Shown here: positions 1-64,000 of the stretch, one piece after another
How the letters are laid out: each line of letters starts with the position of its first letter
How positions within the stretch are numbered: the stretch's first letter is position 1
Origin: an uncultured Methanomassiliicoccales archaeon
GTDB lineage: Archaea > Thermoplasmatota > Thermoplasmata > Methanomassiliicoccales > UBA472
Assembly: GCA_963755265.1 (NCBI GenBank)
Contig: CAVWKV010000084.1
Span: 5,157-69,156, forward strand
Direction: 5' to 3'
Length of the DNA stretch: 64,000 nt
Program-made: the position numbers and the translations under genes
Notes under the pieces: model-generated
The model's input: the letters and a program-made list of their open reading frames with translations, nothing else
Told to the model about the DNA's origin: nothing
Database searches by the model: none

Positions 1-87
1 GATGCACTCATCCTCAACGGTCTTCTTGTCTGGCTGCCTCTGGGACCCGGTGAACTCTCGCCCGTCATAAGCGATCATCACCGCAGC

Positions 88-1182
88 GTGCCAACCCATG
101 ATGACGTAGAGCCCCGAACTGATAATTATCATTACCGCCCCGGCAGTATTATGAGAGTTCCCGCCAATCATTCAGGGATGTCCCGAGGTGCAGGAGAGAC
201 ATTGAGGGAAACCGTTGACTGGCTAATGTCCTCGCAAGATCCTGCGGTTAGGCTTGCGGCCTTAAAGGATCTGGGCGGTTTATCAGAGACGGAGCCGGAC
301 GTGGTCAGGGCTGGTCAGGACTCCATGCGATCGGGGCCAATTCCAAGGATCTTGTCTTGGCAGAACCGAGAAGGCTTTTGGGGCATTGAGGAGAATTTTT
401 ACACCAATTCAAAATACAAGGGAACGGTCTGGAACGTCATTCTGCTAGCCCAGCTGGGAGCTGACGGATCAGACGATCGAATACGGTCTGCCGCCGAATT
501 CCTACTGAAATGGTCGCAGCATGAGAGTGGCGGATTCGGATACCGTGGATCTGCGGACGGGCCTACAGCCGACAGCCTACTTCCATGCCTGACTGGTAAC
601 CTGGTATGGTCGATGCTACGTTTCGGCATGAAAGACGATGCACGAGTCCAAAATGGCATTGAATGGATAGCAAGATACCAGCGTTTCGATGATAACGAAG
701 GACCGGCGCCAAGAGGATGGCCCCACACTAGGGAGGATTGCTGGGGCAGGCACACTTGCCATATGGGAGTGATCAAGGGCCTGAAGGCTATCTCGGCCGT
801 TCCAAAGGACGAACGATCGGTGGCTATGGAAAGGGTAGCCTCAGAAGGCGCGGAACATCTGCTCAAGCACCATCTATATAAACGGAGCCATGATGTAAAT
901 GCAATCGCAAAGCCGAGATGGACCCAGTTAGGATTTCCCCTCTTCTGGGATACCGATGCTTTGGAGATGCTCGAGGTGCTAACTGACCTTGGCTACCGGG
1001 ACGATAGGATGGATGACGCGATACAGTTAGTTCTGTCCAAACGTATGTCAAACGGAAAATGGAAAAACGAAAGGAGCTACGCAGGAAGGATCTTGACCAC
1101 CATTGAACGGCAGGGGGCTACGAGCCAGTGGGTCACCTTGAAATCCTTGGCCGTGCTTAAGAAGCTGGGCCGACTCGACTAG
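88..1182 (+). CDS. Prenyltransferase / terpene-cyclase-like (alpha-alpha toroid repeat) protein
   Basis: 364-aa ORF starting at GTG 88; in-frame ATGs at 151 and 178 are alternative starts. Recurrent aromatic-Gly repeats (QNREGFWG, HESGGFGY, SNGKWKNE) resemble squalene-cyclase/prenyltransferase repeats. Family call is by motif recall only. Confidence 0.5.
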   Translation: MPTHDDVEPRTDNYHYRPGSIMRVPANHSGMSRGAGETLRETVDWLMSSQDPAVRLAALKDLGGLSETEPDVVRAGQDSMRSGPIPRILSWQNREGFWGIEENFYTNSKYKGTVWNVILLAQLGADGSDDRIRSAAEFLLKWSQHESGGFGYRGSADGPTADSLLPCLTGNLVWSMLRFGMKDDARVQNGIEWIARYQRFDDNEGPAPRGWPHTREDCWGRHTCHMGVIKGLKAISAVPKDERSVAMERVASEGAEHLLKHHLYKRSHDVNAIAKPRWTQLGFPLFWDTDALEMLEVLTDLGYRDDRMDDAIQLVLSKRMSNGKWKNERSYAGRILTTIERQGATSQWVTLKSLAVLKKLGRLD

Positions 1183-1245
1183 AATGACGTCCCTTCCAGA
1201 AAACAATTATACCCAGGGTGGATTCGCTGAGCGAAGGATAATAAT

Positions 1246-1968
1246 ATGACCAGCTTCAGGATCGTCCTGGTAGAGCCTCAGACGGATGGGAACGTGGGAG
1301 CGATAGCCAGGTCGATGGGAAATTTCGGGTTCGACCGTTTGTTCATGATGAACCCATGCGAACTGACCGAAGAGGCGTACAAGAGGGCAAAGCATGGCGG
1401 AAATATCCTGAGAGGGGCAACTATCGTTTCCACCTTCGAAGAGGCGATCGCAGGCTGTTTCCTTATCGTCGGCACCAGTGGCATCATCACATATGGTGAC
1501 AAGAACTTCATTCGCATACCGATAACGCCCCGCGACCTGGCAGAAAGGACAAAGGAACAGGAAGATGAGGTTGCACTGGTCTTTGGCAGGGAGGACATCG
1601 GGCTCACACAGGAACAGTTGGCGAAATGTGATATCCTGGTCAACATACCTTCGAACGAGGAATACCCGACCCTCAACCTCTCGCATGCGGCCACGATCCT
1701 GATGTATGAGATTTTCGCCAGTCACGGGAAACCGAGCAATCCGAAGAAGGCGACCGAGGCCGAAAAAGAGAAGTTGTTCGAGTTCTTCGACTCTTTGCTC
1801 GATGCGATCGAATATCCAGACCATCGCAGGGAAAAGACCAGCGTAATGTTCCGAAGGATGATGGGCCGAGCGGTCCCGACCAGCTGGGAGTTCCATACCA
1901 TCATGGGCGTGATCGGTGATGCTGCAAAGAAAATCGAGCGACTCGAGAAAGCGGAAAATAAAAAGTAA
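1246..1968 (+). CDS. trmJ: SpoU/TrmH-family tRNA (cytidine/uridine-2'-O-)-methyltransferase, TrmJ-like
   Basis: 240-aa ORF. N-terminal RIVLVEPQTDGNVGAIARSMGNFGF and C-terminal SPOUT knot motifs (LVFGREDIGL, NLSHAATILMYEI) are typical of TrmJ. Confidence 0.75.
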   Translation: MTSFRIVLVEPQTDGNVGAIARSMGNFGFDRLFMMNPCELTEEAYKRAKHGGNILRGATIVSTFEEAIAGCFLIVGTSGIITYGDKNFIRIPITPRDLAERTKEQEDEVALVFGREDIGLTQEQLAKCDILVNIPSNEEYPTLNLSHAATILMYEIFASHGKPSNPKKATEAEKEKLFEFFDSLLDAIEYPDHRREKTSVMFRRMMGRAVPTSWEFHTIMGVIGDAAKKIERLEKAENKK

Positions 1969-1973
1969 GATTA

Positions 1974-2993
1974 CTAGCGCCTGTATTTGCCCAGCACAAC
2001 GTTGATGTCATCCATCGATTCAGCAGCTGGATTCAGCTCGGAGATGCCGGTGACCAGCGCAATCAACCTTATCGTTTCGTTATCGTCCTCCACTGTTCTG
2101 ACGCCGAACTTGACGTTGGCGTCAACGTCGAGCTGTTCAGTGAGGCCCTCTACGATGCGGTGAACGCGCCTGAGGGTCAGGCTGCTGCCGCCGGAAATAT
2201 GTATCAACGCGCCGGTCCCGCCTTTGATGTCAATGTCCAGCAGCGGATTCTGGACTGCGTCACGGACGACACCTTCCGGATCGGCGTTCTCCGCATAGAG
2301 GAGCGTCGATATCCCACCATGCTTGATGATCGTCCTTAGGTCCGCGAAATCGAGGTTGATCAATGAAGGTTTGGTCAACGCATCGACCAGTCCCTTGATG
2401 AGCTCGGAGACGAGGGCGTCCATGACCCCCAGGGCCTGGTTCATGGGCAGGTTGTCCACCATCTGCATTAGGCGGTTGTTGTCCAAGACCAGCACCGTGT
2501 TGGAATATTCATTGAGCCGCTTAAGACCGATCATTGCGTTACGACGCCTGGTCCCGGACTCGATCTTGAACGGCATGGTGGCAATCGATATGACTATGGA
2601 GCCGGCCTTCTGCGCAAACTCAGCGATGACTGGCGCGGCCCCGGTGCCGGTGCCTCCGCCCATTCCAGTTATGATGAATGTAAGATCGACATCATTGAAC
2701 ATCTCGCAGAACAGGTTAGCACAATTACGTGCGCATTGTTCGCCGACCTCGGGAAGGCCCCCTGCACCAAGACCGTGGGTATAGTTAGCTCCGATAAGCA
2801 CGCGGTTCTCGCAGCGTGTCTCCTTCAGACTGCGCTGGTCGGTGTTGATGGCTATGGTTATAGCTGACTCTAGGCCGATCTTGTTCAGCCTGGTGATGCT
2901 GTTACACCCGCCGCCACCACAACCCACGACGAGTATCTTCAAGTCAGGAGCGTCGATGCCTGACTGATCGTCCCATCCCGAGCCAATCCCCAT
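1974..2993 (-). CDS. ftsZ2: FtsZ-family tubulin-like GTPase, divergent paralog (FtsZ2-like)
   Basis: 339-aa ORF with GCGGGGCNSITR, GLGAGGLPEVG, the tubulin signature [13 protein letters not shown] and T7-loop NLDFADLRT. It lies 28 bp downstream of an RHH gene, matching the cdrS-ftsZ2 synteny reported in Euryarchaeota. It is much more divergent than the two FtsZ copies at 7139 and 8836. Confidence 0.8.
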   Translation of the reverse strand: MGIGSGWDDQSGIDAPDLKILVVGCGGGGCNSITRLNKIGLESAITIAINTDQRSLKETRCENRVLIGANYTHGLGAGGLPEVGEQCARNCANLFCEMFNDVDLTFIITGMGGGTGTGAAPVIAEFAQKAGSIVISIATMPFKIESGTRRRNAMIGLKRLNEYSNTVLVLDNNRLMQMVDNLPMNQALGVMDALVSELIKGLVDALTKPSLINLDFADLRTIIKHGGISTLLYAENADPEGVVRDAVQNPLLDIDIKGGTGALIHISGGSSLTLRRVHRIVEGLTEQLDVDANVKFGVRTVEDDNETIRLIALVTGISELNPAAESMDDINVVLGKYRR

Positions 2994-3021
2994 CTCGATT
3001 ACCTCAAGGGGAGCGTGTCCG

Positions 3022-3333
3022 TCACTTCAACTCGCTGACCGCCTTCTCCAGGCGCATCCTCACATATTCCCTGACAGCGTTCCTAATGGCATCGTCTATC
3101 GATACCGAGTCCCCGTCCTTTACGAGCGCCTCCAGCTCTATTATCTTGGTCTTAGGGAGTTCCACGGTGACCCTCTCGATGTACTCAGGCGTGAAATGCG
3201 TTTCGACGAAGGTGTCGATCGCCGCCCTTATCGCATCGGAGATGGTCGGGTACTTGCCGGCGTCCACCAGTGACTGTAATGCCTGTAGCTTCTCGGCAGG
3301 AATCCTGACCGTAATCCTTTCGCTGTCGACCAT
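3022..3333 (-). CDS. Tandem ribbon-helix-helix (CopG/CdrS-like) DNA-binding protein
   Basis: 103-aa ORF containing two RHH modules in one chain (ERITVRIPAEKLQALQSLVDAGKYPTISDAIRAAIDTFV and ERVTVELPKTKIIELEALVKDGDSVSIDDAIRNAVREYV). It lies immediately upstream of ftsZ2 on the same strand. Confidence 0.75.
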   Translation of the reverse strand: MVDSERITVRIPAEKLQALQSLVDAGKYPTISDAIRAAIDTFVETHFTPEYIERVTVELPKTKIIELEALVKDGDSVSIDDAIRNAVREYVRMRLEKAVSELK

Positions 3334-3431
3334 GACACAACTCTTATCCCGTTGAATTGTCTGACGCTTTTTGCCAAAACGTCTGACAAATTGGATGATT
3401 CACTTGAGAATATATAAAAGTTGGCGAATCC

Positions 3432-3454
3432 CTGCATTGTTTACTTGGTGTTGG
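3432..3454. repeat. Left terminal inverted repeat CTGCATTGTTTACTTGGTGTTGG (TSD CGAATCC at 3425-3431)
   Basis: Exact reverse complement of 5435-5457, read directly from the sequence. Confidence 0.9.
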
Positions 3455-3553
3455 TATTGAGGTGGATGAATGTCCGACATTTTAATTCATTTCTAACCCT
3501 AGAAAACGAAGGATTATATTGCAGACTAATGACGACATTTTCTAAATATTGCT

Positions 3554-5058
3554 TCAATGATCAATAAGAAACGATTGAAGGTTGCTGGTAGTCTTCTTTG
3601 GATTTTTCGCCTTTGGAGCTTTAACATAAGTAGTATTGGTCGCTTTTGATAAAACGGACAGAGGGCATTTTATTCTCTCTCCGTTTAACAGTTGCTCAAC
3701 CGTTAGCAACTGCATTCTTGGATATTTCGGATTGCCAAGCTCTCTAGACGTGTAGAATCCAGCTTCTGCGGCTTCCGTTTTCATCGGTCCAGTCGATTCA
3801 TGCATTGAAATCAGGACTCCAATCGATGCTTTGTCTCTTTCAACCACTCCACGAAGATCACGGACATAGGATGCTGTTACGTTTCCTGCCTTCACAGAAA
3901 TGAGGATTTGTTCCTCCTTGCCCCTTTCAACGAAGAAATAGAGCCGCCCATCAATGCCTTTGTCAGCACCTTTCTTCTCTTCCTCTGGTCGAGCACCAAC
4001 CAATCCAAGTGCCCACCATTGAAATTGATAAGGGTCCTGTTTTGCGAGAGCTTCCGCATCGCTAACTGAAACTGGTTCTCCTATCACCTGATACACAGCC
4101 TTGCTTCCGAAGGCATCCCCGAGCCTATGCCTCATCAACGTAATCGCTAAATGGGTTATATCTATTCCAATCCAACTTCGCTCCAATCTCTGAGCCACCA
4201 TTACCGTCGTTCCGCATCCACAGAATGGATCGAGTACGACATCGCCTGGGCGACTACTTGCCATGATAATCCTCTCCAACAACTTCTCAGGCTTTTGAGT
4301 AGGATACCCTATTTTTTCCGGTGACGCTGGCTGGAGGCAAGGAATTCGCCAAACGTTATCGATTGTTCTATCAGTCTTGATTTGATACATTACATGACCT
4401 TCTTCGTCCTTCGCATTGACCATTTTGCCTTCGACTTTCTTTCTCTTGAGTTGCTTTATTGGTTCATCGCGTTGCTCCTTTAACTGTTGGAATAAAAAGT
4501 CAGAATGGACATCTTTGACATAGAATAGAATCGAGTCAGTCGCGTGGGGAAATAACTTCTTTCTGCTATCGTGCATTTTATTATAATAATACCAATGAAT
4601 CTCATTTCTGAAATTTTCGGGGCCGAAGATTGAATCCATCAGTATCTTGAGGTAATGGCTCGCTGTGGAATCACAATGCAAATAGATTGATCCGGTTGTT
4701 TTCAACGCCCTTCGGAACTCGCTTAGTCTAGGGGCCATCATAACAATATATGCCATCATGTCGCTTGGACCAAGTAGTTTATGAAAGGCAGTCATTGTTT
4801 GGGCAATCTCCCCCCCCCCCCTTCGACTAAATTTTCGTAGGCAAGCGAGGCTTGCAGGTCCCACGTCCAAGTATCTTCGAACGCCTTGATTTGAGATTGA
4901 GCCTGTGAGCCGTTCTTCTCTTCGAAAAGCACATTATAGTCTTGCTGGCTCTTGAAAGGAGGGTCAAGATAGATGAGGTCTATGCTTTCATCATCAATGT
5001 AACGTCTGAGAATCTCTAGATTGTCTCCATAATAGAGCGTATTCTTTATCTCAGACAT
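3554..5058 (-). pseudogene. Beta-class N6/N4 DNA methyltransferase fused to a C-terminal Mrr_cat-like nuclease domain, frameshifted in a G12 tract
   Basis: The N-terminal piece (ORF 4792-5163; likely start MSEIKN at 5058) has motif IV LDPPF. The C-terminal piece (ORF 3554-4870) has the SAM motif [10 protein letters not shown] and an Mrr-like tail ([12 protein letters not shown]...ISVKAGN...GVLIS). The two frames meet in the homopolymer at 4810-4821; 10 or 13 G would restore a single ORF of about 500 aa. Confidence 0.8.
4810..4821. repeat. C12 (G12 on the coding strand) homopolymer inside the methyltransferase gene
   Basis: Twelve consecutive C counted on the + strand. This is the exact point where the reading frame switches. 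Confidence 0.9.
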
Positions 5059-5434
5059 AGTACCACAAAGGGGACATATAGCTATCTGATATTCTTCTTT
5101 TCCTATTATTATCACACTTGGTATTCGGTGCGAAATGGCATAGTCCACACCAATAGGGTGCAAGAACGAGTTAAACTGTAAAACTCATATTTGCCCATTG
5201 TATCAGATCCCCCCACCCGTTCTCTATCGGCAGCTCCAGACCCGCCTTCCTTGCTCTGTCCGCCTTTACCACCTTTCGCCATTATTTACACCTGAAGTAT
5301 TGCTAGTCTATTCGGATTAATAAAACGTGCCTTAAGAGTCCATAGAATAGAATTTGCAATCAAAATCAACTAGATACTGGCTACTATTTTGTCAGCCAAA
5401 ATGTCACAATACATCCATCGGTTGAATGATTGGA

Positions 5435-5457
5435 CCAACACCAAGTAAACAATGCAG
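5435..5457. repeat. Right terminal inverted repeat CCAACACCAAGTAAACAATGCAG (TSD CGAATCC at 5458-5464)
   Basis: Exact reverse complement of 3432-3454, read directly from the sequence. Confidence 0.9.
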
Positions 5458-5806
5458 CGAATCCCTGAGAGCCTGACCCCTTCAACCGTGTTAGATATCT
5501 GGTCTTGTGCCAATCGGGAATGGTTTCGTTATTTGACACCTCGGATGTGGCAACAGTTACTAATAATGCTTCATGGCCCTCACGTCTCTCTGAAGTTATG
5601 TACATTCGACCCGCCTACATTGTTATAAACATGCGCGGCAGGAGGTCCATATGCCCCCAAACATTGTTTAGGAGGACGATACTCCGAAGGTCTTCCGTTT
5701 GCTCTTAACTCTGAGAAAGCGTGGGCACAGGTGCTAAAAGGGCGAAGGATAATGACGCTCCCGTGAGCAAGATGACCGATGAGTTCAGGGCGGTGAGCCA
5801 TCTACG

Positions 5807-6667
5807 TTGAAAATCGACTTCCCCATACTGGACAATCACCTTCATCTGCAGCCGAAAGGCCGTAATGTCGAGGCGATCAAAGAATTCGAGAAGGCAGGTG
5901 GAACTCATGCCATCCTGAGCCATATGCCCTACGATGAGCTCAAGATAACCTGTGGGGCCGATTTCGAACGTTCGTACCGTATCACCATGGGCACGGCCGA
6001 ACGCTGCAACCGCGAATCCGGAGTGGGAGTGTTCGTGACGTTGGGCCCATATCCGGTCCTGCTCATAGACCTGGCCAAGGAGCATGGGCTGGAGGCCGCG
6101 ACACAGATGATGATAGAGGGAATGGAATCGGCGGCCAGACTTGTCAAGGAAGGAAATGCAATAGCCATCGGCGAGGTCGGAAGGCCGCATTTTGACGTCC
6201 CGCCGGAGATCATGGCGGCATCCAATGACATCCTCCGCTACGGCATGTCCCTGGCCAAAGAGGTTTCTTGTCCAATTGTAATTCATGCCGAGACGGCGAC
6301 TCCAGAGACCATGGAGGATCTTGGGCAAATGGCTGACTCGGTAGGACTGGACCGGGGCAAGGTGGTCAAGCACTTTTCTCCTCCTTTGGTGTTGGAAGAG
6401 GAGAACCGAGGACTGATGGCGTCGGTCCTGGCCTCGAGGAGCAACATCCAGGAAGCATTCGGCAAAGGGGACCGCTTCTTCCTGGAGACCGATTTCATGG
6501 ACGAGCCGACCCGCCCGGGAGCGGTATTACCCATCGATACAGTGCCAAAAAGGATCAAAGGATTGGCGCAGTCGGGCATCGCTACATCAGAACTGATCGA
6601 GACCATCTGGAAGGTCAACAGGGATAATCCGAAAAGAGTATACGGGATCGATCTAGAAAGAGCCTGA
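5807..6667 (+). CDS. TatD-family metal-dependent hydrolase
   Basis: 286-aa ORF with N-terminal DNHLHLQP and later EVGRPHF and VIHAE, matching TatD/amidohydrolase metal ligands. Confidence 0.6.
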   Translation: MKIDFPILDNHLHLQPKGRNVEAIKEFEKAGGTHAILSHMPYDELKITCGADFERSYRITMGTAERCNRESGVGVFVTLGPYPVLLIDLAKEHGLEAATQMMIEGMESAARLVKEGNAIAIGEVGRPHFDVPPEIMAASNDILRYGMSLAKEVSCPIVIHAETATPETMEDLGQMADSVGLDRGKVVKHFSPPLVLEEENRGLMASVLASRSNIQEAFGKGDRFFLETDFMDEPTRPGAVLPIDTVPKRIKGLAQSGIATSELIETIWKVNRDNPKRVYGIDLERA

Positions 6668-6670
6668 ACA

Positions 6671-6961
6671 TCACCGGATCACGAACTGATCATACTGGTC
6701 CTGGCATGACGACCATATGATGTCGATCTTGTCCACGTGGGCGAAAGGGTGCTCATCCCTGAGCATCCGGATCACCTCTTCGATGTTCTCCTTCTCACCC
6801 TCGAACATCGCTTCGACGGTGCCGTCGGGCAGGTTCTTGACCCATCCGTTGACGCCTCTCCTGCGGGCGAACCTTCGGGTATAGTCACGGAAATGGACGC
6901 CCTGGACCCTTCCTCTGAAGATCGCTTCCGCACGGACTTTCATTGAATGTCGACCTTGCAT
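6671..6961 (-). CDS. acyP: Acylphosphatase
   Basis: 96-aa ORF with FRGRVQGVHFRDYTRRFARRRGVNGWVKNLPDGTVEAMFEG, which matches the acylphosphatase signatures. The start may be the internal MKVRAE at 6943. Confidence 0.8.
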   Translation of the reverse strand: MQGRHSMKVRAEAIFRGRVQGVHFRDYTRRFARRRGVNGWVKNLPDGTVEAMFEGEKENIEEVIRMLRDEHPFAHVDKIDIIWSSCQDQYDQFVIR

Positions 6962-7138
6962 TGCTCTATCTCTTCTTGATTTTTACATTTTCTTGTCGAT
7001 GGGCGTTCCGGCGGTAGGTCAACTCAAACAAACCTATCTTTTCGCCTGGCAATAAAACCCCGATATGATTTTTATAATCCGTCACCATATGGGGAGCAGT
7101 ATTAGTGGTCACTTTAGGCTATCAGGAAGGGAAATGGG

Positions 7139-8272
7139 ATGTTGAAATCATTAGTGGAGGATGCACTGGCCAGGGACGAAACGCCCATGCCAAGGTTCGA
7201 GCAAGCGCCGGCGGCTCAGCCGGCCTTCAAGCAGGCAGAGGACGCGGACGCAGAACTCATAGCGATTCTGCAAACACTGAGGACCAACATTAAAATCATC
7301 GGTGTCGGAGGGGGCGGTTCCAACACCATTAACCGCATCTACGACGAACAGATCGTTGGAGCCGAGACATACGCGGCGAACACGGACGCACAACACCTGC
7401 TGATGGTCCGGGCCCAGCACAAGATCCTCCTTGGCAGGAGGAGCACCCGCGGACTCGGCGCTGGAGCGTTGCCGCAAGCCGGGGAGCAAGCGGCCCAAGA
7501 GGCCGAGCAGGAAGTACGCAAGGCAGTTCAGGACGCGAACATCGTCTTTGTCACCGCGGGAATGGGCGGAGGCACTGGGACAGGCGCAGCGGCCGTCGTG
7601 GCCGGAATCGCCAAGGACGCTGGGGCTTTAACCATCGCCGTTACGACCACGCCGTTCAAGGGCGAAGGCAAGATGAGGATGGAGAATGCGGAGTGGGGCC
7701 TGGAAAGGCTCAGGAACTCTGCCGATACTGTTATCGTTATCCCGAACGACAAACTGCTGGAACTTTATCCCAGACTGTCTCTGAACCAAGCCTTCAAGGT
7801 AGCGGACGAGGTCCTGACCAGGGCCATTAAGGGCATCACCGAGCTCATCACTAAACCGGGATTGGTCAATCTCGACTTCAACGACCTGCGCACAATCATG
7901 AAGGGCGCTGGCGTGGCCATGATCGGAATGGGAGAGTCCACCGGTCATGTCGAGGATAGGGCACTGGAGGCAATCCAGATGGCCCTCAACTCCCCTCTGC
8001 TCGAGGTTGACATAAGCAGTGCGAATGGTGTCCTGGTCAACGTCGTCGGCGGTCCAGACATGACCATCGGGGACGCTCAGAAGGTAGCTGAGGAAGTTCA
8101 GAAGCGCGTAAGCCCCAATGCAAGGATCATTTGGGGTGCAGGCGTCGATCCCGCGCTGGAGCACAAGATCCGGGTTATGGTTGTCATCGCCGGAGTGCAC
8201 TCCAAGCAAATCCTCGGCAAGTCAAATGAGCAGGCGAAGCTCAAGGGCTCCGAGGTCGACTTCATAAAGTAA
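7139..8272 (+). CDS. ftsZ1: Cell division protein FtsZ (FtsZ1-type), upstream copy of a tandem pair
   Basis: 377-aa ORF with [45 protein letters not shown] and a conserved C-terminal VDFIK. By eye about 70% identical to the 8836 copy. Confidence 0.9.
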
Positions 8273-8309
8273 AGCCGTACCTCGGCTGTGAAACCTTTTC
8301 CCTATTCTT

Positions 8310-8534
8310 CTATCGTCTTTCTTTCATGTCGAACAAGAATACGTCCTCGATCCGAACCTTGAAGAACCGGGATATTTTGAACGCAAGTTCGAGTGACGGA
8401 TCGAATTTCTCGTTCTCTATGCAGATGATCGTCTGCCGGCTCACGCCGATCTTCTCAGCAAGCTCGGCTTGGGTCATATTGGTCAAGGCCCGGTATACAC
8501 GCACGTTATTTTTCATTGGTTCACACAGGGACAA
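8310..8534 (-). CDS. Small XRE-family helix-turn-helix transcriptional regulator
   Basis: 74-aa ORF (start possibly MKNNV at 8516). MTQAELAEKIGVSRQTIICIENEKFDPSLELAFKISRFF is a canonical Cro/C1 HTH. Confidence 0.8.
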   Translation of the reverse strand: MSLCEPMKNNVRVYRALTNMTQAELAEKIGVSRQTIICIENEKFDPSLELAFKISRFFKVRIEDVFLFDMKERR

Positions 8535-8835
8535 TATTATCGATGATGTAGTGAGTTATGTACATAATGATATTTTTACATTACTTATTGTCATAGCTTG
8601 ATATCTTTTAGTGAATAATACTTTACATGAATGCCCAAGATTCTTCAATAATCGAACGACAAACTTAATACAATTCGGCATCCAGATACTATTTTTATGT
8701 TGATTGAAAACACAAAGAAAATTAGAATATATCTACAATATCACCGAAATGTTTTATACACACAACGCCCCTAACGACTATCAACCATCCACTGCCAGCG
8801 AGGCTGAAGTGGTCATATCGAAGGAGGAGTTCATC

Positions 8836-9948
8836 TTGAAATCATTCATCACCGACGCCCTTACCCGGGCCGGACCTGCGGGCGCAACAGAGCCAGTTCA
8901 AGCACCATATAGCCAATCCACATCGCAAGAGGACGAAGAACTGACCAAGATCCTCATGGGCTTGAAGACCAACATAAAGATCATTGGCTGCGGAGGCGGA
9001 GGATCTAACACCATCGACCGGCTCTATGCATCGAACATCAAGGACGCCGATCTTTACGCTGCCAACACCGACGCCCAACACCTGCTGGTGATCCGGGCCC
9101 ATAAGAAGATCCTGTTGGGCAGGAGGAGCACTCGAGGATTAGGAGCCGGGGCGCTGCCGCAAGTGGGAGAGGAGGCGGCGAAGGAAGCGGAGGAGGACCT
9201 TAGGAAGGCACTCCAGGGAGCGGACATCGTTTTCGTTACCGCTGGGTTGGGCGGCGGCACCGGGACCGGTTCGGCTCCGTACGTCGCCCAGCTGGCCAAG
9301 GATATGGGGGCGCTCACGATCGCTATCGTTACCTCCCCGTTCAAGGCCGAGGGAACGATTCGGGCGGAGAACGCCGAATGGGGCCTGGAGAGGATGCGGG
9401 CCGTCGCTGACACCGTGATAGTCATCCCGAACGACAAGTTGATTGAGCTGGTACCGAGATATTCTCTGAACCAGGCCTTTAAGGTCGCCGACGAAGTGCT
9501 GATGAGGGCCATCAAGGGCATCACCGAGCTCATCACGAAGCCTGGATTGGTCAATCTCGACTTCAACGACCTGCGCACCATCATGAAAGGAGGGGGTGTG
9601 GCCATGATCGGAATGGGGGAAGGTGAGGACGAGGACCGGGTCGAGGATGCAGTCAACGAAGCGATCAATTCCCCGCTCATCGACGTAGACATCACCGGAG
9701 CTAACGGCGTCCTGGTGAACGTCACTGGAGGGGAGGATATGTCCATCGGTGACGCCCAGAAGGTGGCCGAGTTGATTCAAGCGAAGGTATCACCGAATGC
9801 CAGGATCATTTGGGGAGCGTCAGTCGACCCTGCCTTGGAGAACCGCATCCGGGTGATGGTGGTCATCACCGGTGTCAAGTCTAAGAACATCCTGGGTCCC
9901 AAGGAATCAAAATCCGTAAAGGCGATGAACGTAGATTTCATCAAATGA
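8836..9948 (+). CDS. ftsZ1: Cell division protein FtsZ (FtsZ1-type), downstream copy adjacent to secE
   Basis: The frame is open from 8704, but TTG 8836 has AGGAGG (8822-8827) 8 nt upstream and aligns with the N-terminus of the 7139 copy (KSFITDAL vs LKSLVEDAL). It has the same FtsZ motifs and the VDFIK tail, and occupies the canonical ftsZ-secE-spt5 position. Confidence 0.88.
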   Translation: MKSFITDALTRAGPAGATEPVQAPYSQSTSQEDEELTKILMGLKTNIKIIGCGGGGSNTIDRLYASNIKDADLYAANTDAQHLLVIRAHKKILLGRRSTRGLGAGALPQVGEEAAKEAEEDLRKALQGADIVFVTAGLGGGTGTGSAPYVAQLAKDMGALTIAIVTSPFKAEGTIRAENAEWGLERMRAVADTVIVIPNDKLIELVPRYSLNQAFKVADEVLMRAIKGITELITKPGLVNLDFNDLRTIMKGGGVAMIGMGEGEDEDRVEDAVNEAINSPLIDVDITGANGVLVNVTGGEDMSIGDAQKVAELIQAKVSPNARIIWGASVDPALENRIRVMVVITGVKSKNILGPKESKSVKAMNVDFIK

Positions 9949-10004
9949 TGCATTTACCTGAGGAAAGGATTATCTAGAGAAAACTAATAGACCCTTCTTC
10001 AAGA

Positions 10005-10238
10005 GTGCTTAAAATGGACATCGTCGAGAAATCCTGGGAAGTCCAAGAGACTATCGAAGATAGGGTCAAGAAGATCGGTAAGGGTAAGTATGGCCGAGTA
10101 ATCAAGATGGCCCGAAAACCTACTCCAGATGAGTACGTGAAGACCGTCATGATCACCGGGTTGGGCATTATCCTCATCGGCGGGGTGGGCTTCGCAATAT
10201 ACTTAATATGGAAGTACTTGCCGGGAATGTTCGGATAA
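10005..10238 (+). CDS. secE: Preprotein translocase subunit SecE / Sec61-gamma
   Basis: 77-aa ORF with a single C-terminal TM (VMITGLGIILIGGVGFAIYLIW) after the basic KMARKPTPDEY. It holds the conserved position between ftsZ and spt5. Confidence 0.75.
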   Translation: MLKMDIVEKSWEVQETIEDRVKKIGKGKYGRVIKMARKPTPDEYVKTVMITGLGIILIGGVGFAIYLIWKYLPGMFG

Positions 10239-10267
10239 TGTCCGTTTCTATTACCGGGGTATAACGT

Positions 10268-11134
10268 ATGACCGATGAAGATAACCAGACACTAATGCCC
10301 CAGACGCAGGGCGCCGGTTCCGTCTCCCTCAGCGGAGAGAACGCCCCCAGCATCATGGCAGCAGGGGCCATCACGACCTGGCCACTGCAAGTCAAGAGTT
10401 CAGAAAGCGGAAAGAAGAAGATCGTTTTACGAGTTAAGGTCGACCTGGAAGAGGGCGCACCGGAATGGGAGATAAAGCTCACCGACGCTACTGGCACATC
10501 ACTATGGGAGAGCCAAGCCGCAGGAGCAGCCCAGGCCGAGTTCAATCTTGACGGCCCACGTCCCAAGGATATTAAGCTCATCGTTGAGGCGCCCAAGGGT
10601 GCACGTTATAACGATAAGGTGACCATCACGTTGGAGGTCTGCAACATGGACCAGGTCTGCGCGACCAAGGAGTTCAGCGCGACCGCCAGGCAATCGATCC
10701 TGGTCCTTAAGACCTCGATCGGCCACGAAAGGAACGTCGCAGACGGCGTCTCCAGCAAGGCCAAGACCGGCAACACTGGCATATTCGCCATACTTGCCCC
10801 GGGCAAGTTAGATGGTTACGTCTTCATGGAAGCAATGAACACCGACCTGGTGAGGGAGACCGTCCGCGGCGTCCGCAAGGCCAAGGGCCTAGTGGAAGGC
10901 GAGACGAGCTTCAACGAGATCGAGCACTTCCTGACCCCGAAGCCGCTGGTTTCCGGGATCATGGAGGGCGACGTGGTCGAACTGGTCGCCGGTCCGTTCA
11001 AGGGTGAGAAGGCCAGGGTCCAGAAGATCGATGAGAGCAAAGAAGAGATCACCGTCGAGCTGTTCGAGGCGACCGTTCCGATACCGGTCACCGTCAGGGG
11101 CGACCACGTGAGAGTTCTCGAGAAGGAGAAGTGA
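10268..11134 (+). CDS. spt5: Transcription elongation factor Spt5 (NusG) with an in-frame 126-codon N-terminal extension
   Basis: The C-terminal ~160 aa are a normal NGN+KOW Spt5 (ILVLKTSIGHERNVA..., GDVVELVAGPFKGEKARVQKID). The frame stays open upstream to ATG 10268, encoding a beta-rich, CARDB/NEW3-like segment. The canonical-length start would be ATG 10646. Confidence 0.85.
   Translation: MTDEDNQTLMPQTQGAGSVSLSGENAPSIMAAGAITTWPLQVKSSESGKKKIVLRVKVDLEEGAPEWEIKLTDATGTSLWESQAAGAAQAEFNLDGPRPKDIKLIVEAPKGARYNDKVTITLEVCNMDQVCATKEFSATARQSILVLKTSIGHERNVADGVSSKAKTGNTGIFAILAPGKLDGYVFMEAMNTDLVRETVRGVRKAKGLVEGETSFNEIEHFLTPKPLVSGIMEGDVVELVAGPFKGEKARVQKIDESKEEITVELFEATVPIPVTVRGDHVRVLEKEK
10633..10648 (+). 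promoter_or_regulatory. Internal Shine-Dalgarno (GGAGG) plus ATG at the canonical Spt5 start
   Basis: GGAGG at 10633-10637 lies 8 nt before ATG 10646. The same SD spacing is seen at rpl1, rplP0, rpl12 and ftsZ (8836) in this window. Confidence 0.5.
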
Positions 11135-11139
11135 GTATA

Positions 11140-11616
11140 ATGCCAGAGACTATTGAAGTGCTAGTAGACGGTGGCAAGGCCACTCCCGGACAGCCGCTCG
11201 GCCCAGCGCTGGGCCCGACCGGGATCAACGTTGTCCAAGTTGTGCAGAAGATCAACGAGAAGACCAAGGCCTTCGCAGGGATGAAGGTCCCGGTCAAGAT
11301 CACGATAAACGCGAACAAGACCTTCGATATCAAGGTCGGCACACCGCCGACCTCGGCGCTGCTGTTCAAGGAACTGGGCGTGGAGAAGGGATCGGGCGCA
11401 CCAAAGGCGACCAAGGCCGGCGACATCACCATGGAGCAGGCCGTCAAGGTCTCCGAGATGAAGAAGGACTCCCTAATGGGCAAGGACCAGAAGCACCGTG
11501 CCAAGGAGGTCATAGGAACCTGCGTCTCGTGCGGGATAACCGTCGAGGGCAAGGAACCAAAGGACATCCTGAAGGAGATCGACGAAGGTAAGTGGGACGC
11601 GAAATTCGCGGCCTGA
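11140..11616 (+). CDS. rpl11: 50S ribosomal protein L11
   Basis: MPETIEVLVDGGKATPGQPLGPALGPTGINV is the L11 N-terminal signature. The ORF opens at GTG 11131, but ATG 11140 gives the usual N-terminus. Confidence 0.92.
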   Translation: MPETIEVLVDGGKATPGQPLGPALGPTGINVVQVVQKINEKTKAFAGMKVPVKITINANKTFDIKVGTPPTSALLFKELGVEKGSGAPKATKAGDITMEQAVKVSEMKKDSLMGKDQKHRAKEVIGTCVSCGITVEGKEPKDILKEIDEGKWDAKFAA

Positions 11617-11717
11617 ACGACCCCGTCCCTTTACAATAGATTTATAAACGGCAGGTCCATCTAGGGCCTACCGCTCTGTAGGAGAGGCAACTCGTTAATA
11701 CTACAGGAGGAATAGCA

Positions 11718-12356
11718 TTGGCAGAGAAGACAACACTAACGGCCGTCAAGAAGGCGCTGGAGAAATCTCCGAAGCGCAATTTTAGAGAGACGGTCGACCT
11801 ATCGATAAACCTGAAGGATGTGGATCTTTCTATCCCGAAGAACAGGATACAGGAAGATATCATCTTGCCTCATGGTAGGGGTAGGGCTGTCCGGGTCTGC
11901 ATCATCGGAGGCGGCGAACTTGCTCAGAAGGCCAAGAACGTCGCCGACAAGGTCATCACCCCGGAGGAATTGGGATCCCTGGCCGACAACAAGAGGGAGG
12001 CAAAGAAGGTTGCCGCACAGTACGATTTCTTCGTCTGCGAAGCGCCATTGATGCCGACCGTCGGTAAGAGATTGGGTATCGTGCTCGCTCCCCGTGGTAA
12101 GATGCCGAGGCCAATAGCCCCAGGCGCTGACCCCAAGCCGATGGTGGACAACCTAAGGAAGTCCGTCGCCATCAGAAGCAAGGACAAGATGACGTTCCAC
12201 ACCGCGGTAGGTACGACTGAGCTGACTCCGGAACAGATCGCTGACAACATCGACCTCATAATCAAGAGGATCGCGGTCAAACTGGAAAAGGGAACGATGA
12301 ACATCCGGTCGGCTTACATCAAGACGACCATGGGCCCGTCGGAGAGGCTCATCTGA
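11718..12356 (+). CDS. rpl1: 50S ribosomal protein L1
   Basis: 212-aa ORF with a TTG start and AGGAGG (11705-11710) 7 nt upstream. KRNFRETVDLSINLKD and the position in the L11-L1-P0-P1 block support the call. Confidence 0.9.
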   Translation: MAEKTTLTAVKKALEKSPKRNFRETVDLSINLKDVDLSIPKNRIQEDIILPHGRGRAVRVCIIGGGELAQKAKNVADKVITPEELGSLADNKREAKKVAAQYDFFVCEAPLMPTVGKRLGIVLAPRGKMPRPIAPGADPKPMVDNLRKSVAIRSKDKMTFHTAVGTTELTPEQIADNIDLIIKRIAVKLEKGTMNIRSAYIKTTMGPSERLI

Positions 12357-12368
12357 GGAGGGTCGATT

Positions 12369-13229
12369 ATGGCACACGTCGCAGCTTGGAAGAAAGATAA
12401 AGTCCAGGAACTGACGAATGCGATGACCAGCAAGAAAGTGGTCGCCATCGTCGACGTACACGGCATACCGTCCGCCCAGCTTCAGCAGATGAGGCAGGGA
12501 CTCAGAGCTAAGGCGTCCATCATGATGACGAGGAACAACCTGATCGACATAGCGATCGAGCAGGCGGCCAAGGACCGGCCGGGACTGGAGCAGCTTCTAA
12601 AGTCTGTCAGTTCCCAGTGCGCCGTGGTCACCACCGACGTCAACCCGTTCAGACTGTTCCGCGAGATGGAGTCGACCAAGAGCGCAGCCCCGGCAAAGCC
12701 AGGGGACATCGCGCCCGAGGACATCCTGATCAAGGCGGGGGATACCCCGTTCAAGCCAGGCCCGATCGTCGGTGAACTGCAGAAGGCAGGGATCCCCGCC
12801 GGTATCGAAGGCGGAAAGATCGTCATAAAGAAGGACAAGGTCCTGGTAAAGAAGGGCGAGGCCGTCTCCGAAGAGATATCCAAGATCCTACCGAAGCTTG
12901 AGATCATGCCGATGACCGTCGGCCTTGACCTCAAAGCCGCGTTCGAGGACGGAATTCTCTACGGAAGAGACGTACTGAACATCCCAGAAGACTACTACAG
13001 CTCGATGCTGTCGATCGGCTCCAGGAACGCCATAGGCCTGAGCATGAAGATCGCGTATGTGACCCCGCAGACCGTCGTCCCACTGTTCGCCAAGGCGTAC
13101 AGAGAAGCGATGGCAGTCAGCGTAAAGGCCGCCATACCGACCAAGGACAACATCAAGATACTCTTGGCAAAGGCGAACGCCGAAATGCTAGCCGTTTCAG
13201 CGATCACCGAGAAACACGAAAAGAAGTAA
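12369..13229 (+). CDS. rplP0: 50S ribosomal stalk protein P0 (L10)
   Basis: 286-aa ORF with N-terminal [12 protein letters not shown] and an archaeal P0 domain layout. Operon position supports it. Confidence 0.9.
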
Positions 13230-13251
13230 GAACAACAAGGAGGTAAGAAAA

Positions 13252-13560
13252 ATGGAATACATATACAGTGCATTGGTACTTCACGCAGCAGGGAAGAAGA
13301 TCACCGAGGAAGGCGTTTCCGCAGTCCTAAAGGGCGCGGGGATCGAGGCGGACGCAGCCAAGGTCAAGGCCTTGACCGCGTCCCTCGAGGGCGTCAACAT
13401 CGACGAGGCAATCGCCTCCGCGATGGTCGCCGCAGCCCCAGCAGCCGCCGCTCCGGCAGCAGCTGGTGCAGCACCGGCCGCCAAGAAGGATGAGAAGCCG
13501 GAGGAGCCGGCAGTCACTGAGGAAGAGGCCGCAGCAGGTCTCTCCGCCCTGTTCGGTTAA
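13252..13560 (+). CDS. rpl12: 50S ribosomal stalk protein P1 (L12)
   Basis: 102-aa ORF with [22 protein letters not shown], an Ala/Pro-rich hinge and an acidic tail ending GLSALFG. Confidence 0.92.
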
Positions 13561-13761
13561 ACGACTCGGTACCACAGAGGCGCTAAAACCTTGGGGCGAA
13601 AGCCCCCAAATCCCTTTCATACTTTTATCACATCAACAAACCATGGAACGTTCTCCTATGGGCCCAGAGCAACAAATTTCACGGAGCGACATCGCCGACG
13701 ATGCCCCAATGGTTCTAACAACCTATTTCTAATGCATACACATTTTCATTGAACGATTGAA

Positions 13762-14721
13762 ATGAAGCTCATCGACATCTACAAGCTTGCGGTCCAGATG
13801 GGGATGGAAGCCGATCTGAGGACGAAGGGGCAGATAGAGGTCGAATTGAAACGCATCGCCGACCGGTATGGAAAGCTGGAACCGGAGGAACGGGAGCTGT
13901 TCGATAAGGACCAGCTGTGGAACCCATATGCCGATTCACGCCTGCTCTATGGCAATCCGTCGGCTGAGATCAAAGGTGTCCTATGGGGCATAGACATCGG
14001 GACCGGGGAGGTCGTGCTGGCCGATCGACTGCGCGAGAAGGGTAAGCGCATCGACGCTATCATAGGCCATCATCCACGCGGTTATGCTCACGCCAATTTC
14101 TACGACGTCATGCACGTCCAGGAAACCCTGATGCAACAGTCAGGAATTTCGATCAACGTCGCAGAAGGCATCGTTTCGCCGCGGATACGAGAAGTGCATA
14201 ATGCCATCGCCTCCGATAACCACGAGCAGGTTGTCGACGCGGCTCGGCTCATGAACATGCCGCTGATGTGCCTGCACCAGCCTACCGACATCCTCGTGCA
14301 GCGTTTCCTCGAGAACCTTATCACGGAGAAGGCGCCGGAACGTGTCGAGGACGTGCTCAATGTGTTGTCCGCGTTGCCAGAGATGAAACATGCGATCAGC
14401 CACAACAACCCTCCGGAGGTGTGGGTGGGAGATAGGTCGCGTCATGCGGGCAGGATCTCGGTCAAGATGTGCGGAGGGACCGCTTACCCGAAGGATGTCT
14501 ATGAGAAGCTGTCCCAGGCAGGCATCGGCACGGTGATCTGCATGCACGTGCCGGAGAACCATCTCGAAGAGGCCCGCAAGAACCACATCAACATAATCAT
14601 CTCAGGCCACATGGCATCAGATTCGTTGGGCGTCAACCTGTTCGCCGACAGGATCGAACAGAATGGCGTGGAGATAACCCCGTGCTCAGGCTTCATCAGG
14701 GTGAAGAGGAGTGGAAATTGA
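13762..14721 (+). CDS. NIF3-family (DUF34, dinuclear metal centre) protein
   Basis: 319-aa ORF with IIGHHPRGY and C-terminal ISGHMASDSLG, matching the NIF3/YbgI metal-ligand motifs. Confidence 0.6.
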   Translation: MKLIDIYKLAVQMGMEADLRTKGQIEVELKRIADRYGKLEPEERELFDKDQLWNPYADSRLLYGNPSAEIKGVLWGIDIGTGEVVLADRLREKGKRIDAIIGHHPRGYAHANFYDVMHVQETLMQQSGISINVAEGIVSPRIREVHNAIASDNHEQVVDAARLMNMPLMCLHQPTDILVQRFLENLITEKAPERVEDVLNVLSALPEMKHAISHNNPPEVWVGDRSRHAGRISVKMCGGTAYPKDVYEKLSQAGIGTVICMHVPENHLEEARKNHINIIISGHMASDSLGVNLFADRIEQNGVEITPCSGFIRVKRSGN

Positions 14722-15884
14722 GACCGGTCGCCCCACGAAAACTGTTCAAGGACGAATCGAAGCTCTCCTTCGACTATGTACCAGAGAAACTTGTGCATAG
14801 GGAAAAGCAGCTGGACAAACTGTGGATGATCTTCCGGCCGGTGCTGGAAGGGGCCATGTCCCAGACCGCGTTCCTGATCGGCAACGTCGGTACGGGGAAG
14901 ACCGCGACGTCCAAACGTTTCTGCATCGACCTGAAGAAACAGGCCAGCGAGCAGGGACGAGTGATCGATTACATCATCATCAACTGCCGGCAGCGCAACT
15001 CAGAGAGCGCGGTACTGCAACGCCTGGTTACACATTTCGATGAGCATTATCCGGACCGCGGTTTCAGCATCGCAGAGATGCTAAGGGCCATCCGGAAGCA
15101 CCTGGAAAAGAACAAGATGCATTTGGTTGTGGTCCTGGACGAGGCCGATATCTTGATCCGGAGGGGAGCCAGCGACCTCATCTATCAGCTTTCGCGGTTC
15201 GACGAGGAAACGGTCGGAGCCAGGCCATCGTTATCGTTGATACTGGTCTCACAGAAGTACGTATTGGACCTGCTGGATCCAGCGGCATTTTCGACCTTCC
15301 GTCGGGCAAACGCGATCCAGTTCGACAGGTACAGCGCCGAGGAGCTGCGGGACATCGTCGCCGACAGGATCGAGCTGGCGTTCCATCCGGGAATGGTCAG
15401 GCGGGACTCGGTCGACCTGGTCGCGGACATCGCCTCGGAATGGGGCGACGCCCGCTTCGCCATCGAGCTTCTCGACCGCGCAGGCATGATGGCCGAGGAG
15501 GAGAGCGCACCATCGGTCGCCCCGGAACATGTCCGGGCCGCCAAGGCGTTGACCTACTCGATCGTCACCGAGAGCAAAGTGGACCAGCTTGACCGGCAGC
15601 GCAAGATCGTACTGTTGGCGGTCGCAAGGGCGATGAGGGACGAAGCGTACGTGACCACCGGGGACGCGGAGAAGGCCTATAAAGTGGTCGCCGAAGAGTA
15701 TGGGGAGAAACCCCGGGCGCATACCCAGTTCTGGGCCTACATCCAAGGGATCGCCAACGAAGGCATCGTCCAGACGAAGGTCTCCGGTGATGCCGCTGGT
15801 GGAAGAACCACGTACATCTCCATCCCGGACGTACCGACCAAGGTCCTCAAGGAAATGTTGGAGAAGATGCTGACAGCGGAGTGA
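14682..15884 (+). CDS. cdc6: Orc1/Cdc6 replication initiator
   Basis: Walker A GNVGTGKT, Walker B VVVLDEADIL, the N-terminal LSFDYVPEKLVHREKQL motif and a C-terminal winged helix. The start is uncertain (GTG 14682 or TTG 14718), and the gene overlaps the NIF3 gene end. Confidence 0.88.
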   Translation: MLRLHQGEEEWKLRPVAPRKLFKDESKLSFDYVPEKLVHREKQLDKLWMIFRPVLEGAMSQTAFLIGNVGTGKTATSKRFCIDLKKQASEQGRVIDYIIINCRQRNSESAVLQRLVTHFDEHYPDRGFSIAEMLRAIRKHLEKNKMHLVVVLDEADILIRRGASDLIYQLSRFDEETVGARPSLSLILVSQKYVLDLLDPAAFSTFRRANAIQFDRYSAEELRDIVADRIELAFHPGMVRRDSVDLVADIASEWGDARFAIELLDRAGMMAEEESAPSVAPEHVRAAKALTYSIVTESKVDQLDRQRKIVLLAVARAMRDEAYVTTGDAEKAYKVVAEEYGEKPRAHTQFWAYIQGIANEGIVQTKVSGDAAGGRTTYISIPDVPTKVLKEMLEKMLTAE

Positions 15885-15926
15885 GCGGGGCAAACCTATT
15901 CTACGGGCGAGTGGCTTCTTCGACCC

Positions 15927-17108
15927 ATGAAGAGGACCCCATTGTATGACTGGCATGTCTCGTCCGGGGCGCGTATGATCGACTTTGGCGGATGGGAGAT
16001 GCCTTTGCAGTATACTGGCATAGCCGACGAGCACATCAACGTGCGCAAGCGGGTCGGCATCTTCGATGTGTCGCACATGGGGGACATCATCATACGCGGG
16101 AACGGCGCAGAGGCCCTGATCAGCCGTCTGATGACCAACGACCCTTCGGGATTGACGGTCGGGAAGGGGATCTATGGACATATCCTCGATGATGATGGGA
16201 AGATCATCGACGACACTATCGTATATCGTGTCGAAGAAGACGCCTATCTGATGGTGCCCAACGCCTCAATGACGTCAACTGTGCTCGAATGGATCCGCAA
16301 TCACCATACCGGCCAAGAAATAACGGACCTGACGAAATCGATCGCCTGTTTTGCCGTCCAAGGCCCTGAGGCGATGGCCGTGCTACAGCGTCTGACGGAA
16401 CATGACCTCTCCACCGTCAAACGGTTCCATTTCATCATGGCGTCACTAGGCATCGACGGCCAGCCGAAGGACCTGGTATTTGGGTTGCGGCCATCGACAT
16501 TGTACGATGAGGAAGTCTCCTTGGATTTGCAAGTCGATGGAATCTGGCCGGGTGGGCCTTTCGGCGGCAGGGTCATGCTGTCGCGCACCGGTTACACTGG
16601 CGAGGATGGCTTCGAAGTTCTCTGCGACGCGCGCGTAGCCATCGCCATATGGAACCTCATCATCAATGTCGGAAGGAAGCATGGGCTGCTCCCGACCGGA
16701 TTGGGGGCGAGGGACAGTCTCAGGCTGGAGATGGGATACCTGCTTTCGGGTACGGACTTCGATGGAGGTCAGAGCACTGTCCAGACCGGTCCGGATTGGG
16801 TGATCAAATGGGAGCACGAGTTCGTCGGAAAGGTGGCTTTGCGGCGAGACAATGAGCTCGGCCTCCCCCGACTGGTCGGACTGGTCCTCGATGACCGGGG
16901 CATTCCTAGGCATGGCTATTCCCTGCTGAAGGAAGGAACGGAGGTCGGCCATATCACCAGCGGCACCCTTTCGCCGTGCCTAAGGAAAGGCATCGCCCTG
17001 GGATACCTGAGACCGGAGCTCTGTGAACCCGGAACAGAGCTGACCGTTGCCATAAGAGATATGCGTGTGCCCGCCCATGTGGTGAGACCGCCGTTCGTGA
17101 GGAGGTGA
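15927..17108 (+). CDS. gcvT: Glycine cleavage system aminomethyltransferase (T protein)
   Basis: 393-aa ORF with KRTPLYDWHVSSGARMIDFGGWEMPLQY and GIFDVSHMG signatures. Confidence 0.88.
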   Translation: MKRTPLYDWHVSSGARMIDFGGWEMPLQYTGIADEHINVRKRVGIFDVSHMGDIIIRGNGAEALISRLMTNDPSGLTVGKGIYGHILDDDGKIIDDTIVYRVEEDAYLMVPNASMTSTVLEWIRNHHTGQEITDLTKSIACFAVQGPEAMAVLQRLTEHDLSTVKRFHFIMASLGIDGQPKDLVFGLRPSTLYDEEVSLDLQVDGIWPGGPFGGRVMLSRTGYTGEDGFEVLCDARVAIAIWNLIINVGRKHGLLPTGLGARDSLRLEMGYLLSGTDFDGGQSTVQTGPDWVIKWEHEFVGKVALRRDNELGLPRLVGLVLDDRGIPRHGYSLLKEGTEVGHITSGTLSPCLRKGIALGYLRPELCEPGTELTVAIRDMRVPAHVVRPPFVRR

Positions 17109-17112
17109 GCCT

Positions 17113-18171
17113 TTGGCAGAAAGCGTGGTCGAGACACTTATCGACATGATATTGATACGGAGCGAAGAGAGGGAGAATAAGGACGAGGTCGTCAAATACG
17201 CATCGGACTGGCTCAAGGAATTGGGCATGGAGGTCGACATCGTAGGCGACAAGCGCTACCCGGCGATCTGTGCCTACAATGGTTACCGGGGAGTGGCCTT
17301 GTCCGGTCATCTGGACACGGTCCCGATCGGTGACCGCTGGACCAAGGACCAAGGGGAGATGTCGGATGGCAAGGTTTTCGGTCGTGGCTCGGCGGACATG
17401 AAAGGGGGTTGCGCGGCCATGCTTCATGCGGCCAAGGAACTGATGGCCGATGACCTGGATTGCTATCTGCTGTTCACGACCGATGAGGAGGATCTGATGA
17501 CCGGGGCGAATGCCCTCATACGCACGCACGGGGCCAAGAATGCCAGTGCCATCGTTATCGGTGAGCCTACCGACCTGCGCCCGGTGTACAAGGAAAAGGG
17601 AGTTGCCCGCGTCGGATTGAAGGCCTATGGGAAGGCATCCCATGCAAGCATGCCTTGGCTGGGGGAGAACGCCATCATGACCATGTCCCGGTTGCTTGAC
17701 AAGCTGGGAGCGCTCAATGCAGAAGGGCGAGATGCGGCAGAAGGCATGACCATGAACGCGACCACGATCAAGGGCGGCGACATGTACAATGTCATACCGG
17801 ACGAATGCGAGGTCGATCTCGACGTACGCTTCCCAGCGACAAAGAACGCGCACGAAGTGTTCTCCTCGATCCTGGCAACATTGAAGGGTGAAGATTGCGA
17901 GCTTGCGTTGCTGCATGAGTTCCCTGCATTCCAAACGGACCCGGAGTCGCCATTGGTGAAAGTGGCCACGGCATATCTTAGGCAGGACCCGGTGGCGGTA
18001 CCGTATGCCACGGAGGCGGCGGTCTACGCCAAGGTGAACCCAAATATACTGATCTGCGGGCCTGGGGAGACGGACGTGGCTCACACAGCCGACGAGTTCG
18101 TGGAAACGGCCCAGCTGGAGCAAGCGGTCAAACTGTATGTGCACTTGGCCAAATCCCTGGCTCAGGGATAG
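17113..18171 (+). CDS. M20-family metallopeptidase (ArgE/DapE-like deacylase)
   Basis: 352-aa ORF with a TTG start; GHLDTVP and GRGSADMKGG metal-binding motifs. Confidence 0.75.
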   Translation: MAESVVETLIDMILIRSEERENKDEVVKYASDWLKELGMEVDIVGDKRYPAICAYNGYRGVALSGHLDTVPIGDRWTKDQGEMSDGKVFGRGSADMKGGCAAMLHAAKELMADDLDCYLLFTTDEEDLMTGANALIRTHGAKNASAIVIGEPTDLRPVYKEKGVARVGLKAYGKASHASMPWLGENAIMTMSRLLDKLGALNAEGRDAAEGMTMNATTIKGGDMYNVIPDECEVDLDVRFPATKNAHEVFSSILATLKGEDCELALLHEFPAFQTDPESPLVKVATAYLRQDPVAVPYATEAAVYAKVNPNILICGPGETDVAHTADEFVETAQLEQAVKLYVHLAKSLAQG

Positions 18172-19448
18172 ACGCGGGCCACCGTTCTGGGGAACGGGAC
18201 AGCGTCACGAATATGCTCCAACTTGCACACCCAACGCACAATGCGTTCGACCCCTAGGCCGAACCCTGAATGCGGCACAGAGCCGTATTTCCTAAGGTCT
18301 AGGTACCATTGATATGAATCAATCGGTACGCATTGGGACTCCAGCCGCTCCAATATCTTGGCGAGGTCCGTCTCCCTTTCTGAGCCGCCGATGATCTCCC
18401 CATATCCCTCCGGGGCCAGCAGATCGGCACATTTGTATGTACGAGGGTCCTCTGGATCCTCCTTCATGTAGAATGCCTTGCACTCCTTGGGATAGTTGGT
18501 AATGAATGTGGGTAATGTCTCATCCGCGGTGACCGCGCGCTCCTCCGGGGCCCCAAGGTCCTCGCCCCACTCAATCTTGAAGTCCTTCTGTTTTAACCTC
18601 TCGATGGTCTGGGCATAGGTAACGCGGTTGAACGGCGGGACGATCTCCTTGAGCTGCTCGATGTCCCGGCCGACCAACTTAAGCTCCTCCTTCCTCTCCT
18701 CCACGATCTTGGCGATCATCGCCGACACCAGTTCCTCCTGGATCTTCATGTTGCCGACATTGTCTGTCCATGCCTCTTCAAGCTCCAGGTGCCAATATTC
18801 GGTCAGGTGCCTGGTGGTCCTGGATTTCTCAGCCCGGAATGATGGGGTGATGGAATAGACATTCTCTAGGGAGAAGATGAGCGCTTCCAGATACATTTGT
18901 GCGCTTTGGCTCAGATATGCCTCCCGGTCGAAGTATTTCAACTTGAACAGTGTGACCCCGCCCTCGCAGGCGTTCTGAGTGAAGATTGGAGGTGTAACTT
19001 CCGTGAAACCCTGCCCATCCAGCCATTCACGAGCGCCTTTCATGGCGCTGGCTTTGATCTTCATGACCGCGTTCTGCTCCCTCGACCTGATCCACAAATG
19101 GCGGTTGTCGAGGAGCAGTTCCTCACTTTGATACTCAGTGATGGGAAAAGGTTGCGATGATCCTATCAGCTTGAACTCGGTGGCCCGTATCTCATAGCCA
19201 CTGGGGGCGCGCGTGTCCTCAGCCAGAATTCCCTTGACGATCACTGATGATTCGATGGGAGAACCGACCGCATGCACGAACTCGTCGTCCGGCAGGGCGC
19301 CTTTCTTTACCGTCACCTGGATTATCCCCGTGGAGTCCCTCACAACGGCGAAAACGATCTTACCGCTGCTCCGGGTCCTGTAAATCCATCCCCTTACGCT
19401 GGCCTCTGCCCCAACGATCGGAGAATCCAGGAGCTTCTTTATTTGCAT
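18162..19448 (-). CDS. asnS: Asparagine--tRNA ligase
   Basis: Class IIb aaRS with motif 2 FRAEKSRTTRHLTEYWHLELE (AsnRS-type) and motif 3 GFGLGVERIV, ending PFPRTVARVYP. The likely start is MQIKKLL at 19448 (the ORF opens at 19460). Confidence 0.85.
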   Translation of the reverse strand: MQIKKLLDSPIVGAEASVRGWIYRTRSSGKIVFAVVRDSTGIIQVTVKKGALPDDEFVHAVGSPIESSVIVKGILAEDTRAPSGYEIRATEFKLIGSSQPFPITEYQSEELLLDNRHLWIRSREQNAVMKIKASAMKGAREWLDGQGFTEVTPPIFTQNACEGGVTLFKLKYFDREAYLSQSAQMYLEALIFSLENVYSITPSFRAEKSRTTRHLTEYWHLELEEAWTDNVGNMKIQEELVSAMIAKIVEERKEELKLVGRDIEQLKEIVPPFNRVTYAQTIERLKQKDFKIEWGEDLGAPEERAVTADETLPTFITNYPKECKAFYMKEDPEDPRTYKCADLLAPEGYGEIIGGSERETDLAKILERLESQCVPIDSYQWYLDLRKYGSVPHSGFGLGVERIVRWVCKLEHIRDAVPFPRTVARVYP

Positions 19449-19557
19449 CGGGGAACACATGAAAAGCGCACCGAGGCTACAAATGGCACACTACTATCTT
19501 TTTATTTCGGTGGGTCTGGCCATAGATTATTAATATCTGCGGCCGGGATGGAACGTT

Positions 19558-19995
19558 ATGCACATCAGGAAGGAGGCAATGACGGACCTGGATGACCTGA
19601 TGCGTATCGAAGAGGAATCTTTTCAGGACGAGCGGTTCAGCAGGAACCTTCTCGAACTGTTCGTGAGCGAAGATGAGTTCGATGCCCTGGTTTGCGAGAT
19701 CGACGGGGCTGTGGTTGCATATGCGGCCGCCTATACAGAACCGGGCGTCCGTACTAGGGTCTTATCATTGGCCGTCGATAAGGGGCACCGAAGAGAGGGC
19801 GTCGGCCGCCGATTGATACGGGAGATCGAATCACGAGCCAAGGACATGAGATCGACCGTCATGATCCTGGAGGTCCGAGTAACAAACATTCCGGCAGTGA
19901 ATCTCTACATGGAGGAGGGATATCGCATCAAAGGCACAATAGCGGACTATTATGGCAAAGGAGAGAACGCTTTCTACATGGAGAAGAAGTTTTAG
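19558..19995 (+). CDS. rimI: GNAT N-acetyltransferase, RimI-like
   Basis: 145-aa ORF with the acetyl-CoA motif HRREGVGRRLI and RimI-like length and N-terminus. Confidence 0.7.
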   Translation: MHIRKEAMTDLDDLMRIEEESFQDERFSRNLLELFVSEDEFDALVCEIDGAVVAYAAAYTEPGVRTRVLSLAVDKGHRREGVGRRLIREIESRAKDMRSTVMILEVRVTNIPAVNLYMEEGYRIKGTIADYYGKGENAFYMEKKF

Positions 19996-20214
19996 AGAAG
20001 GAACATCTCCAGGATCCCAATAATCCATTAATACGAATCATAATAGTCGATTATTTTACGGGTTGATTTAATAATCATAATCTTTCAGAGGTTTTTATTG
20101 ACGTATCTGGGTACGTTCTCACAAATATCGTTAGGCCTCGCAAAGCATTAAGTAATAGACCTATTATTGGTGGTTGTCATCAACACTCGCAGATTGTTGG
20201 CTAGGGGTGCGTAA

Positions 20215-20382
20215 ATGGAAGAGTCACTTTGCAACGTCGAGTTCCTTAAGAACAATAATACTTACATTGCCCGTGTACAAAGCGACCTTGGTGGCCTCAG
20301 GGAGTACCAAAGTTCTAACCTAGAGGAAGTCCTCGAGCAGGTCATCATCGACCTTCAAGAGGAGTTTGAGACGTCCATCTAA
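20215..20382 (+). CDS. Small hypothetical protein (55 aa), weak HicB/UPF0150-like pattern
   Basis: ATG 20215 to TAA 20380-20382; below the ORF-track length cutoff and translated by hand (MEESLCNVEFLKNNNTYIARVQSDLGGLREYQSSNLEEVLEQVIIDLQEEFETSI). No partner toxin gene is seen. Confidence 0.3.
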   Translation: MEESLCNVEFLKNNNTYIARVQSDLGGLREYQSSNLEEVLEQVIIDLQEEFETSI

Positions 20383-20468
20383 ACGCGCCGAACCAATAAG
20401 CGGGCCACGGTCTTCTAGAAGCATATGCTTCTGGATAACTTGGGCTCCATCCGATAGGAGGGGTTCAG

Positions 20469-20810
20469 GTGCAAGAAAGGGAAGGTAACGAGATCGATTC
20501 GGTAATGTCCTCTTACTACGGTGAGGAGCAGGTTACTGCGATTATTAACCTCAAGGTTGATACGAAGGCAGCCGACACTATCGCTGAAAAGGTGTCCAAG
20601 TATGCTCTCGTCGAAGACGTCTTCCTGGTTACTGGTGATACCGACATCGTTGTCAAGACGAAATTCCACAATTACAACCAACTGAAAAGGTTCCTGGTGG
20701 ATGATATCTCGAACATCGATGGCGTGAAGGACACGAAGACTCTGATGGTGGTCACGACCTTCAAGGAAAGGGGAAAGATCATATCCGAATCGCAGGAGTC
20801 GAGCAATTAG
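20469..20810 (+). CDS. Stand-alone Lrp/AsnC ligand-binding (RAM) domain protein
   Basis: 113-aa ORF (GTG 20469; ATG alternative at 20505). AIINLKVD...VEDVFLVTGDTDIVVKTKFHNYNQLKRFLVDDISNIDGVKDTKTLMV matches a RAM domain, and no HTH is present. Confidence 0.65.
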   Translation: MQEREGNEIDSVMSSYYGEEQVTAIINLKVDTKAADTIAEKVSKYALVEDVFLVTGDTDIVVKTKFHNYNQLKRFLVDDISNIDGVKDTKTLMVVTTFKERGKIISESQESSN

Positions 20811-20848
20811 GCCCCAGTGGTGTAAGATTATTCTCAAGAGGTGTTTAC

Positions 20849-21124
20849 ATGGTAGTAGTTGATGTCAAACAAAAAATGGGTCAAATCTTGGAAGTATTGG
20901 ACCAGCTCGCCGAGGATACGTCGGTCCCGCGGAACATCAGGCGTGGAGCGACCGAGGCGAAGGCCAAATTGGAAATGAACGTCGCCTTGGATGTCCGCGT
21001 GGCAGGGGCCATCGGCAAATTGGATGATCTGGCGAACGACCCTAACATACCGATGCACGGCAGGACCATTATCTATAGGATCATCACCGAGTTGGAAAAC
21101 CTGCTTAATACCGCTCAGAAGTGA
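20849..21124 (+). CDS. UPF0147-family small helical protein (archaea-conserved)
   Basis: 91-aa ORF with LAEDTSVPRNIRRGATEAK...LANDPNIPMHGRTIIY, characteristic of UPF0147. Confidence 0.7.
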   Translation: MVVVDVKQKMGQILEVLDQLAEDTSVPRNIRRGATEAKAKLEMNVALDVRVAGAIGKLDDLANDPNIPMHGRTIIYRIITELENLLNTAQK

Positions 21125-21240
21125 GCGCCCCAATTCTAATCGAACCCGTTTAGCCCGCCTTGGGTCATCTTCCAACACATGCTGGCAATATCTTGGGCCG
21201 AAAAGGTTTAAGATATTGGGCAGGATTTGGTAGCGCACAA

Positions 21241-21312
21241 GCGGCTATAGTCTAGTGGTTAGGACTGAAGCTTCCCAAGCTTCGAACTCGGGTTCGAATC
21301 CCGGTAGCCGCA
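21241..21312 (+). tRNA. tRNA-Gly (anticodon CCC)
   Basis: Hand-folded cloverleaf: acceptor GCGGCTA/TAGCCGC plus discriminator A, D-arm GTCT/GGAC, anticodon stem GAAGC/GCTTC with loop TTCCCAA (CCC at 21274-21276), T-arm TCGGG-TTCGAAT-CCCGG. No encoded CCA and no intron. Confidence 0.9.
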
Positions 21313-21314
21313 CT
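21300..21314 (+). repeat. attL core (CCCGGTAGCCGCACT) overlapping the tRNA-Gly 3' end
   Basis: Exact 15-bp match to 29261-29275. Confidence 0.85.
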
Positions 21315-21440
21315 CTTATTTTATCCAGTCAGTTCATTTTTGAATTCAATCAGGGGTCTTTTTGCACTTTGCCGTCTGGCCTGAAAACACGTTACCAAGC
21401 TTTGAGGGAAACGCGAGAGAGCTAGAAAGGAAGTGCAACT

Positions 21441-21761
21441 ATGAGAAAGATCGAAAGGATAGGCGAGAGGAAAGTGATGCTAGACACGTCGAACGACGAA
21501 ATGCTCTATGACTCCAAGACGGCGAGGGCATATCACGGGAGCAACTCCCCGACCAGGGGGCTGGACCTCTATGTTCATGTCTGCAAGGACATGACGCAGG
21601 TGTTCTATCTGTACCATTGGACCCAATGGCAGGGCGAGCGCTCGTTCATCGAGCCGATGAGCAAGGACCGGGCCGCCGTGTTCGCGGAGGAGAACCTGGA
21701 GGACATCAAGGAGGACCGGGCGACGGAGCTAGGGCTCATCGACGCGGGGGCGGTCGAGTGA
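21441..21761 (+). CDS. Hypothetical protein (element-borne)
   Basis: 106-aa ORF, first of five co-directional genes. Its stop overlaps the next start (GTGA at 21758-21761). Confidence 0.5.
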   Translation: MRKIERIGERKVMLDTSNDEMLYDSKTARAYHGSNSPTRGLDLYVHVCKDMTQVFYLYHWTQWQGERSFIEPMSKDRAAVFAEENLEDIKEDRATELGLIDAGAVE

Positions 21762-21964
21762 GCGAGACCGTCATGAAGAGGGACGGTAAGGAGGCGAAAG
21801 GATACGAAGGACTGGACCCCCGATCGATCCGGCTTCAGTGGATATTCGGTAGTGAGCTCGACCTCTCCGAAGGAAGGAAAGAGGCGGTGAAGGCAGTCCT
21901 CGAACGATCGATGAGCGAGATCACGGAGATCCTCGGGATCGGCGGGCCGGTCCGGGAGGGCTGA
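21758..21964 (+). CDS. Hypothetical small protein (element-borne)
   Basis: The GTG start overlaps the upstream stop, giving 68 aa (VSETVMKRDGKEAKGYEGL...). The longer ORF-track version (21617) overlaps the previous gene and is less likely. Confidence 0.4.
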   Translation: MSETVMKRDGKEAKGYEGLDPRSIRLQWIFGSELDLSEGRKEAVKAVLERSMSEITEILGIGGPVREG

Positions 21965-21968
21965 GATC

Positions 21969-22451
21969 GTGGAGACGATACAGAGCGAAGGGGCGACCCC
22001 TTCCGAGCCTACAAACGGGGCGAAAAGCCCCGACTTTCACCCCATTTCCACAGTCCCGGACACGATGGTATCTCAAAAGAGAAGGTGCTCGTACATCTCC
22101 GGTACAGGTGCAGGCTGTCGGGCCTACGCGGTCAAGGATTCGACCTTCTGCTTCTATCACGATCCTAGCCCGGCGGCGATCGCCAAGAGGGAACGGGGCC
22201 TTCGGGACAAGAGCAAGAGGTCGAACACCAAGGACGGGCTCCCGGGATGGGAATCTAGGCCGCTCGACACGCTAGAGGCGGTACGGGACGCGCTCAGCGA
22301 ACTCTTTAACGCGGGAGCGAAAGGAGACATAACCGCAGCTCGACTAAGCGCCCTGAGCGCCATATCAAACTCCATATCCAAGGCCATCGAAGGGAGCGAC
22401 CTCGAAGAAAGGATAGCGGCACTCGAGGAAAAGCTGGAGGCGAAGAAATGA
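21969..22451 (+). CDS. Hypothetical protein with Cys/His cluster and helical C-terminus (element-borne)
   Basis: 160-aa ORF with a GTG start 5 nt after the previous stop. It has a CSYISGTGAGCRAY...FCFYH possible zinc site and a coiled-coil-like tail. Confidence 0.5.
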   Translation: METIQSEGATPSEPTNGAKSPDFHPISTVPDTMVSQKRRCSYISGTGAGCRAYAVKDSTFCFYHDPSPAAIAKRERGLRDKSKRSNTKDGLPGWESRPLDTLEAVRDALSELFNAGAKGDITAARLSALSAISNSISKAIEGSDLEERIAALEEKLEAKK

Positions 22452-22684
22452 CCACCAAGGAATCACGGATAGCCGCCTTGGAGCTCGCTACCGATGGAAT
22501 GGCCATCGATTCCGAAACCTTAGTCCTTCAACAGATGCCCGATGAGGAATTGGAGCGGCGGGTTCGGGAGATCCTAGCGAAGCATGACCCACCGGCAGCG
22601 GATGACATGAGCGAGGACGCGGAGATAGAACGCAGGGCCAGAAAACTCATGTCAAGGCGTGACGCTGAGAGGGCGAGACAATGA
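22448..22684 (+). CDS. Hypothetical small protein (element-borne)
   Basis: 78-aa ORF whose start overlaps the upstream stop (ATGA). Confidence 0.45.
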   Translation: MTTKESRIAALELATDGMAIDSETLVLQQMPDEELERRVREILAKHDPPAADDMSEDAEIERRARKLMSRRDAERARQ

Positions 22685-22908
22685 CCACGGAAAGGCGCAT
22701 CAAAGCACTGGAAGAGAGGATAGCATCGAACGATGAGAAATGCATCCTGGTGGACTGGGGCAGCGAGGCGATGCCAAAATGCCCGAAGGGTATCATGGTC
22801 TCGAAGGACCTTCATGAATGCGGGGTGTGCTCAGTCCCGGAAAAGAGGAGAACGGTCATTCGGATCAGGTGGATACCTGGAGCCGCTAAATGTTCGAACC
22901 GGAGATGA
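22681..22908 (+). CDS. Hypothetical small Cys-containing protein (element-borne)
   Basis: 75-aa ORF with an ATGA overlap to the upstream gene. CPKGIMV...CGVC suggests a zinc-ribbon-like motif. Confidence 0.45.
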   Translation: MTTERRIKALEERIASNDEKCILVDWGSEAMPKCPKGIMVSKDLHECGVCSVPEKRRTVIRIRWIPGAAKCSNRR

Positions 22909-23048
22909 AGGACCCCTGGAGTTCGGGCGTAATCGGACGTTCAATAACCGAGCTACTCCCCGATCGAAGGGTGGGGCGGTCCGGACGGGAGTTTTCTTTA
23001 CACCATAAAAAAGGGGCGATCTCAATCCCGGAGAAGAACCGGGACTGT

Positions 23049-23120
23049 CCTTCGTTGCCTCCACCCCCCTTTCTTGTTACCCTCTTACCCTTTTTCTTCT
23101 TTCTTTCTTCTCTCTATTCT
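23049..23120 (+). repeat. Polypyrimidine (CT-rich) tract
   Basis: 65 of 72 nt are pyrimidines on the + strand, including a 28-nt pure pyrimidine run at 23088-23115. It is followed by an AT-rich stretch and the iteron-like repeats. Confidence 0.8.
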
Positions 23121-23154
23121 ATACTGGATAATAAAAAATCGTAAAGAATCATTA

Positions 23155-23185
23155 GGGTAACAATTGGGGTAACTCATGGGGTAAC
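23155..23185 (+). repeat. Iteron-like direct repeats, 3 x (G)GGGTAAC at 11-12 bp spacing
   Basis: GGGTAAC at 23155-23161, GGGGTAAC at 23166-23173 and GGGGTAAC at 23178-23185. An inverted copy GTTACCC sits at 23076-23082 and a degenerate GGAGTTAAC follows. Confidence 0.7.
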
Positions 23186-23289
23186 TAGGCGGGGGAGTTA
23201 ACCGAGCAAGGAATCGCTCCCGTTTTTGATTCTCAATATGATCCCATTGACCAATATCGTTAATCAATAGGTCGTTCCTTTTCCCTCTA

Positions 23290-23925
23290 TTGCACGACTT
23301 GGTCGAAGTATACCTAGATGAAAGCGGAGATCTCGGGTTCTCTCCGAACAGCTCACGATACCTAGTGATCGCGGCGACTGTTACGACAAGCAAGGTGAAC
23401 TTCGACAGGATAGTGAAAAAGGGAAACGAGAAGCTAAAGATCAAGGGCAAGTCCCGTGCCGAAGTAAAATTCAACAACAGTGACGACTGGATGAGGCATT
23501 TCTACATCGATAGGTTCTGCGACACAAACTGTCATGTTCATTGGTGCTCGATCGAGAAATCCAACACGAAAGAGCACTTGATAAGGTGCAAGGATAAGCT
23601 CTACAACTACATGTGTGGTAAACTAATGGCCTCAATATTCGGCAGTTACAATACCCGCAAATTCAACATGATCGTGGACAAGAGGGCGGGCGGCCGAGCA
23701 GAGAGGAACGACTTCGACCGCTATATGAACACCATTCTAGACCATGAACACATGGGCAATTTTCTACCAGAGCTAAGACTCAGCCATTACGACTCATTTG
23801 ACAACCCTGGATTGCGAGTGCATGATTTCGTGGCCGGGTCTGTCTTCCAGCATCTGGAAAGGGAAAATGATGAATACTATGATAAACTTAAGAACAAGGT
23901 TGACTGGGGCAAGATGTTATGGTAA
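23290..23925 (+). CDS. DUF3800-family protein
   Basis: 211-aa ORF with a TTG start. The N-terminal VEVYLDESGDLGF and overall length fit DUF3800. It lies inside the integrative element. Confidence 0.6.
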   Translation: MHDLVEVYLDESGDLGFSPNSSRYLVIAATVTTSKVNFDRIVKKGNEKLKIKGKSRAEVKFNNSDDWMRHFYIDRFCDTNCHVHWCSIEKSNTKEHLIRCKDKLYNYMCGKLMASIFGSYNTRKFNMIVDKRAGGRAERNDFDRYMNTILDHEHMGNFLPELRLSHYDSFDNPGLRVHDFVAGSVFQHLERENDEYYDKLKNKVDWGKMLW

Positions 23926-24979
23926 AAATTGCAGACCCCGAATGGATTCTTGCGTTGTGTACCCTTCCGGTGCACGTCTACCATCCGGGACTTACCTGCA
24001 ATAACTAAAGGAACGACTTCGATATATTAAACCTTATGACGCTTTTCCACGGAAGATGGGGAGAAAGGCGACATTTGTGGGCCTAAACCCTTGGTGGGGG
24101 AGTTCCGGACGCGCCGACCACGCTCAAGGACTAGGCCCGGGGCGTGCTCTCTCCGCTTAGACCACACGGGAAAGAAACGCTTTTAATGTCTGGACGGGAG
24201 TTTCTGAACACCCATAAAAGGGGCGTACTCTCCCGCCCCGATCGCCGGGAAGCGTTCCCCGGTTCCACCCTTAACGCCCTTGATTTATGGAGTTAATACA
24301 GTCGCTAACGCTCGCGCACGCGAGACTAGTATTAGGGAAAGGGCGAGTTCTTTTAGTTCTTTGAGGATGCTTCGCGCGCACGATCAGATACCCCGCCCCT
24401 CTGTTCTTAAGATCTCCGTAAATTCGGCATAGAACACGGAAAACGGGACACGGCCAGCAGTTCTATAGAAATTCAACAAATTTAACGTAAAACGCGGGTT
24501 TCGAGATAAGGCCAGCAGTTGGCGGGATGTTGGAACGTGTTGAATTGACGCCGCTCCCAATCGCCGGGAATGGGGCGAATAAATAGAGTTCTTAGAGTCG
24601 GGCCAGACACAAGGCGAAAGTCCAACATTTAACGGATGTGCTCAACCTGACCAAACCGCACCATCCCGAATTCAAACCATACGCTCGTTTTCCGTGTGGG
24701 GTGTAGTTTAAAAGCATACCAAACCGTACAATTCATGTACACCGTAAAAAGAGATCTCTCGGGCCGGATCTTGGACGGATCCGGGCGAGTTCCGTTCTGC
24801 TTCGCTTCGAAGGAACGTTCATAAGCCCGCTGGACCGGGCCGGTACACGTTGAGCGCTTCGGTTCCTTCGCTTCGGATCCGGGAATGATTCGGTTTGTTC
24901 AAGGCGTCCCGGCGCTGCTCCGGAAGATAGCCAACACCGTCGAGAGCCAGTACCAGGGCAGCCCGTGGGGGTGAGCGTT

Positions 24980-25363
24980 TTAAGGATATTTGTTGCCCTG
25001 CTGCACCGGCTGATTCGGAGAACCGAGCGGAGTACCACAGTTCTTGCACACGGCGGCACCGGCCATGTTGACCATCCCGCACTTGCTGCAAAAGACCTGC
25101 GGAACTGATTGAGCCGGAGCTGATTGAGGCGGCACATATTGGGGGTTCGCGGAAGCCACTCCCGGCATCGGCGCTATGATCGGGGCCGTCATCATTCCCT
25201 CGGGCGTGTGGCAGATCGGGCACCGGCGCGGCCACTTCCAGGCCAGATAGATTAATCCTGGGATCAATCCTAAGATCAGCAGGACTATCAGGACAACCGT
25301 GTGCCAGCTATGCTCAGTGTTGACGTTGCGCCCACAACTCGGGCAATATTTCATGTCGGACAT
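24980..25363 (-). CDS. Membrane-anchored double zinc-ribbon protein
   Basis: 127-aa ORF with CPSCG...(TM VVLIVLLILGLIPGLIYLAW)...CPIC, then a Pro/Gln-rich linker and CSKCG...CKNCG. Confidence 0.55.
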   Translation of the reverse strand: MSDMKYCPSCGRNVNTEHSWHTVVLIVLLILGLIPGLIYLAWKWPRRCPICHTPEGMMTAPIIAPMPGVASANPQYVPPQSAPAQSVPQVFCSKCGMVNMAGAAVCKNCGTPLGSPNQPVQQGNKYP

Positions 25364-25629
25364 GAGTAAACTTCCCTAGTGCATGCAGGAAGATATTTGA
25401 TATTTATAAAAATCTCAACCAGTTATAGAACACGATAAGTGCGCGGCCGTCGAACGTGCCCGTACGATCTAGGAGGATGTATGGTCCAATGCGACGGCCG
25501 CGCATCACATCCATTCTATGCATGAAATAAGTAAGTTTCGGGAGATCTTCAGAATCGATAAGCACTTTCGCCCACTTCCCCCCGCAATCAGCATTAATAC
25601 CGACGGGCTAGAATCGCGGGAGGGAAACA

Positions 25630-25974
25630 ATGGAAAGGTTCGAGTTGGAATATAAAGTACCGTCCTGGGCTACGGTGGAGCAGGTATTAAAGGTCAAAGA
25701 GATCATGGAAAAGGCGAATGAGGACGCGGCCAGCAATGTTCTGGCGATAAGGGCTCAATTCCCGAAATCAAGTCTAGCCGATCTATACGATCCAAGGACC
25801 ATGCCTCAAGAGCTCGTTAAGGCCCATAATCGCCTAGACTCCGAGGTCGAGAAGGCATTCGGTCGGCGGTTCAGCTCCGATGCCGATCGGGTTGCATACC
25901 TGTTTGAGAGATACTTAGAATATGAAAATAAGAAGGGGAAAATGGCGAGTCAGAAAGGCATCGAGAAGACATGA
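25630..25974 (+). pseudogene. C-terminal fragment of an MmeI-like Type IIL restriction-modification enzyme
   Basis: The 114-aa ORF has SLADLYDPRTMPQELVKAHNRLDSEVEKAFGRRFSSDADRVAYLFERY, matching the conserved MmeI-family C-terminal domain. The ~900 aa that normally precede this domain are absent. Confidence 0.6.
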
Positions 25975-26531
25975 TTTTACTCCCCCCCAGATTTCCGGTC
26001 GAGTTATCATCTCCAAAAGAATGAGTAGAATTTGTTGATAAGTTAATCCGTCCAGTCTCAGAAATTTGGTCTACAATGAATAAACGGGCTCCATCACCTA
26101 TCCGGGCGACCCGTTTCCGGTGAACGGACTGGTAGGAAAAAGCCTTTTAACCACGCCCGTATTCTATTTTACAATATAAGACGCCAGAAATCAAAAGACC
26201 GGGTAGGACAGGGCGCTTGCGACGCCCCATCCCGGTCTACACCCCGACAAAGAGGTAAGACTACGACAACAAATAACCTGAGAATAGATAATCATATCGC
26301 CCAACTGCAAACGAGCGGCGCGATAATCGTCCGTGGGCCGTATGCGGACGTTGCTAGTGTTTTGAATGAGGTTGAGAACAGGCTCCCATCAGGTTGCAGA
26401 GTTGCATATGTCCACTATTCTCCCTTCCGCCTCAAGATCGTGGTAGAAGGTGATTCCAAATGATCTATTCCGAGATCCATGGAAGACAAGTTATCGAGGA
26501 TCGAATGAGGCGAGGTATCTGAGGCGGTCCC

Positions 26532-27938
26532 ATGACCAAGAGCGAGAAGGGCAAACAGGCCGACCTATCGAAATATATCGAGGGATGGGAATCTTTCGTA
26601 ACCATAACGGGCGAGCTCGGATTCTCTCTGCCGTACTATAAACGGGATGGCATCAAGACCGGATCGGAATGGCGTGAAGAACTGCGAGGAAGCGAGGACC
26701 TGAAGGACATCCCGACCGTCCTTGAAAGCAAGTTCAGGAAGCTGCCCAGGTCCATGCAGGACGCGGCGACCCAACCCTGCCTGGAAGCGGACCCGTCACT
26801 CTTGGACGATCTGATCATGCTCATCAGGCAGCACGTTTGGATACCGGACGAACGGTATTACGCGGTCCTCGCCTCTTGGGTAATAGCTACCTGGATCCAT
26901 GACTTCGTGGATACATCACCCAGGCTTATCTTCTATGCGACCACCCGATCGGGCAAGACCCGGGCGCTGAACACCTTGAGAGAGCTGTCGTATCATGGCC
27001 TGGACATGAGCTCACCGACCCAGGCTACGATGTTCCGGCTCATTGAGGCGTTCCATCCGTCGCTGTTCATCGATGAGTACCAGGACCTCAACCAAGAGGT
27101 GACTCCGCTCATCGGGTCCATCTTCAAGAGTGGGTTCCAAGATGGCGGGGAGGTTCCGCGGTGCGACAATGACCAGGACCGCTCGGCCATCAGCTTCTAC
27201 AGCGTCTATTCCCCGATAGCAATCGGCCTGAAGAACCGACTTCCTAAGGAGGACGAACTCAACCGTTCCGTAATGGTCCAGATGCTCACCAAGCCATCCG
27301 AGGCGAAGATAAATCGCAGGATAGACAAGACAGCGGCCCGACTCCTCCGTGGCCGCCTTCTAGGACTACGCTTCAAGGTACAGATAGGAATGATCGACCT
27401 CGAACCGTTAAAGGTGGAATCTGCTAAACTGGCCGAGCGGGAGATACCGGGCAAGGACCGGCCCATTACGCTCGATGACCGTTCGATCGAGATTGCGGCG
27501 GCGCTGCTGCTACCTTCGCTCATCATCGGGGGCGAGTCCAAAGATTCCAAGGTCAAAGCGATATTCGAAGTCGTGGCGAGCTCACAGGCGTTCTCTGACG
27601 ATGGGCTCAAGGACACCGGCGAAGGCAGGGCGTTCTTTGCGATCCAGGAGGTCTATCGATTCCAGGACGGACTAGAACAGACCGGCATGGACGGGAAGAA
27701 GCTACGCAACGTCTCGAAGATGAGTACCAAGGCGGTCGCGGAACAATTCAACCTGGACCTGATCAATCAAGGGGATGATAACCGGGAGCCGGTCAAGACG
27801 ATCGTGATAACCGGGATGATCAAGTCCCTGGGTTTCAACTTGAAACGCGGCCTGCATAGTCAGACCTTCTTTGATCCAGAAAGCTTCCAATCGGCCTATG
27901 CGGTGAACCTGAGGAAGTATGGCGAGAGGGGTAACTGA
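26532..27938 (+). CDS. DUF3631-like P-loop protein (putative replication/mobilisation NTPase of the element)
   Basis: 468-aa ORF. TSPRLIFYATTRSGKTRALNTL (Walker A-like), ATMFRLIEAFHPSLFIDEYQDL (Walker B-like) and downstream LNRSVMVQM follow the DUF3631 pattern seen in integrative elements and phages. Confidence 0.55.
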   Translation: MTKSEKGKQADLSKYIEGWESFVTITGELGFSLPYYKRDGIKTGSEWREELRGSEDLKDIPTVLESKFRKLPRSMQDAATQPCLEADPSLLDDLIMLIRQHVWIPDERYYAVLASWVIATWIHDFVDTSPRLIFYATTRSGKTRALNTLRELSYHGLDMSSPTQATMFRLIEAFHPSLFIDEYQDLNQEVTPLIGSIFKSGFQDGGEVPRCDNDQDRSAISFYSVYSPIAIGLKNRLPKEDELNRSVMVQMLTKPSEAKINRRIDKTAARLLRGRLLGLRFKVQIGMIDLEPLKVESAKLAEREIPGKDRPITLDDRSIEIAAALLLPSLIIGGESKDSKVKAIFEVVASSQAFSDDGLKDTGEGRAFFAIQEVYRFQDGLEQTGMDGKKLRNVSKMSTKAVAEQFNLDLINQGDDNREPVKTIVITGMIKSLGFNLKRGLHSQTFFDPESFQSAYAVNLRKYGERGN

Positions 27939-28000
27939 TTTACCATGTTACCCTGGGTTTTGCGAGCATGCCAGTATCCTAAAAAGGGTAACAGGGTAAC
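27928..28000 (+). repeat. Second cluster of the GGGGTAAC motif
   Basis: GGGGTAAC at 27928-27935, inverted GTTACCC at 27947-27953, GGGTAAC at 27986-27992 and GGGTAAC at 27994-28000. Degenerate GGGGTATA and GGGGGTAG follow. The cluster lies between the DUF3631-like gene and the integrase gene. Confidence 0.65.
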
Positions 28001-28031
28001 TCTTTCCAGGGGTATAAGGGGGTAGTCTATC

Positions 28032-29252
28032 TTGTCTAGAGCATCGTCCGCCTTTCCGGTCCCGCTTCGTCTCAGCGAAGCGACAAATACCGGGCAAGGT
28101 CATGCTCTAGACGAGGGGCATTATGCCAAGCGTAAGGCTGGCAAGAGCTCTTCGGTGGTCAAGAAACACGTCGGCAGGAAGAGGGGGGCGAGGTCAATGG
28201 GCCGATTCCCTTTCGTAGCCTACGCGAACGAGTACATGGAGGTTGTCGGACCGACATTCTCCGAGGATACGCGGAAAGAACGGATGAGGAGGTATAGACG
28301 CATGGACAAGGACTTCCGGGCGCTGGTCGAGGAGGGGAAGGCGAGCACACACAACCCCGAGAAGATCACCGACCGGGATGTTATCGCCTTCATCGGGCGT
28401 CTAAGGTCTCGAGGTGTTGGGGACACGGGCATACAGCACGAGATCTCGGCGCTCAGCAGTCTCCTAAAGTTCAACGGGAACGGGGCAGTCGAAAAGGCGA
28501 GGCTGCGAGTTCCGAGCGCCTTCCCGAAGAAGCATACTAACCGCCTACCTCCGATGAGCGAGGCGGAACGGGCCCATATCATCCAAGAGGCCGAGAAGGT
28601 CCCCGAGAACGATTGGAGAAGGCTAGAAGCCTATGCCATGAGCGTAACCGCCATGTGCTCCGGTCTTCGTTCCAAGGAGCTCAGGTTATCCAACCTAAGC
28701 GACCTGGACACGATCAACTGGACCATACATACCGACCATGTGAAAGGTGAAGGCAAGTATGGCCAACCAAGAGACCCACCGATCGACCCGGACGGACGCA
28801 AGACTATCGAGAGATACATCAAGGTCCGAAACCGGATTGTCGAGGAAAGATGGCCGGAAAACAAGGCTTTGTTCCCGGCGCTAAACGACCGGGGCGGGGA
28901 CGGATACTTCGCGACGAACAGCCTGGGAAAGCTCAGGGAGATCATCAGGAAGGAGACCGCTATCGACTTCGACGGCAGGAAGTGCCGCCGCACCTACGGA
29001 CAGAAATGTGTCGATGACGGGCTCAGCATCGAAAGTCTCTCCTTGCTCCTAGGGCATAATAACACCAATACCACCGAGGGAAGCTATTGCCGTAAGAAGG
29101 AAGGCAAGGCGGTGACCGAGGTTCAAAAGATATGGGCAGAACGTGACGCTAGGATAGCGGCAACGGTTCCCCCGATCATAGAACCGAAGCAGAAACAAGA
29201 ATGCAAAAACCTCTTGATTGAAAATAAATTTGCACCGACTGGATACCAATGA
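28032..29252 (+). CDS. int: Tyrosine recombinase / integrase
   Basis: 406-aa ORF (TTG 28032; a likelier start is MGRFPF near 28196). Catalytic-domain pattern SGLRSKEL (Arg), HVKGEGK (Lys), CRRTYGQ, LLGHNNTNTTEGSY (His...Tyr). It is adjacent to attR. Confidence 0.8.
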   Translation: MSRASSAFPVPLRLSEATNTGQGHALDEGHYAKRKAGKSSSVVKKHVGRKRGARSMGRFPFVAYANEYMEVVGPTFSEDTRKERMRRYRRMDKDFRALVEEGKASTHNPEKITDRDVIAFIGRLRSRGVGDTGIQHEISALSSLLKFNGNGAVEKARLRVPSAFPKKHTNRLPPMSEAERAHIIQEAEKVPENDWRRLEAYAMSVTAMCSGLRSKELRLSNLSDLDTINWTIHTDHVKGEGKYGQPRDPPIDPDGRKTIERYIKVRNRIVEERWPENKALFPALNDRGGDGYFATNSLGKLREIIRKETAIDFDGRKCRRTYGQKCVDDGLSIESLSLLLGHNNTNTTEGSYCRKKEGKAVTEVQKIWAERDARIAATVPPIIEPKQKQECKNLLIENKFAPTGYQ

Positions 29253-29260
29253 GGGTAAGG

Positions 29261-29275
29261 CCCGGTAGCCGCACT
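29261..29275 (+). repeat. attR core (CCCGGTAGCCGCACT), a duplicated tRNA 3' fragment followed by a T-run
   Basis: Exact 15-bp match to 21300-21314. It is followed by TTTTT (29275-29279), as expected for the original tRNA terminator. Confidence 0.85.
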
Positions 29276-29422
29276 TTTTGTCCTTCTAGTTACGATTTTT
29301 GGAGATTGTGGTGTATGGCAGAATGGTCACTGAAGAGAATTCTCATAACAGGAGTTCTAACCACGTTATTTTATTGAAAAGAAATGCGAAAAGGTTTGGT
29401 CTTCGGATCATGCTCTTTCACC

Positions 29423-29986
29423 TCAGTGGTTCCTCGGCATCCCCGGCCCAGCGCACGTGTTGTCGCCAGACGCTAATATTCCGTTGGTCTCGGGAAGCAA
29501 GTTCCCAGCGGTCTGATTCGACATGCTCGTGCTACCGGAGTATTCGCCATGCCCGCACATTTCGGCGTTCAGGACCATTGTGATGTTCTCCGGAGTGTCG
29601 CTGCTCAAGACGCCGATGCTGCGTAGACCATAGTAGTCAGCCACGATGGTGTAGTTACCTTCGGGCAGAGCGATCTGTGCCACTCCGCCAACACCGCTCG
29701 TCGTCTCGGCGATCTTGTCTATTGCGATCGTCTCGACGGTGTCATTCGCAACCTCCGAGACCTCGTAAACGGTAACATTGGCGCCCTGGATGGGTACCAT
29801 CTGCCCTTGAACATCAGCATATACAGTTACGTTTAACGTTTGGGTCGTGGTCCCGCTAACGATGCCCAAGGCATCGCTACTTCCGTCGGTGGCGATCCCG
29901 TTGGTCGCAACCATCCCCGCGGCGAGAAAGCCGCCCGCCAGGATAGCGCAGACCAACAGTGTCACTCCCATTTTCTTCCTGTTCAA
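29423..29986 (-). CDS. Secreted/anchored protein with a carboxypeptidase-regulatory-like beta-sandwich domain
   Basis: 187-aa ORF with an N-terminal signal/TM (MGVTLLVCAILAGGFLAAGMV). NVTVYADVQG...GANVTVYEV...GNYTIVADYYG is typical of the CarboxypepD_reg fold. Confidence 0.55.
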   Translation of the reverse strand: MNRKKMGVTLLVCAILAGGFLAAGMVATNGIATDGSSDALGIVSGTTTQTLNVTVYADVQGQMVPIQGANVTVYEVSEVANDTVETIAIDKIAETTSGVGGVAQIALPEGNYTIVADYYGLRSIGVLSSDTPENITMVLNAEMCGHGEYSGSTSMSNQTAGNLLPETNGILASGDNTCAGPGMPRNH

Positions 29987-30104
29987 TTATCAGGCCTCCT
30001 GAAAGGGGATTGGGGGCAGGGCTATATTCCAAATCAGAAGGCATCGTATGGACGAATCATTCATAGTCTTGATAACCTTTTTAGGACTGGCCTAATGGAG
30101 TTCC

Positions 30105-30734
30105 ATGTTACCTCCACCTCACTGGTTCATGCCATTGGATGCGACCATTCAAATGTTCACCGGAATCGTCGCCCTGGCAGTGGCATTGTATGCATGGCGT
30201 GGATATCAGTGGGTCCAGGAAAACAGCCTATACCGTATCTTCGTGGCATTCCTCCTGTTGGCCATTGCATTCATCGTCAGCGGCGTGGTGATGTCCTTCG
30301 CCCAGATCCAACAGATGACCTTCGACCAGGCCGTCGGGTCAGGGGCCCTGACGCAGGCCGGTTTTGCCCTTTATTATGGCCTCAGCATCGCCGCCTACGG
30401 TGTTCTGGTCTACACGTACTGGCGTCAGCTTGGTCTGCTCGCTGCGGCTCCGATGGGGCCGTTGGTGTTGTTCAACTCCCCACCACTGGAATTGGTAATC
30501 GTCCTTCTCCTCGGTTTTATAATCTCTGCCCAGGTCCTGCACGAGAAAGGACAGGACTGGAAGGGCCGGGGTGTGGTGACGATCAGTTTCATTTTGGTGC
30601 TGATCTCCCACATTCTGATCCTTTTCGAATCCGGATCCAATGATTATCTCCTATACCTTCTGGCAAGAGGATTGCAGATGATCGGTTTCGCCTTGATGGT
30701 GATTTTCCTATATCGCCTGGGGAGAGTAACTTGA
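30105..30734 (+). CDS. Polytopic membrane protein, unknown function
   Basis: 209-aa ORF with about 6 hydrophobic helices. Its stop overlaps the downstream wHTH gene start. Confidence 0.55.
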   Translation: MLPPPHWFMPLDATIQMFTGIVALAVALYAWRGYQWVQENSLYRIFVAFLLLAIAFIVSGVVMSFAQIQQMTFDQAVGSGALTQAGFALYYGLSIAAYGVLVYTYWRQLGLLAAAPMGPLVLFNSPPLELVIVLLLGFIISAQVLHEKGQDWKGRGVVTISFILVLISHILILFESGSNDYLLYLLARGLQMIGFALMVIFLYRLGRVT

Positions 30735-31024
30735 GGGACGAACCAGACAAGGTAAAATATCGGTCAAAAGGTCGCATCTTCGCCGATATTCTCAAAGCGG
30801 TCCAAGAGGAAGACAAGGCAATTACGACACACATCCTCTACAAGTCGAACCTGTCCTACGACCGCCTTACCAAGTACCTTCAGAACCTGGAGGAAGGTGG
30901 ATTACTGAAAAGGACCGAAGAGAGGGACAAGACATTCTACGAGATCACCGAGAAGGGCAAGCGCTTCCTTTCCGAGTTCCAACGCATGGAAGCCTTTGTT
31001 AGCGGATTTGGTTTGGACATTTGA
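30731..31024 (+). CDS. Winged-helix DNA-binding protein (HTH_45-like)
   Basis: 97-aa ORF with a TTG start. RIFADILKAVQEE..ITTHILYKSNLSYDRLTKYLQNLEEGGLL...YEITEKGKRFL follows an archaeal wHTH pattern. Confidence 0.7.
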   Translation: MRDEPDKVKYRSKGRIFADILKAVQEEDKAITTHILYKSNLSYDRLTKYLQNLEEGGLLKRTEERDKTFYEITEKGKRFLSEFQRMEAFVSGFGLDI

Positions 31025-31091
31025 ATATTTTCGATACCGCTGAAGTCCAATGGCTCACTACACATTGCATTTGGCGCCATCCTCGAAGATT

Positions 31092-31712
31092 CTACCCTTG
31101 CTGAGCTAGGGCTTTGGTGTCTTCCCATGCTTTCGACAGGGCCTCAAGGCCGCAACTCGTGCATTCGTGGCTCAGACCGAGCTGGTTCGAGAATTCCTCT
31201 GAAAGTTTCTGGAAGTGCTCCCGATCCGCTACACCGGTGTCGATATAGAGGCACCTAGAGTAGCCTTGGAAGAGGATATTAACGAAATACATGGGCTCGT
31301 AACCCTGTTCGATGGCGGAATCGAGACGTAACTCTTTTATCACTCCTTTCAAACCCATCTCCGCCCACCCAGAAGTGTTGAACCAAGTGCCGGTAACCTT
31401 GCGTTTCTCCTCCGCATATCTCATTGGGCTCAACAGGGCACCGATACAATCATCCGCATCTAACATGACCGTTGGCACCCTGAGCTCATCCTTGACGCCT
31501 TTCAACGACTGACAGATGGCGTATCCCAGGAACACTGCGTCCACTTTGCCCTCGAGTGAGTTAACCTTCTCGATGACCGTGGATTTCAGCTTGGCCGAGT
31601 CAACGTGAAGCGCGAATTCCAGGTACTCTTTGTGCACGATGCTGGGATCATTTCCGACGACCGCATCGATCTCGCGCTTCCAGATATCACATGCTATGAT
31701 TCCGATACGCAT
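31092..31712 (-). CDS. DUF1638-family protein
   Basis: 206-aa ORF with MRIGIIACDIWKREID...VDAVFLGYAICQS, matching the DUF1638 pattern common in methylotrophic methanogens. Confidence 0.55.
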   Translation of the reverse strand: MRIGIIACDIWKREIDAVVGNDPSIVHKEYLEFALHVDSAKLKSTVIEKVNSLEGKVDAVFLGYAICQSLKGVKDELRVPTVMLDADDCIGALLSPMRYAEEKRKVTGTWFNTSGWAEMGLKGVIKELRLDSAIEQGYEPMYFVNILFQGYSRCLYIDTGVADREHFQKLSEEFSNQLGLSHECTSCGLEALSKAWEDTKALAQQG

Positions 31713-31771
31713 TCAGCACACCTGGACCATGAGATGGCCGTTCCATCGATTTAAACTTAGCCGGAAAGGCC

Positions 31772-33694
31772 CTAGAGCCTTTTCCACTTGTTTCCATCAT
31801 GTTCGGTACTTCTATGCGTTTCATCTGAGTGCATTCCTTGTCTTTCGTCCCCTTTCGTAGGAGGGGCCCAATCCAGGCCGTCATCGAACTTCGGTAACGG
31901 CACGTCGATGGAGCTGATGTCCCTGGTTACCGTGTCAGACTTGCGATCCTTCTTGCCAGCCTTATGCAATATGAGCCCGTCCTTCTCCATCTTCTGCTGC
32001 TCCACCTTGATCATGGTCATGGGATCGGTGGTCAACTTATGGGTCCTCCACATAAGCGCTAACGATCCCAGGAAATATCCCAGGAAGATGATAAGGCACA
32101 GGTACCATCCCAATCTGAAGACAAAGGCGGTGGAGGCTATCATCAATAAGCTGCCGCAGATGAACGTGCTGATGAATCCAGAGATCAAATTGGGCTCCCT
32201 GGTTCTGACTCCCAAATTATCGTAACTGATGGTCTTGATTATGGGGCGCAGCTCTCTCTCCAGCATGTAATAGACATAAACAGATATGCCGATGGCCACC
32301 AGGAATATCGGGAACGCAAGGTCGTCCCCGGAGATCATTATTCCGATAAGGGTCACAAAATATGCTACCAGCGTTACTTCGATCTTCCTTGTCCGATGGA
32401 ACAGCTTCAAAGAGGATGGCAAGATAATCTTGCCCAAAGTCCGGTTAATCAACGAGGAACTATATTTTACGTAACCCGGAATAATATGCCTAAGCACACT
32501 GTATATCGAATCACTGGCCTTCATCATGATTGGTGTGATCATGCTCATTATGAAGCAGAAGGTTCCAGCGAATGGGTTAAGCAGGGAGGCTTTGGTCACA
32601 CCGGCCGCATTAGCGCCGACCGAGGCGAACATGACCGACTCGGCCCCCCGGCCGCACATGGAACTGCCCATGAACGTGGCGGACCGCCCCGAAAAGCCTA
32701 GGAAATAAGCCAGGGCGCCGGTGAGAAGGAGATCGCCCAGTATGACCAAGGGCACGGCCAATAGGACTATCCAGAAGACCTGCGGGAACATTGCCGGGTT
32801 TATCAGCATGCCGAACGATATGAAGAACACTGCGACCAGCGCGTCCTTGAACGGGGATATCCTGTCCTTCAACCGGTCGGAGATCTTGGTCTCCGCAAAG
32901 ACCATACCCAGGAAGAAGGCCCCGATGATGGCTGGGACACCGGAGACCTCGGCCATGGCAGATGACAGGAATACTAGACCGAGCGCAAAAAGGACGAACA
33001 TCTCATCGCTCTTGATCTTCTCGAAATGCTTAGCGCACCGAGGGACCACAAAGAGCGCCAGGAATATGAAGAACGAATAGAAGGCGAGCACGCCGACGAT
33101 CATCGATGTCAAAGTCAACGGGTTGCTACCACCGCTCTTGAACAGAAGGCCGCCGGCGATGGTCATCAGGATCATAGAGAGAAAATCCTCGACTACGACC
33201 ATTCCAAGCAGGAACTCTGTCTCCGGGTTGCTCATCCTCTGCAGTTCCATGAGGGACTGCCCGGTGATGGCTGCAGAACCCATCGCGATCACTCCAGCCA
33301 GGAAGACCGTGTCCACTATAGGCCAGCCCAATACTAGACCGACCGTTATACCTATGAAGAAATCCAGTCCAGTGTTGATCAGGGCCAGGAGAAATGCCGA
33401 AGATTTTGTCTTCTTCAACTTTGAGACGCTGAACTCCAGCCCCACGAAGAACATAAGAAGCGTCAGTCCCAACGATGAAAGGTAGGAGATGAAGCTCGTG
33501 TCATTCATCAGGCCGTCATACTGGAACCCGAAGATGTTGAAATGCATGAACGGGCCGATCAACACGCCCGCGACGATGTACCCCAGGATCACGCTCTGCT
33601 TCGCCTTTGTGGAGAGAGCGGCCCCAATGAATGCGACGAGCATGATCATGCCCACTTCGAACATCAGTTCTTGCGTCGCGATCGTCCGAATCAC
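31772..33694 (-). CDS. Cation:proton antiporter (CPA2/Kef-type) with an extra C-terminal membrane domain
   Basis: 640-aa ORF. The N-terminal ~390 aa match the Na+/H+ exchanger fold (GYIVAGVLIGP, multiple TMs), followed by more TMs and a charged tail. Confidence 0.75.
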   Translation of the reverse strand: MIRTIATQELMFEVGMIMLVAFIGAALSTKAKQSVILGYIVAGVLIGPFMHFNIFGFQYDGLMNDTSFISYLSSLGLTLLMFFVGLEFSVSKLKKTKSSAFLLALINTGLDFFIGITVGLVLGWPIVDTVFLAGVIAMGSAAITGQSLMELQRMSNPETEFLLGMVVVEDFLSMILMTIAGGLLFKSGGSNPLTLTSMIVGVLAFYSFFIFLALFVVPRCAKHFEKIKSDEMFVLFALGLVFLSSAMAEVSGVPAIIGAFFLGMVFAETKISDRLKDRISPFKDALVAVFFISFGMLINPAMFPQVFWIVLLAVPLVILGDLLLTGALAYFLGFSGRSATFMGSSMCGRGAESVMFASVGANAAGVTKASLLNPFAGTFCFIMSMITPIMMKASDSIYSVLRHIIPGYVKYSSSLINRTLGKIILPSSLKLFHRTRKIEVTLVAYFVTLIGIMISGDDLAFPIFLVAIGISVYVYYMLERELRPIIKTISYDNLGVRTREPNLISGFISTFICGSLLMIASTAFVFRLGWYLCLIIFLGYFLGSLALMWRTHKLTTDPMTMIKVEQQKMEKDGLILHKAGKKDRKSDTVTRDISSIDVPLPKFDDGLDWAPPTKGDERQGMHSDETHRSTEHDGNKWKRL

Positions 33695-34037
33695 AGCCTA
33701 GAGATGCGCGAATCGAACGACAATGTCGACCTCTCGATGGACCTTGCGTTGATTTTGACAGTGCCCATTAAGTCGCCCATCAACCGTTTCAATCCTAGAT
33801 ATGCCCATGACCCATCAAGAGTACAGGCTAGTGCATCCCTGTTCCACCTTAATAACCTGAAAGATATAAAAGGGTATTGTGCCAGCTTGTGGCCAAACAA
33901 GTTCTTCATACAATTTTACCCTCGGTCCAGTATTCCCGGCCTTTTCTTATGCCGAAACAATCATCCACATGCCGGTGCATTGATTCGGCGGCTGATGATT
34001 TGGACAGCGACTAACACCAGCTTTCAGTCCAACGGTC

Positions 34038-34286
34038 TTGGCCAAGCTTCTACATGTCTTCTCGGCCCGATCACCGACAAAGACAATTAGACAGACCGGA
34101 ATCCTGGACAACAAGAAGCTCATCCTCGCAGTATTGATATCGTTCGGCCTGCAGATGGCCGTCGTCTACCTCCCCGGCCTAAACACCGCGTTCCGCGTCA
34201 CGCCATTGGGTTGGGAGGAATTGACTGTGCTGGCACCGATGGCTTCGGTCGGGTTGTTGGCCAATGAGATCCGGAAAATGGTATAG
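34038..34286 (+). pseudogene. C-terminal remnant of a P-type cation-transporting ATPase
   Basis: LLHVFSARSPTKTIRQTGILDNKKLILAVLISFGLQMAVVYLPGLNTAFRVTPLGWEELTVL...ANEIRKM matches the last two TM helices of P-type (Ca/Mg-type) ATPases. The preceding ~800 aa are missing. Confidence 0.65.
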
Positions 34287-34312
34287 CGGCGAAAAGGCTT
34301 CCGGGTGAAAGA

Positions 34313-35341
34313 ATGATCGAGATTGACGGATCGGAAGGAGAAGGAGGCGGCCAGATGCTGCGGACAGCGCTGGGACTATCAGCATTGACCGGGCGGTCGT
34401 TCAAATTCGACAACATCCGGGCGAAGAGGGACAAGCCAGGTCTCGCCCGGCAGCACCTGACAGGTGTAAAGGGGGTGGCAGAGGTATGCCATGCCGCCGT
34501 AGAGGGCGGGATTGTCGGTTCGACATCATTGACTTTCGAGCCTGGAATTGTCAAAGCTGGCGATTACCGGTTCGACGTTGGCACGGCTGGCAGTATAACA
34601 TTGGTCCTACAGGCGTGCATGCTTGCGTGCGCTCGGACAAAGGCAAGGACGGAATTCGACATCATCGGCGGGACTAACGTAAGGATGTCCCCGCCCTCAG
34701 ATTACCTTGAGCACGTCCTTTTCCCGCTGCTGCGCGCCATGGGTTATCAAATCGATGTGAAGGTCCCCGAAAGAGGCTTCTACCCTCAAGGAGGGGGCGA
34801 GATGGTCGTGGGTATAGCCCAGGGGGAATGCATCCTGCCATTGAACTTGGGAGAGAAGGGGCGGTTCCAGGGGATAACCGGCGTCTGCTTCACCCAGAAG
34901 CTCCCTGATCATATAGCGGAACGGATGGCCTCAACCGCAAGGAAGACCCTCGTCGGGCGTTCCCCGGTCAAGCTGGTCAGGGAACGCAGGGAAGGTCATT
35001 CGATAGGCGCCGGCATCTTCCTCGCCGCCGAATATGAGAGGACCATACTGGCCAGTGATGCATTGGGCGAGAAAGGGATAGGCGCCGAGAGGCTCGGAGA
35101 GCTAGCCGCCACCTCCCTGCTCCGGGAGATGGAATCAGGAGAGACCATAGACAGGCACGCCGCGGACCAGATACTGCCCTATCTATCATTGGCCGCCGGA
35201 CCTTCCATCTTCTCGGTCAGCGAGCTGAGTTCGCATTTCCATACGCAAGTGGAAATGATCAGGAGATTCCTCAATGTCCAGATCGAAACCGAGGCTAAGG
35301 GGGATATCCATCAGGTGTCGGTCACGCCTAACCGTACATGA
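34313..35341 (+). CDS. rtcA: RNA 3'-terminal phosphate cyclase
   Basis: 342-aa ORF with IEIDGSEGEGGGQMLRTALGLSALTGRSFKFDNIRAKRDKPGLARQHL, the RtcA N-terminal signature. Confidence 0.88.
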   Translation: MIEIDGSEGEGGGQMLRTALGLSALTGRSFKFDNIRAKRDKPGLARQHLTGVKGVAEVCHAAVEGGIVGSTSLTFEPGIVKAGDYRFDVGTAGSITLVLQACMLACARTKARTEFDIIGGTNVRMSPPSDYLEHVLFPLLRAMGYQIDVKVPERGFYPQGGGEMVVGIAQGECILPLNLGEKGRFQGITGVCFTQKLPDHIAERMASTARKTLVGRSPVKLVRERREGHSIGAGIFLAAEYERTILASDALGEKGIGAERLGELAATSLLREMESGETIDRHAADQILPYLSLAAGPSIFSVSELSSHFHTQVEMIRRFLNVQIETEAKGDIHQVSVTPNRT

Positions 35342-36125
35342 TGGAGCGCTTCTTGACCATTTCTTCAGACTCGCCAGTCTTCTTGTTTATGTCCTTCAGC
35401 GCTTGTTCCAGCACCGCAGCCTCTTCCAAAAGGGGCTGAGTATCCAGACCGCTATGAAGAATGAGTTTGTCAATGGTATGCGTGGCCGCCGCAGCGGCCC
35501 TTGCGTCTGGGTAGTCTGCATGTGCCTCCGACAAGATCGACACCACATCGAAATTGCGGTTGACGCCCTCGTTCAGCAGGACCCCGGCCAGACCCACCAC
35601 GACGCCGTTCTCGAAAATCGGGATATCATTCCGCATAAGAAGCTCCCTCGCGAATGGCGTTGATCCTACCCCATAGACGGTTATGTCGTCACCTTCCTTC
35701 TTTTGTTCCGGCCGGACTTCGGGTACTTCAACGCTGGTCTCTCCAGCTTTGTTCGCTAGGCCTTCCGGGGAAAGGACCATCTTACAGCGCTTACCCTCCA
35801 CCCAATCCATTATCGTCTGGGCCAGGGGCTTCAGGATATCCTGGGGAGGTTCGAACTCTGAGACAATGACCACTATCTTCTCCAATCCCCCCTTCCCAAT
35901 AGGTCCAGAATAGATCCGGACCGGGCTGTACGGAACGCCTTCGCGCACAATGGAGACCGACGGCAGATAAGGAGAATCGATTATGGCGATCTGTTCCAGA
36001 TCTAGAAGCGTAACCAAATAATTGGCCGTGATCGAACCGACGAGGCCTATGCTGGAGAACCCCTCTATCACGTAGGCACCTTTGCAATTGTTCCTCCTTA
36101 GCTCGACGACGTCGAAATCGTTCAT
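35328..36125 (-). CDS. PAC2-family (proteasome assembly chaperone-like) protein
   Basis: 265-aa ORF with GFSSIGLVGSITANYLV and a layout typical of archaeal PAC2/DUF75 proteins. Confidence 0.6.
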   Translation of the reverse strand: MNDFDVVELRRNNCKGAYVIEGFSSIGLVGSITANYLVTLLDLEQIAIIDSPYLPSVSIVREGVPYSPVRIYSGPIGKGGLEKIVVIVSEFEPPQDILKPLAQTIMDWVEGKRCKMVLSPEGLANKAGETSVEVPEVRPEQKKEGDDITVYGVGSTPFARELLMRNDIPIFENGVVVGLAGVLLNEGVNRNFDVVSILSEAHADYPDARAAAAATHTIDKLILHSGLDTQPLLEEAAVLEQALKDINKKTGESEEMVKKRSIMYG

Positions 36126-36609
36126 CGGGCGAATAACGCAAAAGGGCTTATTTTTCTTTTGGCAATGATTGGCCGCCTTAACTATGTCTATGTATAGCCT
36201 GCAATTTCTGCCTTTGGCACCATAAAACCCTTAACAGGCAAAAGATCAGTTGCCTTGTGGGAAGAGAGAGGGATGAAATGTCCAAGTTGCGGATGGAGAT
36301 AGAGCCGGGAATATTAAGAACGGAGAGCTTTCTTGGCAGTGCGAAGTGAATCGGTCTCCCGAAAGATGGAAACAGGAAACCGACAACGCCGATCCATACT
36401 ATATGGGATATACCATGATATCGGGTTTTCGATGCGATAATTTCCGGCAACGATCCTGGAACTATTGATCTAGATTGGATCGTTAGGATATCTTTAGGCA
36501 GGATTCCTATAAGATACTCGGCCATTGATAGGCAATGCCGTCCTATGGCCGGATGAGCCAGTTAACCATTACCACAAGCTTAAATGCCTCGGGAACGATT
36601 TTCACGCCG

Positions 36610-37251
36610 ATGAGGCCCCGAGTAACGGTAAACTGCGCCATGTCCCCCGATGGTAAGATCGCCACCAAGGAGCATAGGCAGACCAGGATATCCTCCCCGC
36701 AGGATATGGAAAGGGTCAGATCGCTGAGGGCTTCCGTCGACGCCATACTGGTGGGGGTCGGGACGGTCCTGGCAGATGACCCGCACTTGACGATCAAGGG
36801 ACTTCCGCCAGAAAAGAACCCGCTGAGAGTCGTGCTGGATTCCCATGGAAGGACGCCAGACAGTGCCCGGGTAGTGGATGGGAACGGCCGGACGCTAATT
36901 GTTACGATCACAACTTGCACCAAGACCTGGGCGAACGCTCAGGTCCTCCGGGCCGGAAATGAGAGGGTCGATCTTACCATCCTTCTTCCTAAACTCCATG
37001 AGATGGGCGTAAAGACCTTACTCGTGGAAGGGGGAGGAGAGACCATTTGGTCTTTCTTCAAGATGGGTTTCGTGGACGTTTATTCGGTTTACATAGGCAA
37101 CGAAATACTCGGGGGCAGAACAGCACCAAGTCCGGTCGATGGAGAAGGATTCTTCGAAGGCGAAAAAGTGCGCCTGGAGCTGCGGGATGTGGAGAGGCTA
37201 GGCGACGGCGTTCTGCTCACCTACGAGAGGCTTGGACCAGGTTGCCAGTAA
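36610..37251 (+). CDS. 2,5-diamino-6-ribosylamino-4(3H)-pyrimidinone 5'-phosphate reductase (RibD C-terminal domain family)
   Basis: RPRVTVNCAMSPDGKIA...VDAILVGVGTVLADDPHLT...LLVEGGGE. The ORF opens at 36535, but MRPRV at 36610 gives the usual length. Confidence 0.8.
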   Translation: MRPRVTVNCAMSPDGKIATKEHRQTRISSPQDMERVRSLRASVDAILVGVGTVLADDPHLTIKGLPPEKNPLRVVLDSHGRTPDSARVVDGNGRTLIVTITTCTKTWANAQVLRAGNERVDLTILLPKLHEMGVKTLLVEGGGETIWSFFKMGFVDVYSVYIGNEILGGRTAPSPVDGEGFFEGEKVRLELRDVERLGDGVLLTYERLGPGCQ

Positions 37252-37260
37252 CGAGACGAC

Positions 37261-37722
37261 ATGACCAGACCAAGATTCTCCGCCGATGAGATGCTCGGGT
37301 CGCTGGCCCGGTGGCTTAGACTGATGGGCTATGACACCCGTTATGAGCGGGACACCGATGACACGCACATATTGGAACGAGCAAGGCTCGATGATCGGAT
37401 CCTATTGACCCGGGACAAGAAACTGGCCGAACGGGCAGGTGAAAAGGGCCTTTACGTAGAATTTCACGATTTGGAGGGCCAGATAAAACAGGTCATAATG
37501 GCCTTTGGGCTTACCTTCAACGAAGACCTTTCTCGATGCACGACTTGTAATGGCGAACTGATCCTGATCGGCAAAGAAGAGGCGTCCAAGGGTGTGCCCG
37601 AAGGGTCACTTCGATCCAATGAGCAGTTCTTTCGTTGCAAATCATGTGGCAAGTACTACTGGAAAGGAAGTCACTGGAAGAACATCCAAAAAAGGATGAA
37701 TGCCTTGACCCGAGTAGATTAG
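37261..37722 (+). CDS. Mut7-C / DUF82 PIN-like RNase domain protein
   Basis: 153-aa ORF with FSADEMLGSLARWLRLMGYDT...ILLTRDKKL and a C-terminal zinc ribbon (CTTCNG...CKSCGKYYWKGSHW). Confidence 0.7.
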   Translation: MTRPRFSADEMLGSLARWLRLMGYDTRYERDTDDTHILERARLDDRILLTRDKKLAERAGEKGLYVEFHDLEGQIKQVIMAFGLTFNEDLSRCTTCNGELILIGKEEASKGVPEGSLRSNEQFFRCKSCGKYYWKGSHWKNIQKRMNALTRVD

Positions 37723-38657
37723 GAAAGTTCGCGGTAATAATCCTCGGAGATTATCTTGCCGGTGCTCGCGTTAAGGATCATCACTCCTTTCACACCTTCG
37801 ATACACCAGATGGGCAGGTAGAAGATGCCCATGTCTTCGAGCTCTATCGAATCGGCCTTCGGGGAGACCAGCTTTTTCTCAGTCACAGTGACATGGTTCT
37901 CCTCCTTCACGATGTCCCTCTCAAAGGTGTGCCGCTTCATCACTTCCTGCTTGACCAGGTTCTTTGCCTCTTCAATATCGATGAGCGGTTCCAGGCGTTT
38001 GTGGGTCAATTCCAGGGAGAACACTATGTCCAGGTTCTCAGGCCAGGCATCGACTTTATGTGTCAGGGCGTTCACTGCCAGCAGTCCTGTTTCTACGCCA
38101 AGCTTATTGTCATCGATATAAAGTGGTGCCTTATAGTTAAAAACATAATGCGGAACGAGCTCGAGCCTGTGCCGGAAACCGGCCACCGTTTGGGCTGCTA
38201 TCTGCTTGATGTCGCCAACATCGACGACCGGTTTGACTATCTTCTCCCCAAAATCTTGGGCCGCAGCCTTGTCCAGATCCTCCGCTGTCACCATCTTCGG
38301 GTAATCATCCGCCCCGAATTCGTCCACCAGTCCGTGGTCCTTCTCTCCTACGATCTTCTCTATGTGGACGCGACCGATTTCGTGCTCAATCGCCTCTCTA
38401 TCCCATACGAACGTGCGTTCATCCAGCTTCGAGATGAGCGGTTCGGGCAGTGGCAACAAAGTGGCAATAACACGCTTCCCTTTGAAGTCCTTAAATCGCT
38501 CAAGGAACGAATAAAAGGCCTTCTCGTCCTTTTCGACCAATAGCAAGAAGATGACCTCAACGTCGTTCCGCTTTCCAGTCAGGAACCCATCCAGGTCAGA
38601 TATCTGAAAATCTCTGGATTGAAGTATCTCACTGATAACAGCCCTCAGCGAGGTCAA
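37719..38657 (-). CDS. Hypothetical protein
   Basis: 312-aa ORF with coding-like composition and no motif I can assign. Confidence 0.5.
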   Translation of the reverse strand: MTSLRAVISEILQSRDFQISDLDGFLTGKRNDVEVIFLLLVEKDEKAFYSFLERFKDFKGKRVIATLLPLPEPLISKLDERTFVWDREAIEHEIGRVHIEKIVGEKDHGLVDEFGADDYPKMVTAEDLDKAAAQDFGEKIVKPVVDVGDIKQIAAQTVAGFRHRLELVPHYVFNYKAPLYIDDNKLGVETGLLAVNALTHKVDAWPENLDIVFSLELTHKRLEPLIDIEEAKNLVKQEVMKRHTFERDIVKEENHVTVTEKKLVSPKADSIELEDMGIFYLPIWCIEGVKGVMILNASTGKIISEDYYRELS

Positions 38658-38932
38658 AAGGACACCTACTTAACCTAATATGCTTATCTCATAAATACGT
38701 TGGTGCCCGGTTCGGCGAGGCAAAACCTCTACTTGATAATGTCATCGATTCGTCATGGGATTATCGCCTACATCCGTATATCGTGGTTATTTTTCATAAG
38801 TTCATTGTGCCACAAGATGTTTTTTATACAAATTTCTCAAATCAGGAGACTCTGTTCAAGGAACATCAAGCGTCAGAGGTCTATAAAGGGACAAAGCACC
38901 CTGTAGACCCCATAGTGTTGAGGGGATCGTAA

Positions 38933-40534
38933 ATGTTGAGGAATGGAGGATATCCGGTGGTGTTAACGGCCGACCGGACTTTAATGAGCGAGTATGGTGG
39001 CAGCATTTTCCTTGGATTCAGTGCAGTGATTCCGGAACATTTGGTCCCAGAATCGGTTTATTTTTCATTATTCTGCCCTCCTGTAGATGTTGACAAGGAA
39101 GGCTCAGTAACTGTGGCCCCTTGCGGGACTAGAAAAATAGAATCCATTCTGCTTAGTGGAGGATTCAAGATAGATGATGTGATCGTTGCCCATCCAGAAC
39201 ATCTCGAAAAGGTTATTGGCCCCGATACCAAGGTGGTCGGGTTCACCGAGAACGATCCCCTGGGAATAGGACCGGCCACATCCACGTTTACCAGTATCTT
39301 CAGCGGGGACGCGTTCATGAAGATCAAATTCCGGGAAGCGCTAAACCATCCCGCGATCCTCAAATATAAACCAAACATCATCGTCGGCGGCCCGGGCGCT
39401 TGGCAGCTGACCGATGCGGCGGTCCGAAAAGAGCTGGGAATCACGACCGTCGTCCTCGGTGAAGGGGAAATGGTCGTTCCAGAGCTTTTCAAGAAAGCGG
39501 TCAGAGGAGAAGCATTGCCAGGAATGGTCCTGGGAGAGGTCACCCCCATCGACCAGATCGCGCTGCTCAAAGGAGCTACCGTGGATGGTCTTGTCGAAAT
39601 CTCCCGTGGATGCGGCAGGGGATGCGATTTCTGCGTGCCCACCATGGCCAAGTACCGTAGCCGCGAGATCAAGGACGTCATCGCGGACGTAAAGGTTAAT
39701 CTCGCAGCCGGAAGACAGCCGTGCCTCCACGCGGAGGACGTGGTCCGTTACGGGGCCAAGAAGATAGAGGTCGATCCGAAGCAGTTGGTCGGCCTGTTCC
39801 AGGCGGTAAGCGAGGTTCTGGGAGTGACCCGAATGACCATCTCTCATTTCGCCCTGGCATCTGTGGCAAGCGCCCCTGACGAGATAAAGACCATCTCCGA
39901 TATCATGAAGGTCACGGATAAACAGTGGATGTCTGGTCAGACCGGGGTCGAGACGGGAAGCACGGAGCTGATGAAACGATACATGATCGGCAAATGCCGC
40001 CCCTTCGAACCGGATGCCTGGCAGGAAACGGTGGTCAGTGGCTTCAATATCCTAGAGCGGAACCATTGGATCCCGTGTGCCACCCTGATTATGGGTCTGC
40101 CTGGAGAAACGGAGAAGGACGTGGACATGACGCTTGAACTTGTCAAGAAGATTGACGGTTACCGCTCGTTGATCGTGCCTCTCTTCTTCGTTGCCACTGG
40201 TGAGCTGAACAACGGAGAGAGATCGTTCACATCGGACCAGATGACCAAGGCCCAAACGCAACTATTCCTGAATTGTTGGGAGCACAATCTCAAATGGGCT
40301 CCACCAATAATCAATGACTGGGCGTCCCGTAGCATACAAAATCCGCTTGCTCGCCCTGCGCTAAAACTGATCCTAAAATTCGGCATCGCCGAAGGAATGG
40401 AGATGGTCCGTATGTGCCGGAAGGACTATGATTATGACATCCAAGCGATCCTGGATGACGGTCGTAAGGGAAATGTGAAGATCCTTCCGATGACCGTGCA
40501 TGCATTCGGGCATTTGGTTGGCCACAACTTCTAG
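38933..40534 (+). CDS. Radical SAM protein with an N-terminal B12-binding-like domain
   Basis: 533-aa ORF with the CxxxCxxC cluster motif in EISRGCGRGCDFCVPTM, preceded by a Rossmann-like N-domain. Substrate unknown. Confidence 0.7.
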   Translation: MLRNGGYPVVLTADRTLMSEYGGSIFLGFSAVIPEHLVPESVYFSLFCPPVDVDKEGSVTVAPCGTRKIESILLSGGFKIDDVIVAHPEHLEKVIGPDTKVVGFTENDPLGIGPATSTFTSIFSGDAFMKIKFREALNHPAILKYKPNIIVGGPGAWQLTDAAVRKELGITTVVLGEGEMVVPELFKKAVRGEALPGMVLGEVTPIDQIALLKGATVDGLVEISRGCGRGCDFCVPTMAKYRSREIKDVIADVKVNLAAGRQPCLHAEDVVRYGAKKIEVDPKQLVGLFQAVSEVLGVTRMTISHFALASVASAPDEIKTISDIMKVTDKQWMSGQTGVETGSTELMKRYMIGKCRPFEPDAWQETVVSGFNILERNHWIPCATLIMGLPGETEKDVDMTLELVKKIDGYRSLIVPLFFVATGELNNGERSFTSDQMTKAQTQLFLNCWEHNLKWAPPIINDWASRSIQNPLARPALKLILKFGIAEGMEMVRMCRKDYDYDIQAILDDGRKGNVKILPMTVHAFGHLVGHNF

Positions 40535-40541
40535 GCTCCAG

Positions 40542-41504
40542 CTAATGTCCTGGACGTTTCCCTTCCTTCCTCCAAGGAAGGAGGGGGGCTGATTCCCCCC
40601 GGATGATCGGGGGAAGACCGTCCACGGCATGTTGGTCCATTTCGGTCCGCCTGACCCTCGCCCTCAAGGCGTAATTATTGCAGGTATTCGTGGCACAGCC
40701 GCCGCTGACAATCTGCCTGACCTCATGGACCGTCAAATATCTGACATCCTCCTTTGCGCTCAGCAGGTTCCATTTCACGAACCGATCCCCAAGGGCAAAT
40801 AGACGCTCCTCAGCCAGGCTCCTGCCGAGTGCTCTAACCGAACGTGACAGTTCCCAGTGCGAACGATACCGATTGACCATGGACCTCACTTCCTCCAGTT
40901 TGGAATGGGACAAGCGTATTACGGTCGCCTCGGGACGTAATTTCCTGTGCTTGACCTCCCGCTGATGACCCATCCACTCGTCGAGCAGCGACAAGTTGAG
41001 ACCGACCAGCAGCCAGGCTCCGGTCTCCCTAAAGATCACGTCTTTATCGATCTCTAGGACACGATCGAACTCTTGGACCATTTGTTCCTCTGTCTCCCAC
41101 TCGCCCTGCTTGCGCTGTATCTCTTCCAACCGTCTTTCGGATTCCATGATCGATTGCTCCAGGTTCTGCGCGATGTCGGAGCTGTCGATCGCGAGCACTC
41201 GGTCGGCCGAAGTCTCGTCAAGAGTAGAGTACGCTCTGGATGTGGGGGGCTCGAACAGGCGATCTAGGACGGCCTGAGGTATCTGTGCGGCCTTGAGGAT
41301 GGTCACCATCTTAGTCATGTTCCAATAAGCGCGATGGTAGAATGTGCGTACGAATTGCACATCCTCTCCTTCCACTTGGAGATCGCGCCTTATCTGGTTC
41401 CAGCTGGCATCCACGATCCCGGCCAGGACCGACCAGTTAAACGGGTACATGACGCCAGGCAGAAACTCATCTGCCAGTACGTTCGAATAGATATCATCGC
41501 TCAT
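40542..41504 (-). CDS. Hypothetical protein
   Basis: 320-aa, largely helical ORF with no assignable motif. Confidence 0.45.
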   Translation of the reverse strand: MSDDIYSNVLADEFLPGVMYPFNWSVLAGIVDASWNQIRRDLQVEGEDVQFVRTFYHRAYWNMTKMVTILKAAQIPQAVLDRLFEPPTSRAYSTLDETSADRVLAIDSSDIAQNLEQSIMESERRLEEIQRKQGEWETEEQMVQEFDRVLEIDKDVIFRETGAWLLVGLNLSLLDEWMGHQREVKHRKLRPEATVIRLSHSKLEEVRSMVNRYRSHWELSRSVRALGRSLAEERLFALGDRFVKWNLLSAKEDVRYLTVHEVRQIVSGGCATNTCNNYALRARVRRTEMDQHAVDGLPPIIRGESAPLLPWRKEGKRPGH

Positions 41505-41582
41505 CGTTGATGTTATGGTCCCTTCCGGCTTATTTACGTTCCCTGAGCAAGTTTCAAGAGCGGGGGAAATGGTATCGGGTCG

Positions 41583-41987
41583 ATGCGCTCCACCACGGTG
41601 CGATGTGCCGGGATTGCCCTGCTCGTGCTCGGGCTCTTGACGACCGCATGGTCGATCTACATTGGTTTTGTCAAGTTCTATCTGGTGGTGATCGTGCCAG
41701 TGCTGACGAGCGATAATGCGTTAGGCTTGCTCCCGCTTCTTGCTGTCTTCGCTGGGGTCGTCCTGACGACCGTCGGGCCGGCATTTGGCAAGGATCATGC
41801 TGACATGCCCAATGGGGGAAAATCTGCCAATGTTGATGAGACACCCGATAAAGGCCGAACTAAAATCGGAGGCGTGGTCCTCATCGGCCCGATACCGATC
41901 CTGTTCGGTTCCGACAGGAGCATGACCCTGATCGCAGCGGCCATCAGCATCATGATACTGGCTATCGTGGTTCTACTTCTCTTGTGA
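41583..41987 (+). CDS. DUF131/TIGR00304-family small membrane protein
   Basis: 134-aa ORF with N-terminal TMs and C-terminal GGVVLIGPIPILFGSD...TM, matching the archaeal DUF131 pattern. Confidence 0.6.
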   Translation: MRSTTVRCAGIALLVLGLLTTAWSIYIGFVKFYLVVIVPVLTSDNALGLLPLLAVFAGVVLTTVGPAFGKDHADMPNGGKSANVDETPDKGRTKIGGVVLIGPIPILFGSDRSMTLIAAAISIMILAIVVLLLL

Positions 41988-42161
41988 TAAGATCACCTCA
42001 GCAGCCTTTACCAGACCTACCTTTTGTTTCGTCGACAGATCCCGGATGTCGCTAATGATCCGGACATAGTCCCCATACTCAAACCCTGCCCGCCGCAATT
42101 CCCTGCCCAGGACTTTCTCAAAAATGTCCTTTTTGCGCATGCTGTCGATTGCCTTGCGCAC
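41973..42161 (-). CDS. Hypothetical small protein
   Basis: 62-aa basic, helical ORF; coding status uncertain. Confidence 0.35.
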   Translation of the reverse strand: MRKAIDSMRKKDIFEKVLGRELRRAGFEYGDYVRIISDIRDLSTKQKVGLVKAAEVILSQEK

Positions 42162-42181
42162 CGCGTCTCTTTCGTCTGGGC

Positions 42182-42757
42182 TTAGCTGTGCCAGTGCTCA
42201 ACCACCTTCAGGAAGTTCTTGAAGATGTCCTCGCCGTGTTCGGTGTTCTCCACCTCAGGGTGGAACTGGAGACCATAATATGGGCGGTCCTTCATCTTGA
42301 CCGCCTCGATGGGGCAGGCATCGGTGCGGGCTAGTATGTCGAATTGGGATGGCAGCACCTTCACCTCATCGTTATGCGATTCCCAGACATTGAACTGCTT
42401 GGGGAGGCCGGCAAAGATCTCGTCTTCCTTCTCTATATAGAGGGTGGCCTTACCGAACTCTGCCTGGTTGGCCGCTTCGGTAGCGCCCCCGAAATGGGTG
42501 CACATGAACTGCATGCCGGCGCATATCCCCAGGATCGGGAAGGTCGCACGGTCGAGATAGTCACCGTTGTTACCCATGCGGCAGTCGTCGGTGGCCACGT
42601 GCGGCGATCCGCCGGAAAGCACCAACGCATCCACATCGCCGATCTGATCGAACGGTGTCGTGTTCGGTAGGATCTTCGTCTCGACCTTGAGGTACTTCAG
42701 GACCCTCCATTCCCGGTGGGTCCATTGACCCCCATTGTCAATGACGTAAACCTTCAT
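42182..42757 (-). CDS. guaAA: GMP synthase (glutamine-hydrolysing) subunit A, amidotransferase
   Basis: MKVYVIDNGGQWTHREWRVLKYL..., the catalytic GICAGMQ and the HPE triad. The ORF opens at 42871, but the MKVYVID start at 42757 gives the usual ~190 aa. Confidence 0.88.
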   Translation of the reverse strand: MKVYVIDNGGQWTHREWRVLKYLKVETKILPNTTPFDQIGDVDALVLSGGSPHVATDDCRMGNNGDYLDRATFPILGICAGMQFMCTHFGGATEAANQAEFGKATLYIEKEDEIFAGLPKQFNVWESHNDEVKVLPSQFDILARTDACPIEAVKMKDRPYYGLQFHPEVENTEHGEDIFKNFLKVVEHWHS

Positions 42758-42822
42758 TGGGAGATGGAATGGGCACGCCATTAATAAAATCGATGCTGAT
42801 GACCCCCGTGGAGTGTCTGAAG

Positions 42823-43053
42823 TTACTTTTGCGTCCCAGGTGGTGTCATTCCGGAGGCGCAATCTTTGCATTCCCTGCGCCTGATGTAGAACGCCCCACC
42901 GAAAAGGAACACTAGGAATAAGCTGCCTAATCCGAACCAGCTCCCCATTGTTAGGATAAGAATAGCGAAAATCAGGTTCACTGCGACAAGAAGCAGAAGC
43001 AAAAGATCGATGGTGTCGATCAGGCTCTTACCGCATCGGTCACATACATACAT
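42823..43053 (-). CDS. Small membrane protein with a split zinc-ribbon (CxxC...TM-TM...CxxC)
   Basis: 76-aa ORF with CDRCG, two hydrophobic helices, then CKDC. Confidence 0.4.
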   Translation of the reverse strand: MYVCDRCGKSLIDTIDLLLLLLVAVNLIFAILILTMGSWFGLGSLFLVFLFGGAFYIRRRECKDCASGMTPPGTQK

Positions 43054-43176
43054 CGACCCTCCATTGCATTGTTCGGTTAATCAACTCTCTTATGGGTATT
43101 GACCTGCAGTAGCATCGTCTTAGGCCACATGGTCTAGAAAAACCTTTAAGAATCGAGATCGAGGTTGCTCAAAGGA

Positions 43177-43908
43177 ATGAAAGCCGTAGTTTTCGACCTT
43201 GGTCACACGCTTATTGACTACTACAGCAATTGGGAGGCTCCAGAGCTCCGGGCGATAGAGCGTTCTTATGATCTTGCGGCCGCAAATGGCTGTGGTGCAG
43301 AGGCGGAGGTGTTCAAGACAGAACTCAGGAAAATGCTGGTTGAAGGACGAAAACGCAAGGAAATAGAGTTGGTCGAGATACCGCTCTATCAGGTCCTTGA
43401 CACCATCTATCAGCGCTTTGGCTGCGACGTCACGGATGATATGCTGGTCGAGGGGATGGATATATTCTATGGCGTATTGGTGGAGGACAGGCATCTTGTG
43501 CCAGGTACTCTAGAGATGCTTGAGATGGTGAAGGACAAGGGTTACGCCATCGGCCTTGTGTCAGATGTCGCCTGGGGTTTGCCTTCCGATTATCCCCAGA
43601 AGGACATGGAATACTTCCACCTCATGGACTTTTTTGACGACACGGTGTTCTCGACCGACGTCGGGCTGAGGAAACCGCATCCCAAGATGTTCAAGATAGC
43701 CCTGTCAAATCTTGGAGCGGACGCTAACCGTTCAGTATTCGTAGGTAACTCGCTCCAGTGCGATGTAAAAGGAGCGTTGGGGGTCGGCATGACCGCCGTG
43801 TTGAAGAAATCGGGCTACTACCAGCCCGATGATTCCATTGTCCCCGATGCCAACGTGGACCGTTGGTCCGATCTGGTGGCCATATTGGAAAGGAACGACG
43901 CCCTTTAG
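43177..43908 (+). CDS. HAD-superfamily hydrolase
   Basis: MKAVVFDLGHTL (DxG/DxT motif I), a later SD motif and GNSLQCDVKGA (motif IV). The ORF opens at TTG 43165. Confidence 0.75.
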   Translation: MKAVVFDLGHTLIDYYSNWEAPELRAIERSYDLAAANGCGAEAEVFKTELRKMLVEGRKRKEIELVEIPLYQVLDTIYQRFGCDVTDDMLVEGMDIFYGVLVEDRHLVPGTLEMLEMVKDKGYAIGLVSDVAWGLPSDYPQKDMEYFHLMDFFDDTVFSTDVGLRKPHPKMFKIALSNLGADANRSVFVGNSLQCDVKGALGVGMTAVLKKSGYYQPDDSIVPDANVDRWSDLVAILERNDAL

Positions 43909-44856
43909 TCACTCCCACTCGATGGTCGCCGGAGGCTTGTTGGTGATGTCATAAACGACCCGATTCACTTCGGCCTTCATCTCATTGGTGATGCGTGTGG
44001 ATATCTTTTCCAGGACCTCGTGCGGGATGCGTGAATAGGCCGCTGACATGCCATCGATCGACTCCACCGCTCTGACCGCTATGGTACGTCCATAGGCGCG
44101 TCTATCCCCGTGCACGCCAACGGATTGAACAGGCAACAGCACAGCAAAGTATTGCCATGGCAAGGTCATGATCTTCTTGGCCGCGGCCATCTCCAACTCC
44201 TCCTCGACGATTACGCAGGCCTCTCGCACTATCTCCACATTCTCCCTCGTCGGCTCCCCGATGACCCTAATGGCCAATGCCGGACCGGGGAACGGCTGGC
44301 GCTCGGAGACCTCGATCTCCAAATACCTTGCCAGTTTCCTTACCTCATCCTTGTATAGGTCTCGGAGAGGCTCCACAATCCTCAGCTTCATATCGGCCGG
44401 CAGACCACCAACGTTGTGGTGGCTTTTGATGGTGTCCCGGAGGTGGTCTCCCGATTCGATCCAATCTGGAGCGATTGTGCCTTGGACCAGGTAATCTGCC
44501 TTGTACCCTTTTGCCTCCCGCTCGAAGACCCGGATGAACTTCTCCCCGATGATCTTCCTCTTCCTCTCCGGTTCGGTTATTCCCTTGAGGGCTTCGAAGA
44601 ACTCGTCCGAGGCGTCGATCAGACGATAGTTGATGTTGAGCTTGACGAACATCTTGTCAACTGTCGCGGTCTCGCCTTTTCTCATGAATCCATTGTTGAC
44701 GTAAATGGTCAACAGCCGGTCGCCGATGGCCCGCGACACTAGTACCGCCGCGGCTGTACTGTCAACTCCGCCGGAGCAGGCGATAATGGCCTTGCCCTTG
44801 ATCGACGCCCTCAGTTCTGCAATCTTCTCTTCCGAGAATTCCTTGGGGTCGAACAT
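43909..44856 (-). CDS. guaAB: GMP synthase subunit B (ATP pyrophosphatase)
   Basis: MFDPKEF...IIACSGGVDSTAAAVL (PP-loop SGGVDS) ending ...PPATIEWE. The ORF track extends it to 45189, but that region belongs to purE in another frame. Confidence 0.9.
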   Translation of the reverse strand: MFDPKEFSEEKIAELRASIKGKAIIACSGGVDSTAAAVLVSRAIGDRLLTIYVNNGFMRKGETATVDKMFVKLNINYRLIDASDEFFEALKGITEPERKRKIIGEKFIRVFEREAKGYKADYLVQGTIAPDWIESGDHLRDTIKSHHNVGGLPADMKLRIVEPLRDLYKDEVRKLARYLEIEVSERQPFPGPALAIRVIGEPTRENVEIVREACVIVEEELEMAAAKKIMTLPWQYFAVLLPVQSVGVHGDRRAYGRTIAVRAVESIDGMSAAYSRIPHEVLEKISTRITNEMKAEVNRVVYDITNKPPATIEWE

Positions 44857-45323
44857 CAGGCTTGCACCTCTCTGGAATCTTTCTCTATCTTGTCCGCCAT
44901 CTCTTTCCGGTAATTTTCCAGTTCTGATGTCAAACGGGGGTCGGACACCGCCAACATCTCGACGGCCAGTATGGCCGCGTTCTCGCCCCTGTCCAGACCA
45001 ACCGCGGCCACCGGTATTCCGGGTGGCATTTGCACGATGGAGAGTATGGAGTCTAGGTTGACCGCACCGCTCACCGGCACGCCGATGACCGGCTTGGTGG
45101 TGTATGAAGCGACCGCCCCAGGGAGGGCCGCTGCGAGCCCTGCCACGGTGATGAAGATCTTCGCATCGCTCTCTCGGACCAGATTCCAAAGGCGCTCTGG
45201 GGTGCGGTGCGCGGAGGCTACGACGATCTCCGAATATATACCAAATCTTTGCAGTATGGACAAGGCCTTCTTGCCGATCTCTAGGTCGCTCTTGCTTCCA
45301 AGGATGATGAGGACAACGGGCAT
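44856..45323 (-). CDS. purE: 5-(carboxyamino)imidazole ribonucleotide mutase
   Basis: MPVVLIILGSKSDLEIGKKA...VVASAHRTPERL...AGLAAALPGAVAS are PurE signatures. Its stop overlaps the guaAB start by 1 nt (TGATG). Confidence 0.88.
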   Translation of the reverse strand: MPVVLIILGSKSDLEIGKKALSILQRFGIYSEIVVASAHRTPERLWNLVRESDAKIFITVAGLAAALPGAVASYTTKPVIGVPVSGAVNLDSILSIVQMPPGIPVAAVGLDRGENAAILAVEMLAVSDPRLTSELENYRKEMADKIEKDSREVQA

Positions 45324-45394
45324 TGAATGGACTGACCGATTTCTTGTTCTAAAAAGTATCGGTACGACCGTGTTGGTCCTCAAGAATCATGAAT

Positions 45395-46051
45395 TCAGAT
45401 CAGTTTTTGCTGGTTCGTGCCGATCTTGGGCGCTGGGCGGTTCATTTCGGAGGAGGCAGGGGTAATGGAGAGTGAACCAGGATAGGTCCTCAGAATGTCC
45501 TTGACAAGAGCGGGATCCAGCTCCCCTTGTGCGACCCATTCCGCCTCCATGTCCCGATCCAGGATCACCGGCATGCGGTCATGCAAGTCCGCCATGACCT
45601 TGGCAGCCGCCGTCGTCACGATGGTAAAAGAGGATAGCACACTACCATCTCCGCCTTGCCAAACATCATAGAGTCCAGCCATGGCGAAATATTCCTCATT
45701 CCGTACTCTGATCATGTAAGGCACCTTGCCGTCCTCATTCTTCCATTCATAGAAGCCTGAGGTTGGGACGAGGCAGCGTTTTCTCTTTAGAAGAAAGCGG
45801 AAGGATGGTTTTTCGTCCAGCGTCTCGGACCTGGCGTTGAACATCTTGCTCCCGATCTTGACATCTTTGGCCCAGCTTGGAACGAGTCCCCATTGCATCT
45901 CCACCAACCTCCTGCCCTCGAGGTCAAGGATCACCGGGGCCGGCTGGCCTGGAGAGATGCCTGGCCGGGACGTGCATTCTACCGATTCCTCTGGAAGCTC
46001 GAATCGCTCGAAGAACCTGGCCGTTATCGTCAGTGCGAATCTGCCGCACAT
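45395..46051 (-). CDS. SOS-response-associated peptidase (SRAP/YedK family, abasic-site processing)
   Basis: 218-aa ORF beginning MCGRFAL (catalytic Cys2), with FNARSETL and FYEW motifs. Confidence 0.85.
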   Translation of the reverse strand: MCGRFALTITARFFERFELPEESVECTSRPGISPGQPAPVILDLEGRRLVEMQWGLVPSWAKDVKIGSKMFNARSETLDEKPSFRFLLKRKRCLVPTSGFYEWKNEDGKVPYMIRVRNEEYFAMAGLYDVWQGGDGSVLSSFTIVTTAAAKVMADLHDRMPVILDRDMEAEWVAQGELDPALVKDILRTYPGSLSITPASSEMNRPAPKIGTNQQKLI

Positions 46052-46156
46052 ACGGTCTCATAAGAGATGGCAGGGCATAAAGAATGCGGAATTGATGTAT
46101 GACAGAAAGAAAAATGGGATAAAATTGTAAGGTATATTTGGAAAGGGTTTTCGTGA

Positions 46157-46468
46157 TTAGCTCTTCATGATCGCAAGCAGGAAGACCCCGACTGCGATGA
46201 GCGCACCGATGACCGCCGCGATTATGTTGACGAAAGCAGTCCAAATCACGTCGCTTAGGTGTATTCCAGCCCCAAGGTCGACCAGCTTTCCGCCGCCGTA
46301 CATGGTCGCGTAGATCCAAAAGATGGCGACAACCAGTCCGACGACCAGCAGAACGACACCAATGATCCTGCTCTTACCGCTTCCGAAGTAGGCCGTGAAG
46401 GCACCCGCTAGCACCATGAACAGGCCGAAAGTCAGCAGGAGTACTGTCAGGAATTCCATTAAATTCAT
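46157..46468 (-). CDS. Small membrane protein (3 TM), unknown function
   Basis: 103-aa strongly hydrophobic ORF. Confidence 0.5.
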   Translation of the reverse strand: MNLMEFLTVLLLTFGLFMVLAGAFTAYFGSGKSRIIGVVLLVVGLVVAIFWIYATMYGGGKLVDLGAGIHLSDVIWTAFVNIIAAVIGALIAVGVFLLAIMKS

Positions 46469-46672
46469 CTTTGCTCACCCTTCTCATTTCATGTCTGAGA
46501 TATCGGTGTCGACGACCTCTGGGAAGCCTCGCTGAGCGATGTCCAGCCCAATGCCATACGTTCACCTTGGCGCCCCTTTACGGTTTCCGTGTTATTAAAC
46601 ATTTCCCCGTTCAGTGATGACCAGATAATTGAACTAAGTTTGGAGCCAGACCGTTTGAAATCTGTTCGCATT

Positions 46673-47605
46673 CTAAGGCGAAGACCTCGCCCGGTCCAAT
46701 ACCGCTGCCCAATCTGGCACGTTCGTCAGGGACCCCCTGGCCTCGATCACGAAAGAGGCGGCCGATGCTCCCATCCTAGCACTGTCCTTGATCGAATAAT
46801 TCCGGTAGATCCCCGCAAAATATCCAGCACGGAACGCGTCACCAGCCCCGGTGGTGTCGACGACCTTGTCCGGCCTTATTGCCGGTATCTCCACCTCACC
46901 ATCGACAGTGAATATCCTGCTGCCTCGAGAGCCGATCGTGTTGAAAAGTACATCGACATGGTCCAATAAATCCTCTGGACGCTTCGCCCCCAGATACCTC
47001 ATGGCCGTGCTCAGTTCGTTCTCGTTGCAGAAGAACGCATCGCACATCCCGATGGCCTCCTGGAACGTGTCGGCCGTCCATATGTGATGGATTTCCTGAG
47101 CAGGGTCAAAGGAGACCGTCTTGCCGAGCCTGACGCATTCTCTCATGAGGCGCAGATAATATTCTGGACGACCTGTCATGATATGAACGAATTCCGCCTC
47201 TTTGGCCGCATCCATCCTCAGTTCAAACTCATCCATCCTTCGCATCGGACCCTGATATACATAGGCGATCTGGTTATGGGAAGAGTCAGACACGATCCAC
47301 ACTGTGGGTGTCTCATATCCGTCGACCTCGACCAAATCCCGCAGATCAACTCCTTTCTCCGTCATCAGCGCCTTGAACTCCGCTGGCATGTCCTTTCCCA
47401 CGTAAGATGCCAGTGCGGTCGGGACCCCAAGCGCGGCCGCTACAGTTGCAACATTGGCGCCAGTGCCCCCGAAGAATCTCTGCTTCTCCACCACATCGAC
47501 GGATGTGTTCTTGTCGGGGAACCGCTCCAATGACATGATGAAGTCAATGTTAGTGTGGCCGTAGACACAAAGGAATGGTTTCAAATTCAGGTCCCTTCCT
47601 GCCAT
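46673..47605 (-). CDS. PfkB-family carbohydrate/nucleoside kinase
   Basis: 310-aa ORF with GGTGANVA and the C-terminal DTTGAGDAFRAGY motifs. It overlaps the end of ahcY by 19 nt, suggesting an operon. Confidence 0.8.
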   Translation of the reverse strand: MAGRDLNLKPFLCVYGHTNIDFIMSLERFPDKNTSVDVVEKQRFFGGTGANVATVAAALGVPTALASYVGKDMPAEFKALMTEKGVDLRDLVEVDGYETPTVWIVSDSSHNQIAYVYQGPMRRMDEFELRMDAAKEAEFVHIMTGRPEYYLRLMRECVRLGKTVSFDPAQEIHHIWTADTFQEAIGMCDAFFCNENELSTAMRYLGAKRPEDLLDHVDVLFNTIGSRGSRIFTVDGEVEIPAIRPDKVVDTTGAGDAFRAGYFAGIYRNYSIKDSARMGASAASFVIEARGSLTNVPDWAAVLDRARSSP

Positions 47606-48834
47606 GCCTCTAGGTATTTCTTTTGTACCGGAGTGAGCTTGTCGATGTTCACTCCCATAGTGCGCAGCTTGATCCGGGCCACGTCCTCATCCATCTCCGG
47701 TGGGACGTTATAGACCTCCGCCTTGAGGGTCCTGTGGTTCTTGACCAGGTATTCCAGGGATAGCGCCTGGATGGAGAAGCTCATATCCATAATCTCCGCC
47801 GGGTGGCCCTGTCCTGCCGCAAGGTTCATCAGCCTTCCTTCAGCGATCAGGTAGACCTTCCGGTTCCCCGGCAGGTTGTATTGGTCCACGAACTCGCGTA
47901 CCCGGACCGGCTTGGAGCCGTAGGACTCGAGCGATGGCTTTGAGATCTCGTTGTCAAAGTGACCGGTGTTGCCCAACACGCAACCGTCCTTGACGACCTC
48001 CAAATGCTCCCTGGTGACGATATCCTTGCATCCTGTGACTGAGATGATTATATCGGCCTGTTTCGCCGCCTCCAGCATGGGCATGACATTGAAACCGTCC
48101 ATCTTGGCCTCGATGGCCCTGATCGGGTTCACTTCTGTGACGATGACATTGGCACCTAATCCTTTGGCCCTCATCGCAACGCCCTTCCCACACCATCCGT
48201 AACCGGCAACGACCAGGTTCTTGCCGGCAACCAATAGATTGGTAGCGTTCATCCATCCGTCGAAGGTTGATTGTCCAGTTCCATATCTGTTATCGAACAG
48301 GTACTTCATCTGAGCATCATTCACGGAGATGACCGGGAATTTCAGCTTTCCTTCTTTTGCCATGGCCCGAAGCCTGATGACGCCGGTGGTGGTCTCCTCG
48401 TTCCCCCCCTTGACGTGGGGTAGTTGATTCTGGCGCTCGGTGTGGAGCATTGTGATCAGGTCCGCACCGTCATCGATGACGAATTCCGGATCGAGGTCCA
48501 GGACCGCGTTCAGGTTGTGATAGTACTCCTCGGTCGACTCCCACTTCTTGGCATACGTCTCGATGCCGTACTTTTCCCGCAGGGCCAGCGATACTGAGTC
48601 ATCGGTGGACAATGGATTACAGCTTGCCAGTCTGACCTTTGCTCCAGCCTTTGCCAGAGAAACGGCGAGCATGCCGGTCTTGGCCTCCACATGCAAGGCC
48701 ATGCCGACCTTGACCCCCTTTAGGGTCTGCTCCCTGACCAGCCTCTCTCTGATCTCTTTAAGAACCGGCATATGCGAGTTGGCCCATTCCAGCCGCCTCA
48801 CGCCTTTTGTCAGAAGTTCGTTGTCCGTCACCAT
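47587..48834 (-). CDS. ahcY: Adenosylhomocysteinase (SAH hydrolase)
   Basis: 415-aa ORF with RLEWANSHMPVL, DDGADL, GYGWCGKGVA (NAD site) and GHFDNEI signatures. Confidence 0.9.
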   Translation of the reverse strand: MVTDNELLTKGVRRLEWANSHMPVLKEIRERLVREQTLKGVKVGMALHVEAKTGMLAVSLAKAGAKVRLASCNPLSTDDSVSLALREKYGIETYAKKWESTEEYYHNLNAVLDLDPEFVIDDGADLITMLHTERQNQLPHVKGGNEETTTGVIRLRAMAKEGKLKFPVISVNDAQMKYLFDNRYGTGQSTFDGWMNATNLLVAGKNLVVAGYGWCGKGVAMRAKGLGANVIVTEVNPIRAIEAKMDGFNVMPMLEAAKQADIIISVTGCKDIVTREHLEVVKDGCVLGNTGHFDNEISKPSLESYGSKPVRVREFVDQYNLPGNRKVYLIAEGRLMNLAAGQGHPAEIMDMSFSIQALSLEYLVKNHRTLKAEVYNVPPEMDEDVARIKLRTMGVNIDKLTPVQKKYLEAWQEGT

Positions 48835-49325
48835 GAATCACTAGGCCTACATGCAAGGAGGGGAAATTAGTCTTTCGTTCCAGTGAATTGACTGGTGAGG
48901 GGTCAGGGATGAGGTCGAGTCTTTGGCATGATCCGGCCGTCCGAGCGGGTCTATCTTCGCAAGCAGAACGGCCGGGCCGAAAGGAGGGAGCCTCCCCTAA
49001 GCTCGTCTACCCTATCTGCTCGTTTGGGTCTTTGAGACGGTGACGGCGATGATCCTCTTGGGAATGGGGGCAGGCCGGTGAAACACGGTTAACATATGGG
49101 GGAGTCCATGACCTCGGAAGTGGAAACCTCGCCGATAGTCTTCAAGCTCATGGGCGAGCTGGAAGGTCGGAGATCAGCGCACAGCATTTACACCCCGAAG
49201 AAGAGACCGCCGAATCGCTTCGAAAGATCGCGCGGCTGAAAAGGATCGCCAAGGGCGACCTTGTAAGCGACCTGCTTACGCTTTCTCTATATGTTACGCT
49301 ATTTTCGCCCTTCAATTTTCCATTA

Positions 49326-51563
49326 TTGTTCGACAAGGCAAATATATATACCGCATCTGGGTCAATAGACATATCAGTGACCGTTGTGGGGAATACTTCA
49401 AGGATCCTGCTCGTGGACGACGAGCCGAACATTCTGGACGTGACTATGGAGTTCCTGTCGCTCGACCCGGAGTTCGAGATCGTTACCGCTCCTTCGGCTA
49501 TCGAGGGCATTCAGAAGCTAGCAGAAATGGACTACGATGCTGTCGTCTCCGATTACCAGATGCCGGTGATGGATGGCATCGGTTTCCTGAAGGAGGTCAG
49601 GAAAAGGAGCAGTATCCCTTTCATCCTGTTCACGGGGAGAGGCCGCGAGGAGATCGTCATCGAGGCGATCAACTCTGGTGCTGATTACTACATCAAGAAG
49701 GGGGGTGAAGCCAAAGCCCAGTTCACCGAGCTGACCAATGCCATCAAGCAGGCCATCGCTCGATGCCAGGCAGAGCGGGCGCATATAGAGGCCAAGGAAC
49801 GTTATCGCTCGCTCTACGAACACGTCCTGAGCCTGGTCTATACGCACGATCTCCAAGGGACCGTTCTTGATGCGAATCCAGCCACCTTGAATCTCTTAGG
49901 ATATAATAGGGACGATGTGGTCGGAAAGAACATCGTGGACTTCGTCATGCCTCAGCAGATCTCTTCAGCCACCGCCAGCGTACAGGAGATCATCCAGACT
50001 GGCAGTCTGAAACGATTCGAGGAGTACAAGCTCCGCCGAAAGGATGGGAAGTATCTCGATATTGAGGTCGCTGGATCATTGGTGAACCGGGACGGCAAAC
50101 CTATTGCCATTCAGGGAATGGGGCGTGACATCACCGAACGGAAACGGGCTGATGAGATTGCAAGGGATGCTGCCGCCTACGCAAGGAGCCTGATCGAGGC
50201 GAGCCTGGACCCCCTGGTCACGATCAATGCGGAGGGCAAGATCACGGATGTCAACCTCGCAACCTCCAGGCTCACCGGGGTACCGCGCGAGAAGATCATC
50301 GGGACCGATTTCTCACAATACTTCACCGAGCCGCGGAAGGCGAAAGAGGGGTATCTCAAGGCTTTCGTCGACGGAGAGGTCCGGGACTATCCCTTGACGA
50401 TAGTCCCCCCGTCTGGCTATCGGATGGATGTGCTGTACAACGCGTCCATCTATAAGGATGACAAAGGAGCGGTAAGGGGTGTGTTTGCCGCGGCCCGGGA
50501 CGTCACCGAGCTCAGGCTGGCGGAGAAGGAACTGCGGCAGGAACGGGACCGGGCCCAAAAATATCTGGATCTGGCCGGTTTCATCTTCCTAGCCTTAGAC
50601 AACGAATCGAAAATCACCTTGCTCAACCGGAAAGGGTGCCGGATCCTCGGCTGCGCCGACCCGCCGACCGGAAGGAGCTGGCTTGACTTCATTCCTGAAA
50701 AGATCCGGGAGAACATGGGAGAGGTCCTTAGACAACTGAACAATGGCGAGCTGGAAATGATAGAATATTACGAGTACCCCATCCGCACGGTCGACGGAGA
50801 GGAGCGTTTGATCGCTTGGCACAACACGGCCTTGCGCGACGAGACCGGGAGGATCGCCGGTACTCTCAGCTCCGGCGAGGACATCACTGATCGCAGAGAG
50901 GCGTCTGAAGCGATCGCCGAGAAGAACAAGAAGCTCAACCTGTTGACAAGGATAACATTACATGATGTCCAGAATCAAATCGTTGTTCTCAATGGATTGA
51001 TCCAACGGGTCCGGCATGAATCGGACCGTTCCGTCTCAATAGGATCCCTGACGAAAATGCTGCGCGCCACCGAGAAGGTCCAGTCATGCCTCAATTTCGC
51101 ACGCGAGTATCAGAGATTGGGGAAGACCCCGCTGAGCTGGCAGAACCTCCACGAATGCCTGGTAGACCTCGTGTCCAGTTTCGATTCGAAATACATTCGT
51201 CTTGAGGTGGACGTCGACGGTTGGGAGATCTTCTCTGACGCGATGCTGAACCGGGTCTTCTTTAACCTTGTCGACAACACCGTCAGCCACGGTCAAAAGG
51301 CAACGAGGATCGGTATATCTGCACGGGAGCACGAGGGGGAGCTTATCCTGTGGTATGAGGACGACGGCTTGGGTGTGCCGGCGGAGCAGAAGGCAACGAT
51401 CTTCGAGGCGAGACAAGGGGACGAGGGGCATCACGGCCTCATGATGGCAAAGGAGATACTGACAATCTCCGGCATCACCATCGAGGAGAAAGGCGTGCCC
51501 GGACAGGGAGTGTTGTTCGAGGTCAGAGTCCCCTCGGAGGCATACCGGAGACGTTCCCACTAG
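49326..51563 (+). CDS. Hybrid sensor: receiver domain, multiple PAS domains, histidine kinase
   Basis: REC (RILLVDDEPNIL...DYQMPVMDG...K), at least 3 PAS units (repeated GRDITERK / ARDVTEL / GEDITDRR ends), an H-box (ITLHDVQNQ) and HATPase (NLVDNTVSHG, DDGLGVP). The real start is probably GTG 49377 or 49386, not TTG 49326. Confidence 0.85.
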   Translation: MFDKANIYTASGSIDISVTVVGNTSRILLVDDEPNILDVTMEFLSLDPEFEIVTAPSAIEGIQKLAEMDYDAVVSDYQMPVMDGIGFLKEVRKRSSIPFILFTGRGREEIVIEAINSGADYYIKKGGEAKAQFTELTNAIKQAIARCQAERAHIEAKERYRSLYEHVLSLVYTHDLQGTVLDANPATLNLLGYNRDDVVGKNIVDFVMPQQISSATASVQEIIQTGSLKRFEEYKLRRKDGKYLDIEVAGSLVNRDGKPIAIQGMGRDITERKRADEIARDAAAYARSLIEASLDPLVTINAEGKITDVNLATSRLTGVPREKIIGTDFSQYFTEPRKAKEGYLKAFVDGEVRDYPLTIVPPSGYRMDVLYNASIYKDDKGAVRGVFAAARDVTELRLAEKELRQERDRAQKYLDLAGFIFLALDNESKITLLNRKGCRILGCADPPTGRSWLDFIPEKIRENMGEVLRQLNNGELEMIEYYEYPIRTVDGEERLIAWHNTALRDETGRIAGTLSSGEDITDRREASEAIAEKNKKLNLLTRITLHDVQNQIVVLNGLIQRVRHESDRSVSIGSLTKMLRATEKVQSCLNFAREYQRLGKTPLSWQNLHECLVDLVSSFDSKYIRLEVDVDGWEIFSDAMLNRVFFNLVDNTVSHGQKATRIGISAREHEGELILWYEDDGLGVPAEQKATIFEARQGDEGHHGLMMAKEILTISGITIEEKGVPGQGVLFEVRVPSEAYRRRSH

Positions 51564-51779
51564 CATTTGTGCGGGTGGGAATCAAGATCAACCGGCCACG
51601 TCAAACAACTTAAATATGGTACAACAGATGTTTTATGGCGCGCCGACTAAGCATATTGACGGGATGGTTCGGTGTCGGATCCCGTGGCCGGTCGCGCATT
51701 ACAAATTCACGTTTAGGTGACTATATATTTATTGGTTTCATTTGAATATTCTAAATGTTTTCATTTAATATAGCCTCAT

Positions 51780-51841
51780 GACCGTTCGACATGAATGCAC
51801 TGGCTAAATTGAGAGATCTAGCGCATTCATCCCGAACGGTC
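51780..51841. other. Long imperfect hairpin in a convergent intergenic region
   Basis: GACCGTTCG..ATGAATGC (51780-51798) pairs with GCATTCAT..CGAACGGTC (51823-51841), giving 9+8 bp with a 2-nt internal mismatch and a 24-nt loop. It lies between the ends of the kinase and phosphopantothenate synthetase genes. Confidence 0.5.
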
Positions 51842-51864
51842 GAGCCAGCCATCAATGAGGATAA

Positions 51865-52620
51865 CTAGTCTTTTGATGCCATTTCGAACTTCAAATGGTC
51901 GGATATCTCCTTCACCATGTGCCCTAGGTTACGACGGTTGTTGAACCCAGCAATCAGCGCGCACCTCCTCTTCCCGTCGTCCGCCAGTTCTTTCGCGGAA
52001 GAGATGATGTTAGGCACCGCCCGGGTCAATTCGTCCACGATGCTCACGTTCGCCGCCATGGAGGTTCTCGAAACCGGGTTCAGGTCGATGGAGATCACTT
52101 TCTTCCCAGTCTTTGCAAGGGCCTCCGCCCGGTCCCCGTCCTCAAGCGGGATGAGCACGACGTCGGCGATTCCGATTCCTTCGCTGGCACACAGCGCGCG
52201 ATCCGATGCGATCCCCTGTAGCGTATAATCCTGGACACGGCCTAGGACGTCCTTGGCCCCCTGCGATTCAAGATAGGCACACACCAGCTCGATCCGTTCC
52301 ACGGAACGGTGGAACAGGTTGACCTCAAGCCTGGCATTGATCGTCTTGGAGAGCTCTATCAGTTCCTTCGGGGCCAACGCAGCGGCGTTGCCATTTACGG
52401 TGATTACCGGCCGTTCTGCTTCCATCAGCATCGCGGCCGCCACTCGCTCCGCCAATTGGGCTGGCGGCATTGTCTTTTCTCCAATTAGATAGTCGAAAGC
52501 TTCACCCCGACCGTGGGCGATCAGCCCGGTCGGTGCGACGATGCCTTGCCGCATCATCTCCGACATCCTCTCCCTAACGACCAATGATTTGTAACGGGGA
52601 TGATCCCTAGAGATTTCCAC
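51865..52620 (-). CDS. Archaeal phosphopantothenate synthetase (4-phosphopantoate--beta-alanine ligase, COG1701)
   Basis: 251-aa ORF with a GTG start. HPRYKSLVVRERMSEMMRQGIVAPTGLIAHGRGEAFDYLIGE is characteristic of this archaeal CoA-pathway enzyme. Confidence 0.7.
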   Translation of the reverse strand: MEISRDHPRYKSLVVRERMSEMMRQGIVAPTGLIAHGRGEAFDYLIGEKTMPPAQLAERVAAAMLMEAERPVITVNGNAAALAPKELIELSKTINARLEVNLFHRSVERIELVCAYLESQGAKDVLGRVQDYTLQGIASDRALCASEGIGIADVVLIPLEDGDRAEALAKTGKKVISIDLNPVSRTSMAANVSIVDELTRAVPNIISSAKELADDGKRRCALIAGFNNRRNLGHMVKEISDHLKFEMASKD

Positions 52621-52846
52621 AGTACACAGAGAGAATAATAGGGTTTAAATGCTTCCTGATGTTAGAACCGATGAAGGCATTTGCGTAGCCATCTATCAAA
52701 TGGCTATATAATATCGTAAAACGGAACCGTGCAAAAAGACTAAAAAGGTCCAAACTAAAACATAATAAAGGTTTGCACAATGCTTTTATAGCAAATGTCC
52801 ATTTCTAGTATTAACACCGGACAGGAAGCGGTGTGAATGGTGAACC

Positions 52847-53116
52847 ATGCAGTTTCTTGGAAAGGTCCAAGAAGTGACTTTTGACGGCAGGATAATTGTC
52901 AAAGGCTCCTTTGCGCCGATAATACGGTCCAGAGTAGTCGACAACCGCAATAAGATTGTGGGGAAGGTTCTGCGGATCTTTGGTCCTGTTGATTCACCAT
53001 ACGTCACGATCGAGCCTACCGGTGATTATAGCCTGCTCTCTGCCATAGGGAAGCAGGTATACGTGGAAGGGGTCGAAGAACATGGCAAAACCAAAGGAAG
53101 GGACCGAAGAAGTTGA
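52847..53116 (+). CDS. gar1: H/ACA RNP protein Gar1
   Basis: 89-aa ORF with [17 protein letters not shown]...[26 protein letters not shown]. The conserved gar1-tfb adjacency supports it. Confidence 0.8.
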
Positions 53117-54014
53117 AAGATGCCCAGAGTGCAATAGCGGGCACTTGGTTAGGGACTATGAGAGGGGTGAGCTCATCTGCGAGGAATGCGGCCTCGTTAT
53201 CGATGATCAGTTCATCGACCTCGGACCGGAATGGCGGGCCTTTGACGTAGAGCAGGGCGAGAAAAGGGCCAGAACCGGCGCGCCGATGACCTATACCATT
53301 CACGATAAAGGACTTTCCACCGAGATCTCTTGGAAGAATAAGGACAGCTACGGCAAGAGCATTCCAACCAGGAACCGGGCCCAGCTGTATCGTCTCCGGA
53401 AATGGCAGCGGAGGATCCGCGTCTCCAACGCTACAGAAAGGAACCTGGCCTTCGCACTGAGCGAGCTGGATCGAATGGCGTCAGCGATGGGTTTGCCGCG
53501 AAATGTGCGCGAGACCGCAGCAATGGTCTACAGGAAGGCGGTCAACAAGAACCTCATACGTGGCAGGAGCATAGAGGGCGTGGTCGCGGCCTCGTTGTAT
53601 GCAGCTTGCAGGCAATGCAATGTGCCACGTACATTGGACGAGGTGGCGAACTCCTCGCGCGTCGGTCGTAAAGAGATCGGCCGTACCTATAGGTTCATGA
53701 CCCGCGAGCTAAAGTTGAAGTTGATGCCCACTCGGCCGCAGGACTATGTGCAACGGTTCTGCTCCGAGCTCAAGCTCTCCGGTGAGGTCCAGTCGAAGGC
53801 AGCGGACATATTGAAAGACGCTGCCAAGAAGGAGCTCACATCCGGCCGTGGTCCGACCGGTGTTGCGGCAGCGGCCATCTACATCGCCTCCATACTGTGC
53901 AACGAACGCAGGACGCAGCGTGAGGTAGCTGATATTGCGGGGGTCACCGAGGTCACTATCCGTAACCGGTACAAGGAACTCACCGACAAGCTCGGCATCG
54001 AGATACAGCTCTAA
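53082..54014 (+). CDS. tfb: Transcription initiation factor IIB (TFB)
   Basis: 310-aa ORF with the zinc ribbon [24 protein letters not shown], a B-reader/linker and two cyclin folds. Confidence 0.92.
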
Positions 54015-54113
54015 ACTCCTACTGGCCCGTCCTTTTTGGGCCAATTAAATCTGTTAATCATTACCTTTTTATCGCTAGTCTGCAATAGGATTATATTCTG
54101 TCAGTGTGACGTT

Positions 54114-55124
54114 ATGCAACGCAAGAACATGCTCCTCAAGCCGATGGCTGCCTGGCTCATCATCGCCGGTCTTCTCATCGTTATCTCAATCTTCTATGCC
54201 ATCTTCGCTGCGCACACCATTGGGGTGATCGACGGTATCTTGCTTATGCTGGTCCTAGTCCTGGTCGCTGCATGGGAAATGACCGTAGCCCGTTCCGTTT
54301 GGGGGTCGCAGGTCGGTGAACGCGAGAATATAATCCGTTCTATGACGGTGTCCCTGCTTGCCCGTGCATTCCTGATCTATCTGATATTTGATGTGAACGC
54401 ATTCGATAAGATCAGCCATTTCGGCAATCTGAACTCTAGTCAGCAGACTGGACTAGTGCTATCGGTGTTGTCGATCATCTCCGGGGTCATCGAGCTATCG
54501 GTCCTGATAATAGCCATCAGGAAGAAGGAATACTTCCAGCCCTCAAAGGAAGAGCTAGAGAACGCCCTGCGAAAGATCGGGGGGGCGGCGGTCAAATCAG
54601 TATCGGAATGCCCCAAATGCAGCGAGCTGGTCGAGCTGGAATGGACCCTGTGCCCGAACTGCGGTTCAACGTTGCCGAAGTATTGTGCCAGCTGTGGAGA
54701 GGAGCTCAATACCGTTCAGGACGTGTGCCCGAAGTGCGGCACCAAGGTCGAAGCGCCAATGTCGCTGAAGGCCATGATCCAGACGCTGAAAGCCAGCGCC
54801 GAGTCCCCGGCAATGCAGGAGACCCGATCTGCTAGGTATGCCAGGCTGGCGGAGGCTCAGCTGAAGGGCGGGGATGTGGAAGGTGCGGTCGAGTCCTATA
54901 AGAAGGCGGTCCAATTCACCGAGTTCAGCCGCAAGCGGACCAACTTCATGGTCAAGATGGCCGTGATTCTCAACAACACTGGCAGGAAGGACGATGCCAT
55001 GAAGTTGCTGGAGGCATCCTTGGAGATGGAACCGGAAGATTGGGCAGGGGCCAAGAAGGTCATCGAGGACATCAAGAACGACAGATCGGCTGGTAGTTCG
55101 AAAGTGGGCACCGCAGTCCCATAA
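54114..55124 (+). CDS. Membrane protein with double zinc-ribbon and TPR-like C-terminus
   Basis: About 4 TMs, then CPKCS...CPNCG...CASCG...CPKCG, then a helical repeat region. The ORF opens at TTG 54036; ATG 54114 is the likelier start. Confidence 0.55.
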   Translation: MQRKNMLLKPMAAWLIIAGLLIVISIFYAIFAAHTIGVIDGILLMLVLVLVAAWEMTVARSVWGSQVGERENIIRSMTVSLLARAFLIYLIFDVNAFDKISHFGNLNSSQQTGLVLSVLSIISGVIELSVLIIAIRKKEYFQPSKEELENALRKIGGAAVKSVSECPKCSELVELEWTLCPNCGSTLPKYCASCGEELNTVQDVCPKCGTKVEAPMSLKAMIQTLKASAESPAMQETRSARYARLAEAQLKGGDVEGAVESYKKAVQFTEFSRKRTNFMVKMAVILNNTGRKDDAMKLLEASLEMEPEDWAGAKKVIEDIKNDRSAGSSKVGTAVP

Positions 55125-55125
55125 T

Positions 55126-56181
55126 CTATGGCTTTACTCTCTTCAGCTTCATGTAACCTATGGCGTCTTTTGAAACGCGGGCGAACAGGATATCCTTTTT
55201 GACCCCGTGGGCTAACCTGATGGCTCGAGATATCTCTGCCCATACGGTCGAATAATCATCGGGGACCGCGTGGACTAAATATTCTGAATGGTGGCTGGAA
55301 GGGTCTCCCTTATAGACCCGGAAATGTGTGCCGTACTTGAATCCAGTCTTTACAACGAGCTTACGACTTCGGAGGTCGGAATAGGCAAGCAGGCGCATAT
55401 CGAAGTCCGGCTGAATCTCCTTGGCCCGCTTAAGGAAGGTTCGTTCCGCCATCTTCCTCCCCGTCCCCACCGCCCGTAGAGATAGTCGTCCGTGCTCGAT
55501 CAGATACGCGGTCTCGATGAACGAGAGCTGCAGCATCTTCCCGATCTTCTTCCCGTAGAAACCGTATTGGTAGAGCTTGGTCCCATGCGATTCGTCCAGT
55601 ACCAAGATGCTGCCTTCCATGAGCAGCCCCTCGGGGACCTCTTTCATGGCATTGTCGTTCAGCTCTCCCTTGGGATCGGCGTTCTCTGCTGTATAGTAGG
55701 TGATGTCGCCTTCTTCATCGACGACCGCCAGTAACAACTCTTTGCGGGTCCGTTGCGACATATCTGCCTGACGCATGAGCTCGACGATGTTGAAGATATC
55801 ACGTTCTGAGATCGCCAGAACCCAGAGGTTCGTCTGAGTGGTGGTGGGCGTGCCTCCGCGTGGATACAATCTGAAATTGAACTCACCTGAGTCGTTCTTC
55901 ACGACATAGCCGCGTTGTCTCAGATCACGATAAACGATGAAACGTGTCTCAAGATCATTGTGCATGGCTGCCGCCCGCCTCATGAGGTCGGCGAAATCGA
56001 TCTTAACACCATCGGCGAAGACCTCAAGACGGTCTCCCTCCAAGAGGTGTAGGGCCTCGAGCAGGTCCAGATGCAACGATCCGCCGGATTGTGGATAACC
56101 GAAGAAACCCTTACTGTATATCTGGCTGGCCTCCCTTTCATCCTCTATCACAACGGTGTCACCAACCAGTTTGCCAGGCAT
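55126..56181 (-). CDS. endA: tRNA-splicing endonuclease (two-unit long form)
   Basis: 351-aa ORF with duplicated EndA-like halves. The C-terminal catalytic unit has VVKTGFKYGTHFRVYKGDPSSHHSEYLVH. Confidence 0.85.
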   Translation of the reverse strand: MPGKLVGDTVVIEDEREASQIYSKGFFGYPQSGGSLHLDLLEALHLLEGDRLEVFADGVKIDFADLMRRAAAMHNDLETRFIVYRDLRQRGYVVKNDSGEFNFRLYPRGGTPTTTQTNLWVLAISERDIFNIVELMRQADMSQRTRKELLLAVVDEEGDITYYTAENADPKGELNDNAMKEVPEGLLMEGSILVLDESHGTKLYQYGFYGKKIGKMLQLSFIETAYLIEHGRLSLRAVGTGRKMAERTFLKRAKEIQPDFDMRLLAYSDLRSRKLVVKTGFKYGTHFRVYKGDPSSHHSEYLVHAVPDDYSTVWAEISRAIRLAHGVKKDILFARVSKDAIGYMKLKRVKP

Positions 56182-56287
56182 GCAACTTGAAGACCGAGGG
56201 CGTAGTTAAAGTTTGACCCCTGAGACATCATCGCTACAATCGGGTTTGTCTTGAGAGATTATTTATCCTCGAACTAACTCTATTATT

Positions 56288-56309
56288 TTGTTAACAACAA
56301 TCGGTTAAC
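56288..56309. promoter_or_regulatory. Palindromic TTGTTAACAA plus second GTTAAC, a candidate operator upstream of the wHTH regulator gene
   Basis: Perfect 10-bp palindrome at 56288-56297 and GTTAAC at 56304-56309, within 40 nt of the regulator start codon. Confidence 0.35.
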
Positions 56310-56327
56310 ATCTTGGAAGTGAAATTA

Positions 56328-56978
56328 ATGGATGAATTGGATATTTTACTCTCGGTGATAGAGAATCCTACTCGCCGGAGGATTCTGGAAGCTTTGGTCC
56401 GGGAGCCCCACTACCCCTTGCAGCTTTCCCGAGAGCTCGGAATGAGCCAACAGATAATAATGAAACATCTCAAGGTGTTGGAGGATTGCCGCATGGTGCG
56501 CTCATACCCAGAGGAGAGCGACCAGGGCGGGCCGATGAGGAAGCGGTACGTGCCGATCAGCGGATTCACCATCATCGTTGATGTCGGTTCGGGATTGTTC
56601 AGTGTCGAATCGTCCCGGAGGGAGATGGAGGAAGAGCCAGGACATCAGAGGGCACTGGCAGAAGGGGAAGCCAGCATCCAGGACCCTACCGAAAGGGTTA
56701 TGATTCTGAGGCGAGAGTTAAGTGTCTTGGACGGAAAGTTGGATGAGCTCCGCAAGAAAAGGGAGGAGTACATCGACCAGAAAGAGAGGCTCTTGGACGA
56801 GGCTGTCCACCTGGTCGAATCGGCGCCGTTGGACTATGGACAGCGCCATGTGGTGTTCGAATATATCCAACATCCAGACGTGGATCCTGGGCAGCTGGCA
56901 GACTACTTGGGACTAAGGGATAATGTGGTCAGGGAGATACTAAGACCGTATCAAACGAGGGATGATGAAGATGGCTGA
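56328..56978 (+). CDS. ArsR-type winged-helix regulator with a long helical C-terminal extension (Phr/HSR1-like heat-shock regulator candidate)
   Basis: LSVIENPTRRRILEALVREPHYPLQLSRELGMSQQIIMKHLKVLEDCRMV (wHTH) followed by a coiled-coil-like segment. It heads a same-strand cluster with hsp20 and cdc48. The ORF opens at TTG 56313. Confidence 0.65.
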   Translation: MDELDILLSVIENPTRRRILEALVREPHYPLQLSRELGMSQQIIMKHLKVLEDCRMVRSYPEESDQGGPMRKRYVPISGFTIIVDVGSGLFSVESSRREMEEEPGHQRALAEGEASIQDPTERVMILRRELSVLDGKLDELRKKREEYIDQKERLLDEAVHLVESAPLDYGQRHVVFEYIQHPDVDPGQLADYLGLRDNVVREILRPYQTRDDEDG

Positions 56979-57288
56979 AAGAAGCAAGGCACAGGAAACA
57001 GCAGACCGATATATCGCACGCATGAAGATCGCCAGGGACGAGGCAAAAAAGGCCTTCGACAAGAGCATGTCCGAGATCGACCAGATTGGCAATGAACTGT
57101 ATGAGGACATGAGGATCAATCTGAAGGATTCCGGGGTCGACATTGACAAGATGCAGGCAAAGGTGAAAGAAGGTCTGATAAGGGACAAGGAAGAGCTGAA
57201 GAAGGACTTCTGGCAGGTCGAAAGCCACCTGGTCAAATTCGGCGAGGACGTTGAAAAGGAGATAAGGAAGGCCTTTAAGCAACCTTGA
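56962..57288 (+). CDS. Hypothetical coiled-coil protein
   Basis: 108-aa highly charged helical ORF that overlaps the regulator gene end by 17 nt. Confidence 0.45.
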   Translation: MMKMAERSKAQETADRYIARMKIARDEAKKAFDKSMSEIDQIGNELYEDMRINLKDSGVDIDKMQAKVKEGLIRDKEELKKDFWQVESHLVKFGEDVEKEIRKAFKQP

Positions 57289-57322
57289 TATAGAAGAGCA
57301 AACAATGTACTATATCGTAAGT

Positions 57323-57347
57323 AGTTGTCAACTAATAGTTGATAACT
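57323..57347. promoter_or_regulatory. Two adjacent palindromes AGTTGTCAACT and AGTTGATAACT upstream of hsp20
   Basis: Located at 57323-57333 and 57337-57347, just downstream of a TATA-like TACTATAT and 9-20 nt before the hsp20 start. They share a GTT-N-AAC core with the sites at 56288-56309. Confidence 0.4.
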
Positions 57348-57364
57348 AAAAAAAGGTGATAGAA

Positions 57365-57835
57365 ATGGCAGAGGAATGCAGAAAGGAAATGGCACTGGCA
57401 CCGTGGTTCTGCTGGAGCCGGGGAAACATGCTCGAGAACCTGGAACGCATGTTTGGGGAGTGGAACGTCCAGTTCGGCGGGGACCTTCGACCAGCCATTG
57501 TCGAGGCTAGATCGCCGAGGGTGGACCTGAAGGATGAAGGGGACAGATACGTTCTACAAGCAGACCTCCCTGGCATGAAGAAGGAAAACGTGACCATCGA
57601 GATCTCCGATGAATACCTGGAGATCAGCGGGGTCAATGAGGAATCGAAAGAGGAGATTGGCGAAGGTTACATCTGGAAGGAGAGAGGCAGAACCGGGTTC
57701 TTCCGACGAATGCCGTTGCCGGAAGATGCCGATCCTGAGAAGGTGAAGGCAAAGATGGACGACGGGGTGCTCGAGCTGATCGTCATGAAACGCCCCGATA
57801 TGGAGCCTAAGAAACGAAAGGTCGATGTGGAGTGA
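57365..57835 (+). CDS. hsp20: Small heat-shock protein, Hsp20/alpha-crystallin family
   Basis: [30 protein letters not shown]...[28 protein letters not shown]. The ORF opens at GTG 57356. Confidence 0.88.
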
Positions 57836-57860
57836 TATCCACCATAAACAAGGAATGAAG

Positions 57861-60044
57861 ATGAGCGATTCGGAAAAAGTATTGAAGGTGGCTGAGGCCA
57901 AATCGAAGGATGCCGGTCGGGGGATAGCCAGGGTCGACCCAGCGGTCATGGAGGTCCTCGAGATTACCGCCGGCGATGTGGTACAGATCGAAGGCAAGAA
58001 ACGGACCGTGGCGATCGTTTGGCCAGGATACAATGAGGACGCGAACCGAGGCTTGATCCGCATCGACGGCACGATCCGCCGGAACGCCAGTGTAGGCATC
58101 GATGATAAGGTCGCACTGCGCAAGGTCCAAGTCAAACCAGCCCAGAAGATAGCGTTCGCGCCCATGGAGGAACTCAAGATCATGGGGGGCGAGGAATATC
58201 TGGGCCAGGCTCTCGAGGGCCGGGTAGTGACCCGTGGCGACGTGATCGAGATCAACGTGATGGGGCGCAGGATAGACCTGGTGGTAATGACCCATTCCCC
58301 CACGACGGATGCAGTAATGATCATGCGCGACACCGATGTCAAGATCTCGGAGAAGCCATCAAAGGAAGGCATGTCCAAGATCCCTAAGGTCACCTACGAG
58401 GACATTGGCGGACTGGGGGACGAGGTGAAGAAGGTCAGGGAGATGATAGAGCTCCCACTGCGCCACCCCGAGCTGTTCGAGCGATTGGGCGTAGAAGCAC
58501 CCAAAGGCGTTCTCCTGCACGGCCCTCCAGGCACCGGCAAGACACTTTTGGCCAAGGCGGTCGCGGGTGAGACCAACGCCAATTTCGTCTACATCGGCGG
58601 ACCGGAGATCATGTCCAAGTTCTATGGCGAATCCGAAGAACGCCTGCGCGAGATATTCAAGCAGGCGGAGGAGAACGCCCCGACGATCATCTTCATCGAC
58701 GAGATAGATTCCATTGCGCCTAAGCGCGACGAGGTCACTGGAGAGACTGAAAGGCGTGTAGTGGCACAGATGCTGGCCCTGATGGATGGCCTTGAGTCAA
58801 GAGGAAAGGTAGTGGTCATCGGGGCAACCAACCGCCCTAACGCGTTGGACCCGGCATTGAGGCGTCCAGGGAGGTTCGACCGAGAGATCGAGATCAACAT
58901 CCCGAACCAGGAGGGCAGACTGGACATATTGGGCATACACACCCGGGGCATGCCGTTGGAAAAGGATGTGGACCTGGATAAACTGGCCCGCCTCACGCAT
59001 GGATATGCTGGTGCGGACCTGCAGGCACTCACGAAGGAGGCGGCCATACACTCGCTGCGCCGGATACTTCCGGAACTGGACCTGGAGCTCGAGAGCATTC
59101 CGTCGGAAGTGCTGGCCAAGATCGTTGTGAAGAAGGAGGACTTCTTCGCCGCCTTACGAGATATGCAACCGGCCAGCCTTCGCGAGGTCCTGATCGAATC
59201 GCCGAACCTCCATTGGTCCGAGATAGGCGGATTGGCCGACGCCAAGAAAGAGCTCATAGAAGCGGTGGAGTGGCCGCTCAAGTACGGCATGCTCTTCGAT
59301 AAGATGGATGCCAAGCCCCCGAAGGGGATACTGCTGTATGGCCCTCCCGGTACTGGCAAGACCATGTTAGCCAAGGCGGTCGCCACCGAAAGCGAGGCGA
59401 ACTTCATCAACGTGAAGGGGCCAGAGTTCCTGAACAAATGGGTCGGCGAGTCGGAGAAGGCGGTCAGGGAAACGTTCCGGAAGGCGCGCCAAGCAGCTCC
59501 ATGCATCATATTCATTGACGAAATCGACTCGATCGCCCCGGTGCGCGGGACCGGATCGGACTCCCAGGTGACCGAACGGGTCATCAGCCAGTTACTGACG
59601 GAGATGGATGGGTTGGAGTCGCTGCATAATGTGGTGGTGATCGCGGCCACCAACCGTCCGGACATAATCGACCCGGCACTTATGAGGCCCGGCCGTTTCG
59701 ACAAGATGGTCCAGGTGAAAGTACCCGATCTGGAGACGCGCAAGGCTGTGCTCGAAGTGCATCTGAGGTCAAAACCGCTGGCGAAGGACGTTGACATCAA
59801 CGACATAGCCCGTCGCACCGAAGGATATACCGGTGCAGACCTCGCTGCAGTGGCCAACGAAGGGACCATGCTGGCCATCAGAGAGCTCGTCGCCGAAGGT
59901 GGCGACATAACAGAAGAACTGGTCAACGCAAAAAAGGTGACGATGGCCCATATGCTGGCAGCGATAGAAAAGTATCGGCCTTTATCCAAGAAGGAAATAA
60001 ACAAGTTCGAAATGGCCTACAAGGATTTCGAGTACGTGAGGTGA
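57861..60044 (+). CDS. cdc48: CDC48/VCP-type AAA+ ATPase
   Basis: N-domain ([20 protein letters not shown]) and two AAA modules (GPPGTGKT twice, IIFIDEID twice, SRH regions). The start is taken as MSDSEK at 57861; the ORF opens at 57825. Confidence 0.93.
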
Positions 60045-60049
60045 TTACA

Positions 60050-60577
60050 ATGGCAAGAACGGAGAGGAAAAGGAGTGACGACATCGATGATCTCTTCTCC
60101 ACCTTCGACGAGGAGTTCGAGGAGATGAGGGCGCGAGTGGACCAAATGATCGAACAGATGCTGAATGGACAACTCGGTTCAGGTGAAGAGACTAATTCAT
60201 ATGAGGTCTCCGTGTGGGTAGGACCAGACGGCAAACCCCATGTCCAGGAGTTCGGGAAAGAGGGGGGCCAGGTACCTGTCGAAAAGAAGAGGGGATCATC
60301 GCGCGAGCCGCTCACGGACGTGATCGAGGAAAAGGACAAGGTCAGGGTCATCGTCGAGCTCCCGGGCGTGGAGAAGAACGACATTGATGTCAGCGCTGAG
60401 GACGCTTGGCTTAACATAAGCGTGGACTCGGACAGCAAGAAGTTCTCTAAGCACATCGAGCTGCCGTGCAGGATAAAATCGAAAAGCGTTTCTGCCAGCT
60501 ACAAGAACGGGGTGCTGGAGATAACGATGGATAGGTCGTCACCAAAGAGGCGGAGGAAGAAGACCATAGTCCAATGA
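60050..60577 (+). CDS. Archaeal Hsp20-family small heat-shock protein (divergent)
   Basis: PLTDVIEEKDKVRVIVELPGVEKNDIDVSAED..LNISV...HIELPCRIKSKSVSASYKNGVLEITM. GTG 60041 overlaps the cdc48 stop (GTGA); ATG 60050 is an alternative start. Confidence 0.8.
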   Translation: MARTERKRSDDIDDLFSTFDEEFEEMRARVDQMIEQMLNGQLGSGEETNSYEVSVWVGPDGKPHVQEFGKEGGQVPVEKKRGSSREPLTDVIEEKDKVRVIVELPGVEKNDIDVSAEDAWLNISVDSDSKKFSKHIELPCRIKSKSVSASYKNGVLEITMDRSSPKRRRKKTIVQ

Positions 60578-60640
60578 AGGTCTCCGATCTCAAATTAATT
60601 GTGCTGCCTGGCTCAGAATTCTTGAGATTCTGGGCCTCTG

Positions 60641-60647
60641 TTTTTTT
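60641..60647 (+). terminator. Oligo-T tract after the hsp20/cdc48 cluster
   Basis: T7 run preceded by the small palindrome CTCAGAATTCTTGAG (60612-60626). Archaeal termination typically uses oligo-T. Confidence 0.4.
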
Positions 60648-60687
60648 CCCAATGGTTATATAGAAGAACAGATGAATCTAGTTCCTC

Positions 60688-61647
60688 GTGCAGCGCGATG
60701 AGCTCATCAACGGCGTGCGAGGCACGCTCGAGAAGGTAGGGTTCACGGTCTCCAAACCGCTGAACATGCGCAGCATAAGCTTTGACATCGTGGCTAGGCG
60801 CGACAAGACCCTGCTCCTGATCAAGATATTGTCTAACGTGGATGCTTTCTCCAAAGACAATTCCGAGGAGGTGAAGACCCTGGCCGAAGCGCTCGGCGGC
60901 TCACCCTTGCTGGTAGGAGAACGCTCAGGCGCGGGAGAGATCGAGCAGGGCATCGTCTACTCGAGATTCAATGTCCCGATCATATCGCTGAGCACGCTGA
61001 AGGACCTTCTTTTGGAAGCGGTCCCGCCGTTCATCTTCGCCGCCCCAGGCGGTCTTTACGTCAAGCTGGACAGCGATCTTCTGAAACGCCTCAGAGAGGA
61101 GAAGAGTATCTCGCTGGGGAATCTGGCCGAGGTGGCGGGTGTGTCCCGCAGAACTATCCAGATGTACGAAACGGGAATGGGGGCGATGATCGATGTGGCC
61201 ATCCGTCTGGAGGAGTACCTGGACTGGCCGATCGTGCTCCCGGTGGACCCCCTGTCCTACAAGCCTGAGGTGTCCGACAAAACCAAAGTCAACATGGAGA
61301 AGTATGACGAGTTCACCAAGGAGGTCTTCTCGATCCTGACCGGCCTCGGGCTTACCATCACCCCGACCCAGAAATGTCCGTTCGAGGCCTTGACCGTGGA
61401 CCATGACATGCTCATCCTGACCGGCCTGGGTAAGGACGGCGCCAAGCTCCGGGAAAAGGCCCGGATGGTCGCCGACATATCCGTGGTCACTGGCCGCGAG
61501 TCGGTCATATTCATCGAGAAGGTGCGCACACACCAAAGCATTGAAGGGACCGCCCTGATCGGACGCGATGAGCTGCAGAAGATTCAAGAATCAGAGAAGC
61601 TTCGGGCACTGGTCATTAAGAGAAGTGAACCTGATGAGAAACGTTGA
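60688..61647 (+). CDS. COG1395-type putative transcriptional regulator with a central XRE HTH
   Basis: 319-aa ORF with a GTG start and ISLGNLAEVAGVSRRTIQMYETGMGAMIDVAIRLEEYL. The architecture is typical of a euryarchaeal conserved family. Confidence 0.65.
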   Translation: MQRDELINGVRGTLEKVGFTVSKPLNMRSISFDIVARRDKTLLLIKILSNVDAFSKDNSEEVKTLAEALGGSPLLVGERSGAGEIEQGIVYSRFNVPIISLSTLKDLLLEAVPPFIFAAPGGLYVKLDSDLLKRLREEKSISLGNLAEVAGVSRRTIQMYETGMGAMIDVAIRLEEYLDWPIVLPVDPLSYKPEVSDKTKVNMEKYDEFTKEVFSILTGLGLTITPTQKCPFEALTVDHDMLILTGLGKDGAKLREKARMVADISVVTGRESVIFIEKVRTHQSIEGTALIGRDELQKIQESEKLRALVIKRSEPDEKR

Positions 61648-62263
61648 GATCAATGGCTCCACGATACAGTTCCTACCGGTCGTGAAGGGCCTTGTTTCCG
61701 AAGGCGATTCGGTAGAGAAGGCCATCAACGAGGAGAACCCTGACGCCGTGGCCATTTCAATTTCGAAAGAAGAATTGGTGGCCCTAGGCAACAAGGATGA
61801 TTATGATAAATACGAACCTAGCGACATCGAGGAGATATACGGCGTTCTCCTGGAAACGTTCGGAGATGTCAAGATACCGCCGCCTTGCTATGTGAAGGCT
61901 CGAGATGTCGGAACCTCGAAGAACATTACCCTGGTGCCGATCGACATGAACGAAGAGCTCTACACAGAGACGTACTGCTATGAGATCGGAGGGTTGGACC
62001 TGATCAGGGAGTCCATGTTCGTCAAGCGGGCGCACCGCAAGCGTTTCGATTTCGCCTCAGTGGGTGCCTTCGTCGTCGATTGGGATAAGAAGATCAACAA
62101 ACCAGGCGGATTCCGCAAGCTCAACCAGAAACGAGAACAGCACATGGCCGAAGCTCTGCGGAACCTTACCGGAAAGTACCATAATATCTTGGCGGTCATC
62201 GAATATGAGCGGTCGGCGAGCGTGGAAGGGCTCCTGAGCGAGGACCAGTCTCAACATTCTTAA
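61634..62263 (+). CDS. TraB/GumN-like family protein (divergent)
   Basis: Weak pattern match (NPDAVAISISKEEL..., VPIDMNEE..., REQHMAEALRNL...ILAVIEYERSASVEGLL). The start is taken at ATG 61634, overlapping the upstream gene by 14 nt. Confidence 0.35.
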   Translation: MRNVEINGSTIQFLPVVKGLVSEGDSVEKAINEENPDAVAISISKEELVALGNKDDYDKYEPSDIEEIYGVLLETFGDVKIPPPCYVKARDVGTSKNITLVPIDMNEELYTETYCYEIGGLDLIRESMFVKRAHRKRFDFASVGAFVVDWDKKINKPGGFRKLNQKREQHMAEALRNLTGKYHNILAVIEYERSASVEGLLSEDQSQHS

Positions 62264-62289
62264 ATAGCGGCCAGCTGTCTCTCTGGTTG

Positions 62290-63969
62290 ATGCCTGAGGA
62301 TAGCGGCGGAACAGCTTGGGCCAAGTTCTCGGCCAACGGGGATCGGCTCATCGCGTTCCTGGAGAAGGGACGCCTTTCGATCGTCGGCATCTTCGTCTAC
62401 GTCATCATTTTGGCCTTGGGCCGGGACATGGCCGAGTATGTTCTTCTGGACCCGTCATTCCTGGTCGGAGGCAATCCGTGGATATACAGCATCGCCGAGC
62501 ACTGCGCATTCTATGTCGTTGTCTTCCTCGGTCTTGTCCTATTGCTGACGGCATTCTCGGGCAGGGGGTTCAGGAAAGCTTTGAACCTGATAACCAGCAT
62601 CTACTGGATTATCCTCCTTCCCCCTTTCTTGGACCACTTCCTGTTCGGGGATAACCAGGGTTATGCGTACTTCTCCTGGACCGACCTCGTCAATGCATTC
62701 TTCCATTTTAGCGGTGAGTCATTCCACCCGGGGCAGGGATTGGAGGTGGCGACATTCCTATTTGCCCTCTTCGCATATGTCATTTGGACGCAACGGAACA
62801 ATCTGTTCTTCCTTAAGGAGAGGGCGGAGACGCTGCTCCGCGTCGGTTTCCTGATACTGTTTACAATTGTCTCAATGTTCATAATGGCCACACCCGGAGC
62901 TTATCTGCCGGTCGGGGTTGTCAATGGATCGCAAGTGTTCCCTTACTTCGACCAGACAAAGTTCTACCAGTTCCATCTCTTCCTTTTCATGTATTATCTG
63001 TTAGCTGGCCTCTTGCTAGTCACGGTCATCTCCTATATGGCAATGAAACGCTCCTTCCGTAGGATGATCACCAGCATGAGGCCGTTCCAGACCCTCCTCT
63101 TTGGGATGGTTGTCGCTGGAGGCATCGTTGTAGGTTGGAAGTCTGTGAACGCGTCATTGGTCTTCTCGATCACGACGAGTCCCTATTGGGTCAACATCGA
63201 GTTCGTCGTCATGTCGGTTGCCTCCGCCCTGATAGCTTGGCAGGTAAGCACGATATGGAATGACATTTCAGACAGCCGATTCGACGACCCAGGCAAAGAG
63301 GGACGAGCAATCGCTTCCGGTGTTGTCAACCGGACTACTGTTCTCCAAGGGTCCATAGTGCTCATGATCGTGGCGTTGCTGGTGGCATACCTTCTGTCAC
63401 CCATCGAGTTCCTGATCCTTTCAGCAGTGTTCGTCCTCTCCTTCCTATACTCGTTCCGCCCCGTTCGGTTCAAGAACTACACCATGAGTTCGGTGATGGT
63501 TGGACTGGGCGCGTTTCTGGCGTTCGTCTACGGATTCCTGACGCCGTTCTCTGTTGTCGACACACAGTACTCCTACGATAAGCCCATCAACTACCTGACC
63601 GGCGCGGTCGATGTGGCCCCGCTTGATATCTCCTCGATCGTGATAGGAATGATCATTTTCCTAGGCCTGGTCATTGGATCAATGGTTACCGATTTGGACG
63701 GGTATGAGGAGGATCGTAGGGCTGGGGTAAGGACGATATACACCACACTTGGGATCGAACGCGGCCTAAAGGTCGTGTCGGCGCTCATCTTCGTCGCCTC
63801 GCTAACGACCCTTGAACTGTTCAATGGAACGACGGACCTCGTTATTTTTCCAGTATTAGGTGCTGCGGCAGCGATCACCTTCTACAAATATCGCAATCCA
63901 AAGATCGTCATGGCCCTGGCATTGTTAGGATTCGTCTATGCAACGTTCCGCTATCTTGGAATGATCTGA
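62290..63969 (+). CDS. UbiA-family prenyltransferase fused to a ~300-aa N-terminal polytopic membrane domain
   Basis: The C-terminal half has the two Asp-rich UbiA motifs (WNDISDSRFDD; DLDGYEEDRRAGVRT). The N-terminal half has about 8 extra TMs with no recognisable motif. Confidence 0.65.
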   Translation: MPEDSGGTAWAKFSANGDRLIAFLEKGRLSIVGIFVYVIILALGRDMAEYVLLDPSFLVGGNPWIYSIAEHCAFYVVVFLGLVLLLTAFSGRGFRKALNLITSIYWIILLPPFLDHFLFGDNQGYAYFSWTDLVNAFFHFSGESFHPGQGLEVATFLFALFAYVIWTQRNNLFFLKERAETLLRVGFLILFTIVSMFIMATPGAYLPVGVVNGSQVFPYFDQTKFYQFHLFLFMYYLLAGLLLVTVISYMAMKRSFRRMITSMRPFQTLLFGMVVAGGIVVGWKSVNASLVFSITTSPYWVNIEFVVMSVASALIAWQVSTIWNDISDSRFDDPGKEGRAIASGVVNRTTVLQGSIVLMIVALLVAYLLSPIEFLILSAVFVLSFLYSFRPVRFKNYTMSSVMVGLGAFLAFVYGFLTPFSVVDTQYSYDKPINYLTGAVDVAPLDISSIVIGMIIFLGLVIGSMVTDLDGYEEDRRAGVRTIYTTLGIERGLKVVSALIFVASLTTLELFNGTTDLVIFPVLGAAAAITFYKYRNPKIVMALALLGFVYATFRYLGMI

Positions 63970-64000
63970 TTCAAAGGGAGGAGAAAAAAAGACTCGGGAA

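Follow-up and report, generated by a model that had tools for sequence, protein, structure and literature searches.

A probable mobile insertion cassette carrying a DNA methyltransferase gene in the genome of an uncultured Methanomassiliicoccales archaeon

Results

The sequence analysed here, a 64-kb stretch of the genome of an uncultured Methanomassiliicoccales archaeon (hereafter, the window), contains a 2026-bp element (3432-5457) in the spacer between genes encoding an RHH protein and TatD (Table 1). The element is bounded by terminal inverted repeats (TIRs; CTGCATTGTTTACTTGGTGTTGGT) that are exact reverse complements of each other over 24/24 bp. The first-pass annotation had placed these repeats at 3432-3454 and 5435-5457, and they are indeed perfect, but their actual length is 24 bp rather than the 23 bp given there. 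Within the 64-kb window, no further copies of the TIR were found at up to three mismatches, and shuffled sequences predict 0 matches. The heptamer CGAATCC adjoins both TIRs directly on the outside, forming the 7-bp direct repeat that had been read as a target-site duplication, and it occurs only once in the empty-site contigs described below. The right boundary is set at ...CAATGCAG by comparison with a related transposon end on a metagenomic contig (L007, see below), which rules out an alternative boundary at a 10-bp repeat (CGAATCCCTG); because the right end is fixed in this way, the left end could be placed by symmetry. Inside the left TIR, a subterminal motif (TGGATGAATGTCCGACATTTT) has a mirror counterpart at 5398-5417, with about 16 of the 21 positions matching when compared by hand, and the motif is also kept in L007. 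Together, the two copies may represent a putative second transposase-binding site.

The GC content of the element is 43.2%, compared to 53.6% for the window (~54% for the host), and the GC profile identifies the element as the strongest low-GC stretch of the 64 kb, in line with the AT-richer interior noted on first inspection. From the insertion point, the RHH start codon (3333) is 98 bp downstream, exactly the distance given in the first-pass annotation, and the TATA-like box that would serve the RHH/FtsZ-like operon is retained.

Table 1. Features of the element and of its insertion site (window coordinates)
Feature	Position	Strand	Basis
Putative TATA-like box of the RHH/FtsZ-like operon, TTTTATATAT	3410..3419	-	Read from sequence; 12 nt off the insertion junction
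Target-site duplication CGAATCC, left copy	3425..3431	.	Single copy in empty-site contigs L004 and L002
TIR, methyltransferase 3' side, 24 bp, perfect	3432..3455	+	Found twice in the window; 0 expected by chance
Subterminal motif	3463..3483	+	Mirror copy near the right end; kept in L007
Beta-class N6/N4 DNA methyltransferase with C-terminal REase-fold (NA-iREase1/Mrr_cat-like) domain	3554..5058	-	Pfam, motif order, homologs
Homopolymeric G tract of the coding strand (read as 12 C on +)	4810..4821	-	12 G, frame lost
56-aa ORF	5112..5282	-	Begins at the right-end module's conserved ATG; of this ORF, only the start is kept in L007
Conserved right-end subterminal region	5265..5433	-	~80% identical to L007 (alignment)
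TIR, methyltransferase 5' side, 24 bp	5434..5457	-	Outer edge set by comparison with L007
Target-site duplication CGAATCC, right copy	5458..5464	.	Single copy in empty-site contigs L004 and L002

The clean empty site predicted from the window, ...GTTGGCGAATCC|CTGAGAGCC..., exists in nature: the exact sequence is carried by relatives represented in L004/L001 (ENA ERZ25039529) and L002 (Logan ERR11523659). In these metagenomic contigs, which stem from near-identical strains, the RHH-TatD spacer is 440 bp long, compared to 2473 bp for the filled site, and flanking sequences share 99.9% identity with the window. The filled site is also present in L005 (Logan ERR11523660) and L003 (ENA ERZ25039466), and thus, counting the window, in three independent assemblies, which were produced by different methods; the empty junction is found in two assemblies, and all the filled and empty alleles come from one study. 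Between the two kinds of allele, ~6 kb of flanking sequence shows only 1-2 SNPs. The element itself is identical in the three filled assemblies with the exception of a G tract, which is the sole difference between the window and L005 over 4.5 kb. Given that the TIRs and the duplication are perfect, that the filled copies are otherwise identical and that both alleles occur side by side among near-identical strains, the insertion event is recent. The combination of TIRs, 7-bp duplication and verified empty site bears out the earlier proposal that the insertion is of the transposition type.

The only recognisable gene of the element occupies 1505 of the 2026 bp and encodes a protein of 500 aa when in frame. 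Pfam searches yielded matches to N6_N4_Mtase (2e-45), NA-iREase1 (1.5e-10) and Mrr_cat (6e-7), with PF01555 scoring 155.7 bits against a curated cut-off of 26.7. The DPPF motif (motif IV, residues 32-35) precedes DPFCGCGTT (motif I, FxGxG, near residue 276), which is the order characteristic of the beta class, and the best PDB matches are CcrM, RsrI and MboIIA. The protein is probably an N6-adenine methyltransferase. Homologs begin at the equivalent of MSEIKN; a split zinc ribbon (CGLC ... CPLCG) encoded upstream of this start was considered and rejected, as homologs lack such an N-terminal extension. The methyltransferase family, which counts more than 8000 bacterial and archaeal members, is very large and in other respects unremarkable. 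For the nearest homologs (56-68% identity), we retrieved eight loci representing six distinct contexts (L013, L015, L047, L049, L050-L052 and L053), and the TIRs of the element are absent from all eight.

In the C-terminal REase-fold domain, for which NA-iREase1 ('inactive') outscores Mrr_cat in Pfam, GIDG is kept and FQ is present in the first helix, whereas S-V-K replaces E/Q-x-K, as it does in at least 90% of 120 homologs. Hence, the active Mrr-type PD-(D/E)xK motif, D ... (E/Q)-x-K, is absent from this domain, the E/Q being missing. To judge from these residues, the domain is probably catalytically dead, and it may bind DNA. Because it lacks the acidic catalytic residue, the cargo is probably an orphan methyltransferase, and the single-chain restriction-modification (R-M) enzyme that the first-pass annotation had offered as an alternative is unlikely.

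That annotation correctly identified the lone gene as a beta-class methyltransferase with an Mrr_cat-like domain, but the gene is not intact in the window, where a frameshift within the 12-nt G run breaks it into two ORFs (4792-5163 and 3554-4870). In L003 and L005, the tract consists of 10 G, the gene is in frame, and the length of the protein equals that of the homologs, with the 10-G product collinear with the homologous segment ...V.SGGRVAEAM.... The tract is the sole homopolymer of at least 8 nt in the 64-kb window. Truncated 12-G products are on record for no other assembly, the 12-G allele being seen only in the window's own. The difference between 10 G and 12 G may reflect phase variation or an assembly error.

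No transposase was detected in the element: Pfam and NCBIfam searches recovered the methyltransferase and REase-fold domains only, and the profile search of the fusion protein, which the first-pass annotation had proposed, revealed no hidden transposase domain. Searches for Rfam RNA families in the element were likewise negative. The next-largest ORF is 56 aa long, and the remaining space, estimated earlier at ~0.5 kb, is too small for a transposase, as had been argued. This 56-aa ORF is probably the vestigial start of a lost transposase gene; examined as a transposase N-terminus, it gave no Pfam or NCBIfam match and no homologs among 1.84 billion representative proteins. The right-end module from which it starts faces inward and includes an archaeal-type TATA-like box (TTTTATTAAT, 5316-5325), AGGTG (5289-5293) and ATG (5280-5282). 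By its position, the TATA-like box could act as an inward promoter.

The ends of the element recur in L007, an archaeal contig from a JGI metagenome, which shares the same 20-nt terminus followed by ~190 bp at 80% identity, has a GC content of 42% and contains no methyltransferase gene. L007 is a truncated remnant. Because it has the ends without the methyltransferase, the ends are independent of the cargo and, on this comparison, come from a transposon family by which the methyltransferase gene was captured. The L007 flank, TGATTCG, and the duplication in the window, CGAATCC, both fit the pattern N-GAWTC-N, for which the chance probability at one fixed site is ~0.002.

Apart from L007, the search of JGI metagenomes for the TIR matched only L006 (23/24, at a contig edge), which is fungal, with a flanking GH93 sialidase-like protein 85% identical to that of Glonium stellatum, and is probably a chance match. 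About one chance 20-mer match is expected in ~10^12 nt, so that L006 was not counted as evidence, and the short transcript-like contigs for L006 do not extend to the repeat. Among 185,579 GTDB species representatives, the 20-nt terminus had 0 matches, and a 17-mer had 30 single matches, none of which had an inverted partner or could be extended. The top match, in the Archaeoglobaceae genome L018 (19/20), lies at a gene end and shows no subterminal similarity; this match and the other 17-mer matches were rejected as parents and attributed to chance. In IMG/VR, the 17-mer gave five chance matches only, and two subterminal patterns gave 0 matches. In blastn searches, the right end matched nothing among plasmids, and the whole element showed only weak similarity to phages, in the methyltransferase gene and not in the ends. 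The search for a transposase-bearing master element with the same TIR, recommended in the first-pass annotation, therefore yielded no parent in the window, GTDB representatives, JGI metagenomes, IMG/VR, or phage and plasmid records, and the cassette is known at one insertion site only.

The CTG ends, the 7-bp duplication and the GAWTC core weakly hint at the IS4 family. The target core, GAWTC in our case, is symmetric, and IS10 is known for its symmetric target consensus. The 5'-CT(G) ends are a feature shared with the ISPepr1, IS10 and IS50 subgroups of that family (De Palmenaer, Siguier and Mahillon 2008, PMC2266710), and specifically, ends starting with CTG and a 7-bp duplication match the 5'-CT and 7-8-bp direct repeats of the ISPepr1 subgroup (PMC2266710, Table 1). 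However, ISPepr1 members are bacterial, and the end consensus of the subgroup, YT-AA-YTT---A, agrees with CTGCATTGTTTAC at five of the eight specified positions (compared by hand), making this resemblance a lead from the ends alone and not a classification.

Discussion

Taken together, these observations make it likely, in our assessment, that the segment 3432-5457 represents a DNA transposon that is non-autonomous and of the mobile-insertion-cassette type. The ends of this transposon, that is, the 24-bp perfect TIRs along with the subterminal sequence, would derive from a rare archaeal transposon family, and the captured methyltransferase gene would fill the place usually held by the transposase gene, in the same orientation as the inward promoter-like module at the right end. 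Mobilisation would have relied on a transposase provided in trans, most probably a DDE enzyme and possibly an IS4-like one. After binding to the ends, this enzyme would have opened the target at C-GAATC-C by a cut with a stagger of 7 nt and inserted the element there, and repair of the stagger would have produced the CGAATCC duplication. Changes in the length of the G tract would then switch methyltransferase expression, with 10 G corresponding to the ON state and 12 G, as in the window, to the OFF state.

The methyltransferase fusion is the sole gene between the TIRs, so that it could itself be the transposase or an essential part of it, with the PD-(D/E)xK fold cutting both the ends and the target without any DDE enzyme, making the element an autonomous 'selfish methyltransferase' transposon. 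TnsA of Tn7 provides a precedent for a transposition nuclease with the REase fold, and Furuta et al. 2010 left open such a possibility for R-M units flanked by inverted repeats (PMC2853133). Moreover, one 66%-identical homolog (L015) is also enclosed by a 25-nt inverted repeat, although this repeat lacks a target duplication and flanking repeats are absent at the other seven of the eight homolog loci. The family is, besides, very large and ordinary. Strand transfer, furthermore, is beyond a lone nuclease, the domain in question lacks the E/Q of E/Q-x-K, with S-V-K in its place in most of the homologs and a best match to an 'inactive' family, and L007 has the same ends without a methyltransferase. 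Self-mobilisation is accordingly a very improbable explanation. Somewhat less improbable, but still unlikely, is the decay of an autonomous transposon (a 'transporter IS') that inserted with both a transposase and a methyltransferase gene and subsequently lost the former by deletion. Under this scenario, a deletion could have left its scar in the ~220 nt (5059-5282) that follow the conserved promoter-like, Shine-Dalgarno (SD) and ATG module, a sequence that is not conserved and has a broken frame. Against it stand the perfect TIRs and duplication, the identity of the element in three assemblies bar the G tract, and the lack of a detectable transposase remnant; in addition, the 1-2 SNPs in ~6 kb between the alleles leave scant time for a clean internal deletion.

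The least probable reading, which we give hardly any credence, dispenses with transposition altogether and attributes the structure to site-specific or homologous recombination or to an assembly artefact, with the repeats being coincidental. That no transposase was found and that only one site is known would be compatible with it, but a 24/24 inverted repeat, an exact 7-bp duplication and a single-copy empty site constitute the classical footprint of transposition; the filled junction was recovered in three assemblies by different methods and the empty one in two, and neither an integrase nor a long att-type repeat is present.

For the G tract, the choice lies between phase variation and a homopolymer assembly or polishing error that left 12 G in a gene that is actually intact with 10 G, and we give the error an even chance. 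Long G runs are prone to errors on all sequencing platforms, two other assemblies, one of them a short-read-style Logan contig, have 10 G, and 12-G products are recorded in no other assembly. However, the window is otherwise clean, differing from L005 at this tract only, and a G run of 10-12 nt within a methyltransferase ORF, here the only run of at least 8 nt in 64 kb, is the classical design of bacterial phase variation. Phase-variable DNA methyltransferases reportedly define the phasevarions of bacterial pathogens studied by Srikhanta, Jennings and colleagues. Known phasevarions mostly involve Type III mod or Type I hsd genes of host-adapted bacteria. As in those systems, a simple-sequence repeat inside the methyltransferase ORF sets the reading frame through its length (10, ON; 12, OFF), whereas in our case the gene is carried by an archaeal transposon, an assembly error may account for the OFF allele, and switching within the population would be an extrapolation. 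The broader notion of a portable epigenetic switch, in which a G-tract phase-variable orphan methyltransferase is moved among archaeal genomes by an undescribed GAWTC-targeting IS family, is less radical than self-mobilisation, but also rather unlikely.

The first-pass annotation regarded the organisation of the element as undescribed, but it matches that of mobile insertion cassettes, as the term is used in PMC3129680 (see also PMC2266710), and of the inverted repeat-flanked units analysed by Furuta et al. (PMC2853133). Mobile insertion cassettes, such as MIC231 of Bacillus cereus, a derivative of the IS4-family element IS231 (Chen et al. 1999 and De Palmenaer et al. 2004, as cited in PMC2266710), similarly consist of IS-type inverted repeats around one or more passenger genes, lack a transposase, generate a target duplication and are presumed to be mobilised by a cognate transposase in trans. 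The parent of MIC231 is thus a known element, and mobilisation in trans has been demonstrated for this cassette; the element described here differs in having an archaeal host, a DNA methyltransferase as the passenger and no parent IS in the databases searched.

Furuta, Abe and Kobayashi 2010 (NAR 38:2428, PMC2853133) described R-M and orphan-M units within genome-unique inverted repeats, with repeats of 65 bp (60/65) in X. oryzae and 26/26 in N. gonorrhoeae and with 8-bp duplications; the X. oryzae unit has no linked transposase, and no archaeal systems survived their screen. The resemblance includes an M gene within inverted repeats that are absent elsewhere in the window, short direct repeats and an empty site in a relative, and the same question arises of whether mobilisation occurs in trans or by the element itself. 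Unlike those bacterial units with 8-bp duplications, the element in the window is archaeal, with a duplication of 7 bp, and carries a solitary methyltransferase with a REase-fold domain and a G tract; its ends, as the independent relative L007 shows, existed before the cargo.

To conclude, the locus provides a clean population-level snapshot of a DNA methyltransferase gene entering an archaeal chromosome. According to Krupovic et al. 2019, composite transposons with passenger genes had gone undetected in archaea. Mobile insertion cassettes and inverted repeat-flanked R-M or M units, so far documented in bacteria, are extended here to archaea. The element is also a pointer to a transposon family of Methanomassiliicoccales-like archaea that is uncharacterised and whose hallmarks are a defined 24-bp end, a duplication of 7 bp and, apparently, a GAWTC target core. 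It further illustrates that annotation pipelines overlook both frameshifted genes of this kind and the boundaries of the cassette. If the variation of the G tract is real, the cassette would represent a candidate case of phase-variable DNA methylation in an archaeon, residing on a mobile element.

Structure and alleles of the insertion

Direct comparison of the element ends showed that one terminal inverted repeat (TIR), CTGCATTGTTTACTTGGTGTTGGT, is the exact reverse complement of the other; the first-pass annotation had correctly recognized a perfect inverted pair but gave its length as 23 bp instead of 24 bp. A search of the 64-kb window allowing up to three mismatches recovered these two copies only (0 expected, from 100 shuffles). 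The 7-bp direct repeat reported to abut the TIRs is indeed present at both outer edges and occurs once in empty sites, and manual comparison revealed a subterminal motif, TGGATG..AT..GACATTTT, common to both ends. The 2026-bp element has a GC content of 43.2%, against 53.6% for the window, and forms the most pronounced low-GC stretch in the composition profile across the window, in line with the AT-richer interior described earlier.

A search for contigs whose encoded proteins include RHH and TatD sequences identical to those flanking the element recovered both alleles. The site is empty in contigs from ENA ERZ25039529 (L004/L001) and Logan ERR11523659 (L002), where the RHH–TatD spacer is 440 bp long and reads ...AAAAGTTGGCGAATCCCTGAGAGCC... 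with one CGAATCC, exactly matching the predicted empty site. It is filled in Logan ERR11523660 (L005) and ENA ERZ25039466 (L003), with junctions identical to those in the window. Because the empty and filled flanks are 99.9% identical (1–2 SNPs per ~6 kb) and the element sequence is the same across all filled copies except for one homopolymer, the insertion is recent and still polymorphic within one population. These near-identical alleles and identical element copies also rule out an assembly artefact as the source of the insertion. The host belongs to Methanomassiliicoccales as judged by FtsZ1 homologs, the best named matches being 77–79% identical. Compared with positions 1-12000 of the window, the ENA ‘contig_’ assemblies (L003, L004) contain scattered 1-nt indels, the Logan contigs none; in the ENA assemblies the predicted FtsZ-like protein, for example, has 317 aa rather than 339 aa, and their gene calls are unreliable.

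The perfect inverted ends, the exact 7-bp duplication, and the single-copy empty site are the mark of transposition, by a cut-and-paste or copy-in route, in which the target was cut with a 7-nt stagger. The methyltransferase gene takes up all of the element but two stretches, of 122 bp and 399 bp, and the longest ORF in this remainder encodes 56 aa. It matched no Pfam or NCBIfam family, and a search of 1.84 billion representative proteins gave no homolog, which bears out the claim that no transposase is encoded within; no Rfam family was matched in the element. Because the element cannot encode the enzyme, a transposase would have acted in trans, encoded at another place in the genome or brought in by a transient plasmid or virus. 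The element is thus probably a non-autonomous cargo transposon, the core reading proposed initially, which the TIRs, the duplication, the empty sites, and the lack of an internal transposase support well.

Coordinates of the element and of neighbouring features in the window
Feature	Position	Strand	Remark
Element	3432-5457		
TIRs	3432-3455, 5434-5457		24 bp
Target-site duplication CGAATCC	3425-3431, 5458-5464		7 bp; adjoins both element ends
Subterminal motif	3463-3483, 5398-5417		
Methyltransferase gene	ATG 5058 to stop 3554	minus	sole substantial gene in the element
ORFs of the divided gene	4792-5163, 3554-4870		
Poly-C run	4810-4821		12 C (12 G on coding strand); frameshifts the gene
56-aa ORF	5112-5282		
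TATA-like box of RHH, TTTTATATAT	3410-3419	minus	retained; junction 12 nt upstream
FtsZ/tubulin-family genes	1974-2993, 7139-8272, 8704-9948		three in 8 kb (1974-9948)
HTH_3 regulator	8310-8534		
Integrated element at tRNA-Gly(CCC)	21241-29278		~8 kb
3′ end of tRNA-Gly(CCC), CCCGGTAGCCGCACTCTT	21300-21317		
Repeat of the tRNA 3′ end	29261-29278		17/18
Tyrosine integrase	28032-29252		directly before the repeat
DUF3800 protein	23290-23925		
MmeI_C fragment	25630-25974		114 aa

Methyltransferase cargo

The only credible gene was described as a beta-class methyltransferase with a C-terminal Mrr_cat-like domain, an assignment confirmed by the Pfam matches (N6_N4_Mtase, 2e-45; NA-iREase1, 1.5e-10; Mrr_cat, 6e-7) and the beta-class motif order, with DPPF close to the N-terminus and DPFCGCGTT downstream. 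PADLOC and NCBIfam classify the protein as a Type II adenine methyltransferase, and its closest PDB relatives are CcrM, RsrI, and MboIIA. The family comprises more than 8000 proteins scoring below 1e-20, from bacteria and archaea, mostly of ~490–560 aa, with a shared architecture. Its members start a few residues ahead of LYYGDNL, so that the cargo starts at MSEIKN, without a hidden N-terminal domain. An alignment of 120 homologs showed conserved GADKGIDG and S-V-K in the C-terminal domain, with S-V-K occupying the place of (E/Q)-x-K of Mrr-type nucleases and Q at the first-helix position. Because of this substitution, and because the top Pfam match of the domain is an ‘inactive’ REase family, we infer that the cargo is an orphan methyltransferase whose REase-fold domain probably serves in DNA binding; the single-chain restriction-modification (R-M) enzyme considered earlier finds no support.

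In the window, a G tract frameshifts this gene; in L003 and L005 the tract has 10 G, yielding an in-frame 500-aa protein, one segment of which is collinear with ...V.SGGRVAEAM... in homologs. It is the only homopolymer of at least 8 nt in the window and the sole difference from L005 over 4.5 kb, and looks like a phase-variation switch. About equally likely, the 12-G tract is an assembly error and there is no real length variation, as favoured by our failure to find the 12-G allele in any other assembly.

The 90%-identity cluster of the methyltransferase contains only the truncated product from the window and that of L005, so a single insertion site is known. Around the nearest homologs (56–68% identity), the TIRs were absent from all eight retrieved loci (six distinct contexts). 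At one locus, L015 (JGI Ga0315308_1000145), a 66%-identical homolog (P0002) lies between different 25-nt inverted repeats (3728-3752 and 5546-5570; 23/25 matching), with no visible target duplication. This repeat begins GGCACTGTT, which we take to resemble IS6/IS26 ends, and hints that the family has been picked up repeatedly by units bounded by inverted repeats. Neighbours of family members include a DDE_Tnp_1 transposase, a phage-type integrase island, and a DruA/DUF87 defence neighbourhood (L050-L052, 1-745; L047, 7005-7485; L013, 1-893). In general, members of this family are linked to mobile elements and defence islands.

Relatives of the element ends

The TIR search suggested for finding a transposase-bearing master element disclosed none in GTDB, IMG/VR, plasmids, or phages: the terminus was absent from 185,579 GTDB species (one genome each), a 17-mer of it gave only single chance matches in GTDB genomes and in IMG/VR, two subterminal patterns had no match in IMG/VR, and no similarity to the ends was found in plasmid and phage records. 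Scanning JGI metagenomes with the 20-nt terminus matched two contigs. One, L007, carries the terminus plus ~190 bp of subterminal sequence, ~80% identical to the element, with an archaeal-type methionine aminopeptidase gene to one side, tRNA-Arg to the other, and a GC content of 42%, compared with 53–58% in its flanks. Thus, the ends are those of a transposon family, of which L007, with neither a methyltransferase gene nor a second repeat found, is a remnant. The stretch conserved between the window and L007 stops at an inward-facing ATG, preceded by conserved AGGTG and TTTATTAAT, an arrangement that might represent the promoter and first codon of a transposase gene since lost.

The L007 flank TGATTCG (822-828) is a near reverse complement of the duplication in the window. 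As both match N-GAWTC-N, and GAWTC occurs at ~2.25 per kb in the window (chance match at one fixed position ~0.002), a symmetric target preference with a GAWTC core is suggested. All GAWTC sites are also GANTC sites, which CcrM/HinfI-type beta-class enzymes methylate, and the target core could possibly be linked to the specificity of the cargo.

The other contig, L006 (JGI Ga0193728_1024332), has a 23/24 TIR match at 25-48 but is fungal, its GH93 gene sharing 85% identity with the Glonium stellatum one, and is probably a chance match. The match lies 24 nt from the contig edge, a position expected of a repeated element.

Neighbouring genes

As first reported, 98 bp separate the insertion junction from the start codon of RHH, which lies downstream. 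Because the methyltransferase gene is oriented toward RHH, read-through into RHH is possible. The RHH gene precedes the first of the three FtsZ/tubulin-family genes; the other two share ~74% DNA identity, and the small HTH_3 regulator lies in the AT-rich spacer between them. Farther along the window, the element at tRNA-Gly(CCC) also encodes a 468-aa protein with no Pfam match, and its MmeI_C fragment resembles what would be left of a decayed Type IIG/L R-M gene.

Classification

The 5′-CTG termini, 7-bp duplication, and symmetric target core recall the IS4 family, in which the IS10, IS50, and ISPepr1 subgroups have 5′-CT ends and ISPepr1 generates 7–8-bp repeats (De Palmenaer et al. 2008, Table 1, PMC2266710). 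The ISPepr1 end consensus agrees at 5/8 positions, a comparison of ends alone in a transposase-free element, and IS4-family affiliation is a tentative, rather doubtful lead. In organization, the element equals a mobile insertion cassette, a term already in use (PMC3129680), whose prototype MIC231 is cited in PMC2266710 as deriving from IS231. Inverted-repeat-flanked R-M units are also known from X. oryzae (65-bp repeat, 8-bp duplication) and N. gonorrhoeae (26/26 repeat, 8-bp duplication), with empty sites in related genomes and orphan M genes in the same structures (Furuta et al. 2010, PMC2853133); that study leaves open whether such units are moved by a trans-acting transposase or by their own R-M proteins. 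The proposal of an undescribed class is therefore unsupported, the organization being that of these cassettes and units. No archaeal system survived the screen of Furuta et al. 2010 (PMC2853133), and passenger-carrying composite transposons are undetected in archaea according to Krupovic et al. 2019. Thus, with the same organization known in bacteria, the element is an archaeal case of an already known cassette type, not a new class.
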